A stretch of 64,000 nt of DNA, taken from positions 1,600,001-1,664,000 of the forward strand of contig OZ219856.1 of the NCBI GenBank assembly GCA_964291395.2. Direction: 5' to 3'. Both the position numbers and the translations under genes were made by a program. How positions within the stretch are numbered: the stretch's first letter is position 1; each line of letters starts with the position of its first letter. Source of the DNA: Alphaproteobacteria bacterium (GTDB taxonomy: Bacteria > Pseudomonadota > Alphaproteobacteria > UBA2966). A model generated the notes under the pieces. It did not search any database. It saw only the letters and a program-made list of their open reading frames with translations, and had not been told where the DNA came from. This document shows positions 1-64,000 of the stretch, piece after piece.

Positions 1-1
1 A

Positions 2-1897
2 GAAATTGATCGTGCCATGCCGTTCGATCCTTGCGCCTTCGAAGGTCGCCGTTCCGTCCCAGATGACCTGCCGGAAACGACCCCGATACTCCGCCCCTTC
101 CCAGATAACCCGGATACGGTCACCGAGTTCGTCGATGCCGTAGGGACGGATGGTCTCGACGTGATCCAGTCCGTTGAAGATGTCGAGGCGCTCGATCGGT
201 GCCGACGCGAGCACGTCCATGGTCAACGTCACACCGCCGGACGGCAAATGGACGATGTCTCCCATCATCGCCTCGGTCGCCGGCCGCCCGTCCACCGGAC
301 CGAGGTCGGGGTTCTCGTGATAGAGGGTTCCCGCCTCGTCGAAACCGGCGCGCACGTCCATGACGAGGCGTCCGCCCGTGGTCGCGTAGTGATGACGCTT
401 GCGGAGGCAATCGAATACGGCCGGGCGCGTGAGTTCGGGCATGAGCAGACAGGTCAGGCCGCCGATAGCGCCGAAATGCGCAGCGCCGGGATAACTCGCG
501 CCGGGACGGCCCTTGTGGCCGTCCGAATTCCCGACGATCCCCACGCGATAACCCATTTCGAAAGCGTCATGGACGAGCCATTCGAAAGTGCCCCACGAGG
601 AGTGGACCTCCATGGAGCGTTCCACGATGCCGTCGTGCGCGAGCTTCACGTCGGCGTAGCGGCCGCCGCAGTGGGCGAAGCAGACGACGTTCTCATCCGC
701 TTCCCGCAGGGTCTCGAAGAGGTCCGCGGCGGTATTGCAGTCCGTGTCGATGTCGGACTTGTCATCCACCAGCGCATGCGACGACCGGCGGATGGGACGG
801 TCATCCGTCATGTAGTACACGTTGCGGTCGCCGCCGAGCGCCGTGTTCCCGGACCACTCGTATCCCGGCAGGGTGACAAAGTTTCCGGGTTCGTCGAATT
901 CGGCGGTAAGTTCACTCAACGTGCTCCAGAAATCCTTGGTGATCTGGAAGTCGTTGCCCTGGTGTCCCGCCACGTCGACGAATGCGCGGTCGCGCGCGAA
1001 CTCGAAATACTGGCGCGCGCTGTTGGTGCCGATGGTTTCCTCGCTCTGCCCGTGCATGTCGCCCCAATAGGGCCGCAGGGCCGCCTTCTCGACGATGCGA
1101 AGCGCATTGGCGCTGCAGAGCACGGCGCCCGAGTCATCCAGGAGCTCGATGTCGACGTTCCCGGGTTCGTCCACCGACAGGCCTTCCACGTGATACGCGA
1201 ATTCGCCTGCCGGGAACCGGATTCGCTCGGGCAGGCCGTCGACCGGCCGGGATGACCGCAAGGTCAGCGTCCGGTCGGCCTGATTCGTCGGATTGCCCCA
1301 TTTGTCCTCGGCCTTGATCGAGAGGCGAAATGCATCACCGACATTTCGCGACGTCGGGCAGACCGCGACCCAGCGGTCCACCGGTCCCGGGATCAGCTTG
1401 ATCATCGGCTGGACCGGAAGCTGCTGGTAGTTGTAGGTGGCGATAGGGTCGACCAGGACGCGGAACTCGAACGTATCCTCGCAGAATGTCTGCAGGCGCA
1501 TGCCGGGTGAGCCCTGGCTGGTATCGCCGAAGGTGATGGTGATGGTGTCGCCCTTTTTCATGAAGCCGCGAACGACCTTTACGTAGAGGGTGCGGTCCCA
1601 GGGCCGGATATTGCCCTTGGGGTCGTAACGGTATTCCAGAACCGCGTTGTTGCTGGCGACGACCGTCGTGTAGTTGGGTCCCTTCGGATCGTCGAACTGC
1701 GGGCGGGTCTGGTCGGCCGCGAATCGGAAAACGACGCGCAGGCTTCCGGAGTCGTCGATGCCGAAATATCCGCAGGTGTACGTCAGGGTAAACGTTTGAT
1801 AGGAGCCCGCCTCGAACTCTCCGACGGGAACGAGCTCGGCGTGGCCGAGCTCCCGCGGTTCAATCGGGTCCTCGAAGATTCCGGCGGTCGTGGGCAT
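2..1897 (-). CDS. DUF3604 family protein (PHP-like putative metallohydrolase), 3' end outside window
   Basis: Hand translation of the minus strand from ATG 1897 (MPTTAGIFEDPIEPRELGHAELVPVGEFEAGSYQTFTLTYTCGYFGIDDSGSL...) shows motifs YWGDMHGQSEETIG, PGYEWSGNT, FAHCGGRYAD, EVHSSWGTFEW and NSDGHKGRPGAS. It is absent from the ORF track because it has no stop in the window. Confidence 0.85.
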   Translation of the reverse strand, partial: MPTTAGIFEDPIEPRELGHAELVPVGEFEAGSYQTFTLTYTCGYFGIDDSGSLRVVFRFAADQTRPQFDDPKGPNYTTVVASNNAVLEYRYDPKGNIRPWDRTLYVKVVRGFMKKGDTITITFGDTSQGSPGMRLQTFCEDTFEFRVLVDPIATYNYQQLPVQPMIKLIPGPVDRWVAVCPTSRNVGDAFRLSIKAEDKWGNPTNQADRTLTLRSSRPVDGLPERIRFPAGEFAYHVEGLSVDEPGNVDIELLDDSGAVLCSANALRIVEKAALRPYWGDMHGQSEETIGTNSARQYFEFARDRAFVDVAGHQGNDFQITKDFWSTLSELTAEFDEPGNFVTLPGYEWSGNTALGGDRNVYYMTDDRPIRRSSHALVDDKSDIDTDCNTAADLFETLREADENVVCFAHCGGRYADVKLAHDGIVERSMEVHSSWGTFEWLVHDAFEMGYRVGIVGNSDGHKGRPGASYPGAAHFGAIGGLTCLLMPELTRPAVFDCLRKRHHYATTGGRLVMDVRAGFDEAGTLYHENPDLGPVDGRPATEAMMGDIVHLPSGGVTLTMDVLASAPIERLDIFNGLDHVETIRPYGIDELGDRIRVIWEGAEYRGRFRQVIWDGTATFEGARIERHGTINF

Positions 1898-1933
1898 CGT
1901 CTGTCCTGGTTTCGAATTTCGGGTCGGGGATGG

Positions 1934-2374
1934 TTATACGCCGACGATCTCGGCCGAGTCTCCCACCCGGATCCCGCCACCCGACACCACGCGGCAGGTA
2001 CGGCCGCCGCGCCAGTCGGGCGTGAGCGCCCGTCTCAGGCCGTCGTACTGTTCGTCCATGCGCTCGCAGGGGTCGGTCTCGCCCGTGATCTCGAGCAGGC
2101 ATTCGCCGATTCTGACGCGGGCACCGGGGGCGCGCGGCAGAACCATGCCGTCGAGCAACAGGTTCGCCCGGCGCATGGTCCAGGAAAGGTCGGCGTCCAG
2201 CTCGTCACAGGCCGCCTGCCAGTCGGCGGTCGAGAGAATCGTGACTTGGCGCTCCGCGAAATCTCCGTGGCGGTCGCCCGCGATACCCGATTCGACGCTG
2301 ACCGAAACGGAGTCGACCTCCTCCATCGCGGCGCGCTGTGCGCCCCGTATCGCAATGCCTTTCAGCAGACCCAT
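1934..2374 (-). CDS. MOSC domain-containing protein
   Basis: MGLLKGIAIR...GIAGD...RQVTILS...RRANLL...ITGETDPCERM...DWRGG, with the conserved MOSC Cys. Confidence 0.88.
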   Translation of the reverse strand: MGLLKGIAIRGAQRAAMEEVDSVSVSVESGIAGDRHGDFAERQVTILSTADWQAACDELDADLSWTMRRANLLLDGMVLPRAPGARVRIGECLLEITGETDPCERMDEQYDGLRRALTPDWRGGRTCRVVSGGGIRVGDSAEIVGV

Positions 2375-2575
2375 GGTGCAGACGCGCCTCCCGCGCAACT
2401 CCGGGATGTTGATGAAGACCGTGAGACGCCATTGTCGGGGGTCGGCATCGAAGGCGTCAAGCGAACCGGTTGCGCCAGCGGGCACGGTTGACGCGTGGGA
2501 GGCAATACCGTCATCAATGGGCCCGGCCGTGTACCCGATACGGGTGGGAACGAAATCGAGAGGAGGAGGACCGGA

Positions 2576-3196
2576 ATGCTGAAGGTCTGGGGCCGGGAAA
2601 CGTCGATCAACGTCCAGAAGGTGATGTGGCTCGTGGGAGAACTGGGCCTCGAGTATGAACGGGTCGACGTCGGCGGGCCGTTCGGCGGTCTCGACCAGCC
2701 GGACTACATGGCGATGAACCCGACGAGCCGCATCCCGACGATCGAAGACGACGGTTTCACGCTGTGGGAATCGCACGCCATCGTGAGATACCTCGCACAG
2801 AAGCACGGGGCCGGTTCCTGGTGGCCGGATGATCCTCGTATCCGTGCCGTGGCGGATCAATGGATGGACTGGCCCTACAACGTCGCCTATCCGCAATTGA
2901 TCAGGGCATTCCTCGGGCTTTACCGGACGCCCGAAGACGAACGAGACGACGACGCGATCGCACGGGCCCTGGAGACCTGTGCCAAGGAATTGGGCGTGCT
3001 CGACGCGTATCTGGCGCGAAACGCCTACGTCGCGGGAGACGCACCGACCATGGGCGACATTCCCGTCGGCTGCATCACCTACCGGTGGTATGCCATGGAT
3101 ATCGAACGACCCGAATACCCGAACCTGGCGGCCTGGTATGCACGGCTCCGGGAAAGTCCGGCCTTTCGCGAGCACGCCATGATCCCGCTGAGCTGA
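2576..3196 (+). CDS. Glutathione S-transferase (GstB/YliJ-like)
   Basis: MLKVWGRETSINVQKVMW...MNPTSRIPTIEDDGFTLWESHAIVRYLA; strong GGAGGA RBS before ATG 2576. Confidence 0.92.
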   Translation: MLKVWGRETSINVQKVMWLVGELGLEYERVDVGGPFGGLDQPDYMAMNPTSRIPTIEDDGFTLWESHAIVRYLAQKHGAGSWWPDDPRIRAVADQWMDWPYNVAYPQLIRAFLGLYRTPEDERDDDAIARALETCAKELGVLDAYLARNAYVAGDAPTMGDIPVGCITYRWYAMDIERPEYPNLAAWYARLRESPAFREHAMIPLS

Positions 3197-3306
3197 GCAT
3201 ATGCCTGCATACGGCCGCCCCCCGGAAACACGGGTTGCCGGAGAGCGGTCGCGCCTCCGGTCCTTGATCCCGGCTCGCTGCAAGGGCAGCAAGTGACACA
3301 CGGTAC

Positions 3307-4041
3307 GTGATCGACCCCCTCCTCACCCCGGCGTTCGGGTTTTCCGTATTCGCGGTCAGTCTCGGCGGAATCGTCCGGGGATTCTCGGGCGCGGGATCGG
3401 GCCTCATCATGATTCCCTTGATGTCGCTCGTGTACTGGCCGCCCCAGGCATTGACGATGGCCATCATGATCGGGGTCGTCGGCGCGATTCAGCTCGTTCC
3501 CCAGACGATCCGCCATGTCCGCTGGCGCGACGTGGGACCCATGACCGGAACCGCGGCGGTCGCCATTCCCGTCGGCACGGCGTTTCTGTTCATCGTCGAC
3601 CCGGAGATCACCCGGCGCTGCATCGGCGCCATCGTCCTGCTGTCGTCGCTCGTCCTGTTGAGCGGCTGGATCTATCGTGGTCCGCGCAATCCGGTCACCA
3701 GCGCCTCGGCCGGCGTGGTGGCCGGCCTGATGAACGGCTTCGCCGGGGCCGGCAGCGTGATCCCGACGCTCTACTTCGTGGCGAGCCGGGAGCGCGCCGT
3801 CGTCCTCCGCGCCAACATCTTCACGGTGGTCACCCTGTTTCTCGTCATCACGGCGGTCTCGCTGGCGTTCCGGGGAACGGTGACGCGCGAATCGGTCACC
3901 ATCGCCGCGGCACTTCTGATTCCCTACGGATTCACGATCTGGATCGGTTCCCGCCTGTTCCAGCGCTCCACCGACCGTGTCTATCGGTTGGCCGTCCTGT
4001 GGCTTCTCGCCGCCATCGGGGCATTCGTCGCGATCTACTGA
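3307..4041 (+). CDS. Sulfite exporter TauE/SafE family membrane protein
   Basis: Hydrophobic ~244 aa protein, GGIVRGFSGAGSGLIMIP motif, internal repeat GLMNGFAGAG. Confidence 0.85.
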   Translation: MIDPLLTPAFGFSVFAVSLGGIVRGFSGAGSGLIMIPLMSLVYWPPQALTMAIMIGVVGAIQLVPQTIRHVRWRDVGPMTGTAAVAIPVGTAFLFIVDPEITRRCIGAIVLLSSLVLLSGWIYRGPRNPVTSASAGVVAGLMNGFAGAGSVIPTLYFVASRERAVVLRANIFTVVTLFLVITAVSLAFRGTVTRESVTIAAALLIPYGFTIWIGSRLFQRSTDRVYRLAVLWLLAAIGAFVAIY

Positions 4042-4157
4042 AGCTGTTCCGGTGTTCGGTCCGACAACCGATTTGCCGCGCCGCAATAGGGCGCTGGTTG
4101 CCACATTGGCGCATGGTGGTAGTGTGACGCCATCGCCTCATGACGGCGCTGGAATCC

Positions 4158-4175
4158 GTTGATCGGCCAGTCGAG
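4158..4175. promoter_or_regulatory. Possible BetI-type operator upstream of choX
   Basis: GTTGATCGGCCAGTCGAG is an imperfect palindrome resembling TTGA-N8-TCAA BetI boxes as I recall them. It lies just upstream of a choline transporter. Weak match. Confidence 0.28.
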
Positions 4176-4225
4176 GGGAACGACGTGCACTTCTGATTTC
4201 ATCCGACATCAAGGAGACGACAATC

Positions 4226-5167
4226 ATGACATCACTCCGTATTTTGACTGCTGCTGCGGCCCTATCGATCGGCGTAGGCGCCGCCCAAGCGGCGGACCCG
4301 CCGGCCTGCAAAGAGGTCCGCTTCTCGGACGTCGGTTGGAGCTGCATCACGGCGACCACATCGATCGCCGCCAGCATCCTGGAAGGCCTGGGCTACGAAG
4401 CCAAGGTCGACGTCCTGTCGGTGCCCGTTACGTTCCAGAGCCTGGCGAACAACGATCTTGACGCCTTCCTCGGCCTTTGGCTGCCGACTCAGGAGAGCAT
4501 GATCAGCCCTTACTTCGAGAAGGGCCAGATCGAGAAAGTCACCGTCAATCTCGAGGGCGCGAAGTATACCCTGGCAGTGCCCAAGTATGTCCATGACGCG
4601 GGCGTCAAGAGCTTCGCCGACCTGGCCCAGCACAAGGACAAATTCGATGGCAAAATCTACGGCATCGAGCCGGGCAACGACGGCAACCTGATCATTCAGG
4701 ACATGATCGACAAGAATGCCTTCGGCCTGAGCGGTTGGGAAGTCGTGGAGTCGAGCGAACAGGGCATGCTGAGCCAGGTGCAGCGGGCCACCAAGCGCAA
4801 CGAGTGGATCGTCTACCTGGGATGGGAGCCTCACCCCATGAACCGGCGCTTCGCCATGGCCTACCTGGACGGTGGGGACGATTACTTCGGCCCCAACTTC
4901 GGTGGCGCGACGGTCTACACCCTGGCCCCGGCGGGTTACGTGCAGAAGTGTCCGAACGTCGGCAAGCTGCTGCAGAACCTGGGCTTCACCCTGGCCATGG
5001 AGAACGAGATCATGGGCTACATGCTGGACGACGGCATGGACCCGGGGGCCGCCGCGATGAAGCTCGTCAGGCAAAATCCGGAACTCGTGGACAAGTGGCT
5101 CGCGGGCGTTACCACGCTCGACGGCAAGGAAGGCGCCGCGGCGGTCAGGGTACATCTGGGCATGTAG
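4226..5167 (+). CDS. choX: Choline ABC transporter substrate-binding protein
   Basis: Signal peptide; VRFSDVGW, FLGLWLP, GAKYTLAVP, IYGIEPGNDGN, SSEQGML, LGWEPHPMN, GGDDYFGPNFGGATV. Confidence 0.93.
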   Translation: MTSLRILTAAAALSIGVGAAQAADPPACKEVRFSDVGWSCITATTSIAASILEGLGYEAKVDVLSVPVTFQSLANNDLDAFLGLWLPTQESMISPYFEKGQIEKVTVNLEGAKYTLAVPKYVHDAGVKSFADLAQHKDKFDGKIYGIEPGNDGNLIIQDMIDKNAFGLSGWEVVESSEQGMLSQVQRATKRNEWIVYLGWEPHPMNRRFAMAYLDGGDDYFGPNFGGATVYTLAPAGYVQKCPNVGKLLQNLGFTLAMENEIMGYMLDDGMDPGAAAMKLVRQNPELVDKWLAGVTTLDGKEGAAAVRVHLGM

Positions 5168-5205
5168 CGCCGACGCCCTGGCCCCGATCAATCGAACACG
5201 TATCC

Positions 5206-5252
5206 CGGGGGCGCCCGCTCAATGGGCTCGGACATTGTCCGGGCGTCCCCCG
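5206..5252 (+). other. Intercistronic stem-loop after choX (mRNA stabiliser or partial terminator)
   Basis: CGGGGG-CGCCCG-ct-CAATG ... CATTG-tc-CGGGCG-t-CCCCCG inverted repeat between the binding-protein and permease genes. Confidence 0.55.
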
Positions 5253-5262
5253 ATGAAGGGCA

Positions 5263-6135
5263 ATGGGTGATGCCATGGATTGGCTGACCACGCAGATCTC
5301 CGATCACAAGATTCCGCTTGGCTCCTGGATCGCCGGTTTCTTCGACTTCCTCATAAACAATTTCGCGACCTTCTTCGACTTGCTATCGGCCCTGCTTGAA
5401 TTCGTCGTAGAAGGCCTGACGACGCTGATGCAGGCGTGCCCGCCTTTGGCCCTGATCGCCTCGGTCGCGGTGTTGGCCTGGTGGCTGCACCGCTCCCTGT
5501 GGCTGGTGCTGGGCATCGCGGCGTTTCTGCTGTTGATCATCAACCAGGGGTACTGGGAGCAGACCCTGGAAACCCTGGCCCTGGTGTTCTTCGCCACCTT
5601 GATCTGCATGCTCATCGGGATTCCGATCGGTATCGCCGCGGCACATCGGCCGTGGCTTTATGCGGTGATCCGGCCGATCCTCGACCTGATGCAGACCATC
5701 CCCACCTTCGTCTACCTCATCCCCACTCTGATCCTGTTCGGGCTCGGCGTAGTGCCGGGACTCATCTCGACGGTGATCTTCGCCATCCCGGCACCCATCC
5801 GGCTGACCTACCTTGGCGTGCACTCGGTACCCCAACAGCTTCTGGAGGCCGGCAAGGCTTTCGGTGCCAACAGGCGGCAACTGCTCTGGAAGGTGGAACT
5901 GCCCCACGCGATGCCGACGATCATGGCCGGCCTGACGCAGGCCATAATGTTGTCCCTCTCCATGGTCGTGATCGCCGCGCTCGTAGGCGCCGACGGCCTG
6001 GGCAAGCCGGTGGTGCGGGCGCTCGGAACCGTCAACATCAAGATGGGCATCGAGGCCGGCCTGGCGATCGTCATCGTCGCCATTCTGCTCGACCGCATCT
6101 GCAAGCATCCCGGCCGGAGACACACGGTCGGCTGA
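5263..6135 (+). CDS. choW: Choline ABC transporter permease
   Basis: ProW-type motifs PILDLMQTIPTFVYLIP, LLWKVELPHAMPTIMAG, MLSLSMVVIAALVGADGLG (start may be 5275). Confidence 0.93.
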   Translation: MGDAMDWLTTQISDHKIPLGSWIAGFFDFLINNFATFFDLLSALLEFVVEGLTTLMQACPPLALIASVAVLAWWLHRSLWLVLGIAAFLLLIINQGYWEQTLETLALVFFATLICMLIGIPIGIAAAHRPWLYAVIRPILDLMQTIPTFVYLIPTLILFGLGVVPGLISTVIFAIPAPIRLTYLGVHSVPQQLLEAGKAFGANRRQLLWKVELPHAMPTIMAGLTQAIMLSLSMVVIAALVGADGLGKPVVRALGTVNIKMGIEAGLAIVIVAILLDRICKHPGRRHTVG

Positions 6136-6138
6136 ACG

Positions 6139-7332
6139 ATGCCAGCCATCGCTTTCCAGGACGTCGACATCATCTTCGGCAAGGAGACGGACCGGGCACT
6201 TGCACTCCTCGACGCCGGCCGCACGAGGGATCAAATCCTGGAGGAGACCGGCCAGGTGGTCGGAGTCGCGGGCGCAAGCCTGACGGTGGAAACCGGAGAA
6301 GTCTGCGTCATCATGGGGCTCTCGGGCTCCGGCAAGTCAACTCTGGTGCGCTCCGTAAACGGCCTCAATCAGGTGACTCGAGGCCGGGTGCTGGTGCAGG
6401 ACCGGGAGGCGGAGATCGATATCACGTGCTGCGATGCCCAAACCATCCGCCGCCTGAGGACGGAGCGCATCGCCATGGTGTTCCAGCAGTTCGCGCTGCT
6501 GCCCTGGCGCACCGTGGCGGAAAACGTCGGTCTTGGCCTGGAATTGCGGGGCATGCCGCGCCGCGACCGCGCCGCCATCGTCGACCAAAAGCTCTCATTG
6601 GTAGGTCTGGAGCAGTGGCGAGACAAGTACGCCCACGAGCTCTCTGGCGGCATGCAGCAGCGCGTGGGCCTGGCCCGCGCCTTCGCCACCGATGCCGACA
6701 TTCTGCTCATGGACGAGCCGTTCTCCGCCCTTGACCCGCTGATCCGGGAGAAGCTGCAGGACGAGTTGCAGATACTGCAGCGCCGGCTCAAGAAGACGAT
6801 CCTGTTCGTCAGCCACGACCTGGACGAGGCGCTGAAGCTCGGCACCCATATCGCCATCATGGACAGCGGCCGCATCGTCCAGTTCGGCGAACCGGAGAAT
6901 ATCGTATTGCAGCCCGCCAACGAGTATGTGGCCGAGTTCGTTGCCCACATGAATCCGCTGAACGTTCTGCGTGGCGGCTCCCTGATGACGCCGGTGGAAG
7001 CGCTGCGGCGGGAAGATGACGAGGTGCTTCTTGACCGGGACGGCCGCGTCCGCGTGTCTCTGGACCGGAACGGCGCCCCCACGGCGGTCAGCATCGACGG
7101 CCGACCCGCCTCTCTGATGACCCACGACCAAGTCCGCAACGGGGCCGGCGTCGACGGCGCCACCATGGTGACCGCGCCGGCGGCCATGTCCATGCGCACG
7201 GCGATCGAGTTGCGCCGCGCGAGCGGCATACCGGTGGCGGTGCTCGAAGACGGCAGGTTGGCCGGGGTGTGTGGAGATGAGGAGATCTACCGCGGCATCC
7301 TGCGCCAAGCCGGTGGCCCGGCGAGACCATGA
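6139..7332 (+). CDS. choV: Choline ABC transporter ATP-binding protein
   Basis: Walker A GLSGSGKS, signature LSGGMQQRV, Walker B LLMDEPFSALD, AHMNPLNVL. Confidence 0.93.
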   Translation: MPAIAFQDVDIIFGKETDRALALLDAGRTRDQILEETGQVVGVAGASLTVETGEVCVIMGLSGSGKSTLVRSVNGLNQVTRGRVLVQDREAEIDITCCDAQTIRRLRTERIAMVFQQFALLPWRTVAENVGLGLELRGMPRRDRAAIVDQKLSLVGLEQWRDKYAHELSGGMQQRVGLARAFATDADILLMDEPFSALDPLIREKLQDELQILQRRLKKTILFVSHDLDEALKLGTHIAIMDSGRIVQFGEPENIVLQPANEYVAEFVAHMNPLNVLRGGSLMTPVEALRREDDEVLLDRDGRVRVSLDRNGAPTAVSIDGRPASLMTHDQVRNGAGVDGATMVTAPAAMSMRTAIELRRASGIPVAVLEDGRLAGVCGDEEIYRGILRQAGGPARP

Positions 7333-8183
7333 GGCGAGCGCTGCTGACTCTCTGCCTCGGTCTCGTGACCGCCAGCGCGGAGGCCCACTACGTCGATCTC
7401 GAACAGGCCCTGATCCGCGATCGCGTCCTGACCTTCGGCCTGGCCCTGGTCGGGGAACCGTTCTCCTACCGGCGCGACGGCACGATCCGGGGATTCGAGG
7501 TGGCGGTGGCCAGGGCGGTCGCCGCAGCCCACGATCTCGAGCTGAGACTGGTTCGGCTGGCACGGGACGAACTGAAGCGGGCACTCGACGACGGACGAGT
7601 CGATGCCGTGAACAGCCTGGCCCTGGCAGCCGAGGACCACACCCTCTCGATTTTGCCTTACCTCAGGGTCGGTGATCACGTGATGATCCTCAAGGGAAAC
7701 CCGTTTCGCATCCGCACGCCCGACGATCTTTCGGGACGGGTGGTCGCCGCGACGTCCGGGTCCAGCGCCGAGATCTATGCCCGCGCGCTCAATGACCGTT
7801 TTCTGACCGCGGGCCGGCCGGCCATGCACATCCACACGTTTCCCGAGCAGCGCCATACCCACTTTCCGGTCTCCATGGGTCACGCCAGCGCCTATTTCGT
7901 GAAGAGCGTCAGCGCCGTCGGTATCAGCCGGGATCCGCACGCGCGCACGCGGTTGCTGCCGGGCGCGTTCCAGCCGCGGCGGGAAGCGGGATTCGCCCTG
8001 AGGCCGGACAACCGCGTGCTGCATCACGCCGTCGAACACGCCGTCGCGGCCATGGTGGCGACCGGCAAGCACGAGCGGCTGATGCGGCAATTCGGGCTGC
8101 CGATCGAGCTGAGCCCGTATCCCCGCGACGGCGACCACCAGAGCGGTCCCGGTTCGGCCGCAACCGTTCCGGCCGAGAAATAG
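7329..8183 (+). CDS. ABC transporter substrate-binding protein, family 3 (amino-acid type), orphan
   Basis: Signal peptide; EPFSY..DGTIRGFEVAVARAVA, ALDDGRVD, DDLSGRVVAATSGS; ATGA overlap with choV. Confidence 0.75.
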   Translation: MRRALLTLCLGLVTASAEAHYVDLEQALIRDRVLTFGLALVGEPFSYRRDGTIRGFEVAVARAVAAAHDLELRLVRLARDELKRALDDGRVDAVNSLALAAEDHTLSILPYLRVGDHVMILKGNPFRIRTPDDLSGRVVAATSGSSAEIYARALNDRFLTAGRPAMHIHTFPEQRHTHFPVSMGHASAYFVKSVSAVGISRDPHARTRLLPGAFQPRREAGFALRPDNRVLHHAVEHAVAAMVATGKHERLMRQFGLPIELSPYPRDGDHQSGPGSAATVPAEK

Positions 8184-8263
8184 GACGGTCATTGCGTCAA
8201 ACGCAGAGATCGTAGAACCTTGTTCCTCAGGAAGGCCAACCGCTGGGACAAGGAGTTTGCGAC

Positions 8264-9517
8264 ATGGCGCGAAGAGAGATCGAGGGCGATTGGGTCTTTG
8301 GGTGGCCGGACCGCAAGCGGGCCGAAATCATGCCCAGCAAGGACGTCGAGGGCCGCGTCATCTTCGCCCGCTCTCCGGTGCTCGATCTGGAAGGGATGAT
8401 CACGCCGGTCGATGCCTACTACGTCATCGCCCAACTCGACATGCCGGATCCCATCCATCCCGACGACTACACCTTCTCCGTTTCCGGCGAAGTGGAGAAC
8501 CCGGCGGAGTACGTGCTGGAGGATTTGCGCAAGTTTCCCTCGCGCACCGTCCGCGCGGTGACCGAGTGCGCCGGCAACGACGGTGAGTTCTTCTCGTACA
8601 TGCAGGAAGGCAGCAACATGAAGAAGCCTTCCTTGCGCGTGAAGCAGGACGAGGAAGGCGGCTGGAACCAGATGTCCGACGATGGCGGAATTCCCGACAT
8701 CGAGGACATCCTCGAAGCCATCCCGACGACCTGTCTGGTGAGCGGAGGGGAATGGACGGGCGTACCCCTGCGCGAGGTCCTCAACCGCGCCGGTGTCAAG
8801 GACGGCGCCGTCGCCATCCGAGTCCAGGGCTGGGATACCGGCCGCCCCGATCCGGTCACCCAATACCTGTCGGTCGGCCGGACGGATTTCGAGGTGGTGG
8901 ATCCGGGGATCATCAACTACGACAAGGGCCTTCCCATCGAGAAGGCGATGGACCCGGACACGATCCTCGCCTGGGCCCACAACGGCGAGTACCTGACCCA
9001 CGTGCACGGCGCGCCGCTCCGCATGGTCGTGCCGGGATGGGCCGGGAACTGGTGGGTCAAGTGGATCGAGAAGATCGAGGTCATGGACCACATGCCCGAC
9101 TGCTATTACCAGACTCACTATTTCGTCTCGGGCGATTCACCCGACGATCCCGACAAGAAGCCCATGATGCAGCTTGGGGTGAAGACCCTGATCAAGTACC
9201 CACGCGACGACGACGGTCCCCTGCCCCGCGGCGAGCACGTCATCCGCGGCATGGCCTGGAGCGGCGAAGGCGCCGTCGTGCGGGTCGAGGTGAGCACCGA
9301 CGGGGGCGAAACCTGGAACGACGCCTACGTCGAGGACTCCCGCGACAAGTGGCTGTGGCGCCGCTGGTCCCATGTCTGGGACGCTTCGGAGGCCGGCGAG
9401 TACCGCATCATGGCGCGGGCGACCGACGAGAACGGCCGTGTCCAGCCCCAGACCGGGATGAATTTCCAGCGCAAGCATTTCGACTGGATCGTGCCGGAGG
9501 TGGTGACCGTGGAGTGA
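8264..9517 (+). CDS. Sulfite oxidase family molybdopterin oxidoreductase (cytoplasmic, no heme domain)
   Basis: Mo-ligand ECAGN, EWTGVPLREVL, LAWAHNGEYLTHVHGAPLRMVVPGW.G..WVKW, C-terminal dimerisation domain GMAWSG..RVEVSTDGGETW..RATD..GRVQP. Confidence 0.88.
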   Translation: MARREIEGDWVFGWPDRKRAEIMPSKDVEGRVIFARSPVLDLEGMITPVDAYYVIAQLDMPDPIHPDDYTFSVSGEVENPAEYVLEDLRKFPSRTVRAVTECAGNDGEFFSYMQEGSNMKKPSLRVKQDEEGGWNQMSDDGGIPDIEDILEAIPTTCLVSGGEWTGVPLREVLNRAGVKDGAVAIRVQGWDTGRPDPVTQYLSVGRTDFEVVDPGIINYDKGLPIEKAMDPDTILAWAHNGEYLTHVHGAPLRMVVPGWAGNWWVKWIEKIEVMDHMPDCYYQTHYFVSGDSPDDPDKKPMMQLGVKTLIKYPRDDDGPLPRGEHVIRGMAWSGEGAVVRVEVSTDGGETWNDAYVEDSRDKWLWRRWSHVWDASEAGEYRIMARATDENGRVQPQTGMNFQRKHFDWIVPEVVTVE

Positions 9518-9719
9518 CGGTCACCTTCGACGGAGAGGTACGAATTTGGTCCGCGAATCGGGTTGCGCAGGCGGCGAAGATAGATAGTATGTGGTCGGTC
9601 CGATGACCGACACATGCGTTGTCGATCGCTCCCGCGGGGTTCAGGGCGGATATCCGGCCGGTTTCTTCGCCCGCGTACGACGGGTCACAACGGCAACGAA
9701 GGGGAAAGGAAGGCATAAC

Positions 9720-10969
9720 ATGCGAGACGGTTTCAAGAGTGCTCTCAATCGGCTTCAGGTGAGCCGGCGTGACTTCATGCGCGTGGCCGGCCGCTTCGGC
9801 ATGACGTCGACGCTGTTCGGCGCGGCGTCCGTGGCCACCGGCGCCATCACGCTGCCCAAGCTGGCCAGCGCGGCCGAATCCAATTATGAGAAGCGTTTCA
9901 AGAAGGAGCCGAAACACACCCTCAAATTCGGCCCCGACGGCCTCAGCGCGGAGCGTCTTCTGATCCAGCGCTCGGGCGAGTTGTTCTGGTCCCAAGACAT
10001 CGAGGAGCGTACCGACGGCGAAATCCGCATCGAGTTCATCGGCAGCGGCCAGATCTGCAACCAGCTCGATTGCATCAAGAAGTGCCAGCAGGGAATCATC
10101 GACATCTACTCGTCGTCGACCCAGAACGCCGCCGGCTCGGCTCCCTACCTCAACGTTCTCGACTACGCCTACGTGTTCCCGACCCGGGCGTCCCAGTACT
10201 ACTTCTTCTATCACCCGAAGAGCGAGGCAACTGCTTCGCGAGCCCATGCGCCGCATTCACGGCATCGTGTGCCTGCACACCCATGCCGAGCTGCGCAACA
10301 TGATGATGGGCCTGAAGTACAACGACTCCAAGGATCTCACCAAGATCGAGGACCTCTTCGGCACCAAGAACAGGGTGACGGGCACGCAGTTGGGCCGCAT
10401 CGCCATGCAGCTCATGAACCTCAACCCGGTTCCCATCGCCTGGGAGGAGACGCTCGACGGCCTCAAGCAGGGCTTGGTGGACGGCGCCGAGACGTGGTCG
10501 TCGGCTTCGGCGTTCGCCAACATGGGTCCGGTGGTCGCGCAGGACGTGGGACTGGAGTTCTTCTCGGGCAACCACCTCTCGGGGATGCGGATTCAGACGT
10601 ACGAGTCGCTGTCGCCGGAACTGCAGGATGCCGTGATGGAATCCGCCTACACCTCGCAGGTCATGGTCCAGCACGCCAACGAGGCATCGTTGATCAACGT
10701 GGTCGGCGCCTCGTCGCCGCAGCACCCCAACACGCACTATTCGCAGCACAACGTGCGTTTCGTGCCGTTCTCGGCCGAGGAGAAGAAGAAGTGCCAGGAG
10801 CTGTGCTCGCCGGAATTCGTGCCGGAGCCGTGGGAGAAGTGGCGCAATCGGATCAACAAATGGGCGAAGGGCCTGGATACCTACACGGAGGTCTTCAATA
10901 TCGCCCGCGAGATCCCGGAAACGATGCTGGCGGAGCACGTCGAGCCCCGGCGTTGGTGGAAGAAGCTAG
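9720..10969 (+). CDS. dctP: TRAP transporter substrate-binding protein DctP with Tat signal (apparent frameshifts near 10230 and 10965)
   Basis: SRRDFMRV twin-arginine leader; IEERTDGEIRIEFIGSGQIC; continues in another frame as LLREPMRR...PVPIAWEETLDGLKQGLVDGAETW...PRRWWK; TAG at 10967 followed by a hairpin. Confidence 0.85.
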
Positions 10970-10980
10970 TCCGTTCGATT

Positions 10981-11010
10981 AAGGTGCGGGGGCCGTCGCC
11001 CCCGCGCCTT
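10981..11010 (+). other. Stem-loop after dctP (mRNA stabiliser or terminator)
   Basis: AAGGTGCGGGGGC-cgtc-GCCCCCGCGCCTT, a 13-bp stem with one G-U pair. Confidence 0.65.
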
Positions 11011-11069
11011 CATTTCCCATCAGGATTCTACGGCGGGTCGGCAAGGCTCCGCCTAACCATCTGGAGTTG

Positions 11070-11604
11070 ATGATGGCCCCGTTGCTTGCGGCGCTGCGCT
11101 GGATCGACCAGAACCTGGAGAAGTGGATTATCCTCGCGGCCTACATGACCATGGGCGGGATAATCTTCGTCGAGGTTATCCGCCGCTTCGCGTTCTCGCT
11201 TCAGGCGCCCTGGAGCACCTCCGTTCCCGTATACCTCTTTCTCTGGGTGACGTGGCTCGGCTGCGCCTACAACGTCAAGATCCGCACCCACCTGAGCTTC
11301 GACGAGCTGCGGCTCAGGATGCCCTACAATGCCCAGTTCCTCTGCCTGATCCTCGACGCGGTCTGCTGGATCGTGTTCTCGCTGATCGTGGTCTACTTCA
11401 CGATCGAACAGGTCCAGGTCGTGCACATGAACTTCGCCATCGTGCAGGGCACCGACGACATCATGCAGTGGTGGTTCTACATCCATCACCCCGATCGCCT
11501 GGGCGCTGATCATCTACCGTTCCCTGGAGAACCTCTGGCAGGACTACCAGCAGTTCCAGCGCAAGGAGCCCTTCCAGATCGTCCACTCCATACTGGGCGA
11601 CTGA
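11070..11604 (+). CDS. dctQ: TRAP transporter small permease DctQ (apparent frameshift near 11483)
   Basis: IFVEVIRRF...YLFLWVTWLGCAY...HLSFD; C-terminus ITPIAWALIIYRSLENLWQD..LGD* lies in another frame ending at TGA 11604. Confidence 0.82.
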
Positions 11605-11618
11605 GGGAGGACGACGTC

Positions 11619-12955
11619 ATGGATGCACTGCTCGTCACCCTCGTCAGCGCTGGTATCATGGTGCTGTTCGTACTGGGCGTACCCATCATTCTGATCATCG
11701 GCCTGTGGACCGCCGGCGTCAGCCTCGTCATCGACTTCACGCTCTCGAACATCGGCGTCACGCTGTTCGAGGGGGTGAACTTCTACGGCCTGCTCGCCCT
11801 GCCCCTGTTCATCCTGACCGGCGACTTCATCAACGCCTCCGGCATCGCCAAGAAGCTGACCGACTTCGCCTACTCGGCGCTCGGCTGGCTGCGCGGCAGC
11901 CTGGCGATGGCCACGATCGGTGCCTGCGGCCTGTTCGCCGCCATCTCGGGGTCCAACTCGGCCACCACGGCGGCGATCGGCTCGATCATGTACCCCGAGC
12001 TCAAGAAGGGCGGCTACGACGAGAATTTCGCCGCGGCAACCTCGGCCGCGGGCGGTACCGTGGGCATCATCATCCCGCCCAGCATCGTGTTCATCATCTA
12101 CGGCTTCCTGATGCACCTGTCGATCAGCGACCTGTTCATCGGCGGCCTGCTGCCGGGCGTCCTGATGGTCATGGCGATGATGGTCGCGTGCTGGGGCGTC
12201 TGCACCTTCAAGAAGTGGGGCCAGCTCATCGAGTTCGACATCAGGCGCATCGCGCGCGATACCGTGGGCGCCTACCTCGGCTTCATCGCCATCTTCATCA
12301 TCATCTTCGGCATCTACTCGGGGACCTTCTCGCCGACCGAGGCCGCGGGGATCACCGCGGGCTACTGTCTGTTCTCCGGCCTCTTCATCACGCGGCAGAT
12401 GAAGTGGAAGAACCTGCCCGCCGTGATCATGCGGTCGGGACAGATCACCGGCCTGCTGGCGCCGTTGATCGCCATCTCGATCGTCATGCAGCAGGTGCTC
12501 TCGTTGCTGGGCGCGCGGGATTTCGTGTCCGAGATGATCAGCGGATTGGGCGGCTACTACCCGGTCCTGTTCGCCTGCATGTTCTTCGTGCTGGCGGCGG
12601 GGACCTTCCTGGAGAGCGTCCCCAACACGATCATCCTGGCCCCCATCCTGGCGCCGATCGCGGCGGGGATCGGGGTCGACCCGATCCACTTCGCGGTCAT
12701 ATTCCTGGTCGGCGACGCGATCGGCTTCATCACGCCGCCTTACGGGCTCAACCTGTACGTGGCAAGCGGTATCACCGGCATCCCGTACTTCCGATTATTG
12801 AAGTTCGTGATGCCGTACCTGCTTGCCCTGCTCATAGCGTGGATGTTCATCGCCTGATCCCCGAGCTCTCCACCTATCTCGTGGAACTGGGCGTCCAAGG
12901 CGCCGGGGTCAGGGGTACGGGCGGGGGCGAGGCGGGCTCGTTCGGCCAGCAGTGA
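11619..12955 (+). CDS. dctM: TRAP transporter large permease DctM (apparent frameshift near 12853)
   Basis: Own RBS GGAGGA before ATG 11619; LLALPLFILTG, FAAISGSNSAT, GIIIPPS, FSPTEA, GFITPPYGLNLY; last residues LIPELSTYL.. in a shifted frame. Confidence 0.88.
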
Positions 12956-13089
12956 CCATGGGTTGACCGCTCGACCGGAGGCCGGCGGGGTGCGTGCGCC
13001 CCGCCGGATCCATCCCGCACCGCGCGGATTCGCGCTCGCAAACGTCGTCCAGATGCGCTAAATCACGTGTCAGGAAATGGAGGGTTCCG

Positions 13090-14325
13090 ATGGCTCGAAA
13101 CGCGAAGCAATGGAACGCGCATCCCGATCCCAGCCGGATCGAGTGGGCGGACAGCCGAATCTACAGCGACGAGGAGATCTTCGAGGAAGAGCTGGAGAAG
13201 ATCTGGAAAAAGGTCTGGATTCCGGTCTGCCACGAATCCGAACTTCCGGAACCTTACGACTTCCGGACCATGTCGATCGCGCGGGAGCCGGTAATCGTCT
13301 GCCGCGACGCGGACGACAAGATCCGGGCCTTCCTCAACGTCTGCCCGCACCGGGCCAACCTGATCGAGCGCCGGCCCTCCGGCAGCTTCAAGGAAGGCAC
13401 GCCGTCCGGCAACCCGAAGAACATGACCTGCATGTTCCATGCCTGGCAGTTCGACATGAAGGGCCGCTGCGTGCACATCTCCCGCGGCGAGGAAGGCTAT
13501 CAGGACCGGCTGTCGCCCAAGGACGTGGGCCTGCGCCGCCTACGCTGCGAAGTGGCCTTCGGCGGGATGGTCTGGGTGACGCTCCACGATCACATCGAGC
13601 AGAGCGTTCAAGAGTGGGTGGGCAGCGCGCTCGACTGCATTCTCGAGCCCATCGAGGCCGAGCCCCTGGAGATCTTCCACTACCACAAGTCGGTCATCCC
13701 CTCGAACTACAAACTGTGGCACGACACGAACAGCGAGTTCTATCACGACTTCGTCCACTACCATAACCGCGTCACGGGCTTCAACGACGCCTATTTCGCC
13801 CGCAAGAACATGACCTTCGACAACGGTCACGTCGTCGTCGGCTCCTTCGAGGTGCAGTACGACCAGTACGAGGGGTTCGAGTCCCGTGAAGCGCTCAGCT
13901 TCCCGACCCTGCCGCCGAACAACTGGTACATGATCGATATCTTCCCGGGCATCAACTACAACCTCCGCGGCTCGGCCCTGCGCGTCGATCTGATGACGCC
14001 GTTGTCCGCCAACGAGGTCATGATCGAGTTCCGCGGCCTCGGTCTCAAGAAGGACACGGAAGAAGAGCGCCTTACGCGCGTCCGGCACCACAACACCATC
14101 TGGGGTCCGATGGGCCGGAACCTGCACGAGGACCTCCTCAGCATTACGGGTCAGGGCGTGACCATGCGTCCGGGGACGGAGCCCCGGCACATTTTGCACG
14201 GGCGTCACGAGAACGAGACGATCCACGACGAAGTCGGGATGCGCCACTACTACGACGAATGGTCCCGCTGGATGGGCAGGCCCTTGCACAATCCGACCAA
14301 CCGTCCCGCCGTGGCGGCCGAGTAG
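13090..14325 (+). CDS. msmA: Methanesulfonate monooxygenase hydroxylase large (alpha) subunit, Rieske non-heme iron
   Basis: Rieske motif CPH-X26-CMFH (the 26-residue spacer characteristic of MsmA); NSEFYHDFVH mononuclear Fe site; GRNLHEDL; TIHDEVGMRHYY. Confidence 0.88.
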   Translation: MARNAKQWNAHPDPSRIEWADSRIYSDEEIFEEELEKIWKKVWIPVCHESELPEPYDFRTMSIAREPVIVCRDADDKIRAFLNVCPHRANLIERRPSGSFKEGTPSGNPKNMTCMFHAWQFDMKGRCVHISRGEEGYQDRLSPKDVGLRRLRCEVAFGGMVWVTLHDHIEQSVQEWVGSALDCILEPIEAEPLEIFHYHKSVIPSNYKLWHDTNSEFYHDFVHYHNRVTGFNDAYFARKNMTFDNGHVVVGSFEVQYDQYEGFESREALSFPTLPPNNWYMIDIFPGINYNLRGSALRVDLMTPLSANEVMIEFRGLGLKKDTEEERLTRVRHHNTIWGPMGRNLHEDLLSITGQGVTMRPGTEPRHILHGRHENETIHDEVGMRHYYDEWSRWMGRPLHNPTNRPAVAAE

Positions 14326-14340
14326 CCGCGTATCCCGCCG

Positions 14341-14841
14341 ATGGCCATGGCAAAGCGCAGCGCCGCCGTCGAGGCGGTGAAGGACACCGTCTACCGCACC
14401 TGCCTGCTGCAGGATGACGAGCGTTGGTCGGATTGGCTCGAACTCTGCGACGAGGAGTTCCACTACAAGATCACGGCCTACAGCCCCGAGATCCGCAGGG
14501 ACGTGCTCTATCTCGACGGGGACCGAGGGCAGATCGCGCAGATGTGCGAGCTGTTGCCCAAGCACAATACCGACCACTCGCCGCTCAAGCGTCACGCGGT
14601 CGTCTATACGGTCGACATCGACGACGACGGCGGATCGGCCAAGGCCGTGACGTCGTTCGTGATCTATCAGAACATGCTCGACGGCGTAAATTCGCACATC
14701 GACGCCGGCGAGAATCACCTGTTCGCGGTCGGGCGTTACCTCGACAGTTTCGCGATCAGGGATGACGAGGCCCGATTCGTCGCCCGCGAGGTTCGCCTCG
14801 AGACGCGGCGCCTCGACAAGGGAACCCACTGGCCTCTCTAG
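14341..14841 (+). CDS. msmB: Methanesulfonate monooxygenase hydroxylase small (beta) subunit
   Basis: NTF2-like beta subunit: YKITAYSPEIRR, LPKHNTDHSPLKRHA, VRLETRRLDKGTHWPL; directly follows the alpha subunit. Confidence 0.85.
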   Translation: MAMAKRSAAVEAVKDTVYRTCLLQDDERWSDWLELCDEEFHYKITAYSPEIRRDVLYLDGDRGQIAQMCELLPKHNTDHSPLKRHAVVYTVDIDDDGGSAKAVTSFVIYQNMLDGVNSHIDAGENHLFAVGRYLDSFAIRDDEARFVAREVRLETRRLDKGTHWPL

Positions 14842-14868
14842 CGCCCTCCCCTCCCTGGAGCCATCGCC

Positions 14869-15243
14869 ATGACATGGAAACGGGTCTGCGCGACCGGTGA
14901 CGTCGCCGAGAACGGTCTCAAGCTGTTCGACGTCGACGGCATCTCCATCCTCATCGTCAACCACGGCGGCGACTTCAAGGCGATTCCTCCGCTCTGCCCG
15001 CACATGGAGGAACCGCTCGCACAGTCGGGCATCTGCGACGGCAAGGTCCTCACCTGCACCAAGCATCTGTGGCAGTGGGACCTTGCGACCAACGAACCCC
15101 AGGCGGAGACGGAAAAGCCCCTGCTGATGTACGACCTCAGAGTCGCGGTCGACGACATCGAGGTCTTCGTGGAACAAGAACTCGAATACGAGTTCGACGA
15201 GGACGACGATTACGACGACGACGACTCGTTCTGGGATGACTGA
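14869..15243 (+). CDS. msmC: Rieske ferredoxin of methanesulfonate monooxygenase
   Basis: CPH-X17-CTKH motif, MTWKRVC N-terminus, acidic C-terminal tail. Confidence 0.85.
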   Translation: MTWKRVCATGDVAENGLKLFDVDGISILIVNHGGDFKAIPPLCPHMEEPLAQSGICDGKVLTCTKHLWQWDLATNEPQAETEKPLLMYDLRVAVDDIEVFVEQELEYEFDEDDDYDDDDSFWDD

Positions 15244-15299
15244 GGCCTCTGATCGGGAGCAAAGGGCGCGTTCCGTTCCGTGGCCTCCCTCCCGTTCTC

Positions 15300-15364
15300 C
15301 CAATTCGTAAAAATTTACTGAATTGGTGACCTCATGTTGGCGCACGCTACATGGTTGGTATAAC
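15300..15364 (+). promoter_or_regulatory. AT-rich inverted repeat plus putative sigma70 promoter for the DUF1302 operon
   Basis: CCAATTC-GTAAA..TTTAC-t-GAATTGG (15300-15326); TTGGCG-N16-TATAAC with TGn extension (15337-15364). Confidence 0.45.
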
Positions 15365-15436
15365 ATAATAAAGGCGCGGGCCAGCGGCGCGGGCAACGCC
15401 GACCGCCGCCAACGAGACCACGACAGGGGAGAGGCC

Positions 15437-17551
15437 ATGTGGAACGTTCTTGAACCCGGCACGGCCGGGCCGCTGTCCCGGCGGGAAACCGTCTCGAAAC
15501 CGGTTCGCGGCTCCCTGGTCCTGGCGGCGAGCGCCCTCGCCCTCACCGGACTCCTGCAGGCGCCTCCCGCGCAGGCGGTCGAGTTCGGCATCGGCGAGCT
15601 AAGGGGGAGCCTGGATACCACCATCTCGCACGGCGCGACCATCCGCGTCGGCAGGCGCAGCGACATTCTGGCGGCCGGCGCCAACGACAACGACGGCAAC
15701 CTCAACTACGACCGCGGCGTCGTCAGCAACACCTCCAAGTTCACCAGCGATCTCGACCTCGAGATAGGCAACTTCGGCGCCTTCGCCCGCGTCACCGGGT
15801 TCTTCGACTTCGAGAACGAGAACAACGAGCGGGAGCGCACCCCGTTGAGCGACGAGGCGATGGATCGGGTGGGGAAAGACATCGACGTGCTCGACCTTTA
15901 CGCCACCGGCGCGTTCGAGGTCGGCGGCGCGGCGCTCGATCTGCGGCTCGGCAGACACGTGCTCAACTGGGGCGAGAGCACCTTCATCCAGAACGGCATA
16001 AACGCCATCAACCCGTTCGACGTGAGCAGGCTGCGCACGCCGGGCTCGGAACTGCGCGAAGCGCTGCTGCCGGTCTCGATGTTCTCGGCCTCGGTGGCGC
16101 CGACCGACACTCTGTCGGTGGAAGGCTTCTATCAGCTCGCCTGGGAGGAGACCGAGATCGACCCGGTCGGCAGCTTCTTCTCGGTCACCGACTATGTCGG
16201 CCCTGGCGCGACGAGGGCGGTGATTCCGTTATCCGACGGCGTGAACGACGAGGGATGGATTTGGGCCTCACGCCGGCTATCAATGCCGACCTCGCCGGTT
16301 TCGGCGTCAACGTCCCGGGGGGCGGGCTCGTCCCCATGCCGCAACCGCTTCAGCCGGACTTCGATGCCGGCTTCCTGAACGTGATACGCGCCTCGGACCG
16401 GGACCCCGGCGACTCGGGCCAGTGGGGAGTGGCGCTTCGTCACTTCGCCGAGGACCTGAACGCCACCGAGTTCGGCTTCTATTTCATCAATTACCATAGC
16501 CGCCTGCCGATCGTCAGCGCACGCACCGGCAGCCTGCGGAACGCAAGGTGCCGGTCTATTCGCGGCCCAGGCCGTGAGTGCGCGGATTCCCGCCACCGTC
16601 GGGGCGGTGACCCAGGCAGTGACAGGAGCGGTTACTCCGGCGGTGACCGCAGCGGTAACCCAGAGTGTCACAGCGACGCCTCCAGGAATCGCGGCGATCC
16701 CGCCGCCGCCCAGGGCACATCGCACGCGGAAGTGCGTCGGCCAGGTAACCGAGCAGGTGGCCACTCGGGTGTCCGCACAAGTTGAGGGCCGCCGGGCCTC
16801 GCGGTCGACCGCTACGCGAAGACGGGCACTACTTCATCGAGTATCCCGAGGACATCCAGCTTTTCGGCCTGAGCTTCAACACCCTGCTCGGGGCCTCGGG
16901 CTGGGCGTTGCAGGGCGAGTACTCCTTCCGCCCCGATACGCAGCTGCAGAGAGCCGAACGACGCCCTGTTCGCGGACGGCCTCGCACCCATAAGGACGGC
17001 CTTGTCACTCGCCAGCAGCGATCCGGCAGCCCTCGGTAACGTCCTCTCCACCTACGCGCCATCACAGGGTTCAGGGCTACGTCGAGCGCGACGTGAGTCA
17101 GGCGCAGGCCACCGCCACGAAGGTGTTCGGCCCCACGTTCGGCGCCGACGGCATGGCGTTCGTGACGGAAGTCGCCCTGATGCACGTGCACGGCATGCCA
17201 GACAAGAATGCGACGCCCCTGGAGAGCCCGGCCGGAGGCAGACTTGAGGACACCGAGGCGGACGCCGACGCCACCTCCTGGGGCTACCGGCTGGCGGCAC
17301 GGCTCGACTACAACAACGCGATCGGGGCGGCGAACCTGTTCCCGTATCTCCAGTTCGGACACGACGTGGGCGGCAACAGCCCCGCGCCGATCGGCTCGTT
17401 CGTGGAGGGCCGGACCGCGTTGACCCTCGGACTGCGCGCCGATTATCTCAACCGCTGGGAGGCCGGCATCGGCTATACGCGGTACGGGGGCAAGGGCACC
17501 GAGCGGAGCGACCGCGACTTCGTCTCCGCCTCCGTCAGGTACTCGTTCTGA
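15437..17551 (+). pseudogene. DUF1302 family outer-membrane protein, split by about 5 apparent frameshifts
   Basis: GSLDTTISHG, NDNDGNLNYDRG, RLGRHVLNWGESTFIQNGINAINPFD, SGQWGVA, YFINYHSRLP, YFIEYPEDIQLFGLSFNT, SWGYRL, terminal DRDFVSASVRYSF. Segments lie in successive frames; may be sequence error. Confidence 0.8.
16604..16675 (+). repeat. Degenerate 12-bp tandem repeat x6 encoding (A/S)VTx
   Basis: gcggtgacccag gcagtgacagga gcggttactccg gcggtgaccgca gcggtaacccag agtgtcacagcg. Confidence 0.75.
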
Positions 17552-17563
17552 GGTTTCGAGGTC

Positions 17564-18943
17564 ATGAACGTCATGAATCCCGTGAAAGCAACCACCCTTC
17601 GATCCGGCGTCGCATTCGCCCTCGGCTGCGCCGTCGCCTTCCCCGCCGCGGCCGAGATCGGCGCCGACGAGATCGCGCGGCTCGGCCGCGACCTGACCCC
17701 GCTCGGAGGAGAGCGGGCGGGCAACGCCGACGGGACCATCCCCGAATGGACCGGCGGCATCACCGAGCCGCCGCCCGGCTATGTCCTCGGCGAGCATCAC
17801 CGCGATCCCTATGCCGGTGACCGGCCGCTCTTCGTCATCAACGCGGCCAACCTCGACGAGCATCGCGACCGGCTCTCGGTCGGGCACCAGCGCATGCTGG
17901 AGACCTATCCGACCTTCGAAATGCCGGTCTATCCGACCCGGCGCAGCGCCTCCGCCCCCCAACGGATCTACGACGCCACCCGGAGAATCGCCGCCACCGC
18001 GAAGCTCGTGGACGACGGCAACGGCGTCGGCGGCGCGGCGGTCGGCATCCCGTTCCCGATCCCGGGCAACGGCCTGGAGGTGATCTGGAACCATCTGCTG
18101 CGCTACCGGGGAGAGGCGGTGGAATGCGTCATCGGCCAGGCCGCGGTGACCCGCGGCGGCGCCTACACCATGGTCAAGTACGGCCTCGAGATCGAGCTGC
18201 GCTACTCGCTGCCGGACATGACCCCGGAACGGCTCGGCAACACGATGATCCTGTTCAAGCAGAAGGTGCTGGCTCCGGCGCGCCTCGCAGGCGACCTCCT
18301 GCTGGTGCACGAGACCATGAACCAGGTCCGCGAACCCCGCAACGCCTGGGTCTACAATCCCGGCCAGCGCCGGGTGCGGCGCGCTCCGAACGTCGCCTAT
18401 GACAACCCGGGCACCACGTCGGACGGGCTTCGCACCGCCGATCAGTTCGACATGTTCAACGGCGCGGTCGACCGCTACGACTGGCGGATCGTCGGCAAGC
18501 GCGAGATGTACGTGCCTTACAACTCCTACAAGCTCCACAGCGGCGATCTCGCCTTCGCCGACATCCTCACCCCCCTGCACGTCAATCCGGAGCATCTGCG
18601 CTACGAACTGCACCGGGTCTGGGTGGTGGAGGCGACGCTCAAGGAGGGCGCGCGTCACATCTACAAGCGGCGCACCCTGTACGTGGACGAGGATGCCTGG
18701 CAGATCCTGCTCGCGGACATCTACGACAACCGCGATCAGCTCTGGCGGGTGTCGGAAGGCCACGTCATCAACTACTACGAGAAGCCGCTGATCTGGCCGA
18801 CCCTCGAGGTGCATGTCGATCTCCAGGCGGGACGCTATCTCGCCCTCGGGCTCGACAACGAGTTTCCGATGTGCACCTACGATGCCGATTTCACCCCGAG
18901 GGACTTCACGCCGGCCGCCCTGCGCCGCGAGGGCCGGCGATGA
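17564..18943 (+). CDS. DUF1329 family periplasmic protein (LolA-like fold)
   Basis: LTPLGGERAGNADGTIPEWTGG, PFPIP.NGLEVIWNH, AWVYNPGQRRVRRAP..AYD, GKREMYVPYN, RYELHRVWVVEATLK.GARH.Y. Confidence 0.92.
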   Translation: MNVMNPVKATTLRSGVAFALGCAVAFPAAAEIGADEIARLGRDLTPLGGERAGNADGTIPEWTGGITEPPPGYVLGEHHRDPYAGDRPLFVINAANLDEHRDRLSVGHQRMLETYPTFEMPVYPTRRSASAPQRIYDATRRIAATAKLVDDGNGVGGAAVGIPFPIPGNGLEVIWNHLLRYRGEAVECVIGQAAVTRGGAYTMVKYGLEIELRYSLPDMTPERLGNTMILFKQKVLAPARLAGDLLLVHETMNQVREPRNAWVYNPGQRRVRRAPNVAYDNPGTTSDGLRTADQFDMFNGAVDRYDWRIVGKREMYVPYNSYKLHSGDLAFADILTPLHVNPEHLRYELHRVWVVEATLKEGARHIYKRRTLYVDEDAWQILLADIYDNRDQLWRVSEGHVINYYEKPLIWPTLEVHVDLQAGRYLALGLDNEFPMCTYDADFTPRDFTPAALRREGRR

Positions 18944-18985
18944 TCCCGGCGCCGGCCGGCTGAAACCGGGATATTCGCATGTCTC

Positions 18986-19930
18986 GTGGCTAAACGCGGA
19001 CGGTCCGGCTGGCCGCTTGCGGTCGCCTTTTGCCTGGCGCTCGCGCCGGCCGGCGTCGGCGCCCAAGACGCGGTGGAGGCGACGCTGGCGGTCGAGTCCC
19101 TGCTGCTCGACGGGGCGGCGGTCGGTTCCCGGCTGATCGTGGTAGGCGAACGGGGTCACATCCTGGTTTCCGCCGACGGCGGCGCGACCTGGACGCAGGC
19201 CCGGGTCCCCATCCGCGCTCTGCTCACCGCGGTACACATGCACGACGAGCGCACCGGCTGGGCGGTCGGACACGACGCGGCGATCCTGCGCACCAGCGAC
19301 GGCGGCTCGACGTGGCGGATGGTGCACCACGCGCCGGAAGAAGAGCGCCCCCTGCTCGACGTCTGGTTCCGCGACGAGCGCACCGGCTTCGCCGTGGGGG
19401 CCTACGGCTATTTCCTCGCCACCGAGGACGGCGGAGAGACCTGGACCTCGCGCACCATCGGCGAGGACGACTTTCATCTGAACGCGCTGGTTCCGGCCGG
19501 GAGCCAACGTCTGTTCATCGCGGCGGAGGCGGGGGTCGTTTACCGTTCCGACGACGGCGGCGAGACCTGGCGCAAGCTGCCCTCCCCCTACGCGGGGTCG
19601 TGGTTCGGAGCGCTCGCGCTCGACGAGGACGAGGTGCTGCTGATGGGGCTCAGAGGCCACCTGTTCCGTTCCGGGGACGCGGGCGAAAGCTGGACACGAG
19701 TGCCCACCGGGACCAACGCGACCTTGACCGACGCCGTCCGCTTGCAGTCCGGGGCAATGCTGATCACGGGCCTCGAAGGGACCCTGCTCAGCAGTCGGGA
19801 CGGCGGGCGCAGCGTGTCGTTCACGAGGCTGCCGTCGCGCCAGGGGATTTCGGCCGCGTTGCCGCTCGCGGATGGCGGCGTTCTGCTGATCGGAGAATTC
19901 GGCGTCCGGCGTCTGTCCCGGGATGGATAA
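18986..19930 (+). CDS. YCF48-like / BNR-repeat beta-propeller protein
   Basis: VGERGHILVSADGGATW, GWAVGHDAAILRTSDGGSTW, repeated S/T-x-D-G-G-x-T/S-W Asp boxes. Confidence 0.9.
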   Translation: MAKRGRSGWPLAVAFCLALAPAGVGAQDAVEATLAVESLLLDGAAVGSRLIVVGERGHILVSADGGATWTQARVPIRALLTAVHMHDERTGWAVGHDAAILRTSDGGSTWRMVHHAPEEERPLLDVWFRDERTGFAVGAYGYFLATEDGGETWTSRTIGEDDFHLNALVPAGSQRLFIAAEAGVVYRSDDGGETWRKLPSPYAGSWFGALALDEDEVLLMGLRGHLFRSGDAGESWTRVPTGTNATLTDAVRLQSGAMLITGLEGTLLSSRDGGRSVSFTRLPSRQGISAALPLADGGVLLIGEFGVRRLSRDG

Positions 19931-19945
19931 CCTTCCGAGGTTCCC

Positions 19946-22279
19946 TTGACGGCACGAATCGAGAAGCTGCTGTTCGCCCACCGCCGCCTCGTGCTCGCGG
20001 CGTTCGTGCTCGCCACCCTGGGGATGGGATGGTTCGCGGCAGGGCTGCGGGTCGATGCCGGCTTCACCAAGCTGGTGCCGCTCGAACACGAGTACATGCG
20101 CACGTTTCTGGAGCATCGGGACGAGTTCGGCGGCGCGGACCGCGTGGTGATCGCTCTGGTGACGCGCCGCGGCGACATGTTCACGCCCGAGTTCTTCGCG
20201 GCGCTGCGCGAGGTGACCGACGCGATGTTCTTCCTGCCCGGTATCGACCGGACCCAGGTCTATTCCGTCCTCACCCCGAACGTGCGCTTCATCGAGGTGG
20301 TGGAAGACGGCATCACCGCCGGCAACGTGGTGCCGGCGGACTTCGAGCCGACCGAGGCCGGCCTCGCCCAGGTGCGCGAGAACATCATCAAGGCCGGCAT
20401 CGTCGGCCGCCTGGTGGCGAACGATTTCACCGGCGCGATCGTCAGCGGCAAGCTGCAGGAGTTTCATCCGAACACCGGCGAGCGACTCGACTACATCGAG
20501 GTCGCACGCGAGCTCGAACGCATCCGCCACGAGGCGCAGGCGCGTGCCGACGTGGACGTGCACGTGGACCTGCACGTCATCGGGTTCGCCAAGATGGTGG
20601 GGGACATCGCGGCGGGCGCCACGCGGGTGATAGCGTTCTTCGGAATCACCTTCGTGATTACCGCTCTGTTCGTGTACGCCTACACACGGTCGATCCGCCT
20701 GACCATACCGCCGCTGGCGTGCTCCCTGGTGGCGGTCGTCTGGCAGCTCGGCGGGCTCACCGCGCTGGGCTTCGGGGTCGATCCGATGTCCATCCTGGTG
20801 CCGTTCCTGGTGTTCGCGATCGGGGTCAGCCATGGGGTGCAGATGGTGAGCGCGGTGCGCGCGGAGACGATCGACGGCTCGAGCGGCCTCGACGCCGCGC
20901 GGGCGAGCTTCCGCCGCCTGCTGCTGCCGGGCGCGGTGGCGCTCGCCTCCGACTCCGTCGGCTTCATCACCATCTCGCTCATCGAGGTGCAGGTCATCCA
21001 GGAGATCGCGATCACCGCGAGCCTCGGAGTCGCCGCGATCATTCTCACCAACCTGGCGCTGCTGCCGGTGCTGCTCTCGTACTTCGAGGTGAACGACGCT
21101 GAGCGGCGGGCGGCGCTGGCACGCGACAATCTGCTGCGGCCGGTGTGGTCGAGGGTGGCACGTCTGGCGCATCGGAGACCCGCCGCGGTGGTGATCGGAG
21201 TGGCCGCGGTGCTGCTGGCGGCCGGCGCAGGTTACGCTCCGCAAGTGCGGGTAGGCGACGAGCATCGGGGCGTGCCGGAGCTTCGGGCGGATTCCAGGTA
21301 TAATCTCGATTCCGCCGTGATCACCGAGCGCTTCGAGATCGGCGTGGACGTATTGACGGTGATCGCGGAAACCGTGACGGAGGGTTGTATCGACTACGAG
21401 GTGATGCGCACCCTCGACGACTTCGAATGGCACGCGCGCAACGTGGACGGCGTCCAGTCGGTGCTCGGTCTCGCCGGCGTCGCCCGCAACATCAACGCGA
21501 GCTGGAACGAGGGCAGTCTCAAGTGGCGGACTCTGCCGCGCAACCACTACACGCTCGTACAGGCCGTGTCCCCGGTGCCGACGAGCAGCGGCCTGCTCAA
21601 CACCGATTGCAGCGTGATGCCGGTGTCGGTCTACACCGCCGACCACAAGGCGGAGACCATCGAGCGCATCGTCGACGCGGTGAAGGACTTCAACAACGCG
21701 AATGGGAACGAACGCATCGCCTTTCGGCTCGCGGCCGGCAACGTCGGGGTGATGGCGGCGACCAACGAGGAGGTCGAGGCGTCCCAGTTCCCGATTCTCG
21801 GCTACGTCTACGCCGCGGTCATCGTTCTGTGCCTGCTGTCCTTCCGCTCGGTGACGGCGACGGTGTGCATCATCGTACCCCTCGGCGTGGTCTCACTGCT
21901 CGCCTACGCGCTGATGGCGCTTCTGGAGATCGGCCTCAAGGTCTCCACGCTGCCGGTCGTGGCGCTCGGCGTCGGGATCGGAGTGGACTACGGGATCTAC
22001 ATCTACGGGCGGCTGCGCACCCACCTCGCGGAGGGACTCGACTTCGCCACGGCGTACGAAAGAACGCTGGGCACCACGGGGGCTGGCGTGGTACTCACCG
22101 GCCTCACCCTGGCGGCGGGAGTCGCGACGTGGATCGTGGCGCCTCTCAAATTCCAGGCCGACATGGGCACGGTGCTGACGTTCATGTTCCTCGTCAACAT
22201 GGTCGGCGCCGTGGTGCTGCTGCCCGCGCTGGGTGCCTGGCTGGTCAGGCCGAAGAAGGCGAGGACGCATGGACCGTGA
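19946..22279 (+). CDS. MMPL/RND-family inner membrane transporter
   Basis: DPMSILVPFLVFAIGVSHGVQM, GVPELRADSRYN, LAAGNVGVMAATN, LGVGIGVDYGIY, KFQADMG; canonical fourth gene of DUF1302/DUF1329 modules. Confidence 0.92.
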   Translation: MTARIEKLLFAHRRLVLAAFVLATLGMGWFAAGLRVDAGFTKLVPLEHEYMRTFLEHRDEFGGADRVVIALVTRRGDMFTPEFFAALREVTDAMFFLPGIDRTQVYSVLTPNVRFIEVVEDGITAGNVVPADFEPTEAGLAQVRENIIKAGIVGRLVANDFTGAIVSGKLQEFHPNTGERLDYIEVARELERIRHEAQARADVDVHVDLHVIGFAKMVGDIAAGATRVIAFFGITFVITALFVYAYTRSIRLTIPPLACSLVAVVWQLGGLTALGFGVDPMSILVPFLVFAIGVSHGVQMVSAVRAETIDGSSGLDAARASFRRLLLPGAVALASDSVGFITISLIEVQVIQEIAITASLGVAAIILTNLALLPVLLSYFEVNDAERRAALARDNLLRPVWSRVARLAHRRPAAVVIGVAAVLLAAGAGYAPQVRVGDEHRGVPELRADSRYNLDSAVITERFEIGVDVLTVIAETVTEGCIDYEVMRTLDDFEWHARNVDGVQSVLGLAGVARNINASWNEGSLKWRTLPRNHYTLVQAVSPVPTSSGLLNTDCSVMPVSVYTADHKAETIERIVDAVKDFNNANGNERIAFRLAAGNVGVMAATNEEVEASQFPILGYVYAAVIVLCLLSFRSVTATVCIIVPLGVVSLLAYALMALLEIGLKVSTLPVVALGVGIGVDYGIYIYGRLRTHLAEGLDFATAYERTLGTTGAGVVLTGLTLAAGVATWIVAPLKFQADMGTVLTFMFLVNMVGAVVLLPALGAWLVRPKKARTHGP

Positions 22280-23627
22280 TCCCCCGACGGGACGCTTCGC
22301 CCGCGTTCGCGAGCGCCTCGGCCTTGTGAGGAAGTCCGGGCTGTTGCTAGATTTTTGGCGCCATCCGGGCGAACGAAGGCAGCGCATGAAGAGAATAGCG
22401 TGGATCATGCTGCCGATCGGGCTACTGGCTGTCGGCGTCGGCGGGATGTCGCACCTGATCAGCAGCAAGCCGCGACTTGAGCCGTCACCGCCAACGGAAC
22501 GGGTTTGGACGGTTGACGCCGTAACGGTGCGCCTGGAGGACGTACAGCCGCAAATACAGCTGTTCGGCAAGATTTTTGCCGCCCGCGAAATACAGCTACG
22601 GGCCCTTGTTCCGGGTCAGGTTATCGAGGTGCACACCGATCTGGTGGAGGGCGGGATCGTCCGCCGCGGTGAGCTGATCCTTGCCATTGACGAGTTCGAA
22701 TACCGTTCCGGCCTGAAGGAGAGCAAGGCGCGGCTGGCCGAAGCAAAGGCGCGGCTCGTCGAGCTGGAGGCCCGGCGGGTGGCCGAGGTGCAGGCCTTGG
22801 AGCGCGATCGAGACATCCTCGCCCTGCTGGCACGAGATCTGAAGCGCGCGGAGCAGCTTTCGGCTCGGGGTAATATTTCGGACCAGGCCTTGGACCACAA
22901 GCGCTTGGAACTGAGCCGTCAAGAACGTGCGATCGCGCTCAGGCAGAACGGGATCGCCGCCGAGTCGGCGCGCCTCGAACAGGAGAAAGCGATCATAGAG
23001 CGCCTGGACGTGGCCGTGCAGAGGGCGCGATACGATCTCGAACGGACCCGACTGCAGGCGCCGTTCGATGGGATTTTCCGGGACACGACGGTACAGGTGG
23101 GCCAACGCCTCGGCGTCAACGACAAGATCGGCAGCCTGGTCGACACCGGCCGCTTCGAGGCGCGCTTTCATATCCCGGATGCCCTGTACGGACGCCTCAC
23201 CGGCACGAACCAGGGGATCATCGGGCGGACGGCGCGGGTAATCTGGCGGGCGGGATCACGAGAGACCGCCTTGGACGCGGTGGTCGAGCGAGTGGGCGCG
23301 CAGATCGACCCGGCGAGCGGCGGTGTCGAGCTGTTCGCGCGAATCGAAGACCCGGAAGCCGCCTCGCTGCTGCGGCCGGGCGCCTTCGTCGAAGTTCTCA
23401 TTCCCGACCAGTCCTACGCCAATGTCGCGAGAGTTCCGGAAACGGTCTTGCATCCGGGCAACATTGCCTATGCCGTCGAGGACGGCCGGATGGTCCCGCG
23501 GCGGACGGAGATCGTGGGCCGGATCGGAAACGACGTACTGCTGCGCGGCGAGATCTCGGATGGCGAACGGATGGTAACCACCCAATCGGTGACGATGGCG
23601 CCCGGCCTGCGGGTCGAGGTGCGCTAG
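22269..23627 (+). CDS. Efflux RND transporter periplasmic adaptor (MFP)
   Basis: N-terminal TM, lipoyl halves (VPGQVIEV..EGGIVRRGELI; RLQAPFDG), long coiled coil, LRPGAFVEV. Start at 22269 or 22386. Confidence 0.88.
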   Translation: MDRDPPTGRFARVRERLGLVRKSGLLLDFWRHPGERRQRMKRIAWIMLPIGLLAVGVGGMSHLISSKPRLEPSPPTERVWTVDAVTVRLEDVQPQIQLFGKIFAAREIQLRALVPGQVIEVHTDLVEGGIVRRGELILAIDEFEYRSGLKESKARLAEAKARLVELEARRVAEVQALERDRDILALLARDLKRAEQLSARGNISDQALDHKRLELSRQERAIALRQNGIAAESARLEQEKAIIERLDVAVQRARYDLERTRLQAPFDGIFRDTTVQVGQRLGVNDKIGSLVDTGRFEARFHIPDALYGRLTGTNQGIIGRTARVIWRAGSRETALDAVVERVGAQIDPASGGVELFARIEDPEAASLLRPGAFVEVLIPDQSYANVARVPETVLHPGNIAYAVEDGRMVPRRTEIVGRIGNDVLLRGEISDGERMVTTQSVTMAPGLRVEVR

Positions 23628-23648
23628 CCGGCCAAGCGGCCGATACCG

Positions 23649-26600
23649 ATGTTCGGCAAGAACCTGATCCGACTGTTCGTGCGCCATCGCAATGCCGCCA
23701 ACCTGTTGATGGCATTGATATTCATTGCCGGCGCCTATGCGTTGTCGAAGCTGAATACCCAGTTCTTTCCCGACTTCGGCATCGATGTAATCTCGATTGA
23801 GGTGGCTTGGCCGGGCGCGAGTGCCCGGGACGTCGAAGCCAACATCGTTGCGGCGATCGAGCCGGAGGTGCGGTTTCTGGACGGGGTTGACCGGGTGACC
23901 TCCTACGCGACGGAGGGTTCGGGACGGCTGGTCGTCGAGTATGAGGCGGGTACCGACATGCAGTCGGCGCTGTCGGACGCCGAGGCCGCGGTACGGCGGA
24001 TCAGCACGCTGCCGGAGGAGAGCGAGCGGCCGCTGGTACGCCGCATCATGCGTTACGACACGATCGTACGTCTGGTGCTGTCGGGTCCGTACTCGGAGGC
24101 GATGCTGAAGCGTCAGGCAAAGCGGATGCGCGACGATTTGTTGGCGGCCGGGGTTGACCGGGTGACGTTTTTCGGCGCGCGCGACGAAGAGATCCTGGTC
24201 GAGGTCGAGCCGCGGGTCCTGCGTCAGCTCGATTTGACGCCGACGGCGGTGGCGGCCCGCATCGAAGCCAGCAACCGCGACATCCCGTCGGGGAATCTCC
24301 AGGGTTCGGTAGAGAAGCAGTTGCGCAGCCTCGGCCTGCGGACCACGTCGCGTGATCTCGGAGACATAGAAATCAGGGCGCTCGACAACGGCCAGAAGAT
24401 TCATTTGCGCGACATTGCATCGCTGTCAGAGGCGTTTGACGACGATGCACCCATCGGTCTGCGCAACGGCCGTCCCGCGATCGAGCTGCACGTGCAGCGG
24501 TCCCTCGCCGCCGACGCCCTCGATGAAGGGGAGATCGTCGACCGCTACCTGGCCGAGGCACGGGGCAACTTTCCGCCGCAACTCCGTATCGAGCAGTACG
24601 ACGCCCAGGCGGGGCTGATCGAGCAACGCATCGAGATTCTGCTGAGCAACGGGCTTAGCGGATTGATCCTGGTGGTGGGGGTGCTTGTCGTGTTTCTCAA
24701 CGGCCGCACCGCGTTCTGGGTGGCAGCCGGAATTCCGACCGCCTTCATGGCCGCGCTCGGAGCGATCCTGGTGCTGGGCGGAAGCATCAACATGGTTACT
24801 CTGTTCGCGCTGATCATGACGCTCGGGCTCATCGTCGACGACACGATCGTCGTGGGCGAGCACGCGGCGGCACGGCGCGAGGCGGGGGCAAGCGCGCGGC
24901 AAGCGGCGGAAGCGGGCGCGCTGCGCATGCTGGCGCCCGTGATGGCCGCTTCTCTGACGACGGTTGCCGCATTCATCCCGCTTGTCGCCATGGGCGGCAT
25001 CATCGGCCAGATCGTGGGTGCCATTCCACTGGTGGTGGTTGCGGTCATCCTCGCCAGCCTGGTCGAGTGTTTTCTCGTATTGCCCGGCCATCTGCGGGAG
25101 TCATTGGAGAGACACGGCGGCAGGCGCAACGTGCTGCTGCGACGTTTCGATTCCGGCTTCGAGCATTTTCGCGCCGGCCCGTTCCTGAGGCTTGTCCGGT
25201 TCTGCGTACGCTGGCGCTATGCGACGATGTCCTGCGCCATTTCGATCTTCCTCCTGTCGGTCGGGCTGACGCTCGGCGGCCGAGTGGGATTTCATTTTTT
25301 CCCGACGCCGGAGGCCGATGTGGCGATCGGCAACGTCGTGATGACGCCCGGCGCGCCGCGCCGCGACACCGCAGCCATGGTCCAGGAAATGTCGGATGCC
25401 GTCGAAAGGGCCGTCTCGAGCCTTACCGAGGACGGCGCGGAACTGGTAGCCATGAGTTTCGGCAGCGTCGGCCGCAGCGGCGGCAGGCCGGCCACGCAGA
25501 TCGGGGGCGACCAGTACGGCGCCTTGACGGTGGAATTGGTCCCGTCCGACCAGCGCACGGTGCGCACGAACGAATTCATCGAGGCGTGGCGCAAGGAAAT
25601 TCGCCCGCCGCCCAATGTCGAGCATATCAGTCTCAATGCCCGCACCGGCGGCCCGCCGGGCCGCGAAATCGACATTCGCCTGCGCGGAGGCACGGCCGAC
25701 AATCTCAAAGCGGCGGCGGCCGAAGCCAAAGGCCTGTTGAGGCGTTTCCCCGGCATCAGTTCCATCGAGGACGACCTTCCCTATGGCAAGCAGGAGCTGG
25801 TTCTGGAAGTGACCCCCCGGGGCAGGGCCCTCGGCTTCACCACCGAGAGCGCCGGAATGCAGGTGAGAAACGCGTTCCAGGGCGTCATAGCCCAACGCTT
25901 CGCTCGCGGCGACGAGGAGGTCGAAATCAAGGTACGGTATCCGCGCGGGAGCGCGGACGGCGCCTCGTTCCACAGCCTGTTCCTACGCGCGCCCGACGGT
26001 ACCGAGGTGCCGCTGAGCGAGGTCGTCACCCTGCGCCAGGAACGCGGCTTCTCCCGTCTCCGCCGCGAAGACGGGGCGCGGGAGGTCGCGGTCACGGCCG
26101 AAATCGACGAGACGGTCACCAGCCTCGGCGCCCTGCTTCCGGCCATCACCGAGGGCGGGCTCGCCGACATCGCAGAACGCTATGGGCTCAGCCACCGGTT
26201 CAAAGGAAAGGCGGAGGAACAGGCCGAGTCCGCCGCCGACATGGGCACCGGCGCCGTTATCGGCCTGGTCGCCATTTACATCATCCTGGCGTGGGTGTTC
26301 GCCAATTTCAGCCGACCCGTCATCGTCATGGCCATCATCCCGTTCGGTTTCGTCGGAGCGGTGCTCGGCCACCTGCTGCTCGGCTTCGACCTCACCATCC
26401 TCAGCATGATCGGCCTGTTGGGCCTTTCCGGCATCCTCGTCAACAACTCCATCATCCTGGTCCGCACCGTCGACGAATACATCGACGACGGAACACCTTT
26501 GCGCGACGCCATCGTCGCCGGGTGTCGAGACCGGCTGCGCCCGGTGCTGCTCACGTCATTGACCACAATCGGCGGTCTGGTGCCGCTGCTGTTCGAGGGT

Positions 26601-26774
26601 AGTTTTCAAGCCCAATTCCTGATCCCGATGGCGATCACGATCGTGTTCGGGCTCGCCGTCGCAACCTTGATCGTGCTGATCATCATCCCCGCCCTCCTCG
26701 TCATCGACGAGGATATCCGCGCTTTCCTCAGGCACCTTCGACGCAGACGGAGCCTCGCCCGAATGCCCGGATGA
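23649..26774 (+). CDS. Efflux RND transporter permease (AcrB/AcrD/AcrF family)
   Basis: 1041 aa; AANLLM, WPGASARDVE, GLIVDDTIVVGE, RLRPVLLTSLTTIGGL.PL. Confidence 0.93.
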   Translation: MFGKNLIRLFVRHRNAANLLMALIFIAGAYALSKLNTQFFPDFGIDVISIEVAWPGASARDVEANIVAAIEPEVRFLDGVDRVTSYATEGSGRLVVEYEAGTDMQSALSDAEAAVRRISTLPEESERPLVRRIMRYDTIVRLVLSGPYSEAMLKRQAKRMRDDLLAAGVDRVTFFGARDEEILVEVEPRVLRQLDLTPTAVAARIEASNRDIPSGNLQGSVEKQLRSLGLRTTSRDLGDIEIRALDNGQKIHLRDIASLSEAFDDDAPIGLRNGRPAIELHVQRSLAADALDEGEIVDRYLAEARGNFPPQLRIEQYDAQAGLIEQRIEILLSNGLSGLILVVGVLVVFLNGRTAFWVAAGIPTAFMAALGAILVLGGSINMVTLFALIMTLGLIVDDTIVVGEHAAARREAGASARQAAEAGALRMLAPVMAASLTTVAAFIPLVAMGGIIGQIVGAIPLVVVAVILASLVECFLVLPGHLRESLERHGGRRNVLLRRFDSGFEHFRAGPFLRLVRFCVRWRYATMSCAISIFLLSVGLTLGGRVGFHFFPTPEADVAIGNVVMTPGAPRRDTAAMVQEMSDAVERAVSSLTEDGAELVAMSFGSVGRSGGRPATQIGGDQYGALTVELVPSDQRTVRTNEFIEAWRKEIRPPPNVEHISLNARTGGPPGREIDIRLRGGTADNLKAAAAEAKGLLRRFPGISSIEDDLPYGKQELVLEVTPRGRALGFTTESAGMQVRNAFQGVIAQRFARGDEEVEIKVRYPRGSADGASFHSLFLRAPDGTEVPLSEVVTLRQERGFSRLRREDGAREVAVTAEIDETVTSLGALLPAITEGGLADIAERYGLSHRFKGKAEEQAESAADMGTGAVIGLVAIYIILAWVFANFSRPVIVMAIIPFGFVGAVLGHLLLGFDLTILSMIGLLGLSGILVNNSIILVRTVDEYIDDGTPLRDAIVAGCRDRLRPVLLTSLTTIGGLVPLLFEGSFQAQFLIPMAITIVFGLAVATLIVLIIIPALLVIDEDIRAFLRHLRRRRSLARMPG

Positions 26775-26894
26775 CCGGGGCTCGGTTCCCTTCCCCTTCC
26801 TGCGGCCGGACTTCGCGTGCCGGACCACTCTGGACATTCCCTGACATGGGACCAATGATGCCTCCGGAATATCTCTGAAAGGCATTGACGATCA

Positions 26895-27824
26895 ATGGCC
26901 GCACCGCAGAAACGCCTGGGATTCATCGGACTGGGCGCGATGGGCAAGCCCATGGCGCGGAACATCGCGAAACGTCTAGGCATCTCCGTCAATCTGTACG
27001 ACGTGCGCGCCGAGGCCATGGCCGACTCCGACGAATGGGGCGGCATCGTCCGTGCTTCACCGGCCGAGGTCGCCGCCGTGAGCGACGTGATCTTCACCAT
27101 GCTGCCTGCGGACGAGCACCTGCGGGCGGCTGCCCTCGGCCCCGACGGAGTCATCGAGAGCGCGCGGGACGGCTTGACCTTGGTCGACTTCAGCACCCTC
27201 GGTCCGGCGACCATCCGCGAGGTCGATGCGAAATTTCGCGAGAAGGGCGCCCGATGCCTCGCCGCCGCCGTGACTCTCGGCGTGCCGCGCGCCATCGCAG
27301 GCACGCTTTCGGTTTACGTGGACACGGCGGTCAACGAAGACGAGGATCTCATGGCCTTCGTGCGGGGGTGTTCGGCCACCGTGCTGCCCATCGGCGAGAC
27401 CGGCAGCGCCAAGGTGATGAAGCTCGTGAACAACTTCCTGACCGGGGTGGGCACCGTGATCATCTCCGAAGTCATCGGCCTCGGGGTCAAGGCCGGTGTC
27501 CCCGCGGAGACGCTGTTCCGGCTTCTGATGAAAGGGTCCGGCGCAAGCTACCTCATGGAGAAGGAGATCATGGAGACGGTGCCCAAGGGGGACATGGGTC
27601 CCGGCCGATTCAGCGTCGATTTCATGGTCAAGGACCTGAAGCTCGCGCAGGAGATGGGCCGCCAGCACGGACACCCGAGCCACTATATCGCGGCGGCCCT
27701 CGCGGCCTTCAACGGCGCCCGGGCCTATGGGCACGGAAACGATTACGTGGGCTCGGTCGTTCGCTGGCATGAGACCGCCGCGAACATGGAGCCGGTCGGG
27801 CCGACGGAAAAGGTACAGACATGA
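26895..27824 (+). CDS. NAD(P)-dependent beta-hydroxyacid dehydrogenase (3-hydroxyisobutyrate DH family)
   Basis: GFIGLGAMGKPMARN, VDFST, MKLVNN, FMVKDL. Confidence 0.88.
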   Translation: MAAPQKRLGFIGLGAMGKPMARNIAKRLGISVNLYDVRAEAMADSDEWGGIVRASPAEVAAVSDVIFTMLPADEHLRAAALGPDGVIESARDGLTLVDFSTLGPATIREVDAKFREKGARCLAAAVTLGVPRAIAGTLSVYVDTAVNEDEDLMAFVRGCSATVLPIGETGSAKVMKLVNNFLTGVGTVIISEVIGLGVKAGVPAETLFRLLMKGSGASYLMEKEIMETVPKGDMGPGRFSVDFMVKDLKLAQEMGRQHGHPSHYIAAALAAFNGARAYGHGNDYVGSVVRWHETAANMEPVGPTEKVQT

Positions 27825-28729
27825 AGATCGGTACCGTCGGCATCGGCGCCATGGGAGCACCCATGGCCCGGAACCTCGCCCAGGGCGGCGATTCCGTTCT
27901 CGCATTCGATGTCGCCCCCGAGAAGGTGGACGCGATCGCCGGCAACGGTGTCGAACGGGCCGGGGCCGTGGCCGATATAGCGCGAGAGTGCGAGCTGATC
28001 GTCCTGATGACCCCGGACGACAAGGCGCTGCGCGACGTCATGCTGGGAGACGGCGGAATCCTGTCCGTCGGGTCGTTCTCCGGGTGCGTCGTCGACCTCA
28101 GCACCACGTCCGAGAATCTCGCCCGCGAGATCGGCGCGGCGGCCGCCGCGCAGGGGGTGGGATACCTCGACGGCGCCGTCATCGGCGGCAGCGTCGCGGC
28201 CGCGCGCAACGCGGCGTCACCGGTCGTCGTCTCGGGCGACGAGGCCTTGCTCGAGCGCTACCGGCACGTGCTCGAACGTCTCGGCTCGGTCGACTATGCC
28301 GGCGTCCAGGGCAACGCGAAAATCGTGAAGATCTGCAATAACCTGCTGCTCGGCATGCACACGGTGTCGGGAGCCGAAGCGCTGTCCGTCGGAGAAGCCG
28401 CGGGGCTTGCGCTTGAAGACATGGTCGCCTGGCTCGACGTGAGCTCCGGCAACACCGCGGCGATGCAGGTGATGTTCGGGTATTTCGTCGAGCACGGTAC
28501 GTTTCCCGAAGGAAACGCCTCGTTCAAATTCTTCGACAAGGACATGGCGCTCGGTTGTGCGCTGGCCGAACGCCAAGATTACCCGGCGTCCCTGGCCCTG
28601 CTGACGCGCGAGCTGCTCGCGACCGCCGCCCAGATGGAAGGAGCCGGTGCCCCTTTCGCTTCGGTCCTCGCCTATTACCGGACCATGCAGCGCGCCGTCG
28701 CCGGGGGCGACAAACCGTCGTCCGCCTGA
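27821..28729 (+). CDS. NAD(P)-dependent beta-hydroxyacid dehydrogenase (second copy)
   Basis: VGIGAMGAPMARN, VDLST, YLDGAVIGG, VKICNN, FDKDM; ATGA overlap with the previous gene. Confidence 0.88.
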   Translation: MKIGTVGIGAMGAPMARNLAQGGDSVLAFDVAPEKVDAIAGNGVERAGAVADIARECELIVLMTPDDKALRDVMLGDGGILSVGSFSGCVVDLSTTSENLAREIGAAAAAQGVGYLDGAVIGGSVAAARNAASPVVVSGDEALLERYRHVLERLGSVDYAGVQGNAKIVKICNNLLLGMHTVSGAEALSVGEAAGLALEDMVAWLDVSSGNTAAMQVMFGYFVEHGTFPEGNASFKFFDKDMALGCALAERQDYPASLALLTRELLATAAQMEGAGAPFASVLAYYRTMQRAVAGGDKPSSA

Positions 28730-28790
28730 GGCGTCTCCGGCGCGCGGGCGCGATCATTCCGACGAAGCGGGAGACTTCCGCGGGGGAGAC

Positions 28791-29654
28791 ATGGCCGAGG
28801 AAAAACGCCGCAAGGTCACGCTCAACCACATCCGCGGCAAGAAGGAACGCGGCGAACGTATCACCTCGATCGGCGTCTACGACGCCCCGATGGCGGCGAT
28901 CGCCGACCGGGTCGGCTTCGATCTCCTGATCAACGGCAATGCCGGCCCCATGTCCCTGCTAGGCCACCCGGACCCCACCACCGTCACGTTCGAGGAGCAG
29001 CTCTTCCTCACCAAGGCCGTGAGCCGGGTCACGGAGTACGGCTTCGTCGTGGGGCACCTCCCGTTTCTCACCTATCACGCCTCCAAGGAGCAGGCGATCG
29101 TCAACTCCGGCCGCATGATCAGCGAAGGCGGCGCCGATTCGGTCAAGTTCGAGGGCAACAAGTACACCGCCGAATACGTGGCGGAGGTCGTTCGCGCCGG
29201 CATCCCGGTGATGGGCCATATCGGCATGCAGGCATCACGCCGTTCGGAACAAAGCGGGTTCGGCATCAAGGGCCGCACATCGGAGGACGCCGCCGAGATC
29301 GTCGAAGGCGCACGCGCCTTCGTCGAGGCCGGCGCCTGGGGCTTCATTCTGGAGCAGGTGCCGACGGAACTCGCGGCGTTCCTGACCGAGGACCTACCGG
29401 TGCCGGTCATCACCCTGGGCGGCGGCCGGGTCAACGACGGGGTCTATCACATCAGCGGAGACGTCGTAGGCTACAGTGCCTTCCCCATTCCCAGGAACCG
29501 CGGCGCCTACGCGGACGTCGGCAGCGTCATGGAGGACGCGCTGCGCCGCTACCGGGACGAATCGGCCGCCGGCAGCTATCCGCCGGAAGAGAACACCTTC
29601 CACATGCAGCCCGCGGAACACGAGAAATTCCTCGCCCTGGTGGCGAAGAAGTGA
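28791..29654 (+). CDS. panB: Ketopantoate hydroxymethyltransferase-like protein (divergent PanB family)
   Basis: GERITSIGVYD, SVKFEG, AGIPVMGHIG, AGAWGFILEQVP, VPVITLG.G...DG, GSYP. Metal-ligand aspartates appear substituted. Confidence 0.75.
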   Translation: MAEEKRRKVTLNHIRGKKERGERITSIGVYDAPMAAIADRVGFDLLINGNAGPMSLLGHPDPTTVTFEEQLFLTKAVSRVTEYGFVVGHLPFLTYHASKEQAIVNSGRMISEGGADSVKFEGNKYTAEYVAEVVRAGIPVMGHIGMQASRRSEQSGFGIKGRTSEDAAEIVEGARAFVEAGAWGFILEQVPTELAAFLTEDLPVPVITLGGGRVNDGVYHISGDVVGYSAFPIPRNRGAYADVGSVMEDALRRYRDESAAGSYPPEENTFHMQPAEHEKFLALVAKK

Positions 29655-29699
29655 CGGGGGTATCGCCGAGCAGCACGGAGAACTCCCGCGGCGCCGCGG

Positions 29700-30458
29700 T
29701 CAACCGGCCAGATACCCGCCGTCGACGTAAAGCTCGGCCCCCGTGATGTACGACGCCTCGTCGGAGGCGAGGAACAGGACGGCGTTCGCCACCTCGATGG
29801 GCTCGCCGGTGCGGCCCAACGGTATGCGGGCCATCCACTGCTCCCGCAGGGCCGGATGAGTCGTGAGCTTCACGGTGCGCATGGGCGGCATGATGCCGGG
29901 GTGCACGCTGTTGACCCGAATGCCGTGCCGGCCGTTCTGCACGGCGGCGGCCTTGGTGATGAGGCGTACGCCGCCCTTGGTCGCGTTGTAGCCGATATGG
30001 ACGACGTCCTGCCCGATGTTCCCCGATATGGACGAGATATTCACGATGGAGCCGCCGCCATTCTCGCGCATGACGGGGACGACGGCCCTCATGCCGAGAA
30101 AGACGCCGCGCAGGTTCACGTCCATGAGCGTGTTGAAGGCGCCGAGATCCATGGAGTCTTCGGTGGAACTGCCCGTGAAGCCCGCGTTGTTGACGAGGAT
30201 GTCGACCCGCCCTTCCCGCTCCACCGTCCGGGAAACGACGGCGCTCCAGTCATCTTCCGAAGCCACGTCGAGGCGCGCGAAGGTCGCCTTGCCGCCGCTG
30301 CCGGTGATTTCGTCGGCCACCTCCCGACCCGTGTCCTCCGTCACGTCGGCGGCAACCACCGTCGCGCCTTCCCGCGCGAACAGTCTCGCCTCTTCCGCTC
30401 CCATGCCGCTTGCCGCACCGGTGACAATGGCGATCTTTCCGTCGAGCCGCATCGACAT
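29700..30458 (-). CDS. Short-chain dehydrogenase/reductase
   Basis: TGAASGMG, NNAG, YNATK, IRVNSVHPG. Confidence 0.92.
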   Translation of the reverse strand: MSMRLDGKIAIVTGAASGMGAEEARLFAREGATVVAADVTEDTGREVADEITGSGGKATFARLDVASEDDWSAVVSRTVEREGRVDILVNNAGFTGSSTEDSMDLGAFNTLMDVNLRGVFLGMRAVVPVMRENGGGSIVNISSISGNIGQDVVHIGYNATKGGVRLITKAAAVQNGRHGIRVNSVHPGIMPPMRTVKLTTHPALREQWMARIPLGRTGEPIEVANAVLFLASDEASYITGAELYVDGGYLAG

Positions 30459-30602
30459 ACCTCCCCTGACTTGCGTTCGAATTCCCGCTCCCTTATGGAG
30501 CAGCGGGTGTGTCGAATCAATCGCCGCCGACCGTCACTCCCGACCCGTCGGTCCCGAGACCGGTGAAACCCGGTGACGACATCGAGAGTCCGAGGAACGA
30601 TC

Positions 30603-31433
30603 ATGTATGACCTCTCCGGCAAAACCGCTCTCGTCACCGGCGCGGGAGGTGAAAAGGGCTTCGGCCGCGCCATCGCGAACAGGCTCGCAAAGGAAGGCGC
30701 CGGCGTCGCGGTCAACGACATGACGGCCAACCCGTACGGCAGGGACGATTGGGGCGGCATCGACGCCGTCGTCGAAGAGATCCGATCGGGCGGCGGCGAG
30801 GCCATGCGGGCGCTCGCGGATGTCTCCGACGCGGCCGCCGTCGATTCCATGGTGGACGAGGTCGTCTCGCGCTTCGGCCGCCTCGACATTCTGGTGGCGA
30901 ACGCGGGATCGCGCCCGGGCAGGGACCGGGTGCCGTTGGTCGAACTCACGGAAGAGGCCTTCGACGAGGTTCAACGCGTCAACGTGAAAGGGACGTTCCT
31001 GTGCTGCCGCGCGGCGGCCCGGCACATGGTCGCGCGCGACGGCGGCGGCCGCATCATCATCATCGCCTCCACCGCCGGAAAACGCGGCGTGGCCCGCTTC
31101 TCGGCCTATGTCGCCTCCAAGTTCGCGCTCGTGGGATTCACCCAGTCTCTCGCCCTTGAATTGGGACCGAGCCGGATCACCGTGAACGCGATCTGCCCGG
31201 GTTTCGCGATGACCGAGCGCATGACCGAGATCGCCGGCGCCCTGAAGAGCGAGGGCGAAAGTCTCGAGGAGAAACTGGCGAGCATGCACCGGGAACGATC
31301 GGACTCGACACCGCTCGGGCGGACCACGGAGCCCGAGGATGTCGCCAACATGGCGGCGTTCCTCGCCTCCGATCAGTCGAGCTTCGTGACTGGTCTGGCC
31401 CTTTCCGTCGCCGGCGGCAACGTCATGTCCTAG
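30603..31433 (+). CDS. Short-chain dehydrogenase/reductase
   Basis: TGAGGEKGFG, ANAG, YVASK, VNAICPG. Confidence 0.9.
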   Translation: MYDLSGKTALVTGAGGEKGFGRAIANRLAKEGAGVAVNDMTANPYGRDDWGGIDAVVEEIRSGGGEAMRALADVSDAAAVDSMVDEVVSRFGRLDILVANAGSRPGRDRVPLVELTEEAFDEVQRVNVKGTFLCCRAAARHMVARDGGGRIIIIASTAGKRGVARFSAYVASKFALVGFTQSLALELGPSRITVNAICPGFAMTERMTEIAGALKSEGESLEEKLASMHRERSDSTPLGRTTEPEDVANMAAFLASDQSSFVTGLALSVAGGNVMS

Positions 31434-31459
31434 TGTCCGATGGGTAACGCCGGGCCCCG

Positions 31460-31888
31460 CTACGGATAAACGATGCCGTGCCGCCCGTCCCCGAAGCTCG
31501 GCACCGTATCGGAAACGACCCCGTAGTCCGCCGCATCGTCGACGTGAATGTTCGCGGCAAACTCCAGTCCCGACGGCTGATCGATCGTGCCCGCCGCGAT
31601 CCCTATCGTGGAGCTGTCGTCGGGATCGAAGAACAGGCTGGCGCCGCACCTGGCGCAAAATCCGCGTCGGGCCTTCTCGGACGACCGGTACCAGGCGAGG
31701 CAGCCGTCGTCCTCGATGGTCAGATCCTCGCGCACGGCCCGGGTCGCCTGCCAAACGGCGCCGACGGCGCGGCGGCACATCTCGCAGTGGCACTGGAGGA
31801 GTTGGCGCCGGACGGCGCTCGCCTTGTAGCGGACACCGCCGCAAAGGCAGTGCCCGGAAACATTCTTGACGGCATTGGAGTTCGGCAT
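31460..31888 (-). CDS. GFA (CENP-V/Mss4-like) family protein
   Basis: GHCLCGGVRY, CHCEMCRR, WYRSS..ARRGFCARCG. Confidence 0.9.
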   Translation of the reverse strand: MPNSNAVKNVSGHCLCGGVRYKASAVRRQLLQCHCEMCRRAVGAVWQATRAVREDLTIEDDGCLAWYRSSEKARRGFCARCGASLFFDPDDSSTIGIAAGTIDQPSGLEFAANIHVDDAADYGVVSDTVPSFGDGRHGIVYP

Positions 31889-32101
31889 GACGGGCCTCCG
31901 GTTCACATGGGAATTTCCCGGACCACGGCAAATTTGAACCCTTCGCGACGATGCCGCAAGAGACCGCCAAACGGGGCCACGTATGAGGGTTGGCGCCAGC
32001 GGATGGGAGGTCCGTCATGCGCGGCGCGTGATATCACGCCGCGAGTCGGTTAGAAAGCGGGATGCTCCCCGCCTTCCGCGGACCACCGATGCCTGCAGCC
32101 C

Positions 32102-32936
32102 ATGTCTGACCTCACGGTCCCCATCATCCGGCATCCCGACCCGGACAAGTCGCGGCCGGTCGTCGTCAGCATCCCGCACTTCGGGACCGAAGCCATTCCG
32201 GATATCCGGCCCGAAGACTATTCGGTCCCCGAATTCGTACATCTGCCCGTGGGGATATGCCGACACCTTCGCCGCAGACGTCTATGGGCGGGCGCACGAC
32301 CACGGCGCGACCGTCGTCGCGACACCCTACTCCCGCCTGTTCGTCGACGTGAACCGCCGGCGCGACGACTTCGCTTGCGATGACGGGGTTGTCACTTCGA
32401 CGCGGGGCGTATTCCGAACCCACACACGGCGCGGCAAGCCGATTTTCGCGAAGCCCATGGCGGAAGCCCGCGCCGAGCATATTCTCGCCGCCTACTACGA
32501 TCCCTATCACGAGGCCCTCGACGGCATGATCGAGGATATGCGCAACCGGCACGACCGCCTGCTGCTGCTGGATTCGCACACGGCCAGCCCCGACCGAATC
32601 GGGAAGCACGAGGTCGTCATCGGCACGCGAGGCGGCGTGACGGCGGATCGGACGATCGTCGAGCGCATCAAAGACCTCGTCGCGGCCGCGGGCGTCGACG
32701 TTCACGAGGATGTTCCCGGATATGCCGGCGGGCACATCGTGCGGCGCTACGGGGAAAACCAGCCGCCGGACGTGCACGCCGTTCAGATCGAGATCAATGC
32801 GGCTCTGCTCACGACGACACCGCGCGAAGAGCTGGTGCCGAAGATGATCCGCGGCGAGCGGCCCGGCAAGCACGCGGAGAACATCACGCGGATGCGGCGC
32901 TGCGTCGCGGCGATCGTGAAGGAAACGTTCGGATAG
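32102..32936 (+). pseudogene. N-formylglutamate amidohydrolase family protein (apparent +1 frameshift near 32247)
   Basis: VVVSIPHFGT in one frame; SRLFVDVNR, YYDPYH, LLDSHT, GYAGGHI, VHAVQIEIN in the next. Confidence 0.75.
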
Positions 32937-32966
32937 AGCGGCACCCGGCCTGGACAGGGTATCCCG

Positions 32967-33635
32967 CTACACCGTGAACGGCTCGCCGTCGAAGGCGCCG
33001 CGGGTGGCGATTTCCTCGACCGGCTTGCGCCGCAGTCTCGTGAGCTGCTTGACCGGCTTGCCCAGGGGCACGAGAGCGCTTACCGCATATTCCGGCGGAA
33101 CGTTGAGCAGCTTCTTCACCTCCGGCTCGTTGGCCACCGGCACGGTGGTGATGGTGCCGCCGAAACCCGCCTGTCGTGCGGCGAGGAGGGTGTTCCAGAC
33201 GAACGGATAGATGGAGGCCCCGCTGATCACGCCGATGCGGTCGAGTTCCTTGTCCATTGACGCCACGACTCGGAGGTCGACGGCGAACACGAGCACGACG
33301 GAGGCGTTGCGGTAGGGTTCGACCAGAATGTCGAGGGGCGGCGTTTCTTCGATCCGTTGCGCCGTGACGTCAGAGGGAACGATGGTGTTCCAGGGGCTCT
33401 CGCCCGCATCCCGCTGCGCCGCGTAAATCTTGGCGGGCTGCTCGGCGATCTTCGAGATCCGGTCGCGGGTTTCCTGATCCCTGACGATGATCACGCGGTT
33501 CCCTTGACGGTTGCCGCCGCTCGGCGCGAATCGCGCGATGTCGAGAATGCCGTAAATCACTTCGTCGGGCACCGGATCGCCCGTGTAGTCGCGCGCCGAA
33601 AAGGTGGTCCGCATGACATCGTTGAGTTCCATCAC
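32967..33635 (-). CDS. Nitroreductase family protein
   Basis: ARFAPSGGNRQG, GASIYPFVWNTLLAAR..GFGG, LRRKPVEE. Confidence 0.9.
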   Translation of the reverse strand: MMELNDVMRTTFSARDYTGDPVPDEVIYGILDIARFAPSGGNRQGNRVIIVRDQETRDRISKIAEQPAKIYAAQRDAGESPWNTIVPSDVTAQRIEETPPLDILVEPYRNASVVLVFAVDLRVVASMDKELDRIGVISGASIYPFVWNTLLAARQAGFGGTITTVPVANEPEVKKLLNVPPEYAVSALVPLGKPVKQLTRLRRKPVEEIATRGAFDGEPFTV

Positions 33636-33753
33636 TACCTCTCCCGCCTGATACGACGATTCGGCATTACTCTATCAGGTTCGTGCCTGCCGTTGCCCGG
33701 TTCCATGAGACGTGGTTTTGATTGGGCATCGCGAACCTGCCGGAGACCATGCC

Positions 33754-34851
33754 GTGAAGATCAGAAACCTCACCGTCAAGTCGCTGCACTGGGATCTCGA
33801 CCCTCCCCTCTCGAATCCGGTTCTCACCTGGTACAAGAAGGAGATCGTGCTCGCCTTCATAGAGACCGACACCGGGTTGACGGGTGTCGGCGAGGGCTGG
33901 GTGGCTGGCGGAACGGCGCGTGCGCTGGCCGCCACGCTCGAGGACGACATCGCACCGGTGGTCGTCGGCAGAGACCCGCGTCACATCGCCGCGATCTGGG
34001 AAGACATGGATTTCAGCCGCAGCATCAACGCCCGCCCGGGCCTGATCCGGGCGGCGATGTCGGCCGTCGACATGGCTCTCTGGGACGTGCTCGCCCGGCA
34101 CGCCGGGCTGCCGCTCTATCAGCTGCTCGGCGGGCATTCCGACCACGCCTATGTCTATGCAAGCGCGGGCCTCTACGGGAAGGACAAGTCCGTTTCGGAT
34201 CTCGCCGGGGAGATGTCGGGCTACATCGCCCGGGGGTTCACCTCCGTCAAGATGAAGGTCGGCGGTGCTCCCCTCGATGTCGACGTCGAGCGCGTAAAGG
34301 CGGCGCGGGAGGCGATCGGACCCGACCATCGCCTGATGATCGACGCCGTCTGCGGCATGACCACCCACGACGCCCTCGCGCTGGCGGAACGCGTCAGGCC
34401 GTTCGACATCTACTTCTTCGAGCAGCCTGTCGCCGCCTACGACTACGATGGCATGGCGGTGATCAACGCGCGGAGCGGCATCCCCGTCGCGGGCAACGAG
34501 AACTTCATCGACCAGCGGGAGTTCCACGAGCTCCTGGTTCGCAGGTCCGTCACCTTTACCCAGTTCGATCTGGCGATCTGCGGAGGCATCACGGAAGGCT
34601 TGCGCATCGCCGCGACCGCACGCCCCTGGTACAGCCCCACGACCATTCACAGCGCGAGCTCCATCGTCTGCATGGCCGCGAGCCTCCACACGGCGGCAGC
34701 TCTGTCCAACTGCGAATCCGTTGAGTATCACATGCTGCACCGCTGGCTGTTCGACCGCGCGCCCGACGGATTCCTGGCGGTCGAGGACTCACGCATCCGG
34801 CTGTCCGACCGCCCGGGCCTGGGCCTTGATCTCAATCCGGATGATTTCTGA
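33754..34851 (+). CDS. Mandelate racemase/muconate lactonizing enzyme family protein
   Basis: ETDTGLTGVGE, SAVDMALWD, KMK, metal ligands D/E/E (MIDA, FFEQP, GNEN), RPGLG. Confidence 0.9.
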   Translation: MKIRNLTVKSLHWDLDPPLSNPVLTWYKKEIVLAFIETDTGLTGVGEGWVAGGTARALAATLEDDIAPVVVGRDPRHIAAIWEDMDFSRSINARPGLIRAAMSAVDMALWDVLARHAGLPLYQLLGGHSDHAYVYASAGLYGKDKSVSDLAGEMSGYIARGFTSVKMKVGGAPLDVDVERVKAAREAIGPDHRLMIDAVCGMTTHDALALAERVRPFDIYFFEQPVAAYDYDGMAVINARSGIPVAGNENFIDQREFHELLVRRSVTFTQFDLAICGGITEGLRIAATARPWYSPTTIHSASSIVCMAASLHTAAALSNCESVEYHMLHRWLFDRAPDGFLAVEDSRIRLSDRPGLGLDLNPDDF

Positions 34852-34930
34852 CTCCGTCGCCCCGTCCCTCTCCCATCCGCTTCCACCACCGCAACCCCGA
34901 TGGTCGGATAACGGGATACGAGGGGAAGGC

Positions 34931-35701
34931 TCAATCCCGGGGATTGATCATGCCGGACTGGCCGCCTGTCACGTCCACGATGGCCCCGGAAACGAACGAC
35001 GCCTCGTCCGAAAGAAGCCACAGGATGGCGTCCGCCACCTCCTCGGGTTTGCCGTCGCGCATCTCGGGGTTCTGGGCTACGAATTTCTCTATGCGGTCGG
35101 GCCAATTCGCGTTGATGTGGAAGTTCGTGATGACGAATCCGGGCCGCACGGCGTTTACGCGCACGCGTTGCTGCGCCACCTCCTTGGACAGCCCGATCGT
35201 GTACGTGTCCGCGGCGCCGTTCGACGCCGCGTAGTGGATCCAGTAGCCGGGCGCCCCGTGCTGGGTGGCCGGCGAGGTCACGTTGACGATCGCGCCCCCT
35301 TCCCCGCCATGTTTCGGCATCATGCGCCTCAGGGCCTCGCGACAACACAGAATGATGCCCATCACCTTGGTGTCCATGGTCACCTGAATGTCCGCGGCCG
35401 TCACCTGATCGGCCGTGGCCCGGCCCGGCACGAAACCCGCATTGTTGACCAGAGCCGTCACCGGGCCGAGCTCCCGGTCCACCGTCTCGAACATGCCGAG
35501 AACGTCATCTTCCTTGCCAACGTCCGCTTTCACGGCGATCGCCTTGCGTCCGAGCTTCCCGATCTCCGCCACGACGGCTTCGGCCTCGGCCGATCGGCTG
35601 CGGTAGTTGACGCAGACGTCATACCCGCGCCGGGCGCCGACCCGCGCGGTTGCCGCCCCGATCCCCGTGCTTGCTCCGGTGACGATGAGAACTCCGCTCA
35701 C
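34931..35701 (-). CDS. Short-chain dehydrogenase/reductase (YgfF-like; catalytic motif YAASN)
   Basis: TGASTGIG, NNAG, VRVNAVRPG, EEVADAILWLLSDEAS. Confidence 0.88.
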   Translation of the reverse strand: MSGVLIVTGASTGIGAATARVGARRGYDVCVNYRSRSAEAEAVVAEIGKLGRKAIAVKADVGKEDDVLGMFETVDRELGPVTALVNNAGFVPGRATADQVTAADIQVTMDTKVMGIILCCREALRRMMPKHGGEGGAIVNVTSPATQHGAPGYWIHYAASNGAADTYTIGLSKEVAQQRVRVNAVRPGFVITNFHINANWPDRIEKFVAQNPEMRDGKPEEVADAILWLLSDEASFVSGAIVDVTGGQSGMINPRD

Positions 35702-35739
35702 ACCTGACCTCCTACGTTTCTGGCTAAAGAGGATAAGCT

Positions 35740-37758
35740 CTAGACGGCCGGTTCGCGCAAAACGGGACGCACGTGGGCCAACTCTCCGGACGACGCCTGG
35801 ATGAGTCTCAAAGTCGAAGGTCCGATGATGACCGCGCCGTCGGCGTTCGCCTCGGAGATGCGCGCCCAGCCGCGGACGTTGGCGCCCTTCCCGGCCGCGA
35901 CCTCTATCATCTCGCCTTCGGCCACGCCGAGACGTACCGCCGCTTCACTGGAGATCGCCAGAAGGCGCTTGGGGCCGTCGAACATCTCGTCGTTGGCCGC
36001 GTGAACGGTCAGCGTGACCCGCGCGGCCGAAAGCGCCCTGCGTTTCCCGGCCGTACGCTTCTCGTCGACCCCGTCGCGGCCGTTCAGAACCACGCCAAAG
36101 CGCTTCTCCGCCTGCTCTTCGGTCAATAGGCCGTCCTTCACGTCTCGCCGGACTGCCACGGTATCGCGCATCAGCGGGTCGCCGTATCCCCCGCCGCCCG
36201 CCCCTTCCATGCGCACGATGTCGCCGGGCCCCACCGGAAACCCGGTCACTTTTCCCGGTATCGGAGACGGTTCGGCGACGACCCCGTCGCGCAGAACCAC
36301 GAAGCGGTTGGCCGCCGGATTCCTCGCTCCCTTCACGCTGTAAGGCGGAATGACGTTCTTGTCGGACAGCACCGACAAGGTGGAGTGGTCGTTGAACACG
36401 CGGATGTCCCGGCGGATTCCGAAGCCGCCCCGCCATTGGCCGTCGCCACAGCTCCCTTCCCGCAGCTCGCAACGCTCGACGCGCAGCGGGTTCTGGCTTT
36501 CGACGATTTCCGACGACTGGATGGCATTGAAGTCGCCTTCCGTGTAGACGCGAATGCCGTTGTGACCGTCGCGGCCGTGGATGGCCCCCGTCCCGCCCGA
36601 AGGGTATTCGTAGAGCAGGTAGATACCATCGATGTCGGGATGGGGACCCGAGATGTAGGTGTGATTGGCCGAGCAACGCGCGTCCCCGGTCATCATTTCG
36701 GGAACGATCTGGCCGAACGCGGCGGCCACCGTCGAATCGAGCAGGTACTTGACCTCCGCCATGCCGCCGCAAGGCGCGGGGAGGCGGGCATTGAGAAAAC
36801 TGCCCTCGGGAACGAGCACCTCGATCGGCGCGAAGGACCCGTGGTTGATCGGCGAGTCGGGATCGAGGAAGGACTTGGCGATGGTCACGACGGCGTTTCG
36901 CGCCATCGCTGGTCCGACGTTGGTGGGTCCTGCCGATTGTGGGGATGATCCCGAAAAATCCGCGACCAGCGAGTCCCCCGCGACCGTCAGCTTGAGCTTG
37001 GCGACGAGCGGCTCCGGGTTGTGCCCGTCGCTCTCGATGTAGCCTTCCGCAAAGTAGTCGCCGTCCGGCAGCTCGCCGATCCGCCGGCGTTGATAGGCTT
37101 CGCCCCGTCGTATCAATTCCTCGATGCCCTCGAGGAACGTCTCCGGACCGAACCGACCAAACAACCGCCGGAGGTGCTCCGCCGCCTTGCGCACGGTCCC
37201 GTGCATGGTGTTGAAGTCGCCGCGCCGTTCCGTCGGGACGCGCATGTTGTCGATGAGCAGCTTCAGGAACGCCTCGTTCATCTCGCCCCGGTCGCAGATC
37301 TTCGTCGGCGTCACCCGCAACCCTTCCTGAAGGATCTCCTTGACGCGCCCGGAAATGGAGCCCGCCGACATCCCGCCGACATCGCCCCAGTGGCAGCGCA
37401 CGGCAGCGAACATGACGTGCCGTTCATCGTGGAACACCGGGCACAACATCAGGATATCGTTGAGATGGGTGCCACCCGTGTACGGATCGTTGTGCAGGAA
37501 GATGTCGCCTTCGTGGATGCTGCCGGCGAATGCCTTCAGAACCTGCTGAGTCGAATAGGGCACCGCGAACAGGTGAATGGGGTGATCGTCGAGCGATTGC
37601 GCCACCTGCCGACCGTCCGCCGTGAGCAGCGCACAGGAAAAGTCATGGCCCTCGTAGATGATCGAGGAGTACGACGAATGGATGACGTTGGCGCGCATCT
37701 CCGCGGCGACCGCGACGAGCGATTCGCGAATCAACTCCAGCTCACCGAGTTCCCGCAT
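35740..37758 (-). CDS. Hydantoinase B/oxoprolinase family protein with C-terminal extension
   Basis: DFSCAL, NDPYTGGTHLND, HWGDVGG, GQWRGGFG, GGGGYGDP; about 100 extra C-terminal residues. Confidence 0.9.
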   Translation of the reverse strand: MRELGELELIRESLVAVAAEMRANVIHSSYSSIIYEGHDFSCALLTADGRQVAQSLDDHPIHLFAVPYSTQQVLKAFAGSIHEGDIFLHNDPYTGGTHLNDILMLCPVFHDERHVMFAAVRCHWGDVGGMSAGSISGRVKEILQEGLRVTPTKICDRGEMNEAFLKLLIDNMRVPTERRGDFNTMHGTVRKAAEHLRRLFGRFGPETFLEGIEELIRRGEAYQRRRIGELPDGDYFAEGYIESDGHNPEPLVAKLKLTVAGDSLVADFSGSSPQSAGPTNVGPAMARNAVVTIAKSFLDPDSPINHGSFAPIEVLVPEGSFLNARLPAPCGGMAEVKYLLDSTVAAAFGQIVPEMMTGDARCSANHTYISGPHPDIDGIYLLYEYPSGGTGAIHGRDGHNGIRVYTEGDFNAIQSSEIVESQNPLRVERCELREGSCGDGQWRGGFGIRRDIRVFNDHSTLSVLSDKNVIPPYSVKGARNPAANRFVVLRDGVVAEPSPIPGKVTGFPVGPGDIVRMEGAGGGGYGDPLMRDTVAVRRDVKDGLLTEEQAEKRFGVVLNGRDGVDEKRTAGKRRALSAARVTLTVHAANDEMFDGPKRLLAISSEAAVRLGVAEGEMIEVAAGKGANVRGWARISEANADGAVIIGPSTLRLIQASSGELAHVRPVLREPAV

Positions 37759-37919
37759 GAGACAAATTCCTCCGAAGTCCGGGGCCATCATAGGGCCAAG
37801 GCCGGACGTGCCGCCACCTCGCGCGACCTCGCGGCCGGCGGGGTCGGTCTGCTATCAAATCGATAGACCGAACCATCGGGCGCGTTTAGCCCGAGAGTCC
37901 TCATGAAAGGAACGAAACG

Positions 37920-38849
37920 ATGCCGGACAAGATCGTCTCGGTGGGCCGAGGCCTGGTAGGCCGCGCCTGGGCCATCGCCTTCGCGCGGGCCGGGCACGAC
38001 GTCGCGCTTGTCGGCCGAAAGGGCGTCGCCGCCGACGAAGCCTGGAGCGCGATCGACACCAATCTCAGGGATCTGGAGCGGGTCGGCGAGATCGAGTCCG
38101 CCACGGCCGTGCGAACGCGGATCATAGGCACCGACGACCTCGCCGACGCGCTGGACGGCGCCGTTCTGGCGATCGAGAGCTATCCGGAGGATCGGGATGT
38201 CAAGCACGCCCTCTTCGTGGAGATGGACCGCCTTGCGGGACCCGACTGCATCCTCTGCAGTTCCGCATCCGGCATCGGCGCCTCGGAATTCACGGAAGAC
38301 CTCGACGGCCGTCATCGCTGCGTGATCACCCACCCCTGCAACCCTCCGTCGTTCCTGCGCGTCGTCGAAATCTCACCCGCCCCGTGGACGGCACGGGAGG
38401 TCGTCGAGCGGTGCCGGAAGATCATGGAGGGCATCGGCAAATCCACGGTGATCGTCAAGAAGGAGATCATGGGTTTCATCCTCAACCGCCTGCACATCGC
38501 CCTGGTCGTCGAAGGCCTGAGGCTGGTCGATCGGGGATATGTTTCGGCCGAGGATCTGGAAAAGGTCGTGAAAGACGGCGTCGGACCCCGATGGGCCTTC
38601 ATGGGACCGTTCGAAACCCTGGACCTCAACGCTCCCGACGGCTGGCGGGAGGTGATGGGCTATTTCGGCGACCTCATGAAGCGCATGTATCCGGATCGGG
38701 GATGGGATGACGATGCCGTCGAGCAGGTCGACGAATACCGGCGCCGATATCTGCCGCGCGAGCGCCTTGACGACCGTCGGGCTTGGCGCGACCGTCAGCT
38801 CATGGCGCTTGACGTTCTCAAGCAGAAAGCTGATATGGAATGGCAATAA
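37920..38849 (+). CDS. 3-hydroxyacyl-CoA dehydrogenase family (L-gulonate 3-DH / carnitine DH-like)
   Basis: GLVGRAWAIAFARAG, ESYPE...K, THPCNPP, GFILNRL, RWAFMGPFETLDLNAP. Confidence 0.88.
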   Translation: MPDKIVSVGRGLVGRAWAIAFARAGHDVALVGRKGVAADEAWSAIDTNLRDLERVGEIESATAVRTRIIGTDDLADALDGAVLAIESYPEDRDVKHALFVEMDRLAGPDCILCSSASGIGASEFTEDLDGRHRCVITHPCNPPSFLRVVEISPAPWTAREVVERCRKIMEGIGKSTVIVKKEIMGFILNRLHIALVVEGLRLVDRGYVSAEDLEKVVKDGVGPRWAFMGPFETLDLNAPDGWREVMGYFGDLMKRMYPDRGWDDDAVEQVDEYRRRYLPRERLDDRRAWRDRQLMALDVLKQKADMEWQ

Positions 38850-38998
38850 TAGTCTTCAAGAAATTGAAATAAAGTGAAATTTAAGGAGGTCCTCTCCAAT
38901 ACCACCATCCACCGGCTGCCGGGTATCCGATATCCGATCCTCCGGGCCGGCATGGGCTGGAGCGCCTGTGGCGCCCCCGCCGCCGCGGCGGTCGTCTG

Positions 38999-39892
38999 AT
39001 GCGCCGCCCCGTCACGTCGGGATCGATCTCTCCTACCGGCGGTATCGCCTGCATCCTGCTGGGGGGCGTTTTCCTTACCACCAACGACGCGGCCATGAAG
39101 TGGCTGACGGGCACCTATCCCGTGGGTGAGATCATTACGCTCCGCGGACTCTTCGCGTTCCTGCCCGTCGCGTTCTTCGCCTGGCGCGCGGGCGGCTGGC
39201 GCTCGCTCAGGGTCCGACATTTCCACGCCCAAAGCGCGCGGGCACTCTTTTTCGTGGCTTCGTCCTTCCTCTGGGTGTTCGGCCTGACATTCCTGCCGCT
39301 CGCCGACTCCATGGCCGCGACCTTCACCGGCCCGATCATGATTACGGCGTTGGCGCCGTTGCTGTTGGGCGAAACCGTGGGGTGGCGGCGTTGGACGGCC
39401 GTCCTCGTCGGCTTCGGCGGGGTCCTGCTGATGATCCAGCCAACCGGCGACGGCCTGCGCGTCGCCATGCTCCTGCCGCTCGTCTCGGTGATGGGCGGGG
39501 TCGCGCGCGACATCATCACGCGGCGGATCGCGTCGTCGGAGTCGTCGGTCGGCACCCTCGCGTTCACGACCGCCGCGGTATGCCTGTTCGGTCTTGCCAC
39601 CCTGCCGTTCGGTTGGGTCGTCCCCGGCGCGCGGGACTGGTTGATCCTGGCGGTCAGCGGGGTTCTCATGGGCGCGGCGCATTTCCTCTACATCGAGGCC
39701 CTGCGTCTCGCCGAAGCCGTCATCGTCATGCCCTTCAAGTACTTCAATATGGTCTGGGCCGTCGCCCTGGGATTCGCCATCTGGGGAGACCTGCCCGACC
39801 GGTGGGTGATCAGCGGAACGATCTTGGTCGTCCTGAGCGGCCTCTACATCATGCACCGCGAGGCATTGCGCCGGCGTCAGGGAGCCACGTGA
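38999..39892 (+). CDS. DMT/EamA family transporter
   Basis: About 10 TM; LLGETVGWRRWTAVLVGFGGVL, PFKY, WGDLPD. Confidence 0.9.
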   Translation: MRRPVTSGSISPTGGIACILLGGVFLTTNDAAMKWLTGTYPVGEIITLRGLFAFLPVAFFAWRAGGWRSLRVRHFHAQSARALFFVASSFLWVFGLTFLPLADSMAATFTGPIMITALAPLLLGETVGWRRWTAVLVGFGGVLLMIQPTGDGLRVAMLLPLVSVMGGVARDIITRRIASSESSVGTLAFTTAAVCLFGLATLPFGWVVPGARDWLILAVSGVLMGAAHFLYIEALRLAEAVIVMPFKYFNMVWAVALGFAIWGDLPDRWVISGTILVVLSGLYIMHREALRRRQGAT

Positions 39893-39988
39893 CCTTGCGC
39901 ACGCGAGGCGTTCGACAGGCCCGGCGCCGTGCTAAACTGCGGGGAGCCTATTCATCACTCGCAACTGCCATGAACGGGGGACGGACCC

Positions 39989-40411
39989 ATGGCTATCACA
40001 GCCCTCAACCACGTCAACATCGTCACCGGCGACCTTGAAGCGACGAGGAAGTTCTACTCCGATGTCATCGGCCTGATCGACGGAGACCGTCCGTCCTTCC
40101 AGTTCCCGGGCGCCTGGCTCTATTGCGGCGACGAGGCCGTCATCCATCTCGTCGGCGTCGATGACCAGCCCGACGAAGGCACCGGCACGATCGACCACGT
40201 TGCCTTCGAGGCCAAGGGCATCGACGACATGATCGAACTGCTGGAGGGGAGTGGGGTTCCCTTTCACGTGCGCGACGTGCCGGGCCGCGAAATCCGACAG
40301 GTCTTCCTGCACGATCCCAACGGCGTGAAGATCGAGCTCAACTTCCGCGGCGCCGAGGTTGTCAAGGCACGCGAAGCGGACGGCGTGCTCGAAGCCGAAG
40401 TGCCGGGCTAA
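39989..40411 (+). CDS. VOC/glyoxalase family protein
   Basis: LNHVNI, FPGAWLY, IDHVAF, QVFLHDPNGVKIELNF. Confidence 0.9.
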   Translation: MAITALNHVNIVTGDLEATRKFYSDVIGLIDGDRPSFQFPGAWLYCGDEAVIHLVGVDDQPDEGTGTIDHVAFEAKGIDDMIELLEGSGVPFHVRDVPGREIRQVFLHDPNGVKIELNFRGAEVVKAREADGVLEAEVPG

Positions 40412-40698
40412 GGGATCGCCCTACTTCCCTCGCCCGTCGCACGCCGCCCGGGCATCGTCCGATCTGATTGACCGTTCGCGCGACGTTGTGGAACTGTCGC
40501 TGGCAAGGAGAATTGTCCGGATTTCATAGCAGATCGATTGGCCGCTTCTGTTGAGGTTGCGGGCCCTATGGGAATTGATCAGGCGCGGAGCGGCTGTCCA
40601 CTTGTCCACAGGGCGCGGGCGGGCCGCGTCGAAGCGGATCACGCGGCCTTCCGGGTCGGGGTCTCGAACGGTTCCAGGGACGGGATCGGAGATTCGCC

Positions 40699-42288
40699 TC
40701 ACCCGTCTCCCGCCTCGCCGTAGCCTCCGCCGCCGCCGGTCGAGAGAATGATCTTTTCGCCCTTCTTGAGGCGGTAGTGCCCGCGGCCCTCGATCACCTC
40801 CTCCGTGCCGCCCGTCGAGACGCGCCGCAATTCGTAGGGGGCTCCGCTCTCGCCCCCGAGCAGGCCATAGGGCGGCACCTTACAGCGATCCAGCATGGCC
40901 GCGAACTTGGTGTCCTCTCCCAGCATTTCATAGATCCGCACGACGCCGTTGCCTCCGCGGTGGCGGCCGCGCCCCCCCGATCCGTCCCGCAGCGCCTGCT
41001 TCGAGACGACGATGGGATATTGCGCCTCGACCATCTCGGCGGGCGTGTTCATGACGTTGGCGAGGTTCACGCGCGTTGCGGACCACCCGTCCCGGTCGAC
41101 GCGGCCCCCTTCGCCGCCGCCGTGAGCCTCGTAAAAGGACCACCAGCGGCCGTCCGGCCATTGGCCGCTGAAGATGAGCACCGACGCCGATCCGGAACCG
41201 CCAGCCGTCACGGCGTCGGGAACGCAGTGCACCATCGCCCGCATGATCGCGTCGACACAGCGCTGCGACGTCTCGTGATTGCCGAGGACGACGGGATAGC
41301 TGTAGGGCGGACTCAGGACGGAGCCCGGGCGGGTGATCACTTTCACCGCACGAAAGAACCCGTCGGCGTGGAAGATTTCGTGCTTGGAGATGGCCTTGAT
41401 GAAGAACCCGGCGGCGGTCGCGGCGAGCGACGGCGTCGCGTTCACCGGCGCCTCGACCGCATCGCCCGAGGCGCTGAAATCGAAGGTCGCGCCGTCCCCG
41501 TCGATCGTGACCTTGACCCGGATGGCAACGTGCTCCCCGTCGGAGCCGATGTCGTCCATATGGTCTTCACCTTCGTAGACGCCGTCCGGCAGGACGCGAA
41601 TGGCCTCGCGAGTCTGCTCCTCGGTCAGCTCGTTGAGCTTCTCCACGGCGGCCTTGAACGTCTCTGGACCGTGTGTCTCGAACAGGGTCTGCAGGCGGGT
41701 ATCCGCTACCCGCGTAGCGGCCGCCTGAGCGAACATGTCGCCCCGGATGACGTCACGCGTGCGTATGTTGGCGAGCAGGAGGTTGAGACTTTCTTCGATC
41801 GGCTCGTCGCCGGCGAAGAACCGGGTCGGCGGAATACGAAAGCCGTCCTGCCAAACGTCCGTCGCGTGGGCCGTGTAGCTGCCGGGCGTCGCGCCTCCGA
41901 TGTCCTCCCAGTGGGCGAGCGAAACCGCAAAGGCGAGCAGTTCTCCCTCGTGGAAGACGGGCCGCACCGCCTTCACGTCGGGTAGATGATTGCCGCCGAC
42001 CTCGGGCAGATTGAGATACCAGATATCGCCGGGCGCCAGTCTCTCCTTGCCCACCACCTTGAGGAATTCCCGTGCCGCGAACCCCATGACACCGAGATGG
42101 ATGGGGATGTCCCGGCCCTGGGCAATGACTCCGCCGTCGGCGGAAGTCAGGGCGGACGAATGGTCGCCCGCCTCGCGCAACAGCGGGGACCGTGCGGCCC
42201 GCATGACCACGAGCGACATCTCTTCGGCGATGGATGCCAGGGCTTGGCGGATCACCTCCACCGTGAAGACATCGGGTCGTTCGCTCAT
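40699..42288 (-). CDS. Hydantoinase B/oxoprolinase family protein
   Basis: IPIHLG, GGNHLPD, AHWEDIGG, GNHETSQR, NTPAEMVE, TGGGGGYG. Confidence 0.92.
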   Translation of the reverse strand: MSERPDVFTVEVIRQALASIAEEMSLVVMRAARSPLLREAGDHSSALTSADGGVIAQGRDIPIHLGVMGFAAREFLKVVGKERLAPGDIWYLNLPEVGGNHLPDVKAVRPVFHEGELLAFAVSLAHWEDIGGATPGSYTAHATDVWQDGFRIPPTRFFAGDEPIEESLNLLLANIRTRDVIRGDMFAQAAATRVADTRLQTLFETHGPETFKAAVEKLNELTEEQTREAIRVLPDGVYEGEDHMDDIGSDGEHVAIRVKVTIDGDGATFDFSASGDAVEAPVNATPSLAATAAGFFIKAISKHEIFHADGFFRAVKVITRPGSVLSPPYSYPVVLGNHETSQRCVDAIMRAMVHCVPDAVTAGGSGSASVLIFSGQWPDGRWWSFYEAHGGGEGGRVDRDGWSATRVNLANVMNTPAEMVEAQYPIVVSKQALRDGSGGRGRHRGGNGVVRIYEMLGEDTKFAAMLDRCKVPPYGLLGGESGAPYELRRVSTGGTEEVIEGRGHYRLKKGEKIILSTGGGGGYGEAGDG

Positions 42289-44288
42289 GATGTTTCTCCA
42301 ACCTCGATCCGGAGGTGGCCGTGCGGCGTCGTGCCGAGCCGGCAACCGGGAGGCACGACGGTCGTCGACGTCCGGTCCACGACGACGAGAGGACCCTCCA
42401 TGGTCCGCGCCGGGCCGAGATCGTCTCGCGCGTAGACGGGCGTAACGGCGGGACCTCCCGCGAAGATGCAGCTCACGGCTTCGATGGGTTCGGGCGCCGC
42501 GCCCGACGCCCCCGGGCGGCCGAATTCCGGCCTCTCGGGATCGATCTTCGCTGCGACACGCAACGACTGAACCTCCCACGGCTCATCCGTGTGATAGCCG
42601 TAGAGCTCCTGGTGGCGCCGCCAGAACGCTCCTTGAAGCTCATCGGCGCGGCTCTCGGGCATGCAGGGGATTTCGATCGCGTAGCTCTGGCCGAGATAGC
42701 GCATGAACGCGACATACTCCACGCTGACCTCGGGAGTCCCGCTGCGGCCTTGCAACAGGCTTTCCCGCGCCTCGTCGGCGATTTCGGTACAGACCCGCTT
42801 GAACGCATCGGCGTTCCAGTCCGTACCTGTCAGGCGCACCGTCCGCTGGCGCGTGTAGCTCGGAGCCGCGGTCAGACAGCCGATCGCCGAGAGGAGGCTT
42901 GAATCTCTCGGCACCAGAACCGTGCCGATGCCCACGTCGCGGGCGAGTTCGGCGGCATACATCGGCCCTGCCCCACCGAATGCGATCAATGTGCAGTCAC
43001 GGGTATCCACGCCCCGGTCCACCGTGATTCGTCTGAGCGCCCGCGCCATGTTGGCGTTGGCAACGCGCACCACGCCCCGGGCTACACGCGGCATGGGTGT
43101 ATCCAGTTGACGGGCGATGCCTTCGAAGGCCCGTTCCGCCAAGTCCCTGTCGACCCGGATGTTGCCGTCGGTGTGCGTGGACGGCTGTAGATATCCCAAT
43201 ATGACCGCGGCATCGGTCAACGTGGGCCGGCTACCCCCCCGGCCATAGCACGCGGGACCCGGGTCGGCGCCGGCGCTTTCCGGCCCCACCTGCATGCCTG
43301 CCGATCCGTGACGGACGAGCGACCCGCCGCCGGCGCCGATGGAGTGCACGGCCAGCATCTGCAGATTCACCGTCCACGGACCCACTTGCGCCTGGTCCCG
43401 GACCTCCGGCTGACCGTCCACGATCAGGCAGACGTCCGTCGTCGTGCCGCCCATGTCGATACTGATGGCGAGCGGCGCCTGTACGTCTCTCGCCACCTGA
43501 CGGGCCGCTTCCACGCCCGCGGCGGGACCCGAGAGTGCGAGTGAAAGGGGCAGAGACACGGCGGCTTCCGGCGTCATCATGCCACCCGCCGAATGAAACA
43601 GTTCCAGGCGCAGATCGGGGGGCAGGAACTCGTCCAGCGTGGCGACGTAATCGGCCACCATCGGCATCACGCTCGCATTCAACACCGTGGCGAGCGTCCG
43701 CTCGTACTCCTTGAGTTGCGGCCACACCTGATGGGACAGCGAAACGTGCGAATAGAACTCCCGGCACAGCTCGCCCACGGATCGCTCGTGCTCGCCGTTG
43801 GCGTAGGCATGCAGCAGCGAGACCGCGATCGAATCGGCCGTACCGTCGAGGCTTCTCAGGATCTCCCGAACCCGGTCCGCATCCAACGGAGTCGCGATGC
43901 TGCCGTCCGGCCGCATGCGGGCGTCGATTTCGAAGCGCAGTTCCCGCGGTACCGGAGCGGGCTCGCGGGGAAGCGCCGCCAGGTTGTAAAGCACCCGTCG
44001 CGATTGCCGCGCGATGTCGAGGACATCGCCGTATCCGGCGGTGGTGAGCAGCGCCACGCGCCCGAGTTGACCCTGGATGATGGCATTGGTGACGATAGTC
44101 GTGCCGAACGTCAGCATCCGCACGTCCGCCGTTTCCAGATCCAGGGCCTCGAGGGCGGTCGAGACGGTCGCCCGTGGGTCGTCCTTGACGCTCCAGACCT
44201 TGGCGGTCCGGGACTGTCCCGTCGTTCCGTCGTGCGCCACCACGTCCGTGAACGTGCCGCCGATGTCGATGCCGAGGTGCCAGCTCAT
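42285..44288 (-). CDS. Hydantoinase A/oxoprolinase family protein
   Basis: GIDIGGTFTD, SGPAAG, DMGGTTTD, IGAGGGS, GPESAGADPGPACYGRGG, FGGAG; ATGA overlap with the B subunit. Confidence 0.93.
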   Translation of the reverse strand: MSWHLGIDIGGTFTDVVAHDGTTGQSRTAKVWSVKDDPRATVSTALEALDLETADVRMLTFGTTIVTNAIIQGQLGRVALLTTAGYGDVLDIARQSRRVLYNLAALPREPAPVPRELRFEIDARMRPDGSIATPLDADRVREILRSLDGTADSIAVSLLHAYANGEHERSVGELCREFYSHVSLSHQVWPQLKEYERTLATVLNASVMPMVADYVATLDEFLPPDLRLELFHSAGGMMTPEAAVSLPLSLALSGPAAGVEAARQVARDVQAPLAISIDMGGTTTDVCLIVDGQPEVRDQAQVGPWTVNLQMLAVHSIGAGGGSLVRHGSAGMQVGPESAGADPGPACYGRGGSRPTLTDAAVILGYLQPSTHTDGNIRVDRDLAERAFEGIARQLDTPMPRVARGVVRVANANMARALRRITVDRGVDTRDCTLIAFGGAGPMYAAELARDVGIGTVLVPRDSSLLSAIGCLTAAPSYTRQRTVRLTGTDWNADAFKRVCTEIADEARESLLQGRSGTPEVSVEYVAFMRYLGQSYAIEIPCMPESRADELQGAFWRRHQELYGYHTDEPWEVQSLRVAAKIDPERPEFGRPGASGAAPEPIEAVSCIFAGGPAVTPVYARDDLGPARTMEGPLVVVDRTSTTVVPPGCRLGTTPHGHLRIEVGETS

Positions 44289-44377
44289 GGAATACTCACC
44301 CGTACTCACCCGTCCCGTCCTCGGGACAGGCATACCGTCCGGACTCCGGCTTGTCGAGACGATGCGACGCTCGAGAG

Positions 44378-45763
44378 TCACCAGGAGACGTAGCTGACGA
44401 CGATCCCCGCCGCTGCGGTTAGTCCGAGGGTGACGAACAGCCCGAGATGCCGGCCGAAGGTGAGCCAGATTGCAAAGACGGTCAGGCCCAGCGCCGAGAA
44501 GTCAGTGCCGGACAAAGAAGGCAACGGCACGGATACGAGACCGAACTCGAATGCGTCGACGTCCCGGAATACCACGTGCATGCCGAACCACACGGCGAGG
44601 TTGAGCACCACGCCGACGACGGCCGCCGTGATGCCGGAAAGCGCCGCGCTGAGGCTCCGGTTGTTCCGCAGCCTCTCGACATAGGGCGCGCCGAGGAAGA
44701 TCCATAGGAAACAGGGAACGAAGGTCACCCAGGTGGCAAGCGCCGCCCCGATGACACCTGCGGTCAGCGGATCGAGACCGCCCGGGTTGCGGAAGGCCGC
44801 CAGGTAGCCCACGAACTGAACCACCATGATCAAAGGACCAGGTGTGGTCTCGGCGAGCCCGAGGCCGTCCAGCATCTCGCCCGGCGCCAGCCAGCCGTAG
44901 GCCTCGACCGCCTGCTGCGCCATATATGCCAGCACCGCATAGGCGCCGCCGAACGTCACCACGGCGAGCTTGCTGAAGAACCAGCCGATCTGGGTGAAGG
45001 CATCATCCCCACCCAGGACGAGCAACGCCACGATGGTCGGCCCGAACCACAAGGGCAGGCAGACTGCGACGACACGCGCCGCGTGCGCCAAGGACGGCCT
45101 TGTATGGTCGAGACGACCGGAATCGAGCGCGGCATCCGCGATGGCGTCACTATCCGCGCTTCCATGTCCTTGGATGACAACGAAGCGATCGGGATCGAAC
45201 TGCGCTCCGAGAAACCCGATCAGCGCGGCTGCCACGACGATCACGGGAAACGGAACGGAAAAGAAGAAGATCGCGACGAAGGCCAGCGCCGCGATGGCGT
45301 ACATGGCCGGGTTACCCAACGCCCGGCGGCCGATGCGCAGCACGGCCTCGACGACGATGGCCAGCACCGCCGCCTTGATGCCGAAAAACAGCGCGTCGAT
45401 GAGTGGCAGATGGCTGTAAAGCGCATAGACGATACTGAGCGCCAGAATCACCAAGGCGCCCGGCAGGACGAACAGGATGCCCGCGGCCAATCCGCCCAGG
45501 GTTCGGTGAAGGAGCCAACCCACGTAGGTAGCAAGCTGCTGCGCCTCGGGGCCCGGCAGCAGCATGCAGTAGTTGAGCGCGTGCAAATAGCGCGCTTCGC
45601 CGATCCAGCGTTTCTCGTCGACGAGGATGCGATGCATCATGGCGATCTGACCGGCCGGTCCGCCGAAACTCAGCAGCCCGACCTTCAGCCACACCCGGAG
45701 GGCCTCGCGGAAAGGGACCTCCGCGACTCCGGCTTCAACCTCCTGCGTCGTTGCGGCCGTCAT
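44378..45763 (-). CDS. chrA: Chromate efflux transporter (long-chain CHR)
   Basis: SFGGPAGQIA, LLPGPEAQQLA, TFGGAYAVL, AETTPGPLI. Confidence 0.93.
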   Translation of the reverse strand: MTAATTQEVEAGVAEVPFREALRVWLKVGLLSFGGPAGQIAMMHRILVDEKRWIGEARYLHALNYCMLLPGPEAQQLATYVGWLLHRTLGGLAAGILFVLPGALVILALSIVYALYSHLPLIDALFFGIKAAVLAIVVEAVLRIGRRALGNPAMYAIAALAFVAIFFFSVPFPVIVVAAALIGFLGAQFDPDRFVVIQGHGSADSDAIADAALDSGRLDHTRPSLAHAARVVAVCLPLWFGPTIVALLVLGGDDAFTQIGWFFSKLAVVTFGGAYAVLAYMAQQAVEAYGWLAPGEMLDGLGLAETTPGPLIMVVQFVGYLAAFRNPGGLDPLTAGVIGAALATWVTFVPCFLWIFLGAPYVERLRNNRSLSAALSGITAAVVGVVLNLAVWFGMHVVFRDVDAFEFGLVSVPLPSLSGTDFSALGLTVFAIWLTFGRHLGLFVTLGLTAAAGIVVSYVSW

Positions 45764-46569
45764 GACCTCTCCCCCGCGTTTTCGCTTATGCGTTGCCGGC
45801 AATCGGCATAGAGGGCGTCATACACCTTCATGCCGGCATCCAACATCGCGAGATCGTCTGTATGAAGCACCGCAAGACCTCGGGAAATGGAAACGAGCCC
45901 GGCACTTTCGGGAGCCAGTTTGTAATGTCTGGTGTCGGCCCCGCGAACGATGTCCGCCAAAGCGTCAACGGCTTCATCCTGGATATCGAACTTCTCGAGG
46001 AACGCGTCGAAGCTGCAATTGCCATTCATGTGGGTGAGCTCAACGCCGTCCACATCGAACGGTGTAGCGCCCGTGACTTCGGCCACGGCGTCGACGTGCT
46101 CGGCTTCAACGTAGAGGATCGCCGCGTCCGGATCGAGAAAGCGGCGCACCAACCAGGGACATGCGATGCGGTCGATCTTCGGCCGTGCCCGGGTTACCCA
46201 TCGGGTCCGGCCATCGGGACCGCGCTGCGGGAGAGACTTCCGGGTGACGGTGGGACCACCCCCCTCGACGAAACCATCGATCCCACCGACCAGATATCGA
46301 GCGGTCAGTCCAGCGGATCGTAACAATGCCGCGACGCTTTGGCTCATCTGGTGGCCGTGGATGCAATAGGCGACCACGCCGCGATCACCGTCCAGGTCGT
46401 TGGACCATTCGTGCACGGACAGTGGATCGCGCCATATTGCGGTCGCGACGGTGATGTCGGAGGCCTCGTAAGCCTCCTGCCGCCGCACGTCGATCACGGT
46501 TGGACTTCGGCCCGACGCCAGTAGTTCTATGAGTTCTTGGGGTTCGAGAGAAAGTGGGGTATCGCCCAT
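45760..46569 (-). CDS. chrB: Rhodanese/chromate-resistance protein (rhodanese + ChrB C-terminal domain)
   Basis: IDVRR..YCIHGHQMSQ rhodanese loop; WVTRARPKIDRIACPWLVRRFLD, TPFD, CSFDAF, IVRGADT, PESAGL, YDALY. Confidence 0.88.
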   Translation of the reverse strand: MGDTPLSLEPQELIELLASGRSPTVIDVRRQEAYEASDITVATAIWRDPLSVHEWSNDLDGDRGVVAYCIHGHQMSQSVAALLRSAGLTARYLVGGIDGFVEGGGPTVTRKSLPQRGPDGRTRWVTRARPKIDRIACPWLVRRFLDPDAAILYVEAEHVDAVAEVTGATPFDVDGVELTHMNGNCSFDAFLEKFDIQDEAVDALADIVRGADTRHYKLAPESAGLVSISRGLAVLHTDDLAMLDAGMKVYDALYADCRQRISENAGERS

Positions 46570-46571
46570 AA

Positions 46572-46656
46572 GTCGCCCTCCTGATTCAGCAGGATTGCGA
46601 CGGCGCTTGGGCGCGATTGCCTTGGAGTTGCGGGGAGACCGCCTTTACCCCCACGC
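46572..46656 (-). ncRNA. Putative structured cis-regulatory leader of chrB-chrA
   Basis: Hairpin GTCGC-aa-TCCTG-ctgaat-CAGGA-gg-GCGAC sequesters the AGGAGG RBS; upstream GGGG/CCCC and GCGC/GCGC stems. Confidence 0.5.
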
Positions 46657-46661
46657 GGAAC

Positions 46662-46690
46662 AATATGGGTAAGGCCTGCGGCTTTTGCAA
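46662..46690 (-). promoter_or_regulatory. Putative sigma70 promoter of chrB-chrA
   Basis: TTGCAA-N17-CATATT on the minus strand. Confidence 0.55.
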
Positions 46691-46715
46691 GTCGGAATGG
46701 CGCGTACGGCCAATA

Positions 46716-48131
46716 TCATTGGAGCGGCGGGACCTTTTCGTGCCAATCCGTTTCCCGCTGATAGGCGTGGCCCAAGGTGAATAGGCGGGCCTCGGAAAAC
46801 GGGCGGCCGATGAGCTGGAAGCCGAGCGGCAAACCCTTTCCGTTGAAACCGCAGGGGACCGCCAGCGCCGGCAAACCCAGATATCCCACCGGGCGGGTCA
46901 GTCGGGCTACGCGGTGCATCAGCTCCGCCGCCCGCTCCGCGTTACCGGGACTGACATCGGCCATCTTGGGCGCCGCGTCCTCGCTGACCGGCGCGTGGAG
47001 AACATCGACTTTCCCGAAAACCCGCTCGACGAACTCCACCATCTTGGGTTCGCGCATGCGCTGAGCTTCGAGATAGCGGACGGCCGGAATCAGCAGCCCG
47101 CTCTCGAGCTCTCCTCGGATTCCGTCCGAGTAATCCTGGGGGCGGGTACGCAGCCACTCCTCGTGAATGGCCGACGCCTCGGCCTTGAGGCCGACCTGGG
47201 CCAGCTCGTAGATCTGCTCGAGGTCGGGGATGTCGACCTCCGCGACCTCGACGCCGAGTCCGCGATAGACGTCGAGACTCGCCATGACGGCAGCCTCCAT
47301 CTCGGCGTCGACGGCGTCGTAGAAGTAGCTCGTCGGCACACCAACCCGCATGCCCCGCACGTTGTCCTCCAGACGCGCCTCGTAATCCGGCACTTCGACG
47401 TGCACGGTATAGCCGTCCATCGGGTCACGACCGGCGATGACTTTCGTCATCCGCGCGCAGTCCCGGACGGTCCGGGTCAACGGGCCCATGGAGTCCGTGG
47501 CGTAGGAGCGGGGCATGGCCCCGTAGCGGCTGACGCGGCCGTAACCGGGCTTGAGACCCGCCAGCCCGCACTGCATGGCGGGCAGACGGACCGATCCTCC
47601 GGTGTCGGAGCCCATGGCGCCGTAGACCAGACGCGCGGCGACGGCGGACCCGGACCCGCTCGATGAGGCACCCGGCGAGTGCTCGACGTTCCAGGGGTTG
47701 AAGCAGTCGCCGAAGTGTTCGTTATGGCCGGTCGATCCGGCGGCGAACTCCACCATGTTGAGGGTGCCGGCCTGCAGCGCCCCGGACGCCTCCAGGCGTT
47801 CGATGACGGTCGCCGTATGGTCCGGACGCCAGCCGCGCCGAATCTTCGACCCGCACGTGCAGATCTTACCGGCACGATAGAACATGTCCTTGTGGGCGAG
47901 CGGCACGCCGTGCAGCGGGCCGCAGGCCTCGGGGTCGCGTGCGAGTTTTCCATCCGCGGCTTTCGCCGCGTCGAGCACGTCGCCGGCTTCGATGGAAATA
48001 AAGCAGTTGAGCGCCGGTTGATGCCGCTCGATTCGCGCGAGGCAGGCTTCGGTGACCTCGACGGAGGACACGCGTTTGTCCCGGATCGCGGACGCGACCT
48101 CCGTCAGGCTCAGATGTGTAACGTCGGTCAT
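46716..48131 (-). CDS. Amidase signature family enzyme (GatA/AtzE-like)
   Basis: PLHGVPLAHKD, PGASSSGS, GSDTGGSVRLPA (Lys-Ser-Ser triad). Confidence 0.93.
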   Translation of the reverse strand: MTDVTHLSLTEVASAIRDKRVSSVEVTEACLARIERHQPALNCFISIEAGDVLDAAKAADGKLARDPEACGPLHGVPLAHKDMFYRAGKICTCGSKIRRGWRPDHTATVIERLEASGALQAGTLNMVEFAAGSTGHNEHFGDCFNPWNVEHSPGASSSGSGSAVAARLVYGAMGSDTGGSVRLPAMQCGLAGLKPGYGRVSRYGAMPRSYATDSMGPLTRTVRDCARMTKVIAGRDPMDGYTVHVEVPDYEARLEDNVRGMRVGVPTSYFYDAVDAEMEAAVMASLDVYRGLGVEVAEVDIPDLEQIYELAQVGLKAEASAIHEEWLRTRPQDYSDGIRGELESGLLIPAVRYLEAQRMREPKMVEFVERVFGKVDVLHAPVSEDAAPKMADVSPGNAERAAELMHRVARLTRPVGYLGLPALAVPCGFNGKGLPLGFQLIGRPFSEARLFTLGHAYQRETDWHEKVPPLQ

Positions 48132-48337
48132 GACGAATCCCTCAAGCGCACGAGACTCGCCGGGAAATCCGCGGGCTCGCCGTCGAAGGAAAGTTCCGGC
48201 GACATGTCGCGCGCGACCTCGAGGATGCGGTCGGTTTCGGCGACCAAGCCCTTCAGGTGCGCATCGTCGAGCTCGATTCCGTATTCCTCGACGATCCGGG
48301 CACGCGCTGCCTGAAGCCGCTTCGTTTGGTCGGCCAT
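48128..48337 (-). CDS. Small protein coupled to amidase (possible GatC/AtzG-like partner)
   Basis: 69 aa MADQTKRLQ...LSFDGEPADF..; GGAGGA RBS; ATGA overlap with the amidase. Confidence 0.7.
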   Translation of the reverse strand: MADQTKRLQAARARIVEEYGIELDDAHLKGLVAETDRILEVARDMSPELSFDGEPADFPASLVRLRDSS

Positions 48338-48413
48338 ATCTATCCTCCTCCACGGACGGAGGATGCTAGAGCGATTCCGGTTTGGCTGAAACCGCTGCGG
48401 CATTCCTCGTCGT

Positions 48414-49508
48414 TCACGGCAGCGGACCTCCGGTACGCACCGGCGGCGGCGCGACGGTGCCGCGGATGCTGAGCACGCTGTCGAGCTCGGTGAGATGCGC
48501 CGCAGGTTGATCCGCGATGCGCGCAAGGAGGTATTCCGCGGCCAGGCGGCCCATCTCCGCCGCCGGGACGTTCACCGCCGTCAGCGGCGGATTCATGTGG
48601 CGGGAAATCTCCAGATCGTCGAAACCGGTGATGGAGATCTCTTCAGGAACGCCGATTCCCATCCTATGGCATTCCAGCAGGGCGCCGATCGCATAGACGT
48701 CGCTCGTGCACAGGATGGCGGTCGGCGGAGAGGTCACGGCCATGAGCTGGCGGAACGCGTCCCGCCCGTCCGTCACGCCGTATTTGCGCTCCACGACTCG
48801 TTCCGGCGGCAAAGCCAGTCCCCGTTCCGCCATGGCGCGGCGCAACCCTTCGATTCGTCCCCGCGCGCGATCGTTCTCGTCGTCGAGCCCGCCGACGATG
48901 ATGGCTATGTCCCGATGTCCCATGTCGAGGACGTAGCGCGCCATCTTCAGCATGGCCTCGCTATTGTCGAACCCGATGCAAGGATGCTCCGAAGCGGGTT
49001 CGAAAACCCAGGTATTGACGAACGGGACGTTTCGCTCGACGAGGAATTCGGTGAGCCCCGGCGCGTGTTCGATTCCCACCATGACGATACCGTCCACGCC
49101 ACGGGCGATGAGCGCCCTGACCTGCCGGGCCTCCTCCGCGAGATCGTAGTTCGAATAGGCCATCAAGGACGTGTAGTCCGCCGCCGCGAGACGGGACTGG
49201 AACGCCTGTACGCCCGCCGCGAAGGGCGCGACGTCGAGGGTCGGCACGACGAACCCAAAGGTATTGGTCCTTCCCGTCACCAACGCCCGGGCGGAGGCAT
49301 CCGGCACATATTCGAGTTCCTTGACGGCCGAACCGACCCGTCCGCGCAGCGCCGGACTGACCGCCTCGGGTGAACTGAAGAAGCGCGATACGGTCGCCGT
49401 GGAGACGCCGGCCACTTCCGCGACATCCGCCAGCGTTGGCCGGCGATGGCCCGAGTGGCGCCCCTCTTGTGCACCGTCTTCGCCGTGCACAGAATCCCGA
49501 TCGGTCAT
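48414..49508 (-). CDS. LacI family transcriptional regulator
   Basis: PTLADVAEVAGVSTATVSR HTH, YVPDASARAL, VPEEISITGFDD, PPLTAV. Confidence 0.94.
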   Translation of the reverse strand: MTDRDSVHGEDGAQEGRHSGHRRPTLADVAEVAGVSTATVSRFFSSPEAVSPALRGRVGSAVKELEYVPDASARALVTGRTNTFGFVVPTLDVAPFAAGVQAFQSRLAAADYTSLMAYSNYDLAEEARQVRALIARGVDGIVMVGIEHAPGLTEFLVERNVPFVNTWVFEPASEHPCIGFDNSEAMLKMARYVLDMGHRDIAIIVGGLDDENDRARGRIEGLRRAMAERGLALPPERVVERKYGVTDGRDAFRQLMAVTSPPTAILCTSDVYAIGALLECHRMGIGVPEEISITGFDDLEISRHMNPPLTAVNVPAAEMGRLAAEYLLARIADQPAAHLTELDSVLSIRGTVAPPPVRTGGPLP

Positions 49509-49526
49509 CGTTCGAGTGTAGCGTCG

Positions 49527-49555
49527 TTGACGGTGAATACGTTAGCCATTACAGT
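49527..49555 (+). promoter_or_regulatory. Putative sigma70 promoter of the desaturase-family gene
   Basis: TTGACG-N17-TACAGT. Confidence 0.6.
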
Positions 49556-49564
49556 CGGGTGTGG

Positions 49565-49578
49565 TGTAAGCGCTTACA
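49565..49578. promoter_or_regulatory. LacI-type operator
   Basis: Perfect palindrome TGTAAGCGCTTACA with central CG, just downstream of the promoter and beside a LacI gene. Confidence 0.85.
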
Positions 49579-49616
49579 ACGATGGCACGCATTTTCTCGA
49601 AAGGAGTTCATCGACC

Positions 49617-50582
49617 ATGCCCTCGGAGTTCGCCTACGGTCGCGAAGCCATCATCGACCGCAAGACCCTGAAGCGGTACACGGATCGCCGGAGCGACGCC
49701 AAAGGGCTCTTCTTCCTGGCGCGGCATTTCCTCGTCTTGTTCGCCACCGGCGCGCTGGTGGTTCTCAGCATCGGCACTTGGTGGATGCTCCCCGCCATGA
49801 TCCTGCACGGCATCGTCATGGCGCTCCTGTTCGCGCCCGTGCATGAATGCTCCCACGCCACACCGTTCAGGACGCGTCGGCTGAACGAAGGCGTCTATTG
49901 GCTGGTTTGCCTGATCTACAACGTGCCGCCGAACATGTTCCGCCACTCGCACTTGGCGCATCACCGCTATACCCAGATCCGGGGCAGCGATCCCGATATG
50001 GTCCTGCCCCGAAACTCGACGGTGTGGGACTACCTCTACTATGTGTCGGCCATTCCGTTCTGGATTCGGGGCGTGCAATGGTTCTTCACTCTGCCCTTCG
50101 GAAAGATCGCCGAGAAGCACCGGCATTTCATCCCCGAGAGCGCGATCCCCAAGATCAAACGCGAAGGCTGGATCATCTGGGCGGTCTACGGATCGGTCGC
50201 CGTGATCGCGGTGGTGCTGGAGTCTTGGATGCCCCTGTGGCTGTGGATCCTGCCGCGCCTGATGGGAGAGCCGTACATGCGCTGGCTGCGGATCGCCGAG
50301 CATGCCGAGTGCGAGGAAAGCGCCGATCTCACAGTCAACACGCGCACGACCCGAGCCCCCGGCTGGCTGCACGCCCTGTTCTGGAACATGTCGTACCACT
50401 CCGAGCACCACCTCTGCCCGGCGGTGCCGTTCCACGTCCTGCCGGAGCTTCACAAGATGGTCGCCGGCGCGCTGTTCCCCGTTGCGTCCGGCTACCTGGC
50501 CGTCCATGCCGAGGTGCTGCGCAACCTCAGCACACGGACGGGCGCCACCTGGGCGGCGGAGCCTCAGGCCGAAGCCGGCTGA
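49617..50582 (+). CDS. Membrane di-iron fatty-acid-desaturase-family oxygenase (MocD-like)
   Basis: His boxes HECSH, HSHLAHH, EH, WNMSYHSEHH; AAGGAG RBS. Confidence 0.88.
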   Translation: MPSEFAYGREAIIDRKTLKRYTDRRSDAKGLFFLARHFLVLFATGALVVLSIGTWWMLPAMILHGIVMALLFAPVHECSHATPFRTRRLNEGVYWLVCLIYNVPPNMFRHSHLAHHRYTQIRGSDPDMVLPRNSTVWDYLYYVSAIPFWIRGVQWFFTLPFGKIAEKHRHFIPESAIPKIKREGWIIWAVYGSVAVIAVVLESWMPLWLWILPRLMGEPYMRWLRIAEHAECEESADLTVNTRTTRAPGWLHALFWNMSYHSEHHLCPAVPFHVLPELHKMVAGALFPVASGYLAVHAEVLRNLSTRTGATWAAEPQAEAG

Positions 50583-50598
50583 CTTTTCGGAAGCACCC

Positions 50599-50952
50599 CT
50601 ACTCGACGGCCGCGGTACAGGCGATCTCCACGAAGTAGTGGGGAGCGGCGAGAAGCGATTCCACGCAGGCTCTCGTGGGCGCTTCGCCAGGAGGCAGCCA
50701 AGCATTCCATACCGCGTTCATTTCATCGAAATAACGGATATCGGAAATCCAGACCTGGGCCGTAAGCAGTTTCGACTTGTCCGTTCCCGCCTTCTCCAGC
50801 AGGGCGTCGGTACGGTCAAGGATGTTCCGGGTCTGTTCGGAAACCGAAGCCCCCGGTTTGTCCCGCGCCACCTGACCGGCGATATAGGCGATACCGTTGT
50901 GTACCACCGCCTGGGATAGCCTTTCGGACGTCTCGATCCGCGTGATGGTCAT
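50599..50952 (-). CDS. RidA family protein (YoaB-like)
   Basis: MTITRIE..RLSQAVVH..AYIAGQV..MNAVWNAW..PTRACVE..VEI. Confidence 0.92.
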   Translation of the reverse strand: MTITRIETSERLSQAVVHNGIAYIAGQVARDKPGASVSEQTRNILDRTDALLEKAGTDKSKLLTAQVWISDIRYFDEMNAVWNAWLPPGEAPTRACVESLLAAPHYFVEIACTAAVE

Positions 50953-50984
50953 CGTGTTCTCCCCTGGTTCCGATGATTTCCGGC

Positions 50985-51842
50985 TTATGTGTAAAAGGCC
51001 CGGTCCCCCTTGATCGTGAGCCGCAGCATCTCGCGCCGTTGCCCTGGATAGTCGTTGGCCGCGTAATGCCACGTGCAACGGTTGTCCCAGAGCGCCAGCG
51101 ACCCCGGCCGCCAATGGAACCGGCAAATGAACTCGGGACGTGACCCGTGCCGGTAAAGGAACGCAAGCAGCGCCGCGCTCTCCTCCTGCGACATGCCTTC
51201 GATGTACTCCGTGTGCGCCGGGTTGACGTAGAGCACCCGGCGTCCCGTCTCCGGATGGGTGCGGATGACCGGCTGCATGGCGGTACTGAAGACGGGATCG
51301 CCTTCCGTGCGGGCATCGTCACGGGCGCTGAATTGCGAGCCGCCGCCCCGCTCCGAGTAGATGTAGGGCCCGCCGTTGACCGCCGTGAGCTTGGCCAGCC
51401 TCTCCCGCATCGGTTCGGACAGCGCGTCATAGGCGGCGTACATGTTGGCGAACAGGGTGTCGCCGCCCCTCTCCGGAACTTCGACGGCATAGAGGGCCGA
51501 GGCCTTGGGCGGCGTCTCCGCGTAGGGCGCATCCGAATGCCAGACATGGCCGACGGCGTAATCGTCGTCGGGCTCCTTGGTGACCCGCATGATCTCGGGC
51601 AGACCGTCCGGACCGACCAGCGGCTGAAGGACGTTCAGCTCCCCGAATCGGCGGCCGAACGCCAGCAACCGTTCCGGCTCGAGCTGCTGGTCCCGGAAGA
51701 ACAGCACATGATGCTCGAGGAAGGCGCGGTCGACTTCCGCTTGAGTGGCGTCGTCGAAAGGTTCTCTCAGGTCGATACCTCCGACCTCGGCGCCGAGGGC
51801 GCCGGAGATCGGCGTTACGGTGATTCGTTCGTAATCCGTCAT
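50985..51842 (-). CDS. TauD/TfdA family 2-oxoglutarate-dependent dioxygenase
   Basis: GAEVGGIDL, WHSD, GGDTLFAN, HPETGR, WDNRCTWH. Confidence 0.92.
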   Translation of the reverse strand: MTDYERITVTPISGALGAEVGGIDLREPFDDATQAEVDRAFLEHHVLFFRDQQLEPERLLAFGRRFGELNVLQPLVGPDGLPEIMRVTKEPDDDYAVGHVWHSDAPYAETPPKASALYAVEVPERGGDTLFANMYAAYDALSEPMRERLAKLTAVNGGPYIYSERGGGSQFSARDDARTEGDPVFSTAMQPVIRTHPETGRRVLYVNPAHTEYIEGMSQEESAALLAFLYRHGSRPEFICRFHWRPGSLALWDNRCTWHYAANDYPGQRREMLRLTIKGDRAFYT

Positions 51843-52076
51843 GCTGCCGCGTCGTGCCGCCCGCCGCCCAGGTAATGCGCGCTCATCATCTTCGTTCGCG
51901 CCGTCTCCGTGCAAGCGAAACCGTAACGCACGCTCCACGCTTTGCCCAGAAGACCGGACGGGTGTCGACGAAACCGCCCTCCTCCGCGTCTTCCCGGCTG
52001 CGCTTGCAGCACCCCGGCGCCGTTGGCATGCTGCGCGGACCTTGGTTCAGAGCTTGTACCGACCGGAATCCCTCTC

Positions 52077-53450
52077 ATGCCCACCCATCGGAACGTCCTA
52101 GAATTGATCGGCAATACCCCGATCGTCGAGTTGCAGAATTTTGACACCGGTCCGTGCCGGCTGTTCGCCAAGATGGAGTCCCATAATCCGGGCGGTTCGA
52201 TCAAGGACCGGATCGGGTTATCCATGATCGACGAGGCCGAGAAATCCGGCCGTATCAAGCCCGGCGATACGTTGATCGAGGCGACGGCAGGCAACACCGG
52301 TCTGGGACTCGCCCTGGTGGCGGCCCTCAAAGGGTACCAGCTGATCCTGATCCTCCCCGACAAGATGAGCCAGGAGAAGATCTTCCATCTCCGCGCCATG
52401 GGAGCGCGGGTCATCACCACGCGCTCCGACGTCGGCCGCGGCCACCCCGACTACTACCAGGACGTCGCGGAGCGCCTGGAGAAGGAGATTCCCGGGTCGC
52501 TGTGGATCAACCAGTTCGAGAACACCGCCAACCCCAAGGCGCACCGCGAGGGCACGGGTCCCGAGATCTGGGACCAGATGGATCACGACGTCGACGCCGT
52601 GGTCTGCGGCGTGGGTTCGGGGGGCACGCTGACCGGGGTCGGGCGGTTCCTGCGGAGCGTCAATCCGGGTATCGACATGGTCCTCGCCGATCCCGAGGGG
52701 TCGATTCTGGCGGATGTCGTGCGGACCGGTGAGATTCAGAGCGACCCGGGCTCCTGGCTGGTCGAAGGCATGGGTGAGGATTTCGTGCCCGGGAACGCCG
52801 AGCTCGACGTCGCCGCGGAAGCCATCGTCGTGTCCGACAACGACAGCCTCAACACGGCGCGTGAACTCCTGCTGAAGGAGGGGATCTTCGCGGGCTCCTC
52901 GTCGGGTTGCCTGGTCAAGGCTGCCCTCGATTACTGCCGCAGGCAGACCGAGCCCAAGCGCGTCGTGACGTTCATCTGCGACTCCGGGAACAAGTACCTC
53001 TCGAAGATGTTCAACGACTACTGGATGCTCGACCAGGGGTTCCTGGAGCGCGAGACCTTTGGAGACCTTCGCGACCTCATCACCCGCCGGGCCGAAGAAG
53101 GCGGCGTGATCTCGGTGACGCCCGAAGACACGCTGCTGAATGCCTACGGCCGCATGCGCATGTATGACGTGTCGCAGCTGCCCGTCCTCGACGGAGACCG
53201 GATCGTCGGGATCATCGACGAATCGGACTTGCTGGTCGCTGTCCACAACCATGAGGACCGGTTCACGGAACCCTGCTCCAAGCACATGACCGACCGGTTG
53301 GAGCTGGTGACGCCCGACACGCCGGTCGACGAATTGATGCATATATTCCGGGCCGGCCACGTCGTTCTGGTGGTCGGCGACGGCCAGTTCCATGGCCTAA
53401 TCACGATCTCGGACTATCTCAACTACCACCGCCGCAAATCGCTGAAGTGA
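52077..53450 (+). CDS. cbs: Cystathionine beta-synthase (with CBS domains)
   Basis: NPGGSIKDRI PLP Lys, EATAGNTG, GSGGT, DSGNKYLSK, C-terminal CBS pair. Confidence 0.92.
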   Translation: MPTHRNVLELIGNTPIVELQNFDTGPCRLFAKMESHNPGGSIKDRIGLSMIDEAEKSGRIKPGDTLIEATAGNTGLGLALVAALKGYQLILILPDKMSQEKIFHLRAMGARVITTRSDVGRGHPDYYQDVAERLEKEIPGSLWINQFENTANPKAHREGTGPEIWDQMDHDVDAVVCGVGSGGTLTGVGRFLRSVNPGIDMVLADPEGSILADVVRTGEIQSDPGSWLVEGMGEDFVPGNAELDVAAEAIVVSDNDSLNTARELLLKEGIFAGSSSGCLVKAALDYCRRQTEPKRVVTFICDSGNKYLSKMFNDYWMLDQGFLERETFGDLRDLITRRAEEGGVISVTPEDTLLNAYGRMRMYDVSQLPVLDGDRIVGIIDESDLLVAVHNHEDRFTEPCSKHMTDRLELVTPDTPVDELMHIFRAGHVVLVVGDGQFHGLITISDYLNYHRRKSLK

Positions 53451-53485
53451 GGCGAAGGTCGGACCAGCTTCCAGGAGGACATCCG

Positions 53486-54634
53486 TTGAAACGCGACACC
53501 ACGATCGTCCACGCCGGCATCGTGCCCGATCCCACGACCGGGTCGATCATCCCGCCGATCTACGAGACCGCGACTTACGTCCTCGACGAGGTAGGCCGGG
53601 ACAAGGGCTTCGATTACACGCGGTCGTCGAACCCGACGCGCCAGGTCCTTGAAGACAATCTCGCGGCGATCGAAGGCGGCGCCCACGGCATCAGCTTCGC
53701 AAGCGGCATGTCGGCGGTGGATAGCTGTCTGAAGACGCTCGATTCGGGCGATCACGTGGTCTGCACGGACGACGTCTACGGCGGCGTGACGCGCCTGTTC
53801 AATCAGGTGTTGTCCCGCCACGGCATCGGGGTCACGTACGTCGATTCGTCGCAGCCGGAGACGGTGCGCCAGGCGGTACGGCCCGAGACCAGGATGCTGT
53901 GGATCGAGACGCCGACGAACCCCTTGCTGAAGGTCACCGACCTCGCGGCCATGGCGGAGATCGCCAGGGAGCACGACCTGGTCTACGCCGTCGATTCGAC
54001 ATTCGCGACACCGATCTTCCTGCGGCCGTTGGAGTACGGCGCCGATATCGTCATGCATTCGACGACGAAATACCTGAGCGGGCATAACCAGATCATCGGC
54101 GGGATCGTCGTCACCAACCGCGAAGACATCCGTGACCAGCTCAAGTTCCTGCAGAAGAGCGTCGGCGCCGTGTCGAGTCCCTTCGACTGCTGGCTGACGC
54201 TGCTCGGCGCCAAAACCCTGCACCTGCGCATGGAGCGCCACGCGGCGAATGCCCAGAGGGTGGCAGAATTCCTGGAGGCGCACGACAAGGTGGCACGGGT
54301 CGCCTACCCTGGACTCTCGTCCCATCCCCAGCATGGCATCGCCAAGGCCCAGATGTCCGGATTCTCCGGCATGATCTCCTTCGAGCTGACGGGGGGCATT
54401 GCCGCCGGCAAGACCCTGATGAACTCGGTGGAGCTCTGCGGCCTTGCGGAAAGCTTGGGTGCCGTGGAGACCATGATCACCCATCCGGCGACCATGACGC
54501 ACGTCGACGTGCCGGTGGAGGAACGCCACGCCCGTGGCCTGACCGACGGGCTCGTCCGCATTTCCGTAGGCATCGAGGATGCGGACGACATCATCGCCGA
54601 CCTGTCCCAGGCTCTCGACAAGGCGGAGGCGTAG
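53486..54634 (+). CDS. Cystathionine gamma-lyase/synthase (trans-sulfuration PLP enzyme)
   Basis: YTRSSNPT, FASGM, ETPTNP, HSTTKYLSGH, AESLG; TTG start after GGAGGA. Confidence 0.92.
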   Translation: MKRDTTIVHAGIVPDPTTGSIIPPIYETATYVLDEVGRDKGFDYTRSSNPTRQVLEDNLAAIEGGAHGISFASGMSAVDSCLKTLDSGDHVVCTDDVYGGVTRLFNQVLSRHGIGVTYVDSSQPETVRQAVRPETRMLWIETPTNPLLKVTDLAAMAEIAREHDLVYAVDSTFATPIFLRPLEYGADIVMHSTTKYLSGHNQIIGGIVVTNREDIRDQLKFLQKSVGAVSSPFDCWLTLLGAKTLHLRMERHAANAQRVAEFLEAHDKVARVAYPGLSSHPQHGIAKAQMSGFSGMISFELTGGIAAGKTLMNSVELCGLAESLGAVETMITHPATMTHVDVPVEERHARGLTDGLVRISVGIEDADDIIADLSQALDKAEA

Positions 54635-54661
54635 CGGCCTCCGCCTGCGGCTTTCCAAGAC

Positions 54662-55338
54662 CTAAGTGCAGCTCTGCTCCAGCAATCCACCCAACCGGTA
54701 GATCGAGATCGTCCCCCTCAGCGATTCAGTCGCCGCAAACGCCTCCCAACCCCTGCGCTCCAGGATCGGCGCGCTGGCGTCCGCCGAGCAGAAGATCTCG
54801 TCGAACCCCAGCCGCCGGGCCTCGTCCTCGATCGCCGCGACGAGCACGGTTCCAACGCCCTTGCCCCGGAACGCTTCACCCACCAGCAGGGCGGTGAGCC
54901 ATGGGCCGTCCGCCCGTTCGCTCCCCACGGACTCGTCCTTCAGCGCGGCGGTGCCGAGAACCTCGCCCTGCCCATCCACGGCGACCAGACAAACGGGCAA
55001 ATCATCGCGGCCGCGGCAGGCCGCGAGATCGGCCGCCGCGTCACCCTCCCCGTCGGGTCCGTACCACGGTTCCCATTCCGCGACGAACCAGTCCACGATG
55101 GGCCGTCCGCCCGTTCGCTCCCCACGGACTCGTCCTTCAGCGCGGCGGTGCCGAGGTCGCCCTGCCCATCCACGGCGACCAGACAAACGGGCAAATCATC
55201 GCGGCCGCGGCAGGCCGCGAGATCGGCCGCCGCGTCACCCTCCCCGTCGGGTCCGTACCACGGTTCCCATTCCGCGACGAACCAGTCCACTACGGCGGCC
55301 GGGACGGCGGCCAGATGGACGATACGGAGGTCCCTCAC
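54662..55338 (-). pseudogene. GNAT family N-acetyltransferase interrupted by an internal tandem duplication
   Basis: GPWLTALLVGEAFRGKGVG acetyl-CoA motif; N-terminal part (GTG 55338) is out of frame with the C-terminus because of the duplicated segment. Confidence 0.75.
54901..55290. repeat. Direct tandem duplication, ~196 + ~193 bp
   Basis: 54901-55096 and 55098-55290 are identical except ccgagaacctcgccc vs ccgaggtcgccc. Confidence 0.92.
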
Positions 55339-56114
55339 CACGCCAGGAAGCCGCCGTCCACGGGCAGCGTGTGACCGGTGATCATCCCGCTCTCGTGTGA
55401 CGCCATGAACAGCACCGCGTGCGCGATATCGGCGGGCTCCGCCTCCTTGCCCATGGGCGTGTACCATTTGATCGTTTCGTAGAAGTCCGCGTTGGCGAAC
55501 AACGCGGTCGTGAGGTCCGTCCGCACGAAGGTCGGCCCCACGCCGTTCACGCGGATGCCGTGGGGCGCCCACTCGACGGCGAGCGCCCGGGTCAGGTTGA
55601 CGACCGCGCCCTTCGAGGTGTTGTAGGAAACATTCGGATAGATCCCCCCCGAAAAACCCATGATCGAAGCGATATTGACGATACGTCCCTTGGTCTTCCG
55701 GGCAATCATGTGACGCGCCGCCGCGCGGGCGCAGAGGAAGACACCCGTCGCGTTGATCCCCATCACCCGTTCCCAGGACTCGCGCGGCATCTCCGTCGCG
55801 GGCATCCGTTCGGCAATACCCGCGTTGTTGACGAGGATGTCGAGCCGACCATGACCCGTCGCCAGCGTCTCCATGACCGCGTCCACCGCCGATTCATCCA
55901 TGACGTCGAGCCGATGCGCCTCGGCGCTGCCGCCGTCGCCCTCGATCTCGGAGGCCACCGTTGCCGCGCCCGCCGCGTCGATGTCGAGGATTGCGACATG
56001 CGCGCCTTGCCCCGCGAGAACGCCGGCCATGGCCCGGCCGAGCCCCGTGGCACCACCGGTCACGACCGCGATCTCGCCGTCGAGACGGAAAGCCTTGCCG
56101 TTCCTGTCGGTCAT
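55335..56114 (-). CDS. Short-chain dehydrogenase/reductase
   Basis: TGGATGLG, NNAG, YNTSK. Confidence 0.92.
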   Translation of the reverse strand: MTDRNGKAFRLDGEIAVVTGGATGLGRAMAGVLAGQGAHVAILDIDAAGAATVASEIEGDGGSAEAHRLDVMDESAVDAVMETLATGHGRLDILVNNAGIAERMPATEMPRESWERVMGINATGVFLCARAAARHMIARKTKGRIVNIASIMGFSGGIYPNVSYNTSKGAVVNLTRALAVEWAPHGIRVNGVGPTFVRTDLTTALFANADFYETIKWYTPMGKEAEPADIAHAVLFMASHESGMITGHTLPVDGGFLAW

Positions 56115-56124
56115 CGCCCCCTCC

Positions 56125-56895
56125 TCAACGCGCCGTGTAGCCGCCGTCGACCGGCAGGGTGTGGCCGGTGACCATTCCCGCCTCGCGGCTCGCCAGAAAG
56201 AGGGCTGCGTTGGCGATATCGACCGGCTCCGCCCTGCCGCCGAGGGGCGCCATGCGATCAAGGTCTTCGAGCCATTCCTGCGGAATCGGTGCCGTCAGCT
56301 CGGTCTTGACGTAGATCGGCGCGATGGCGTTCACGCGCACGCCGTCCCCGGCCCATTCCGCCGCGAGCCCCCGCGTCATGCTCACCACGCCGCCCTTCGC
56401 CGTCGTGTACGAGATGTTGGGAAAACGGGCGCCGATCAGGCCCATGATCGAGGCGATGTTGACGATGCGCCCACCCCCGCCCGCAATCATGTGACGCCCG
56501 GCGATCCGCGCGCAGAGAAAAACGGCCGTCAGGTTGACCTCGATCACCTTGTCCCAACCCTCGCGCGGGACCGAGACGGCGGGCTTCCGCAACCCGATGC
56601 CGGCGTTGTTCACCAGGACGTCGAGACGGCCGTGAGCCTCGACGATTCCGGCAAAGGCCGTCTCGATCATCGCTTCGTCCGTGACGTCGAGCGTCCGCGC
56701 CTCGGCAACGCCGCCGGCATCGCGGATTTCCCGGGCCGTCTGCTCGGCCAGGTCCCCCAAGATATCGACGATCACGACCGTCGCGCCCTGCACGGCAAAG
56801 ACCTCGCTGATCGCTCGTCCGAGTCCCCGGGCGCCGCCCGTGACCACGGCCACGTCTCCATCGAGCCGGAACGGTTCCTTTGTCATGTCCACCAT
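56125..56895 (-). CDS. Short-chain dehydrogenase/reductase (paralogue of the downstream gene)
   Basis: TGGARGLG, NNAG, YTTAK; shares FRLDG..TGHTLPVDGG with its neighbour. Confidence 0.92.
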   Translation of the reverse strand: MVDMTKEPFRLDGDVAVVTGGARGLGRAISEVFAVQGATVVIVDILGDLAEQTAREIRDAGGVAEARTLDVTDEAMIETAFAGIVEAHGRLDVLVNNAGIGLRKPAVSVPREGWDKVIEVNLTAVFLCARIAGRHMIAGGGGRIVNIASIMGLIGARFPNISYTTAKGGVVSMTRGLAAEWAGDGVRVNAIAPIYVKTELTAPIPQEWLEDLDRMAPLGGRAEPVDIANAALFLASREAGMVTGHTLPVDGGYTAR

Positions 56896-57056
56896 TGCTC
56901 CAGATACGCCGACCGAACCGCTGTCCATCATACCCGCGATACCCGCATCCCCGCCAACGGCACGATCCACATGACCGTCACCGACTGACGTCCGGCCGAA
57001 GCCGCGCTATCATGAGATGCGGATTGACGAACGGGCTCTGCCCGAGGCTCGGCGGC

Positions 57057-57248
57057 ATGCTGGAAGTGATCATCGAGCGCTGGACCAACCCGGACGGGTC
57101 GACGGACTATATGTGGTCGGTATGGCAGAGCGGGAATCGAATCCAGATGAGCGGCACCTATCCCACCTCCGATGCCGCCGAGGCGGACGCCTTCGAGTTC
57201 TGCACCGAGACGCTGAACGGCACGCCGGACCGGGTCAGCCGGTTGTAA
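57057..57248 (+). CDS. Small hypothetical protein
   Basis: 63 aa MLEVIIERWTNPDGSTDYMWSVWQSGNRIQM..PDRVSRL; protein-like composition, fills an intergenic gap. Confidence 0.65.
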   Translation: MLEVIIERWTNPDGSTDYMWSVWQSGNRIQMSGTYPTSDAAEADAFEFCTETLNGTPDRVSRL

Positions 57249-57283
57249 CACGCGTCACAGGCCGCTTCTCGAGCACTCCGTGA

Positions 57284-58132
57284 TCACCTCAACGTAGCCG
57301 TCGGGGCCGCCGCTTCCTTGTCATAGAAGTTCGACTTCCGGATTGCGACGGCGCGCTCGAACGCCGCCACGGCATCCGCGCCGAGGTCGGCCTTCGGCCG
57401 CGGCTCGAGCTCGTAGTAGCCGTAACGGTCCTCGCCACGCGCCAACATCGCCGTCTCGTGCCGTCCCGTCGGGTCGACGTGCGGGGCGATGTAGCGGACG
57501 GCATATCCGATGCGCGTGTAGTCGGCGTTATTGGGACTCGAGCCGTGCACCATCGCCAGGTGATGAAGCGACATTTCCCCCGGCCGCAGAACCAAGTCGA
57601 CGGCCTCGGAGTCATCCAGGTCTTCGACCAGCCGTTCCTGCCGCGCCAGGATATTCTTCCCGTCGTCCGTTTCCTCGTGCAGCAGTCGCCCGATCTTGTG
57701 GGACTCCGGCAGGACCCGCATGCAGCCGCTCTCCACCGTGCTCGGACTGAGGGCGATCCAGACGCTGACCTGATCCCGGCCCTTGAGATTCGTGTAGTTG
57801 GTATCCTGATGCCACGCGGCGTAGGAACCGTCGCCCGCGTCCTTCACGAACAGCGCGCTGCTCCATACCAGAATATCCGGACCGATGATGTCTTCGACGA
57901 CGTCCAGCACGAGAGGATCGTGCACCATCTCGTCGAGCCAGGTGTAGGCGAGGTGCAGCTTGAACGAGATGCGCACATCGACGCTTATCGACCGTCCGCC
58001 GCCCGAGACACGCAGGTCCTGGGCCAGCCGGCGGTAACGCTCCGCCCGTTCCGGCGAGAGCACCCGGATGGGGTAGTGATATCCTTGGTCGTCGTAGCGC
58101 GCGATGTCACCGGCGGACAGTATGCGTCCCAC
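57284..58132 (-). CDS. Phytanoyl-CoA dioxygenase (PhyH) family protein
   Basis: WHQD, WIALS.ST.ESGCM, LRPGEMSLHH..VHGS.PN, RIGYAVRY. Confidence 0.9.
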   Translation of the reverse strand: MGRILSAGDIARYDDQGYHYPIRVLSPERAERYRRLAQDLRVSGGGRSISVDVRISFKLHLAYTWLDEMVHDPLVLDVVEDIIGPDILVWSSALFVKDAGDGSYAAWHQDTNYTNLKGRDQVSVWIALSPSTVESGCMRVLPESHKIGRLLHEETDDGKNILARQERLVEDLDDSEAVDLVLRPGEMSLHHLAMVHGSSPNNADYTRIGYAVRYIAPHVDPTGRHETAMLARGEDRYGYYELEPRPKADLGADAVAAFERAVAIRKSNFYDKEAAAPTATLR

Positions 58133-58169
58133 GGGTCTCCCTTCCCTCTCTTTCCTGAGCTCCGCGAAC

Positions 58170-60224
58170 TTATTCGGCGGCTTGTGCCGGAGCCTGGTAG
58201 GCGGCCACCTCGACGCGGGTGTCGTTGAAGCACGCCCCCTCGCAGAGGTCAGCGTGCGTGGCGGGCGCCAGGGCGCTGACCGTCTGCATGTTGTCCGAGG
58301 TCCGGAACCAGGCCCCCTTTTCCGAATAGCACACGCCGGGCCGCACCGCGTCCGTGACGATGAGCGGCAGGTGCACCTCACCCCGCTCGTTCCATGCCCG
58401 AACCCACTGCCCGTCGCGAAGACCGCGCGCGGCCGCGTCGTCGGGATGCATTTCCAGCGGCGGCGTTTCGTCGCTCCACTTGAGCCCGCCGAAGGTGGAG
58501 GTTATCCGCTTGTCCGATGACGGCGTGACCAGCGCCAGCGGGTGGGCCGCCTTCAGCGGGCGATAGGATGCCACGGGTTCGTCGTACGCCTCGGTCAGAT
58601 AGACGGACTCCAGCTCGACCTTGCCTGACGGCGTTCCGGGAAAGACGTTCCGGAAGGGGATTGCCTCTTCCCCGCCGAATTCCATCGGCAGCGCGGTGGC
58701 CAGGGGAAGCTCGCTCGCCTTGATCCCTTTCATGCGTGGATCCGAGCCGTCGACCGCATCGTCCATCAGCTCCTTGTCGCTCGCCTGGAAGATCGGATCG
58801 TTGAAACCGAACCGCATGGCAAGCCTGCGGAATATCTCCGTGTTGGGGAGCGATTCGCCCACCGGTGGGATCACCGGGTCGCCGCGCTGCAGATGGTGGT
58901 GTCCATAGGCGGGATACAGGTCCGCGTACTCGAAGTGCGTACAGGCGGGCAGGATGACATCCGCGTACATCAGGCTGTCGGTCATGGCGATATCGCACCC
59001 GACGATGAACACGTCCTCGCGTTCGAACCCGCGCCGGATCAGGTTCTGGTCCGGGTGCACGATCACCGGATTGTGGTTGTAGACGAACAGAGCCTTGAGC
59101 GGCGGGTCGATGTCCTCTTCCGTGAGATGCCGCCCGACGTCGAGGATGTTGAGCGTGCGAGTCCCCTCCGGGACCAGATCCGGACGTCCCAGCCTGGCCG
59201 CCGTCTTGGGGAACGCATTGCCCGCGCCGGCGACGAGGCCCGTCCCCGGCTGCCCGAACTTGCCGGCCAGCGCCGGCAGCGCGAGGACGGCGCGAACTCC
59301 GCTGCCGCCGTTCCTGTTGCGCTCGAGGCCGTTGCCGATGGAGATGATGGCCTTTTCGGTCTCCCTGTAGAGGGCCGCGAACCTCCGGATATCTTCAACC
59401 GCGAGGCCGCAGACATCCGCGGCCTTCTCTGCCGGATATTCCCGCGCCCGTTTCATGAAGGACTCGAACCCCTTCACGTGCTCGGAGATGAAGCCGTGAT
59501 CGAGTCCGCCGGTTCGCTCCAGTTCGCAGGCGATGGCGAAGGCGAGCACGACATCGGTTCCGGGCCTCGGGGCGAGATGCAGGTCAGCCTGCTCGGCAAC
59601 CTTGACCCGCTTGGGGTCGATCACGACGACCTTCGCGCCGCGGGCTTTCCTGGCCTTGTTGATCTGCGGCATCAAGTGGAGGTTGGAATAGGTGACGTTG
59701 TTTCCCCACACCACGATCAGTTCGGCGTTCGCGACCTGTTCCGGCCGCATGCCGGGGGCGTTGCCGTAGGTGCCCGCATAGGCTTCGGCCTTGATGCCTC
59801 CGCAGAGCGCGCGCCGGTTGATGAGACTGGCACCGAGCCTGTGAAAGAACCGCAGGTCCATCGATGCGTACATCAACATGCCGTGCGGTCCGGCATAGTT
59901 GAGCGGCATGACCGCTTCGCGCCCGTACCGGTCGATCACGTCCGTGATGCGGTCATGGATGATGTCGAAGGCCTCGTCCCAGGTGATGCGCTCGAACGCC
60001 CCCTCGCCCTTCGCGCCGACGCGCTTCTGCGGATGGCGCAGCCGATTTCCGCCGTGCACGAAATCCGGGAAGTAGTGGGTGACTTTGTTGCAAAGCACCC
60101 CTTCCGTGAACGGGTTCACGTCGGTGCCGCGCACCTTGACGACCCGATCGTCGTCGACGCTCACGGTGAGCGAGCAGGTGTCGGGGCAATCGAGCGGACA
60201 GACACTCGGCAGTTCGGTCGTCAT
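58170..60224 (-). CDS. Molybdopterin oxidoreductase, DMSO-reductase family (YyaE-like) with 4Fe-4S
   Basis: CPLDCPDTC..C, ITWDEA, PRPGTD, ADVILPA, MHPDDA..RG. Confidence 0.92.
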   Translation of the reverse strand: MTTELPSVCPLDCPDTCSLTVSVDDDRVVKVRGTDVNPFTEGVLCNKVTHYFPDFVHGGNRLRHPQKRVGAKGEGAFERITWDEAFDIIHDRITDVIDRYGREAVMPLNYAGPHGMLMYASMDLRFFHRLGASLINRRALCGGIKAEAYAGTYGNAPGMRPEQVANAELIVVWGNNVTYSNLHLMPQINKARKARGAKVVVIDPKRVKVAEQADLHLAPRPGTDVVLAFAIACELERTGGLDHGFISEHVKGFESFMKRAREYPAEKAADVCGLAVEDIRRFAALYRETEKAIISIGNGLERNRNGGSGVRAVLALPALAGKFGQPGTGLVAGAGNAFPKTAARLGRPDLVPEGTRTLNILDVGRHLTEEDIDPPLKALFVYNHNPVIVHPDQNLIRRGFEREDVFIVGCDIAMTDSLMYADVILPACTHFEYADLYPAYGHHHLQRGDPVIPPVGESLPNTEIFRRLAMRFGFNDPIFQASDKELMDDAVDGSDPRMKGIKASELPLATALPMEFGGEEAIPFRNVFPGTPSGKVELESVYLTEAYDEPVASYRPLKAAHPLALVTPSSDKRITSTFGGLKWSDETPPLEMHPDDAAARGLRDGQWVRAWNERGEVHLPLIVTDAVRPGVCYSEKGAWFRTSDNMQTVSALAPATHADLCEGACFNDTRVEVAAYQAPAQAAE

Positions 60225-60370
60225 GGCGATCCCATCCGTGATCTGACGCGGCGGTCCGCGTCGATTCGTTCGTCGACGCTCATACTAGTACAGGACGGCG
60301 CGCCGCACATGTCTTTCGCAATCCTGCCGTCGTCGATTGACCTCCGTCGGACCATGGGCGATACAACGTC

Positions 60371-61414
60371 ATGCCGCCCACTTACAGGCTCGCACTCATC
60401 GGCTTCGGCAGCGTCAACCGGGCCTTGGCCCGGATGATCGCGGACGACGGCGGCAGGATGGGGGAGCGGCTCGGCTTCCGTCTTTCGATCGTCGCGGTCT
60501 CCGATCTGCTCCTCGGCTCGGCTCACGACGCCGGCGGCCTCGATCTCGATGAACTGACCGCCCTTCCCGCCGAGAAAGGGGCGCTGGCGTCGGTTCGGGG
60601 CGGCAGGGCGGAGGCGGACAACGAAGCCCTGATCAAGAACTCCTCGGCCGACATCGTCTCGGAGGCCACGTTCACCGACGCACGGACCGGAGAACCCGCG
60701 GGAACCCATTGCCGGTGGGGGCTCGCCGCCGGCAAGCATGTCGTCACGACCAACAAGGGCCCTGCCGCGTTTCATGGCGAAGAGTTGCGCGCGCTCGCCG
60801 CCGAACACGGCGTTTTCTTCGGCATCGAAGGAACCGTGATGAGCGGCACGCCCGTTCTTCGCCTGGCGGACAACGAGCTCGCCGGCTGCCGGATCGACGG
60901 CTTCAAGGGCATCCTCAACGGCACCGCGAACTACGTCCTGGGCCGCATGGAAGACGGCATCGCGCTCGACGACGCCGTCGCCGAGGCTCAATCCCGCGGC
61001 TATGCCGAGGCCGACCCGGCCGCCGATATCGAGGGTTGGGACGTGCTCCTGAAGGTCGTGATCCTCGCCGGCTCCGTCCTCGGCGTGCGGCTTTCGCCCG
61101 ACCAGGTACGGCGCCGGGGGATTACCGGCCTCTCGGCGGAGGACGTGGCCGCGGCGCCGCGGGACGGGCACCGCTGGAAGCTGATCGGCGAGGCCAAACT
61201 CGGCGCGGGCGGCGCCGTGGACGCGGGCGTGTCTCCGCATCGCCTGCCGCATTCGCATCCCCTCGCCGCGATCGGCGGCGCGACGAACGCCGTCACCTTC
61301 GAAACCGACTATCTCGGACAGGTCACCGTCTCCGGGCCGGGCGCCGGCCGCGTGGAGACCGGCTTTGCCCTGCTGTCCGACATCGCGGCGATCCACCGGC
61401 GCGTCGCGGACTAG
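60371..61414 (+). CDS. hom: Homoserine dehydrogenase (short form, no ACT domain)
   Basis: IGFGSV, VVTTNKGP, EGTVMSGTP, GILNGTAN, GYAEADP..DIEG.D, GPGAG. Confidence 0.9.
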   Translation: MPPTYRLALIGFGSVNRALARMIADDGGRMGERLGFRLSIVAVSDLLLGSAHDAGGLDLDELTALPAEKGALASVRGGRAEADNEALIKNSSADIVSEATFTDARTGEPAGTHCRWGLAAGKHVVTTNKGPAAFHGEELRALAAEHGVFFGIEGTVMSGTPVLRLADNELAGCRIDGFKGILNGTANYVLGRMEDGIALDDAVAEAQSRGYAEADPAADIEGWDVLLKVVILAGSVLGVRLSPDQVRRRGITGLSAEDVAAAPRDGHRWKLIGEAKLGAGGAVDAGVSPHRLPHSHPLAAIGGATNAVTFETDYLGQVTVSGPGAGRVETGFALLSDIAAIHRRVAD

Positions 61415-61501
61415 CGTTTCGACACTTTCCTCAGGCCGAAGCCCGGGAAACGGATCCTGCAAACCATCCTCGATGTCATCGGAGTCGGCGCAATCGGCCT
61501 T

Positions 61502-62218
61502 GTGCCGTTCGTCCTGATCGTTTTCGTCGGCGCGGTCATCAAGGGATACAGCGGCTTCGGCGCATCCATGCTGTGGGTGACGGGCCTGTCGCTGCTGTTG
61601 CCGCCCCTGGAGGCCGTTCCCATGGCGTTGATCTTCGAGATCATCTCGAGCATTCATCTGTTGCCGGCCATCTGGCGGCGCATCGACTGGCGGTCGGTCT
61701 GGCTGCTTTTCATCGGTACGCTCGTCGCGACGCCGGCAGGCGTGTATGCCCTCGCGTCGCTGCCGGTCGACCCCGCGCGCGTCGTCGTCGCGGTTGTCGT
61801 GCTTCTTGCGACGGCCCTCCTCTGGCGCGGGTTCACCCTCCAGAACGTGCCCGGCAGCGTCGCGACGATCGCCATCGGCCTGTTTGCCGGACTGATGAAC
61901 GGCAGCGTCGGCTTCGTCGGACCCGCCGTCGTGCTGTTCTATTTCTCCTCGCCGATCGGCGTCGCGATCAGCCGCGCGTCCATCATCACGTTCTTTCTCG
62001 GCACGGGGGCCGCCGGAACCGGCGCGTTCGCCGTCCAGGGGTTCGTCACCGGTGACCTGTTGCTGCGAATCGTGGCATGCCTGCCGATCCTGTTCCTCGG
62101 GGTCTGGATCGGCCATCGGCGCTTCGAAAATGCCGAACCCGAATCCTTCCGCAAGTTCGGCCTGCTCCTGTTGATGTTTCTCGCCGTGGCCCTGGCCGCG
62201 CGCGCCATCTGGCTCTAA
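61502..62218 (+). CDS. Sulfite exporter TauE/SafE family membrane protein
   Basis: GAVIKGYSGFGA, GLMNGSVGFVGP; true start may be slightly upstream. Confidence 0.85.
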   Translation: MPFVLIVFVGAVIKGYSGFGASMLWVTGLSLLLPPLEAVPMALIFEIISSIHLLPAIWRRIDWRSVWLLFIGTLVATPAGVYALASLPVDPARVVVAVVVLLATALLWRGFTLQNVPGSVATIAIGLFAGLMNGSVGFVGPAVVLFYFSSPIGVAISRASIITFFLGTGAAGTGAFAVQGFVTGDLLLRIVACLPILFLGVWIGHRRFENAEPESFRKFGLLLLMFLAVALAARAIWL

Positions 62219-62254
62219 GGTCTCGGCAACGACGCAACCCCGGGAGGTTCCGAG

Positions 62255-62716
62255 ATGGCGAAGTCCGAGCGGTCGAAAAAAGCCAAGGCCCTTGGCATCA
62301 ATCACCTCGTGCTCGAGGTCGGGGACTTGGACGAGGCGCTTGAGTTCTACGGCGCCATCTTCGACTTCACGCTGCGGGCCCGGTCCGAGACGGCGGCCTT
62401 CATCGACCTCGGCGACCAGTTCCTGCAACTGAGCCGGAACCGCGCCACCGAGCCGGACGACAAGCGGCATTTCGGACTCGTGGTCGACGATCGCGAACCG
62501 GTTCGCGCGGCGTTGGCGGCGCTCGGCGTCGAACTGCTCGGGCGCGGGCTCAACTTCCGGGATCCCTGGGGCAACCGGGTCGAGGTCGTGCCCTACGACG
62601 ACGTCCAGTTCACCAAGGCGCCCCACGTGCTGCGCGGCATGGGCGCCGACGGCCTCGAGAAGACCCCCGACGCCATCGCACAACTCGCCGGGAAGGGCAT
62701 GGCGCCCGACGGCTAG
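62255..62716 (+). CDS. VOC family protein
   Basis: GINHLVLEVGD, RHFGLVVD, FRDPWGNRVEVV. Confidence 0.88.
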   Translation: MAKSERSKKAKALGINHLVLEVGDLDEALEFYGAIFDFTLRARSETAAFIDLGDQFLQLSRNRATEPDDKRHFGLVVDDREPVRAALAALGVELLGRGLNFRDPWGNRVEVVPYDDVQFTKAPHVLRGMGADGLEKTPDAIAQLAGKGMAPDG

Positions 62717-63585
62717 ACGTTCGACGCCATCTCGGCGACCTTCACGAACGCCGAGAAATCCTCGGGACCCATGCCCGCGGCCATTCCCATGCTGGCCGCC
62801 TGCTTGGCGGCGGCACCGGCGGGCATGCCGACTCCCAGGCTGTCGGCGAAGACGAGCGCTAGTCCCATGTCCTTGTTCATGTTGGCGAGCGAGAAGCGGG
62901 CCGCGAAATCCCGCGCCTTGATCGTCGGTGCCTTGCTGTCGAGGAAGAAGTTCTGCCCGCCGCCGTAGGAGATGGCGGTGATCATATCGTCGAAATCGAG
63001 TCCCGCCTTCCTGCCGAGCACGATCATTTCGGAAACCGCCTGGGCGATGGTGGCGGTCATCAGGTTGTGACAGAGCTTCATGGCCATGGCTCGGCCGACA
63101 TCCCCCATGCGGATGATGTTCTTGCCCATGCACTGGATGACGGGCATGGCCTTTTCGCAGGTCTCGGGGGCGCCGCCCAGGTAGATGCCGAGCTCGCCGG
63201 CGATCGCGGCGGGCTGGCTCAGGACCACGGGCGCCTCCATCAGGTCGCCGCCGGCCGCGCGCACGACTTCGGCCATTTCGACGCAGACGCCGGGCGTGAT
63301 GGTGCTCATGATGACGATGGTGCCGTTGGGCCGGAGACCCTCCAGCAAGCCGTTCTCGCCCGTGATCACCTCGCGAACCTGCTGGTCGTTCACCACCATC
63401 AGCACCGTCACATCGGCGGCCGACGCCACGTCCGCCGGGCGCTGTTTGATCGAGGCCCCGTCTTCCTGGAGACGCTGTAAGGGCTCCACGTCGATGTCGT
63501 AGACGGCGAGCTCGTGCCCCTTCTTGACGATGTTGCGCGCCATGTGCTCGCCCATGGTCCCGCAGCCGACGAATCCAACCTGCAT
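62713..63585 (-). CDS. NAD(P)-dependent beta-hydroxyacid dehydrogenase
   Basis: GFVGCGTMG.HMARN, MST, MKLCHN, MNKDM. Confidence 0.9.
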   Translation of the reverse strand: MQVGFVGCGTMGEHMARNIVKKGHELAVYDIDVEPLQRLQEDGASIKQRPADVASAADVTVLMVVNDQQVREVITGENGLLEGLRPNGTIVIMSTITPGVCVEMAEVVRAAGGDLMEAPVVLSQPAAIAGELGIYLGGAPETCEKAMPVIQCMGKNIIRMGDVGRAMAMKLCHNLMTATIAQAVSEMIVLGRKAGLDFDDMITAISYGGGQNFFLDSKAPTIKARDFAARFSLANMNKDMGLALVFADSLGVGMPAGAAAKQAASMGMAAGMGPEDFSAFVKVAEMASNV

Positions 63586-63608
63586 ACGATCTCCTCCCTA
63601 TCAAGAAA

Positions 63609-63644
63609 ATGGTGCCAGACCCGACACCGGTGTCTGACACCAAT
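63609..63644. repeat. REP-like imperfect inverted repeat
   Basis: atGGTGcCAGAC-ccgacaccggt-GTCTGaCACCaat. Confidence 0.45.
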
Positions 63645-63668
63645 ATGTCCCGGAATGTAATTCAGGCG

Positions 63669-64000
63669 CTACGACGCAAGCTTGACCCCCTGCCCCGCCA
63701 GCATCCGTTCGGTGTCTTCGAGAGCCCTGGAGAAGCAGTCCATCATGTCGTCGATCTGCGACTCGGTGATGATGAGCGGCGGGCAGAACGCAACCGAGTC
63801 GCCCGCCGGCAGGGCCCGCAGGATGAGGCCGTGCTCGTAGGCGCGGGCGTTGGCGAAGGCGGCCACCTTGAGCGACGGGTCGAACGGCTCCCTGGTCTTC
63901 TTGTCGGCCACGAACTCGATGGCGCCGATCAATCCGACGCCGCGCGCCTCGCCGACCAGCGGGTGATCCTCGAAGGACCGCAGTTTCTCTTGGAAATGTG
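63669..64000 (-). CDS. Class III aminotransferase, C-terminal part (5' end outside window)
   Basis: HPLVGEARGVGLIGAIEFVADK, GLILRAL, FCPPLII. Confidence 0.88.
   Translation of the reverse strand, partial: HFQEKLRSFEDHPLVGEARGVGLIGAIEFVADKKTREPFDPSLKVAAFANARAYEHGLILRALPAGDSVAFCPPLIITESQIDDMMDCFSRALEDTERMLAGQGVKLAS

Follow-up and report, generated by a model that had tools for sequence, protein, structure and literature searches.

The DNA analysed here, referred to below as the window, is a stretch of 64,000 nucleotides. A scan of its open reading frames and Pfam domains located seven genes on the plus strand, all in the same direction between positions 8264 and 15243, which agrees with the co-oriented seven-gene module claimed in an earlier note on this DNA. 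These are the gene of a molybdenum (Mo) enzyme of the sulfite oxidase (SUOX) fold, the TRAP transporter genes dctP, dctQ and dctM, and the methanesulfonate monooxygenase (MSAMO) genes msmA, msmB and msmC (Table 1). The oxidation of dimethylsulfide in the atmosphere yields methanesulfonate (MSA) as a major product, and to our knowledge MSAMO is the sole enzyme known for using it as a carbon source. The host group is one genus-level set of uncultured, marine-type Alphaproteobacteria, and the variant of the msm locus described here is restricted to this lineage.

Table 1. Features of the msm locus and its upstream flank, in positions of the window
Feature	Position	Strand	Assignment
TauE/SafE-type sulfite exporter	3307..4041	+	Pfam PF01925; 80% identity to L001 TauE
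SUOX-fold Mo enzyme, 417 aa	8264..9517	+	Pfam PF00174 + PF03404 (Oxidored_molyb + Mo-co_dimer)
dctP, TRAP solute-binding protein, disrupted	9720..11070	+	Pfam DctP matches split across two frames
dctQ, TRAP small membrane subunit, disrupted	11067..11604	+	Pfam DctQ, aa 30-139 of 596-aa ORF
dctM, TRAP large permease, truncated	11619..12857	+	Pfam DctM, TIGR00786
msmA, hydroxylase alpha subunit, 411 aa from MARNAKQW	13090..14325 (ORF from 12994)	+	Rieske + Ring_hydroxyl_A
msmB, hydroxylase beta subunit, 166 aa	14341..14841	+	Pfam Ring_hydroxyl_B/SnoaL_4
msmC, Rieske-type [2Fe-2S] ferredoxin, 124 aa	14869..15243	+	Pfam Rieske

Oxygenase genes, gene order and TRAP transporter

MsmA of the window carries the Rieske motif CPH-X26-CMFH, in which C85, H87, C114 and H117 are invariant across 22 sequences. 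The 26-residue spacer of this protein is a named hallmark of MsmA (PMC5068391, excerpt). Its identity to proteins annotated in their sources as methanesulfonate monooxygenase large subunit is 69-74%, and the protein falls inside the MsmA tree as a member of one clade. MsmB, encoded directly after msmA in every locus long enough to show it, is 52-69% identical to the product of the post-msmA gene of all other loci. The comparison of 77 MsmC sequences revealed that the ferredoxin, with its acidic C-terminal tail, is of the same type as canonical MsmC and that its clade has no specific substitution at positions conserved to at least 95%. The identities between the clade with the Mo enzyme and the other clades are 0.70-0.71 (MsmA), 0.56-0.60 (MsmB) and 0.54-0.56 (MsmC), those between the gamma- and alphaproteobacterial clades 0.71, 0.57 and 0.50; by this measure, the msmABC genes of the clade diverge from other clades about as far as these two diverge from each other. 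Judged by sequence, msmA, msmB and msmC are unexceptional orthologues of the genes for the MSAMO hydroxylase and the Rieske ferredoxin that serves it, and activity on MSA is predicted.

Five related loci (L001-L005) share the Mo-enzyme gene. All six clade members keep the adjacency and orientation of this gene and msmABC, even L005 at about 78-80% nucleotide identity, although both flanks have been rearranged; conservation of the Mo-enzyme gene beside msmABC was one point on which the earlier note depended. Upstream, L001-L004 all have TauE next to the module, about 500 nt before the Mo-enzyme gene in L001; in the window an inserted ABC transporter parts the two. An insert of 2.2-2.7 kb separates the Mo-enzyme gene from dctP in L002 and L004, and in L005 only about 75 nt, with no TRAP genes, lie between the end of the Mo-enzyme gene and msmA. 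The dN/dS values between L001 and the window are 0.04-0.20, which indicates purifying selection on every gene. Only two CxxCH strings occur in positions 1-22000, neither of them within a plausible cytochrome gene.

All three domains of the dctPQM transporter that had been claimed are present. However, the genes are not intact, since each of them contains a frame-breaking 1-nt indel. Compared with L001-L004, dctP has one additional nucleotide at about 10226, and a further one at about 10963 takes its stop out of frame. An additional nucleotide at about 11481 fuses dctQ to dctM in silico (ORF 11067-12857), the true C-terminus of DctQ being readable in the next frame. In dctM, the loss of one nucleotide at about 12854 makes a TGA and cuts off about 33 codons; the gene of the relatives runs to the equivalent of about 12955. 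Alignment with L001-L004 revealed intact dctP, dctQ and dctM in all four and none of the indels of the window; in L001 the intact forms are dctP at 6658-7905 (415 aa) and dctQ at 8003-8539 (178 aa). The adjoining DUF1302 gene is also multiply frameshifted, with at least three shifts, and among the other ORFs of the window scanned against Pfam no further gene had a family match split over two frames. DctP, which has a Tat-like leader (SRRDFMRV), resembles solved solute-binding proteins only remotely (best E 8e-11), and its relatives at 62-67% identity, from Roseobacter-group bacteria, were not seen on contigs with msmA, so MSA is only a putative ligand of this TRAP system.

The frameshifts might be real and recent, in which case the module would be decaying in the organism of the window and the use of MSA would be impaired or gone. 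Three indels that hit dctP, dctQ and dctM but spare the Mo-enzyme gene and msmABC fit this idea, as do the shifts in the DUF1302 gene, the lack of any other gene split across frames and the fact that no indel sits in a long homopolymer. However, the dN/dS of the TRAP genes (0.04-0.13) is as low as between the intact relatives, so the damage is either very recent or consists of assembly errors, and the Mo-enzyme gene and msmABC are still free of frame-breaking indels. We give such a decay a low probability.

Reductase and importer genes across msm loci

Our survey comprised 81 msmA loci, the window and 80 fetched ones, of which 77 were assessable for msmD. In 70 of these 77 loci msmD lies right after msmC on the same strand, with a median gap of about 80 nt. 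The other seven, namely the window, L001-L005 and L054, lack it, and in the last of these a GR-type ferredoxin reductase (Pyr_redox_2/Reductase_C) is found 1.4 kb away on the opposite strand instead. The absence of an NADH reductase from the window, as stated in the earlier note, was borne out by tblastn searches with MsmD (from L037) and the GR-type reductase of L054, neither of which had a match at E<=10 in the 64 kb. No MsmD-like match at E<=10 was found in L001-L005 either, nor a reductase candidate within 9 kb downstream of msmC in these five loci. The same holds for the ABC transporter MsmEFGH: MsmE, present in 57 of the 81 loci, had no match in the window, and MsmF, MsmG and MsmH matched only choline-type ABC genes at 23-31% identity. 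Because the window and L001-L005 lack the msmD gene that comes directly after msmC in 70 of the 77 loci, the msm architecture is non-canonical, which was the minimal claim made for this DNA.

TRAP genes were detected only in the window and L001-L004. Besides the window, L001-L005 alone had a closely orthologous Mo-enzyme gene, with none within 10 kb of msm in the other 75 loci. In this sample the Mo enzyme and msmD are mutually exclusive: none of the six loci with the Mo enzyme has msmD, and none of the 70 loci with msmD has the Mo enzyme. The expected co-occurrence of the Mo-enzyme clade with the absence of msmD was thus found in six of six loci. However, these six form one clade (SH-aLRT 100), so the pattern represents a single evolutionary event.

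Genes for sulfite handling are a recurrent feature of msm loci: of the 81 loci, 20 have TauE-like genes and 17 have SoxC-like genes, the latter a few kb from msmABCD. All six of the SoxC-like genes that were checked score above the SoxC equivalog cut-off. In Filomicrobium Y, TauE and SoxCD have been described near msm, and in Marinosulfonomonas methylotropha TR3 msmABC and msmABD lie in separate operons (PMC4433239, excerpt). With the substitute enzyme in L054 and the split operons of TR3, the reductase of MSAMO appears as a replaceable or unlinked part.

The molybdenum enzyme and its possible role

Read from the first start codon in its frame, the Mo enzyme begins with MARREIEGDW and has neither a Tat or Sec leader nor a heme domain; a leader was found in none of 27 aligned family members. 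With its Pfam domains (PF00174, 2e-42; PF03404, 4.5e-15), this agrees with its earlier description as a cytoplasmic sulfite-oxidase-family enzyme. Its NCBIfam scores are below the cut-offs for SoxC (193 vs 420), SorA (183 vs 600) and SorT (151 vs 570), SorA and SoxC being the closest solved structures by sequence. The Mo-ligand Cys102, which is invariant in the family and aligns with SorA Cys104, and Tyr286, the equivalent of Tyr236, are kept. However, in alignments to SorA and SoxC the equivalents of SorA R55, H57 and R109 are Ile55, Gln57 and Gly107. Across the 27 members position 55 is I, V, L or N and never R, and Asp106, beside the Mo-Cys loop, is invariant. Matched by motif spacing, R55 and R109 of SorA are presumably the counterparts of Arg138 and Arg190 of chicken sulfite oxidase. 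These two residues hydrogen-bond the substrate in the chicken enzyme (PMC5856855, excerpt). The missing arginines and the invariant Asp suggest that sulfite may not be the substrate of the Mo enzyme. The loss of the first Arg is not specific to the msm context, because the leaderless SUOX lineages P0378, P0382 and P0385 lack it too. An insertion of about 35 aa (residues 111-160) is a further feature. As far as its sequence tells, the enzyme is a member of an uncharacterised, single-subunit subfamily predicted to be cytoplasmic.

The earlier note had proposed a redox-closed cycle, in which sulfite from the MSAMO reaction would be oxidised by the Mo enzyme and the two electrons given to MsmC, making an NADH reductase unnecessary. 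The stoichiometry would balance, and the perfect exclusion of msmD and Mo enzyme in our sample is consistent with this, as are the shared cytoplasmic location of the Mo enzyme and MSAMO, the position of the Mo-enzyme gene immediately before msmA in L005, and the missing heme domain and cytochrome gene, which leave the enzyme with no encoded acceptor. However, the exclusion traces back to one event, two sulfite-binding arginines are gone with an Asp gained in the active-site loop, and MsmC has no substitution specific to its clade. Both proposed partners are very acidic (Mo enzyme, pI 4.68, net charge about -29; MsmC, pI 4.05, about -23), the MsmD of L037 being near neutral. More than 100 of the 120 clusters of the Mo-enzyme family among the matches listed lie at 59-80% identity, and there is no parallel series for MsmA, whose matches drop from 93% straight to 74%; most of this large Mo-enzyme family has not been seen next to msm genes. 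Moreover, sulfite would be needed before the cycle could make sulfite, and the Mo centres of characterised sulfite-oxidising enzymes are not known to have potentials clearly lower than those of Rieske ferredoxins. As L054 and TR3 illustrate, the reductase can be exchanged for another or lose its linkage to msmABC. Taken together, the evidence leans against a redox-closed cycle, and we regard it as very improbable. The same very low probability applies to the wider form, in which either this sulfite or a sulfinate precursor of MSA would be oxidised and MsmC reduced, with C-S cleavage independent of NAD(P)H. Reduction of MsmC by the Mo enzyme, unlikely on present evidence, would mean that a Rieske oxygenase is powered in a way without precedent, and the 'orphan' cytoplasmic enzymes of the sulfite oxidase family would gain MsmC as their first physiological electron acceptor.

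Alternatively, the Mo enzyme may act upstream of MSAMO on a less charged or methylated S(IV) compound, for example from methanesulfinate to MSA or from a sulfoxide to a sulfone. The oxo-transfer chemistry would be the same, with electrons possibly passing to MsmC or another acceptor. Ile or Val at position 55, Gly at 107 and the invariant Asp106 would make the pocket less cationic than in sulfite oxidases, with Cys102 and Tyr286 kept, and this would fit a substrate that is not a dianion. On the other hand, none of the papers listed in a literature search described a gene for a Mo-dependent sulfinate dehydrogenase in bacteria, and the other leaderless lineages named above lack the first Arg as well. 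We consider an upstream role improbable.

A further possibility is that the Mo enzyme is functionally unconnected with MSA metabolism and, as a housekeeping member of a widespread family, stands beside msmABC by chance. The family is broad and highly conserved, the 120 listed clusters covering 59-100% identity, and at the 50% level it consists of one full-length representative cluster and a 45% sister group. With a family so widespread, adjacency to msm could be fortuitous, all the more as the other 75 msm loci lack such a gene within 10 kb and the region readily takes insertions. Against this, the adjacency and orientation have persisted in the whole clade despite the flanking rearrangements, and the gene sits between a sulfite exporter and a sulfite-producing oxygenase. 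We consider a chance association rather unlikely.

The most likely reading, which we hold with even confidence, is a variant msm locus with a reductase encoded elsewhere and a Mo enzyme acting on the S(IV) product or a related compound. At this locus TRAP occupies the place expected for the importer, msmD and msmEFGH being absent. In the relatives, the TRAP system would import MSA or a close analogue, and MsmAB would hydroxylate it to formaldehyde and sulfite, for which MsmC would receive two electrons from an NAD(P)H:ferredoxin reductase with its gene at another site in the genome. S(IV) disposal, the slot that periplasmic SoxC-type enzymes hold in canonical loci, would fall to the Mo enzyme; a cytoplasmic oxidation of sulfite, or of a related S(IV) compound, would be its reaction, with TauE exporting the remainder. 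Several observations stand against this variant-locus reading: there is no reductase candidate in the 64-kb window or in the 9 kb past msmC in L001-L005, the importer of the window itself is broken, the missing arginines make sulfite a doubtful substrate, the breadth of the Mo-enzyme family leaves room for a fortuitous adjacency, and MSA is only a putative ligand of the TRAP system. Sulfite is only a candidate substrate of the Mo enzyme, because its active site differs from that of classical sulfite oxidase. The locus indicates that the oxygenase core can be combined with another type of importer and can lose its dedicated reductase. An uncharacterised cytoplasmic member of the sulfite oxidase family placed beside a sulfite-producing reaction also provides a concrete, testable context for an orphan family.

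Comparison with known systems

With the canonical operons msmABCD and msmEFGH of Methylosulfonomonas methylovora M2 and Filomicrobium spp., the locus shares a MsmA with the 26-residue spacer, MsmB, an acidic-tailed Rieske-type MsmC and the order A-B-C with short gaps; the identity of MsmA is about 70%, including the Filomicrobium loci L023, L024 and L037. It differs from them in that msmD and msmEFGH are missing and that TRAP genes and a cytoplasmic SUOX-fold enzyme are found upstream instead. TR3 provides a published precedent for msmABC lacking msmD (PMC4433239, excerpt). There, however, the reductase belongs to a second msm operon, and in the window no second msm copy or msmD occurs within 64 kb.

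The periplasmic enzymes SorAB, SorT and SoxCD share with the Mo enzyme the SUOX fold and dimerisation domain, the Mo-ligand Cys and the equivalent of Tyr236. Unlike them, the enzyme of the window has no leader and no cytochrome partner, R55, H57 and R109 are replaced, the insertion of about 35 aa is present, and the scores are far under the equivalog cut-offs. With the heme-less sulfite oxidases of Deinococcus and plants, the enzyme shares an architecture of no more than a Mo domain and a dimerisation domain. The Deinococcus 'sulfite oxidase' genes, the best plasmid matches, reach only about 33-35% identity, and the plant enzyme 1ogp matches at E 3e-26. Both of these keep the substrate arginines. 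By its descriptive traits, namely a single subunit and no leader, the Mo enzyme resembles the uncharacterised group 3 cytoplasmic enzymes of the sulfite oxidase family in Kappler's scheme (PMC7759655, excerpt).

Gene content of the module and its surroundings

ORF calls and Pfam matches confirm that seven genes, all in one orientation, occupy positions 8264-15243 on the + strand, where the earlier note had seen a molybdenum (Mo) enzyme, dctPQM and msmABC. The Rieske motif of MsmA is CPH-X26-CMFH, and a long spacer of 26 residues is described as a hallmark of MsmA (PMC5068391). This MsmA is 69-74% identical to many proteins named methanesulfonate monooxygenase large subunit by their sources. 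The Mo protein starts with MARREIEGDW at the first start codon in frame, and neither a Tat/Sec leader nor a heme domain was found; that a Tat leader and a heme domain are lacking had been seen in the earlier note from the sequence alone. No c-type cytochrome gene was found near its gene. The absence of an NADH reductase claimed for the window holds for MsmD-type and GR-type ferredoxin reductases, which gave no match anywhere in the 64-kb window, not even at E<=10; that of the MsmEFGH importer holds as regards MsmE, which had no match in the window. Rfam gave zero matches across the window, a Moco riboswitch included, and a scan of 7900-15700 revealed two promoter-like sites (1.2 expected) and one terminator-like site (4.3 expected), none of them informative.

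Coordinates of the module, its neighbours and features of related msm loci
Locus	Feature	Position	Strand	Remarks
Window	choline-type ABC transporter, SBP_bac_3 protein	4226-8183	+	
Window	Mo enzyme gene	8264-9517	+	417 aa; Oxidored_molyb + Mo-co_dimer
Window	dctP/dctQ/dctM	9720-12857	+	DctP, DctQ, DctM matches
Window	msmA	13090-14325	+	Rieske oxygenase alpha subunit
Window	msmB	14341-14841	+	oxygenase beta subunit
Window	msmC	14869-15243	+	small Rieske protein
Window	DUF1302 gene	15323-17551	+	pieces 15323-16378, 16255-16785, third frame ~16800-17090, 17093-17551
Window	3-hydroxyisobutyrate-dehydrogenase-like and PanB-like genes	26895-29654	+	
Window	GFA gene	31460-31906	-	
Window	sulfur-related genes	50985-54634, 58170-60224 (-), 61502-62218 (+)		
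L002	insert before dctP	3882-6532		
L004	insert before dctP	4353-6561		
L005	two 3-hydroxyisobutyrate-dehydrogenase-like genes	2645-4473		
L005	GFA gene	8431-8922		
L054	ferredoxin reductase	13708-14952	-	Pyr_redox_2/Reductase_C

The dctPQM genes are present as domain matches, but they are not intact in the window: the DctP match is divided between two frames, and the reading frame of dctQ continues into dctM without a stop. An alignment with the four close relatives L001-L004 (on CAXXKS010000001.1, OY282368.1, OZ251449.1 and OZ241357.1; 88-91% nucleotide identity) located the frame breaks, all found in the window only. One additional base lies in dctP at about 10226, another at about 10963 brings the dctP stop out of frame, a third affects dctQ at about 11481, and the loss of one base at about 12854 creates a TGA that shortens dctM by about 33 codons. 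No long homopolymer is present at any of these sites, and no such frame-breaking indels were found in the Mo-enzyme gene and msmABC by the same alignment. The neighbouring DUF1302 gene is also broken, into at least three frames; the DUF1329, BNR and MMPL genes behind it are intact. No family match split over two frames was found in the remaining ORFs scanned against Pfam. Since the broken genes cluster, real gene decay is favoured over random error. The dN/dS values of the TRAP genes between the window and L001 are still 0.04-0.13, so that the damage is either very recent decay or an assembly artefact. The PDB holds no close solved TRAP binding protein for DctP.

Compared to L001-L004, TauE and the Mo enzyme are separated in the window by an insert encoding a choline-type ABC transporter (ChoX, ChoW and ChoV above NCBIfam cut-offs) and an SBP_bac_3 protein, and this insert coincides with the decay seen in the TRAP genes. 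The DUF1302/DUF1329/BNR/MMPL block is a further insert after msmC, absent at that position from L001-L005. L002 and L004 have a common insert of 2.2-2.7 kb between the Mo-enzyme gene and dctP, with lower GC (57-63%), a mutual identity of 82-86% and no Pfam match among the ORFs tested. Two 3-hydroxyisobutyrate-dehydrogenase-like genes directly follow msmC in L005; such genes lie further downstream in L001 and in the window, here alongside a PanB-like hydroxymethyltransferase. Another gene conserved in the vicinity is of the glutathione-dependent formaldehyde-activating (GFA) type, and a PanB-like gene is listed for the msm region of Filomicrobium Y (PMC4433239). These genes may be involved in formaldehyde handling. 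Further sulfur-related genes of the window encode a TauD-family dioxygenase, a CBS-domain PLP enzyme, a Cys/Met PLP enzyme, a leaderless bis-MGD molybdopterin oxidoreductase and a second TauE.

Distribution of the Mo enzyme and MsmD among msm loci

A profile scan of genome contigs, run with an MsmA alignment, yielded 575 confirmed candidate stretches. The best 80 of these and the window (81 loci) were searched by tblastn with the window proteins and with MsmD, MsmEFGH and TauE of L037, a locus of Filomicrobium insigne in which these queries were identified by Pfam. Four loci are too short to be judged for MsmD. MsmD follows MsmC directly and on the same strand in 70 of the 77 assessable loci, with a median gap of about 80 nt, and is missing from seven: the window, L001-L005 and a Magnetovibrio locus, L054. 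Apart from the window, L001-L005 are the only ones of the 81 loci to encode a close orthologue of the Mo enzyme (84-91% identity), and TRAP genes are confined to L001-L004 and the window; the gene order in L001 is GST, GST, TauE, Mo enzyme, dctPQM, msmABC, HlyD, AcrB. The survey of long-spacer msmA loci proposed in the earlier note thus found the Mo enzyme together with the absence of msmD in six of six loci, all of one clade, and the architecture is indeed non-canonical, given that 70 of 77 loci carry MsmD and the Mo enzyme is confined to this clade.

Such mutual exclusion speaks for the redox cycle suggested earlier, according to which the Mo enzyme oxidises sulfite, or a sulfinate precursor, and powers MsmC in place of MsmD. 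The Mo enzyme and methanesulfonate (MSA) monooxygenase, both cytoplasmic, point the same way, as do the lack of an encoded acceptor for the Mo enzyme and the situation in L005. There, the contig starts within the Mo-enzyme gene, which directly adjoins msmA, ending about 75 nt before it without TRAP genes between. However, the six loci form a single clade (SH-aLRT 100) in a quick, midpoint-rooted MsmA tree, on its longest inner branch (0.35). The anticorrelation therefore represents a single evolutionary event rather than repeated co-variation, and this single origin argues against the cycle.

The distance of the clade's MsmA, MsmB and MsmC from other clades is about the same as that between the gamma and alpha clades. 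At positions conserved to at least 95% elsewhere, clade-specific changes number eight in MsmA and none in MsmB or MsmC. The MsmA replacements include G73D and G89A, the latter two residues past the Rieske ligand His87. No solved MSA monooxygenase is available in the PDB (best E 2e-26). Each of the 77 MsmC sequences is a Rieske ferredoxin, and the acidic tail is of one kind throughout; a tail special to the clade was rejected on these grounds. Judged by its sequence, MsmC gives no sign of a new partner, and an MsmC unchanged in the clade weakens the case for the Mo enzyme as its electron donor. The same is true of evidence that the reductase can be replaced or unlinked. L054 has msmEFGH and msmABC without msmD, and a ferredoxin reductase encoded 1.4 kb downstream on the opposite strand looks like a non-orthologous replacement; in TR3, msmABC and msmABD were reported as separate operons (PMC4433239).

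MsmE is absent from 24 of the 81 loci. As 18 of these are canonical, the absence of msmEFGH is not special, and MSA uptake by another system may be common among msm loci. These 18 msmABCD loci, without MsmE in the fetched flanks (some of them short), include L007, L021, L028, L031, L041, L060, L064 and L079. TauE-like genes were detected in 20 of the 81 loci and SoxC-like genes, with 25-30% identity to the Mo enzyme, in 17; the SoxC equivalog cut-off was passed by all six SoxC-like proteins checked (6 of the 17 loci).

The active site and family of the Mo enzyme

With the curated SoxC, SorA and SorT models, the Mo enzyme stays far below the cut-offs. Among solved structures, SoxC (2xts) and SorA (2blf) come closest to it, at about 1e-37 (1e-48 when the family profile is used). 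Cys102 and Tyr286 correspond to SorA Cys104 and Tyr236 and are invariant in the family. SorA Arg55 is replaced by Ile55 (never Arg in the 27 family members, which have I, V, L or N), His57 by an invariant Gln57, and Arg109 by Gly107, next to an invariant Asp106. Judged by motif spacing, the two SorA arginines are the counterparts of Arg138 and Arg190 in the chicken enzyme, residues that form hydrogen bonds to sulfite and sulfate (PMC5856855). The Mo enzyme also carries about 35 inserted residues at 111-160. The non-classical active site makes high-affinity sulfite oxidation doubtful, which counts against the redox cycle. A variant with a sulfinate or sulfoxide precursor as the substrate of the Mo enzyme would fit the less cationic pocket somewhat better, and we regard it as improbable.

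The family has many members and is well conserved. Identities in the best 120 clusters are 59-100% and lengths mostly 404-429 aa, with names such as 'molybdopterin-dependent oxidoreductase' as the only ones given; clustering at 50% leaves a single full-length representative, P0224. Both arginines are also missing from the next relatives, P0361 and P0364 (45% identity). Among the best 120 clusters, MsmA matches drop from 93% straight to 74% whereas Mo-enzyme matches are continuous from 100% to 59%, so that most family members are probably not accompanied by an MsmA of this clade. That the family is so broad outside msm is a further point against the redox cycle, as are the global charges, with pI values of 4.68 for the Mo enzyme and 4.05 for MsmC against 6.55 for MsmD of L037. 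Taken together, the redox cycle is neither supported nor refuted, and we consider it very improbable.

The best 120 clusters each of MsmA, Mo enzyme and DctP have no representative contig in common, which is uninformative with one contig per cluster. A tblastn search of plasmids with the Mo enzyme gave 401 records, all below 60% identity (best about 35%) and thus no context for the subfamily. The metagenomic protein P0364 (714 aa) has an F420-type luciferase-like oxidoreductase domain (aa 12-281) fused to a Mo domain of the sister subfamily lacking both arginines; this fusion may be a hint to a partner or could be an artefact. A second metagenomic fusion, P0386 (556 aa), of a cysteine dioxygenase type I domain and a classical SO domain 38% identical to the window protein, keeps both arginines and was rejected as informative on the subfamily.

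A variant of the msm system

The locus is most likely a variant msm locus. Gene content, orthology and synteny are all that was observed; from these we infer what the TRAP system imports, what the Mo enzyme oxidises and which acceptor it uses, and where the electrons come from. In the relatives, the TRAP system would import MSA or a close analogue for hydroxylation by MsmAB, with MsmC presumably reduced by a reductase encoded elsewhere. Our literature search, which covered papers without their supplements, found no description of msmABC accompanied by TRAP transporter genes or by a gene for a cytoplasmic SO-family enzyme. By description, the Mo enzyme fits the uncharacterised SO-family enzymes, cytoplasmic and of a single subunit, that a review treats as a group (PMC7759655). 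The Mo enzyme and TauE would take the place in S(IV) handling that is held in canonical loci by SoxC-type enzymes and TauE. The locus is new as a version of the known msm system, so far restricted to one group of uncultured Alphaproteobacteria.
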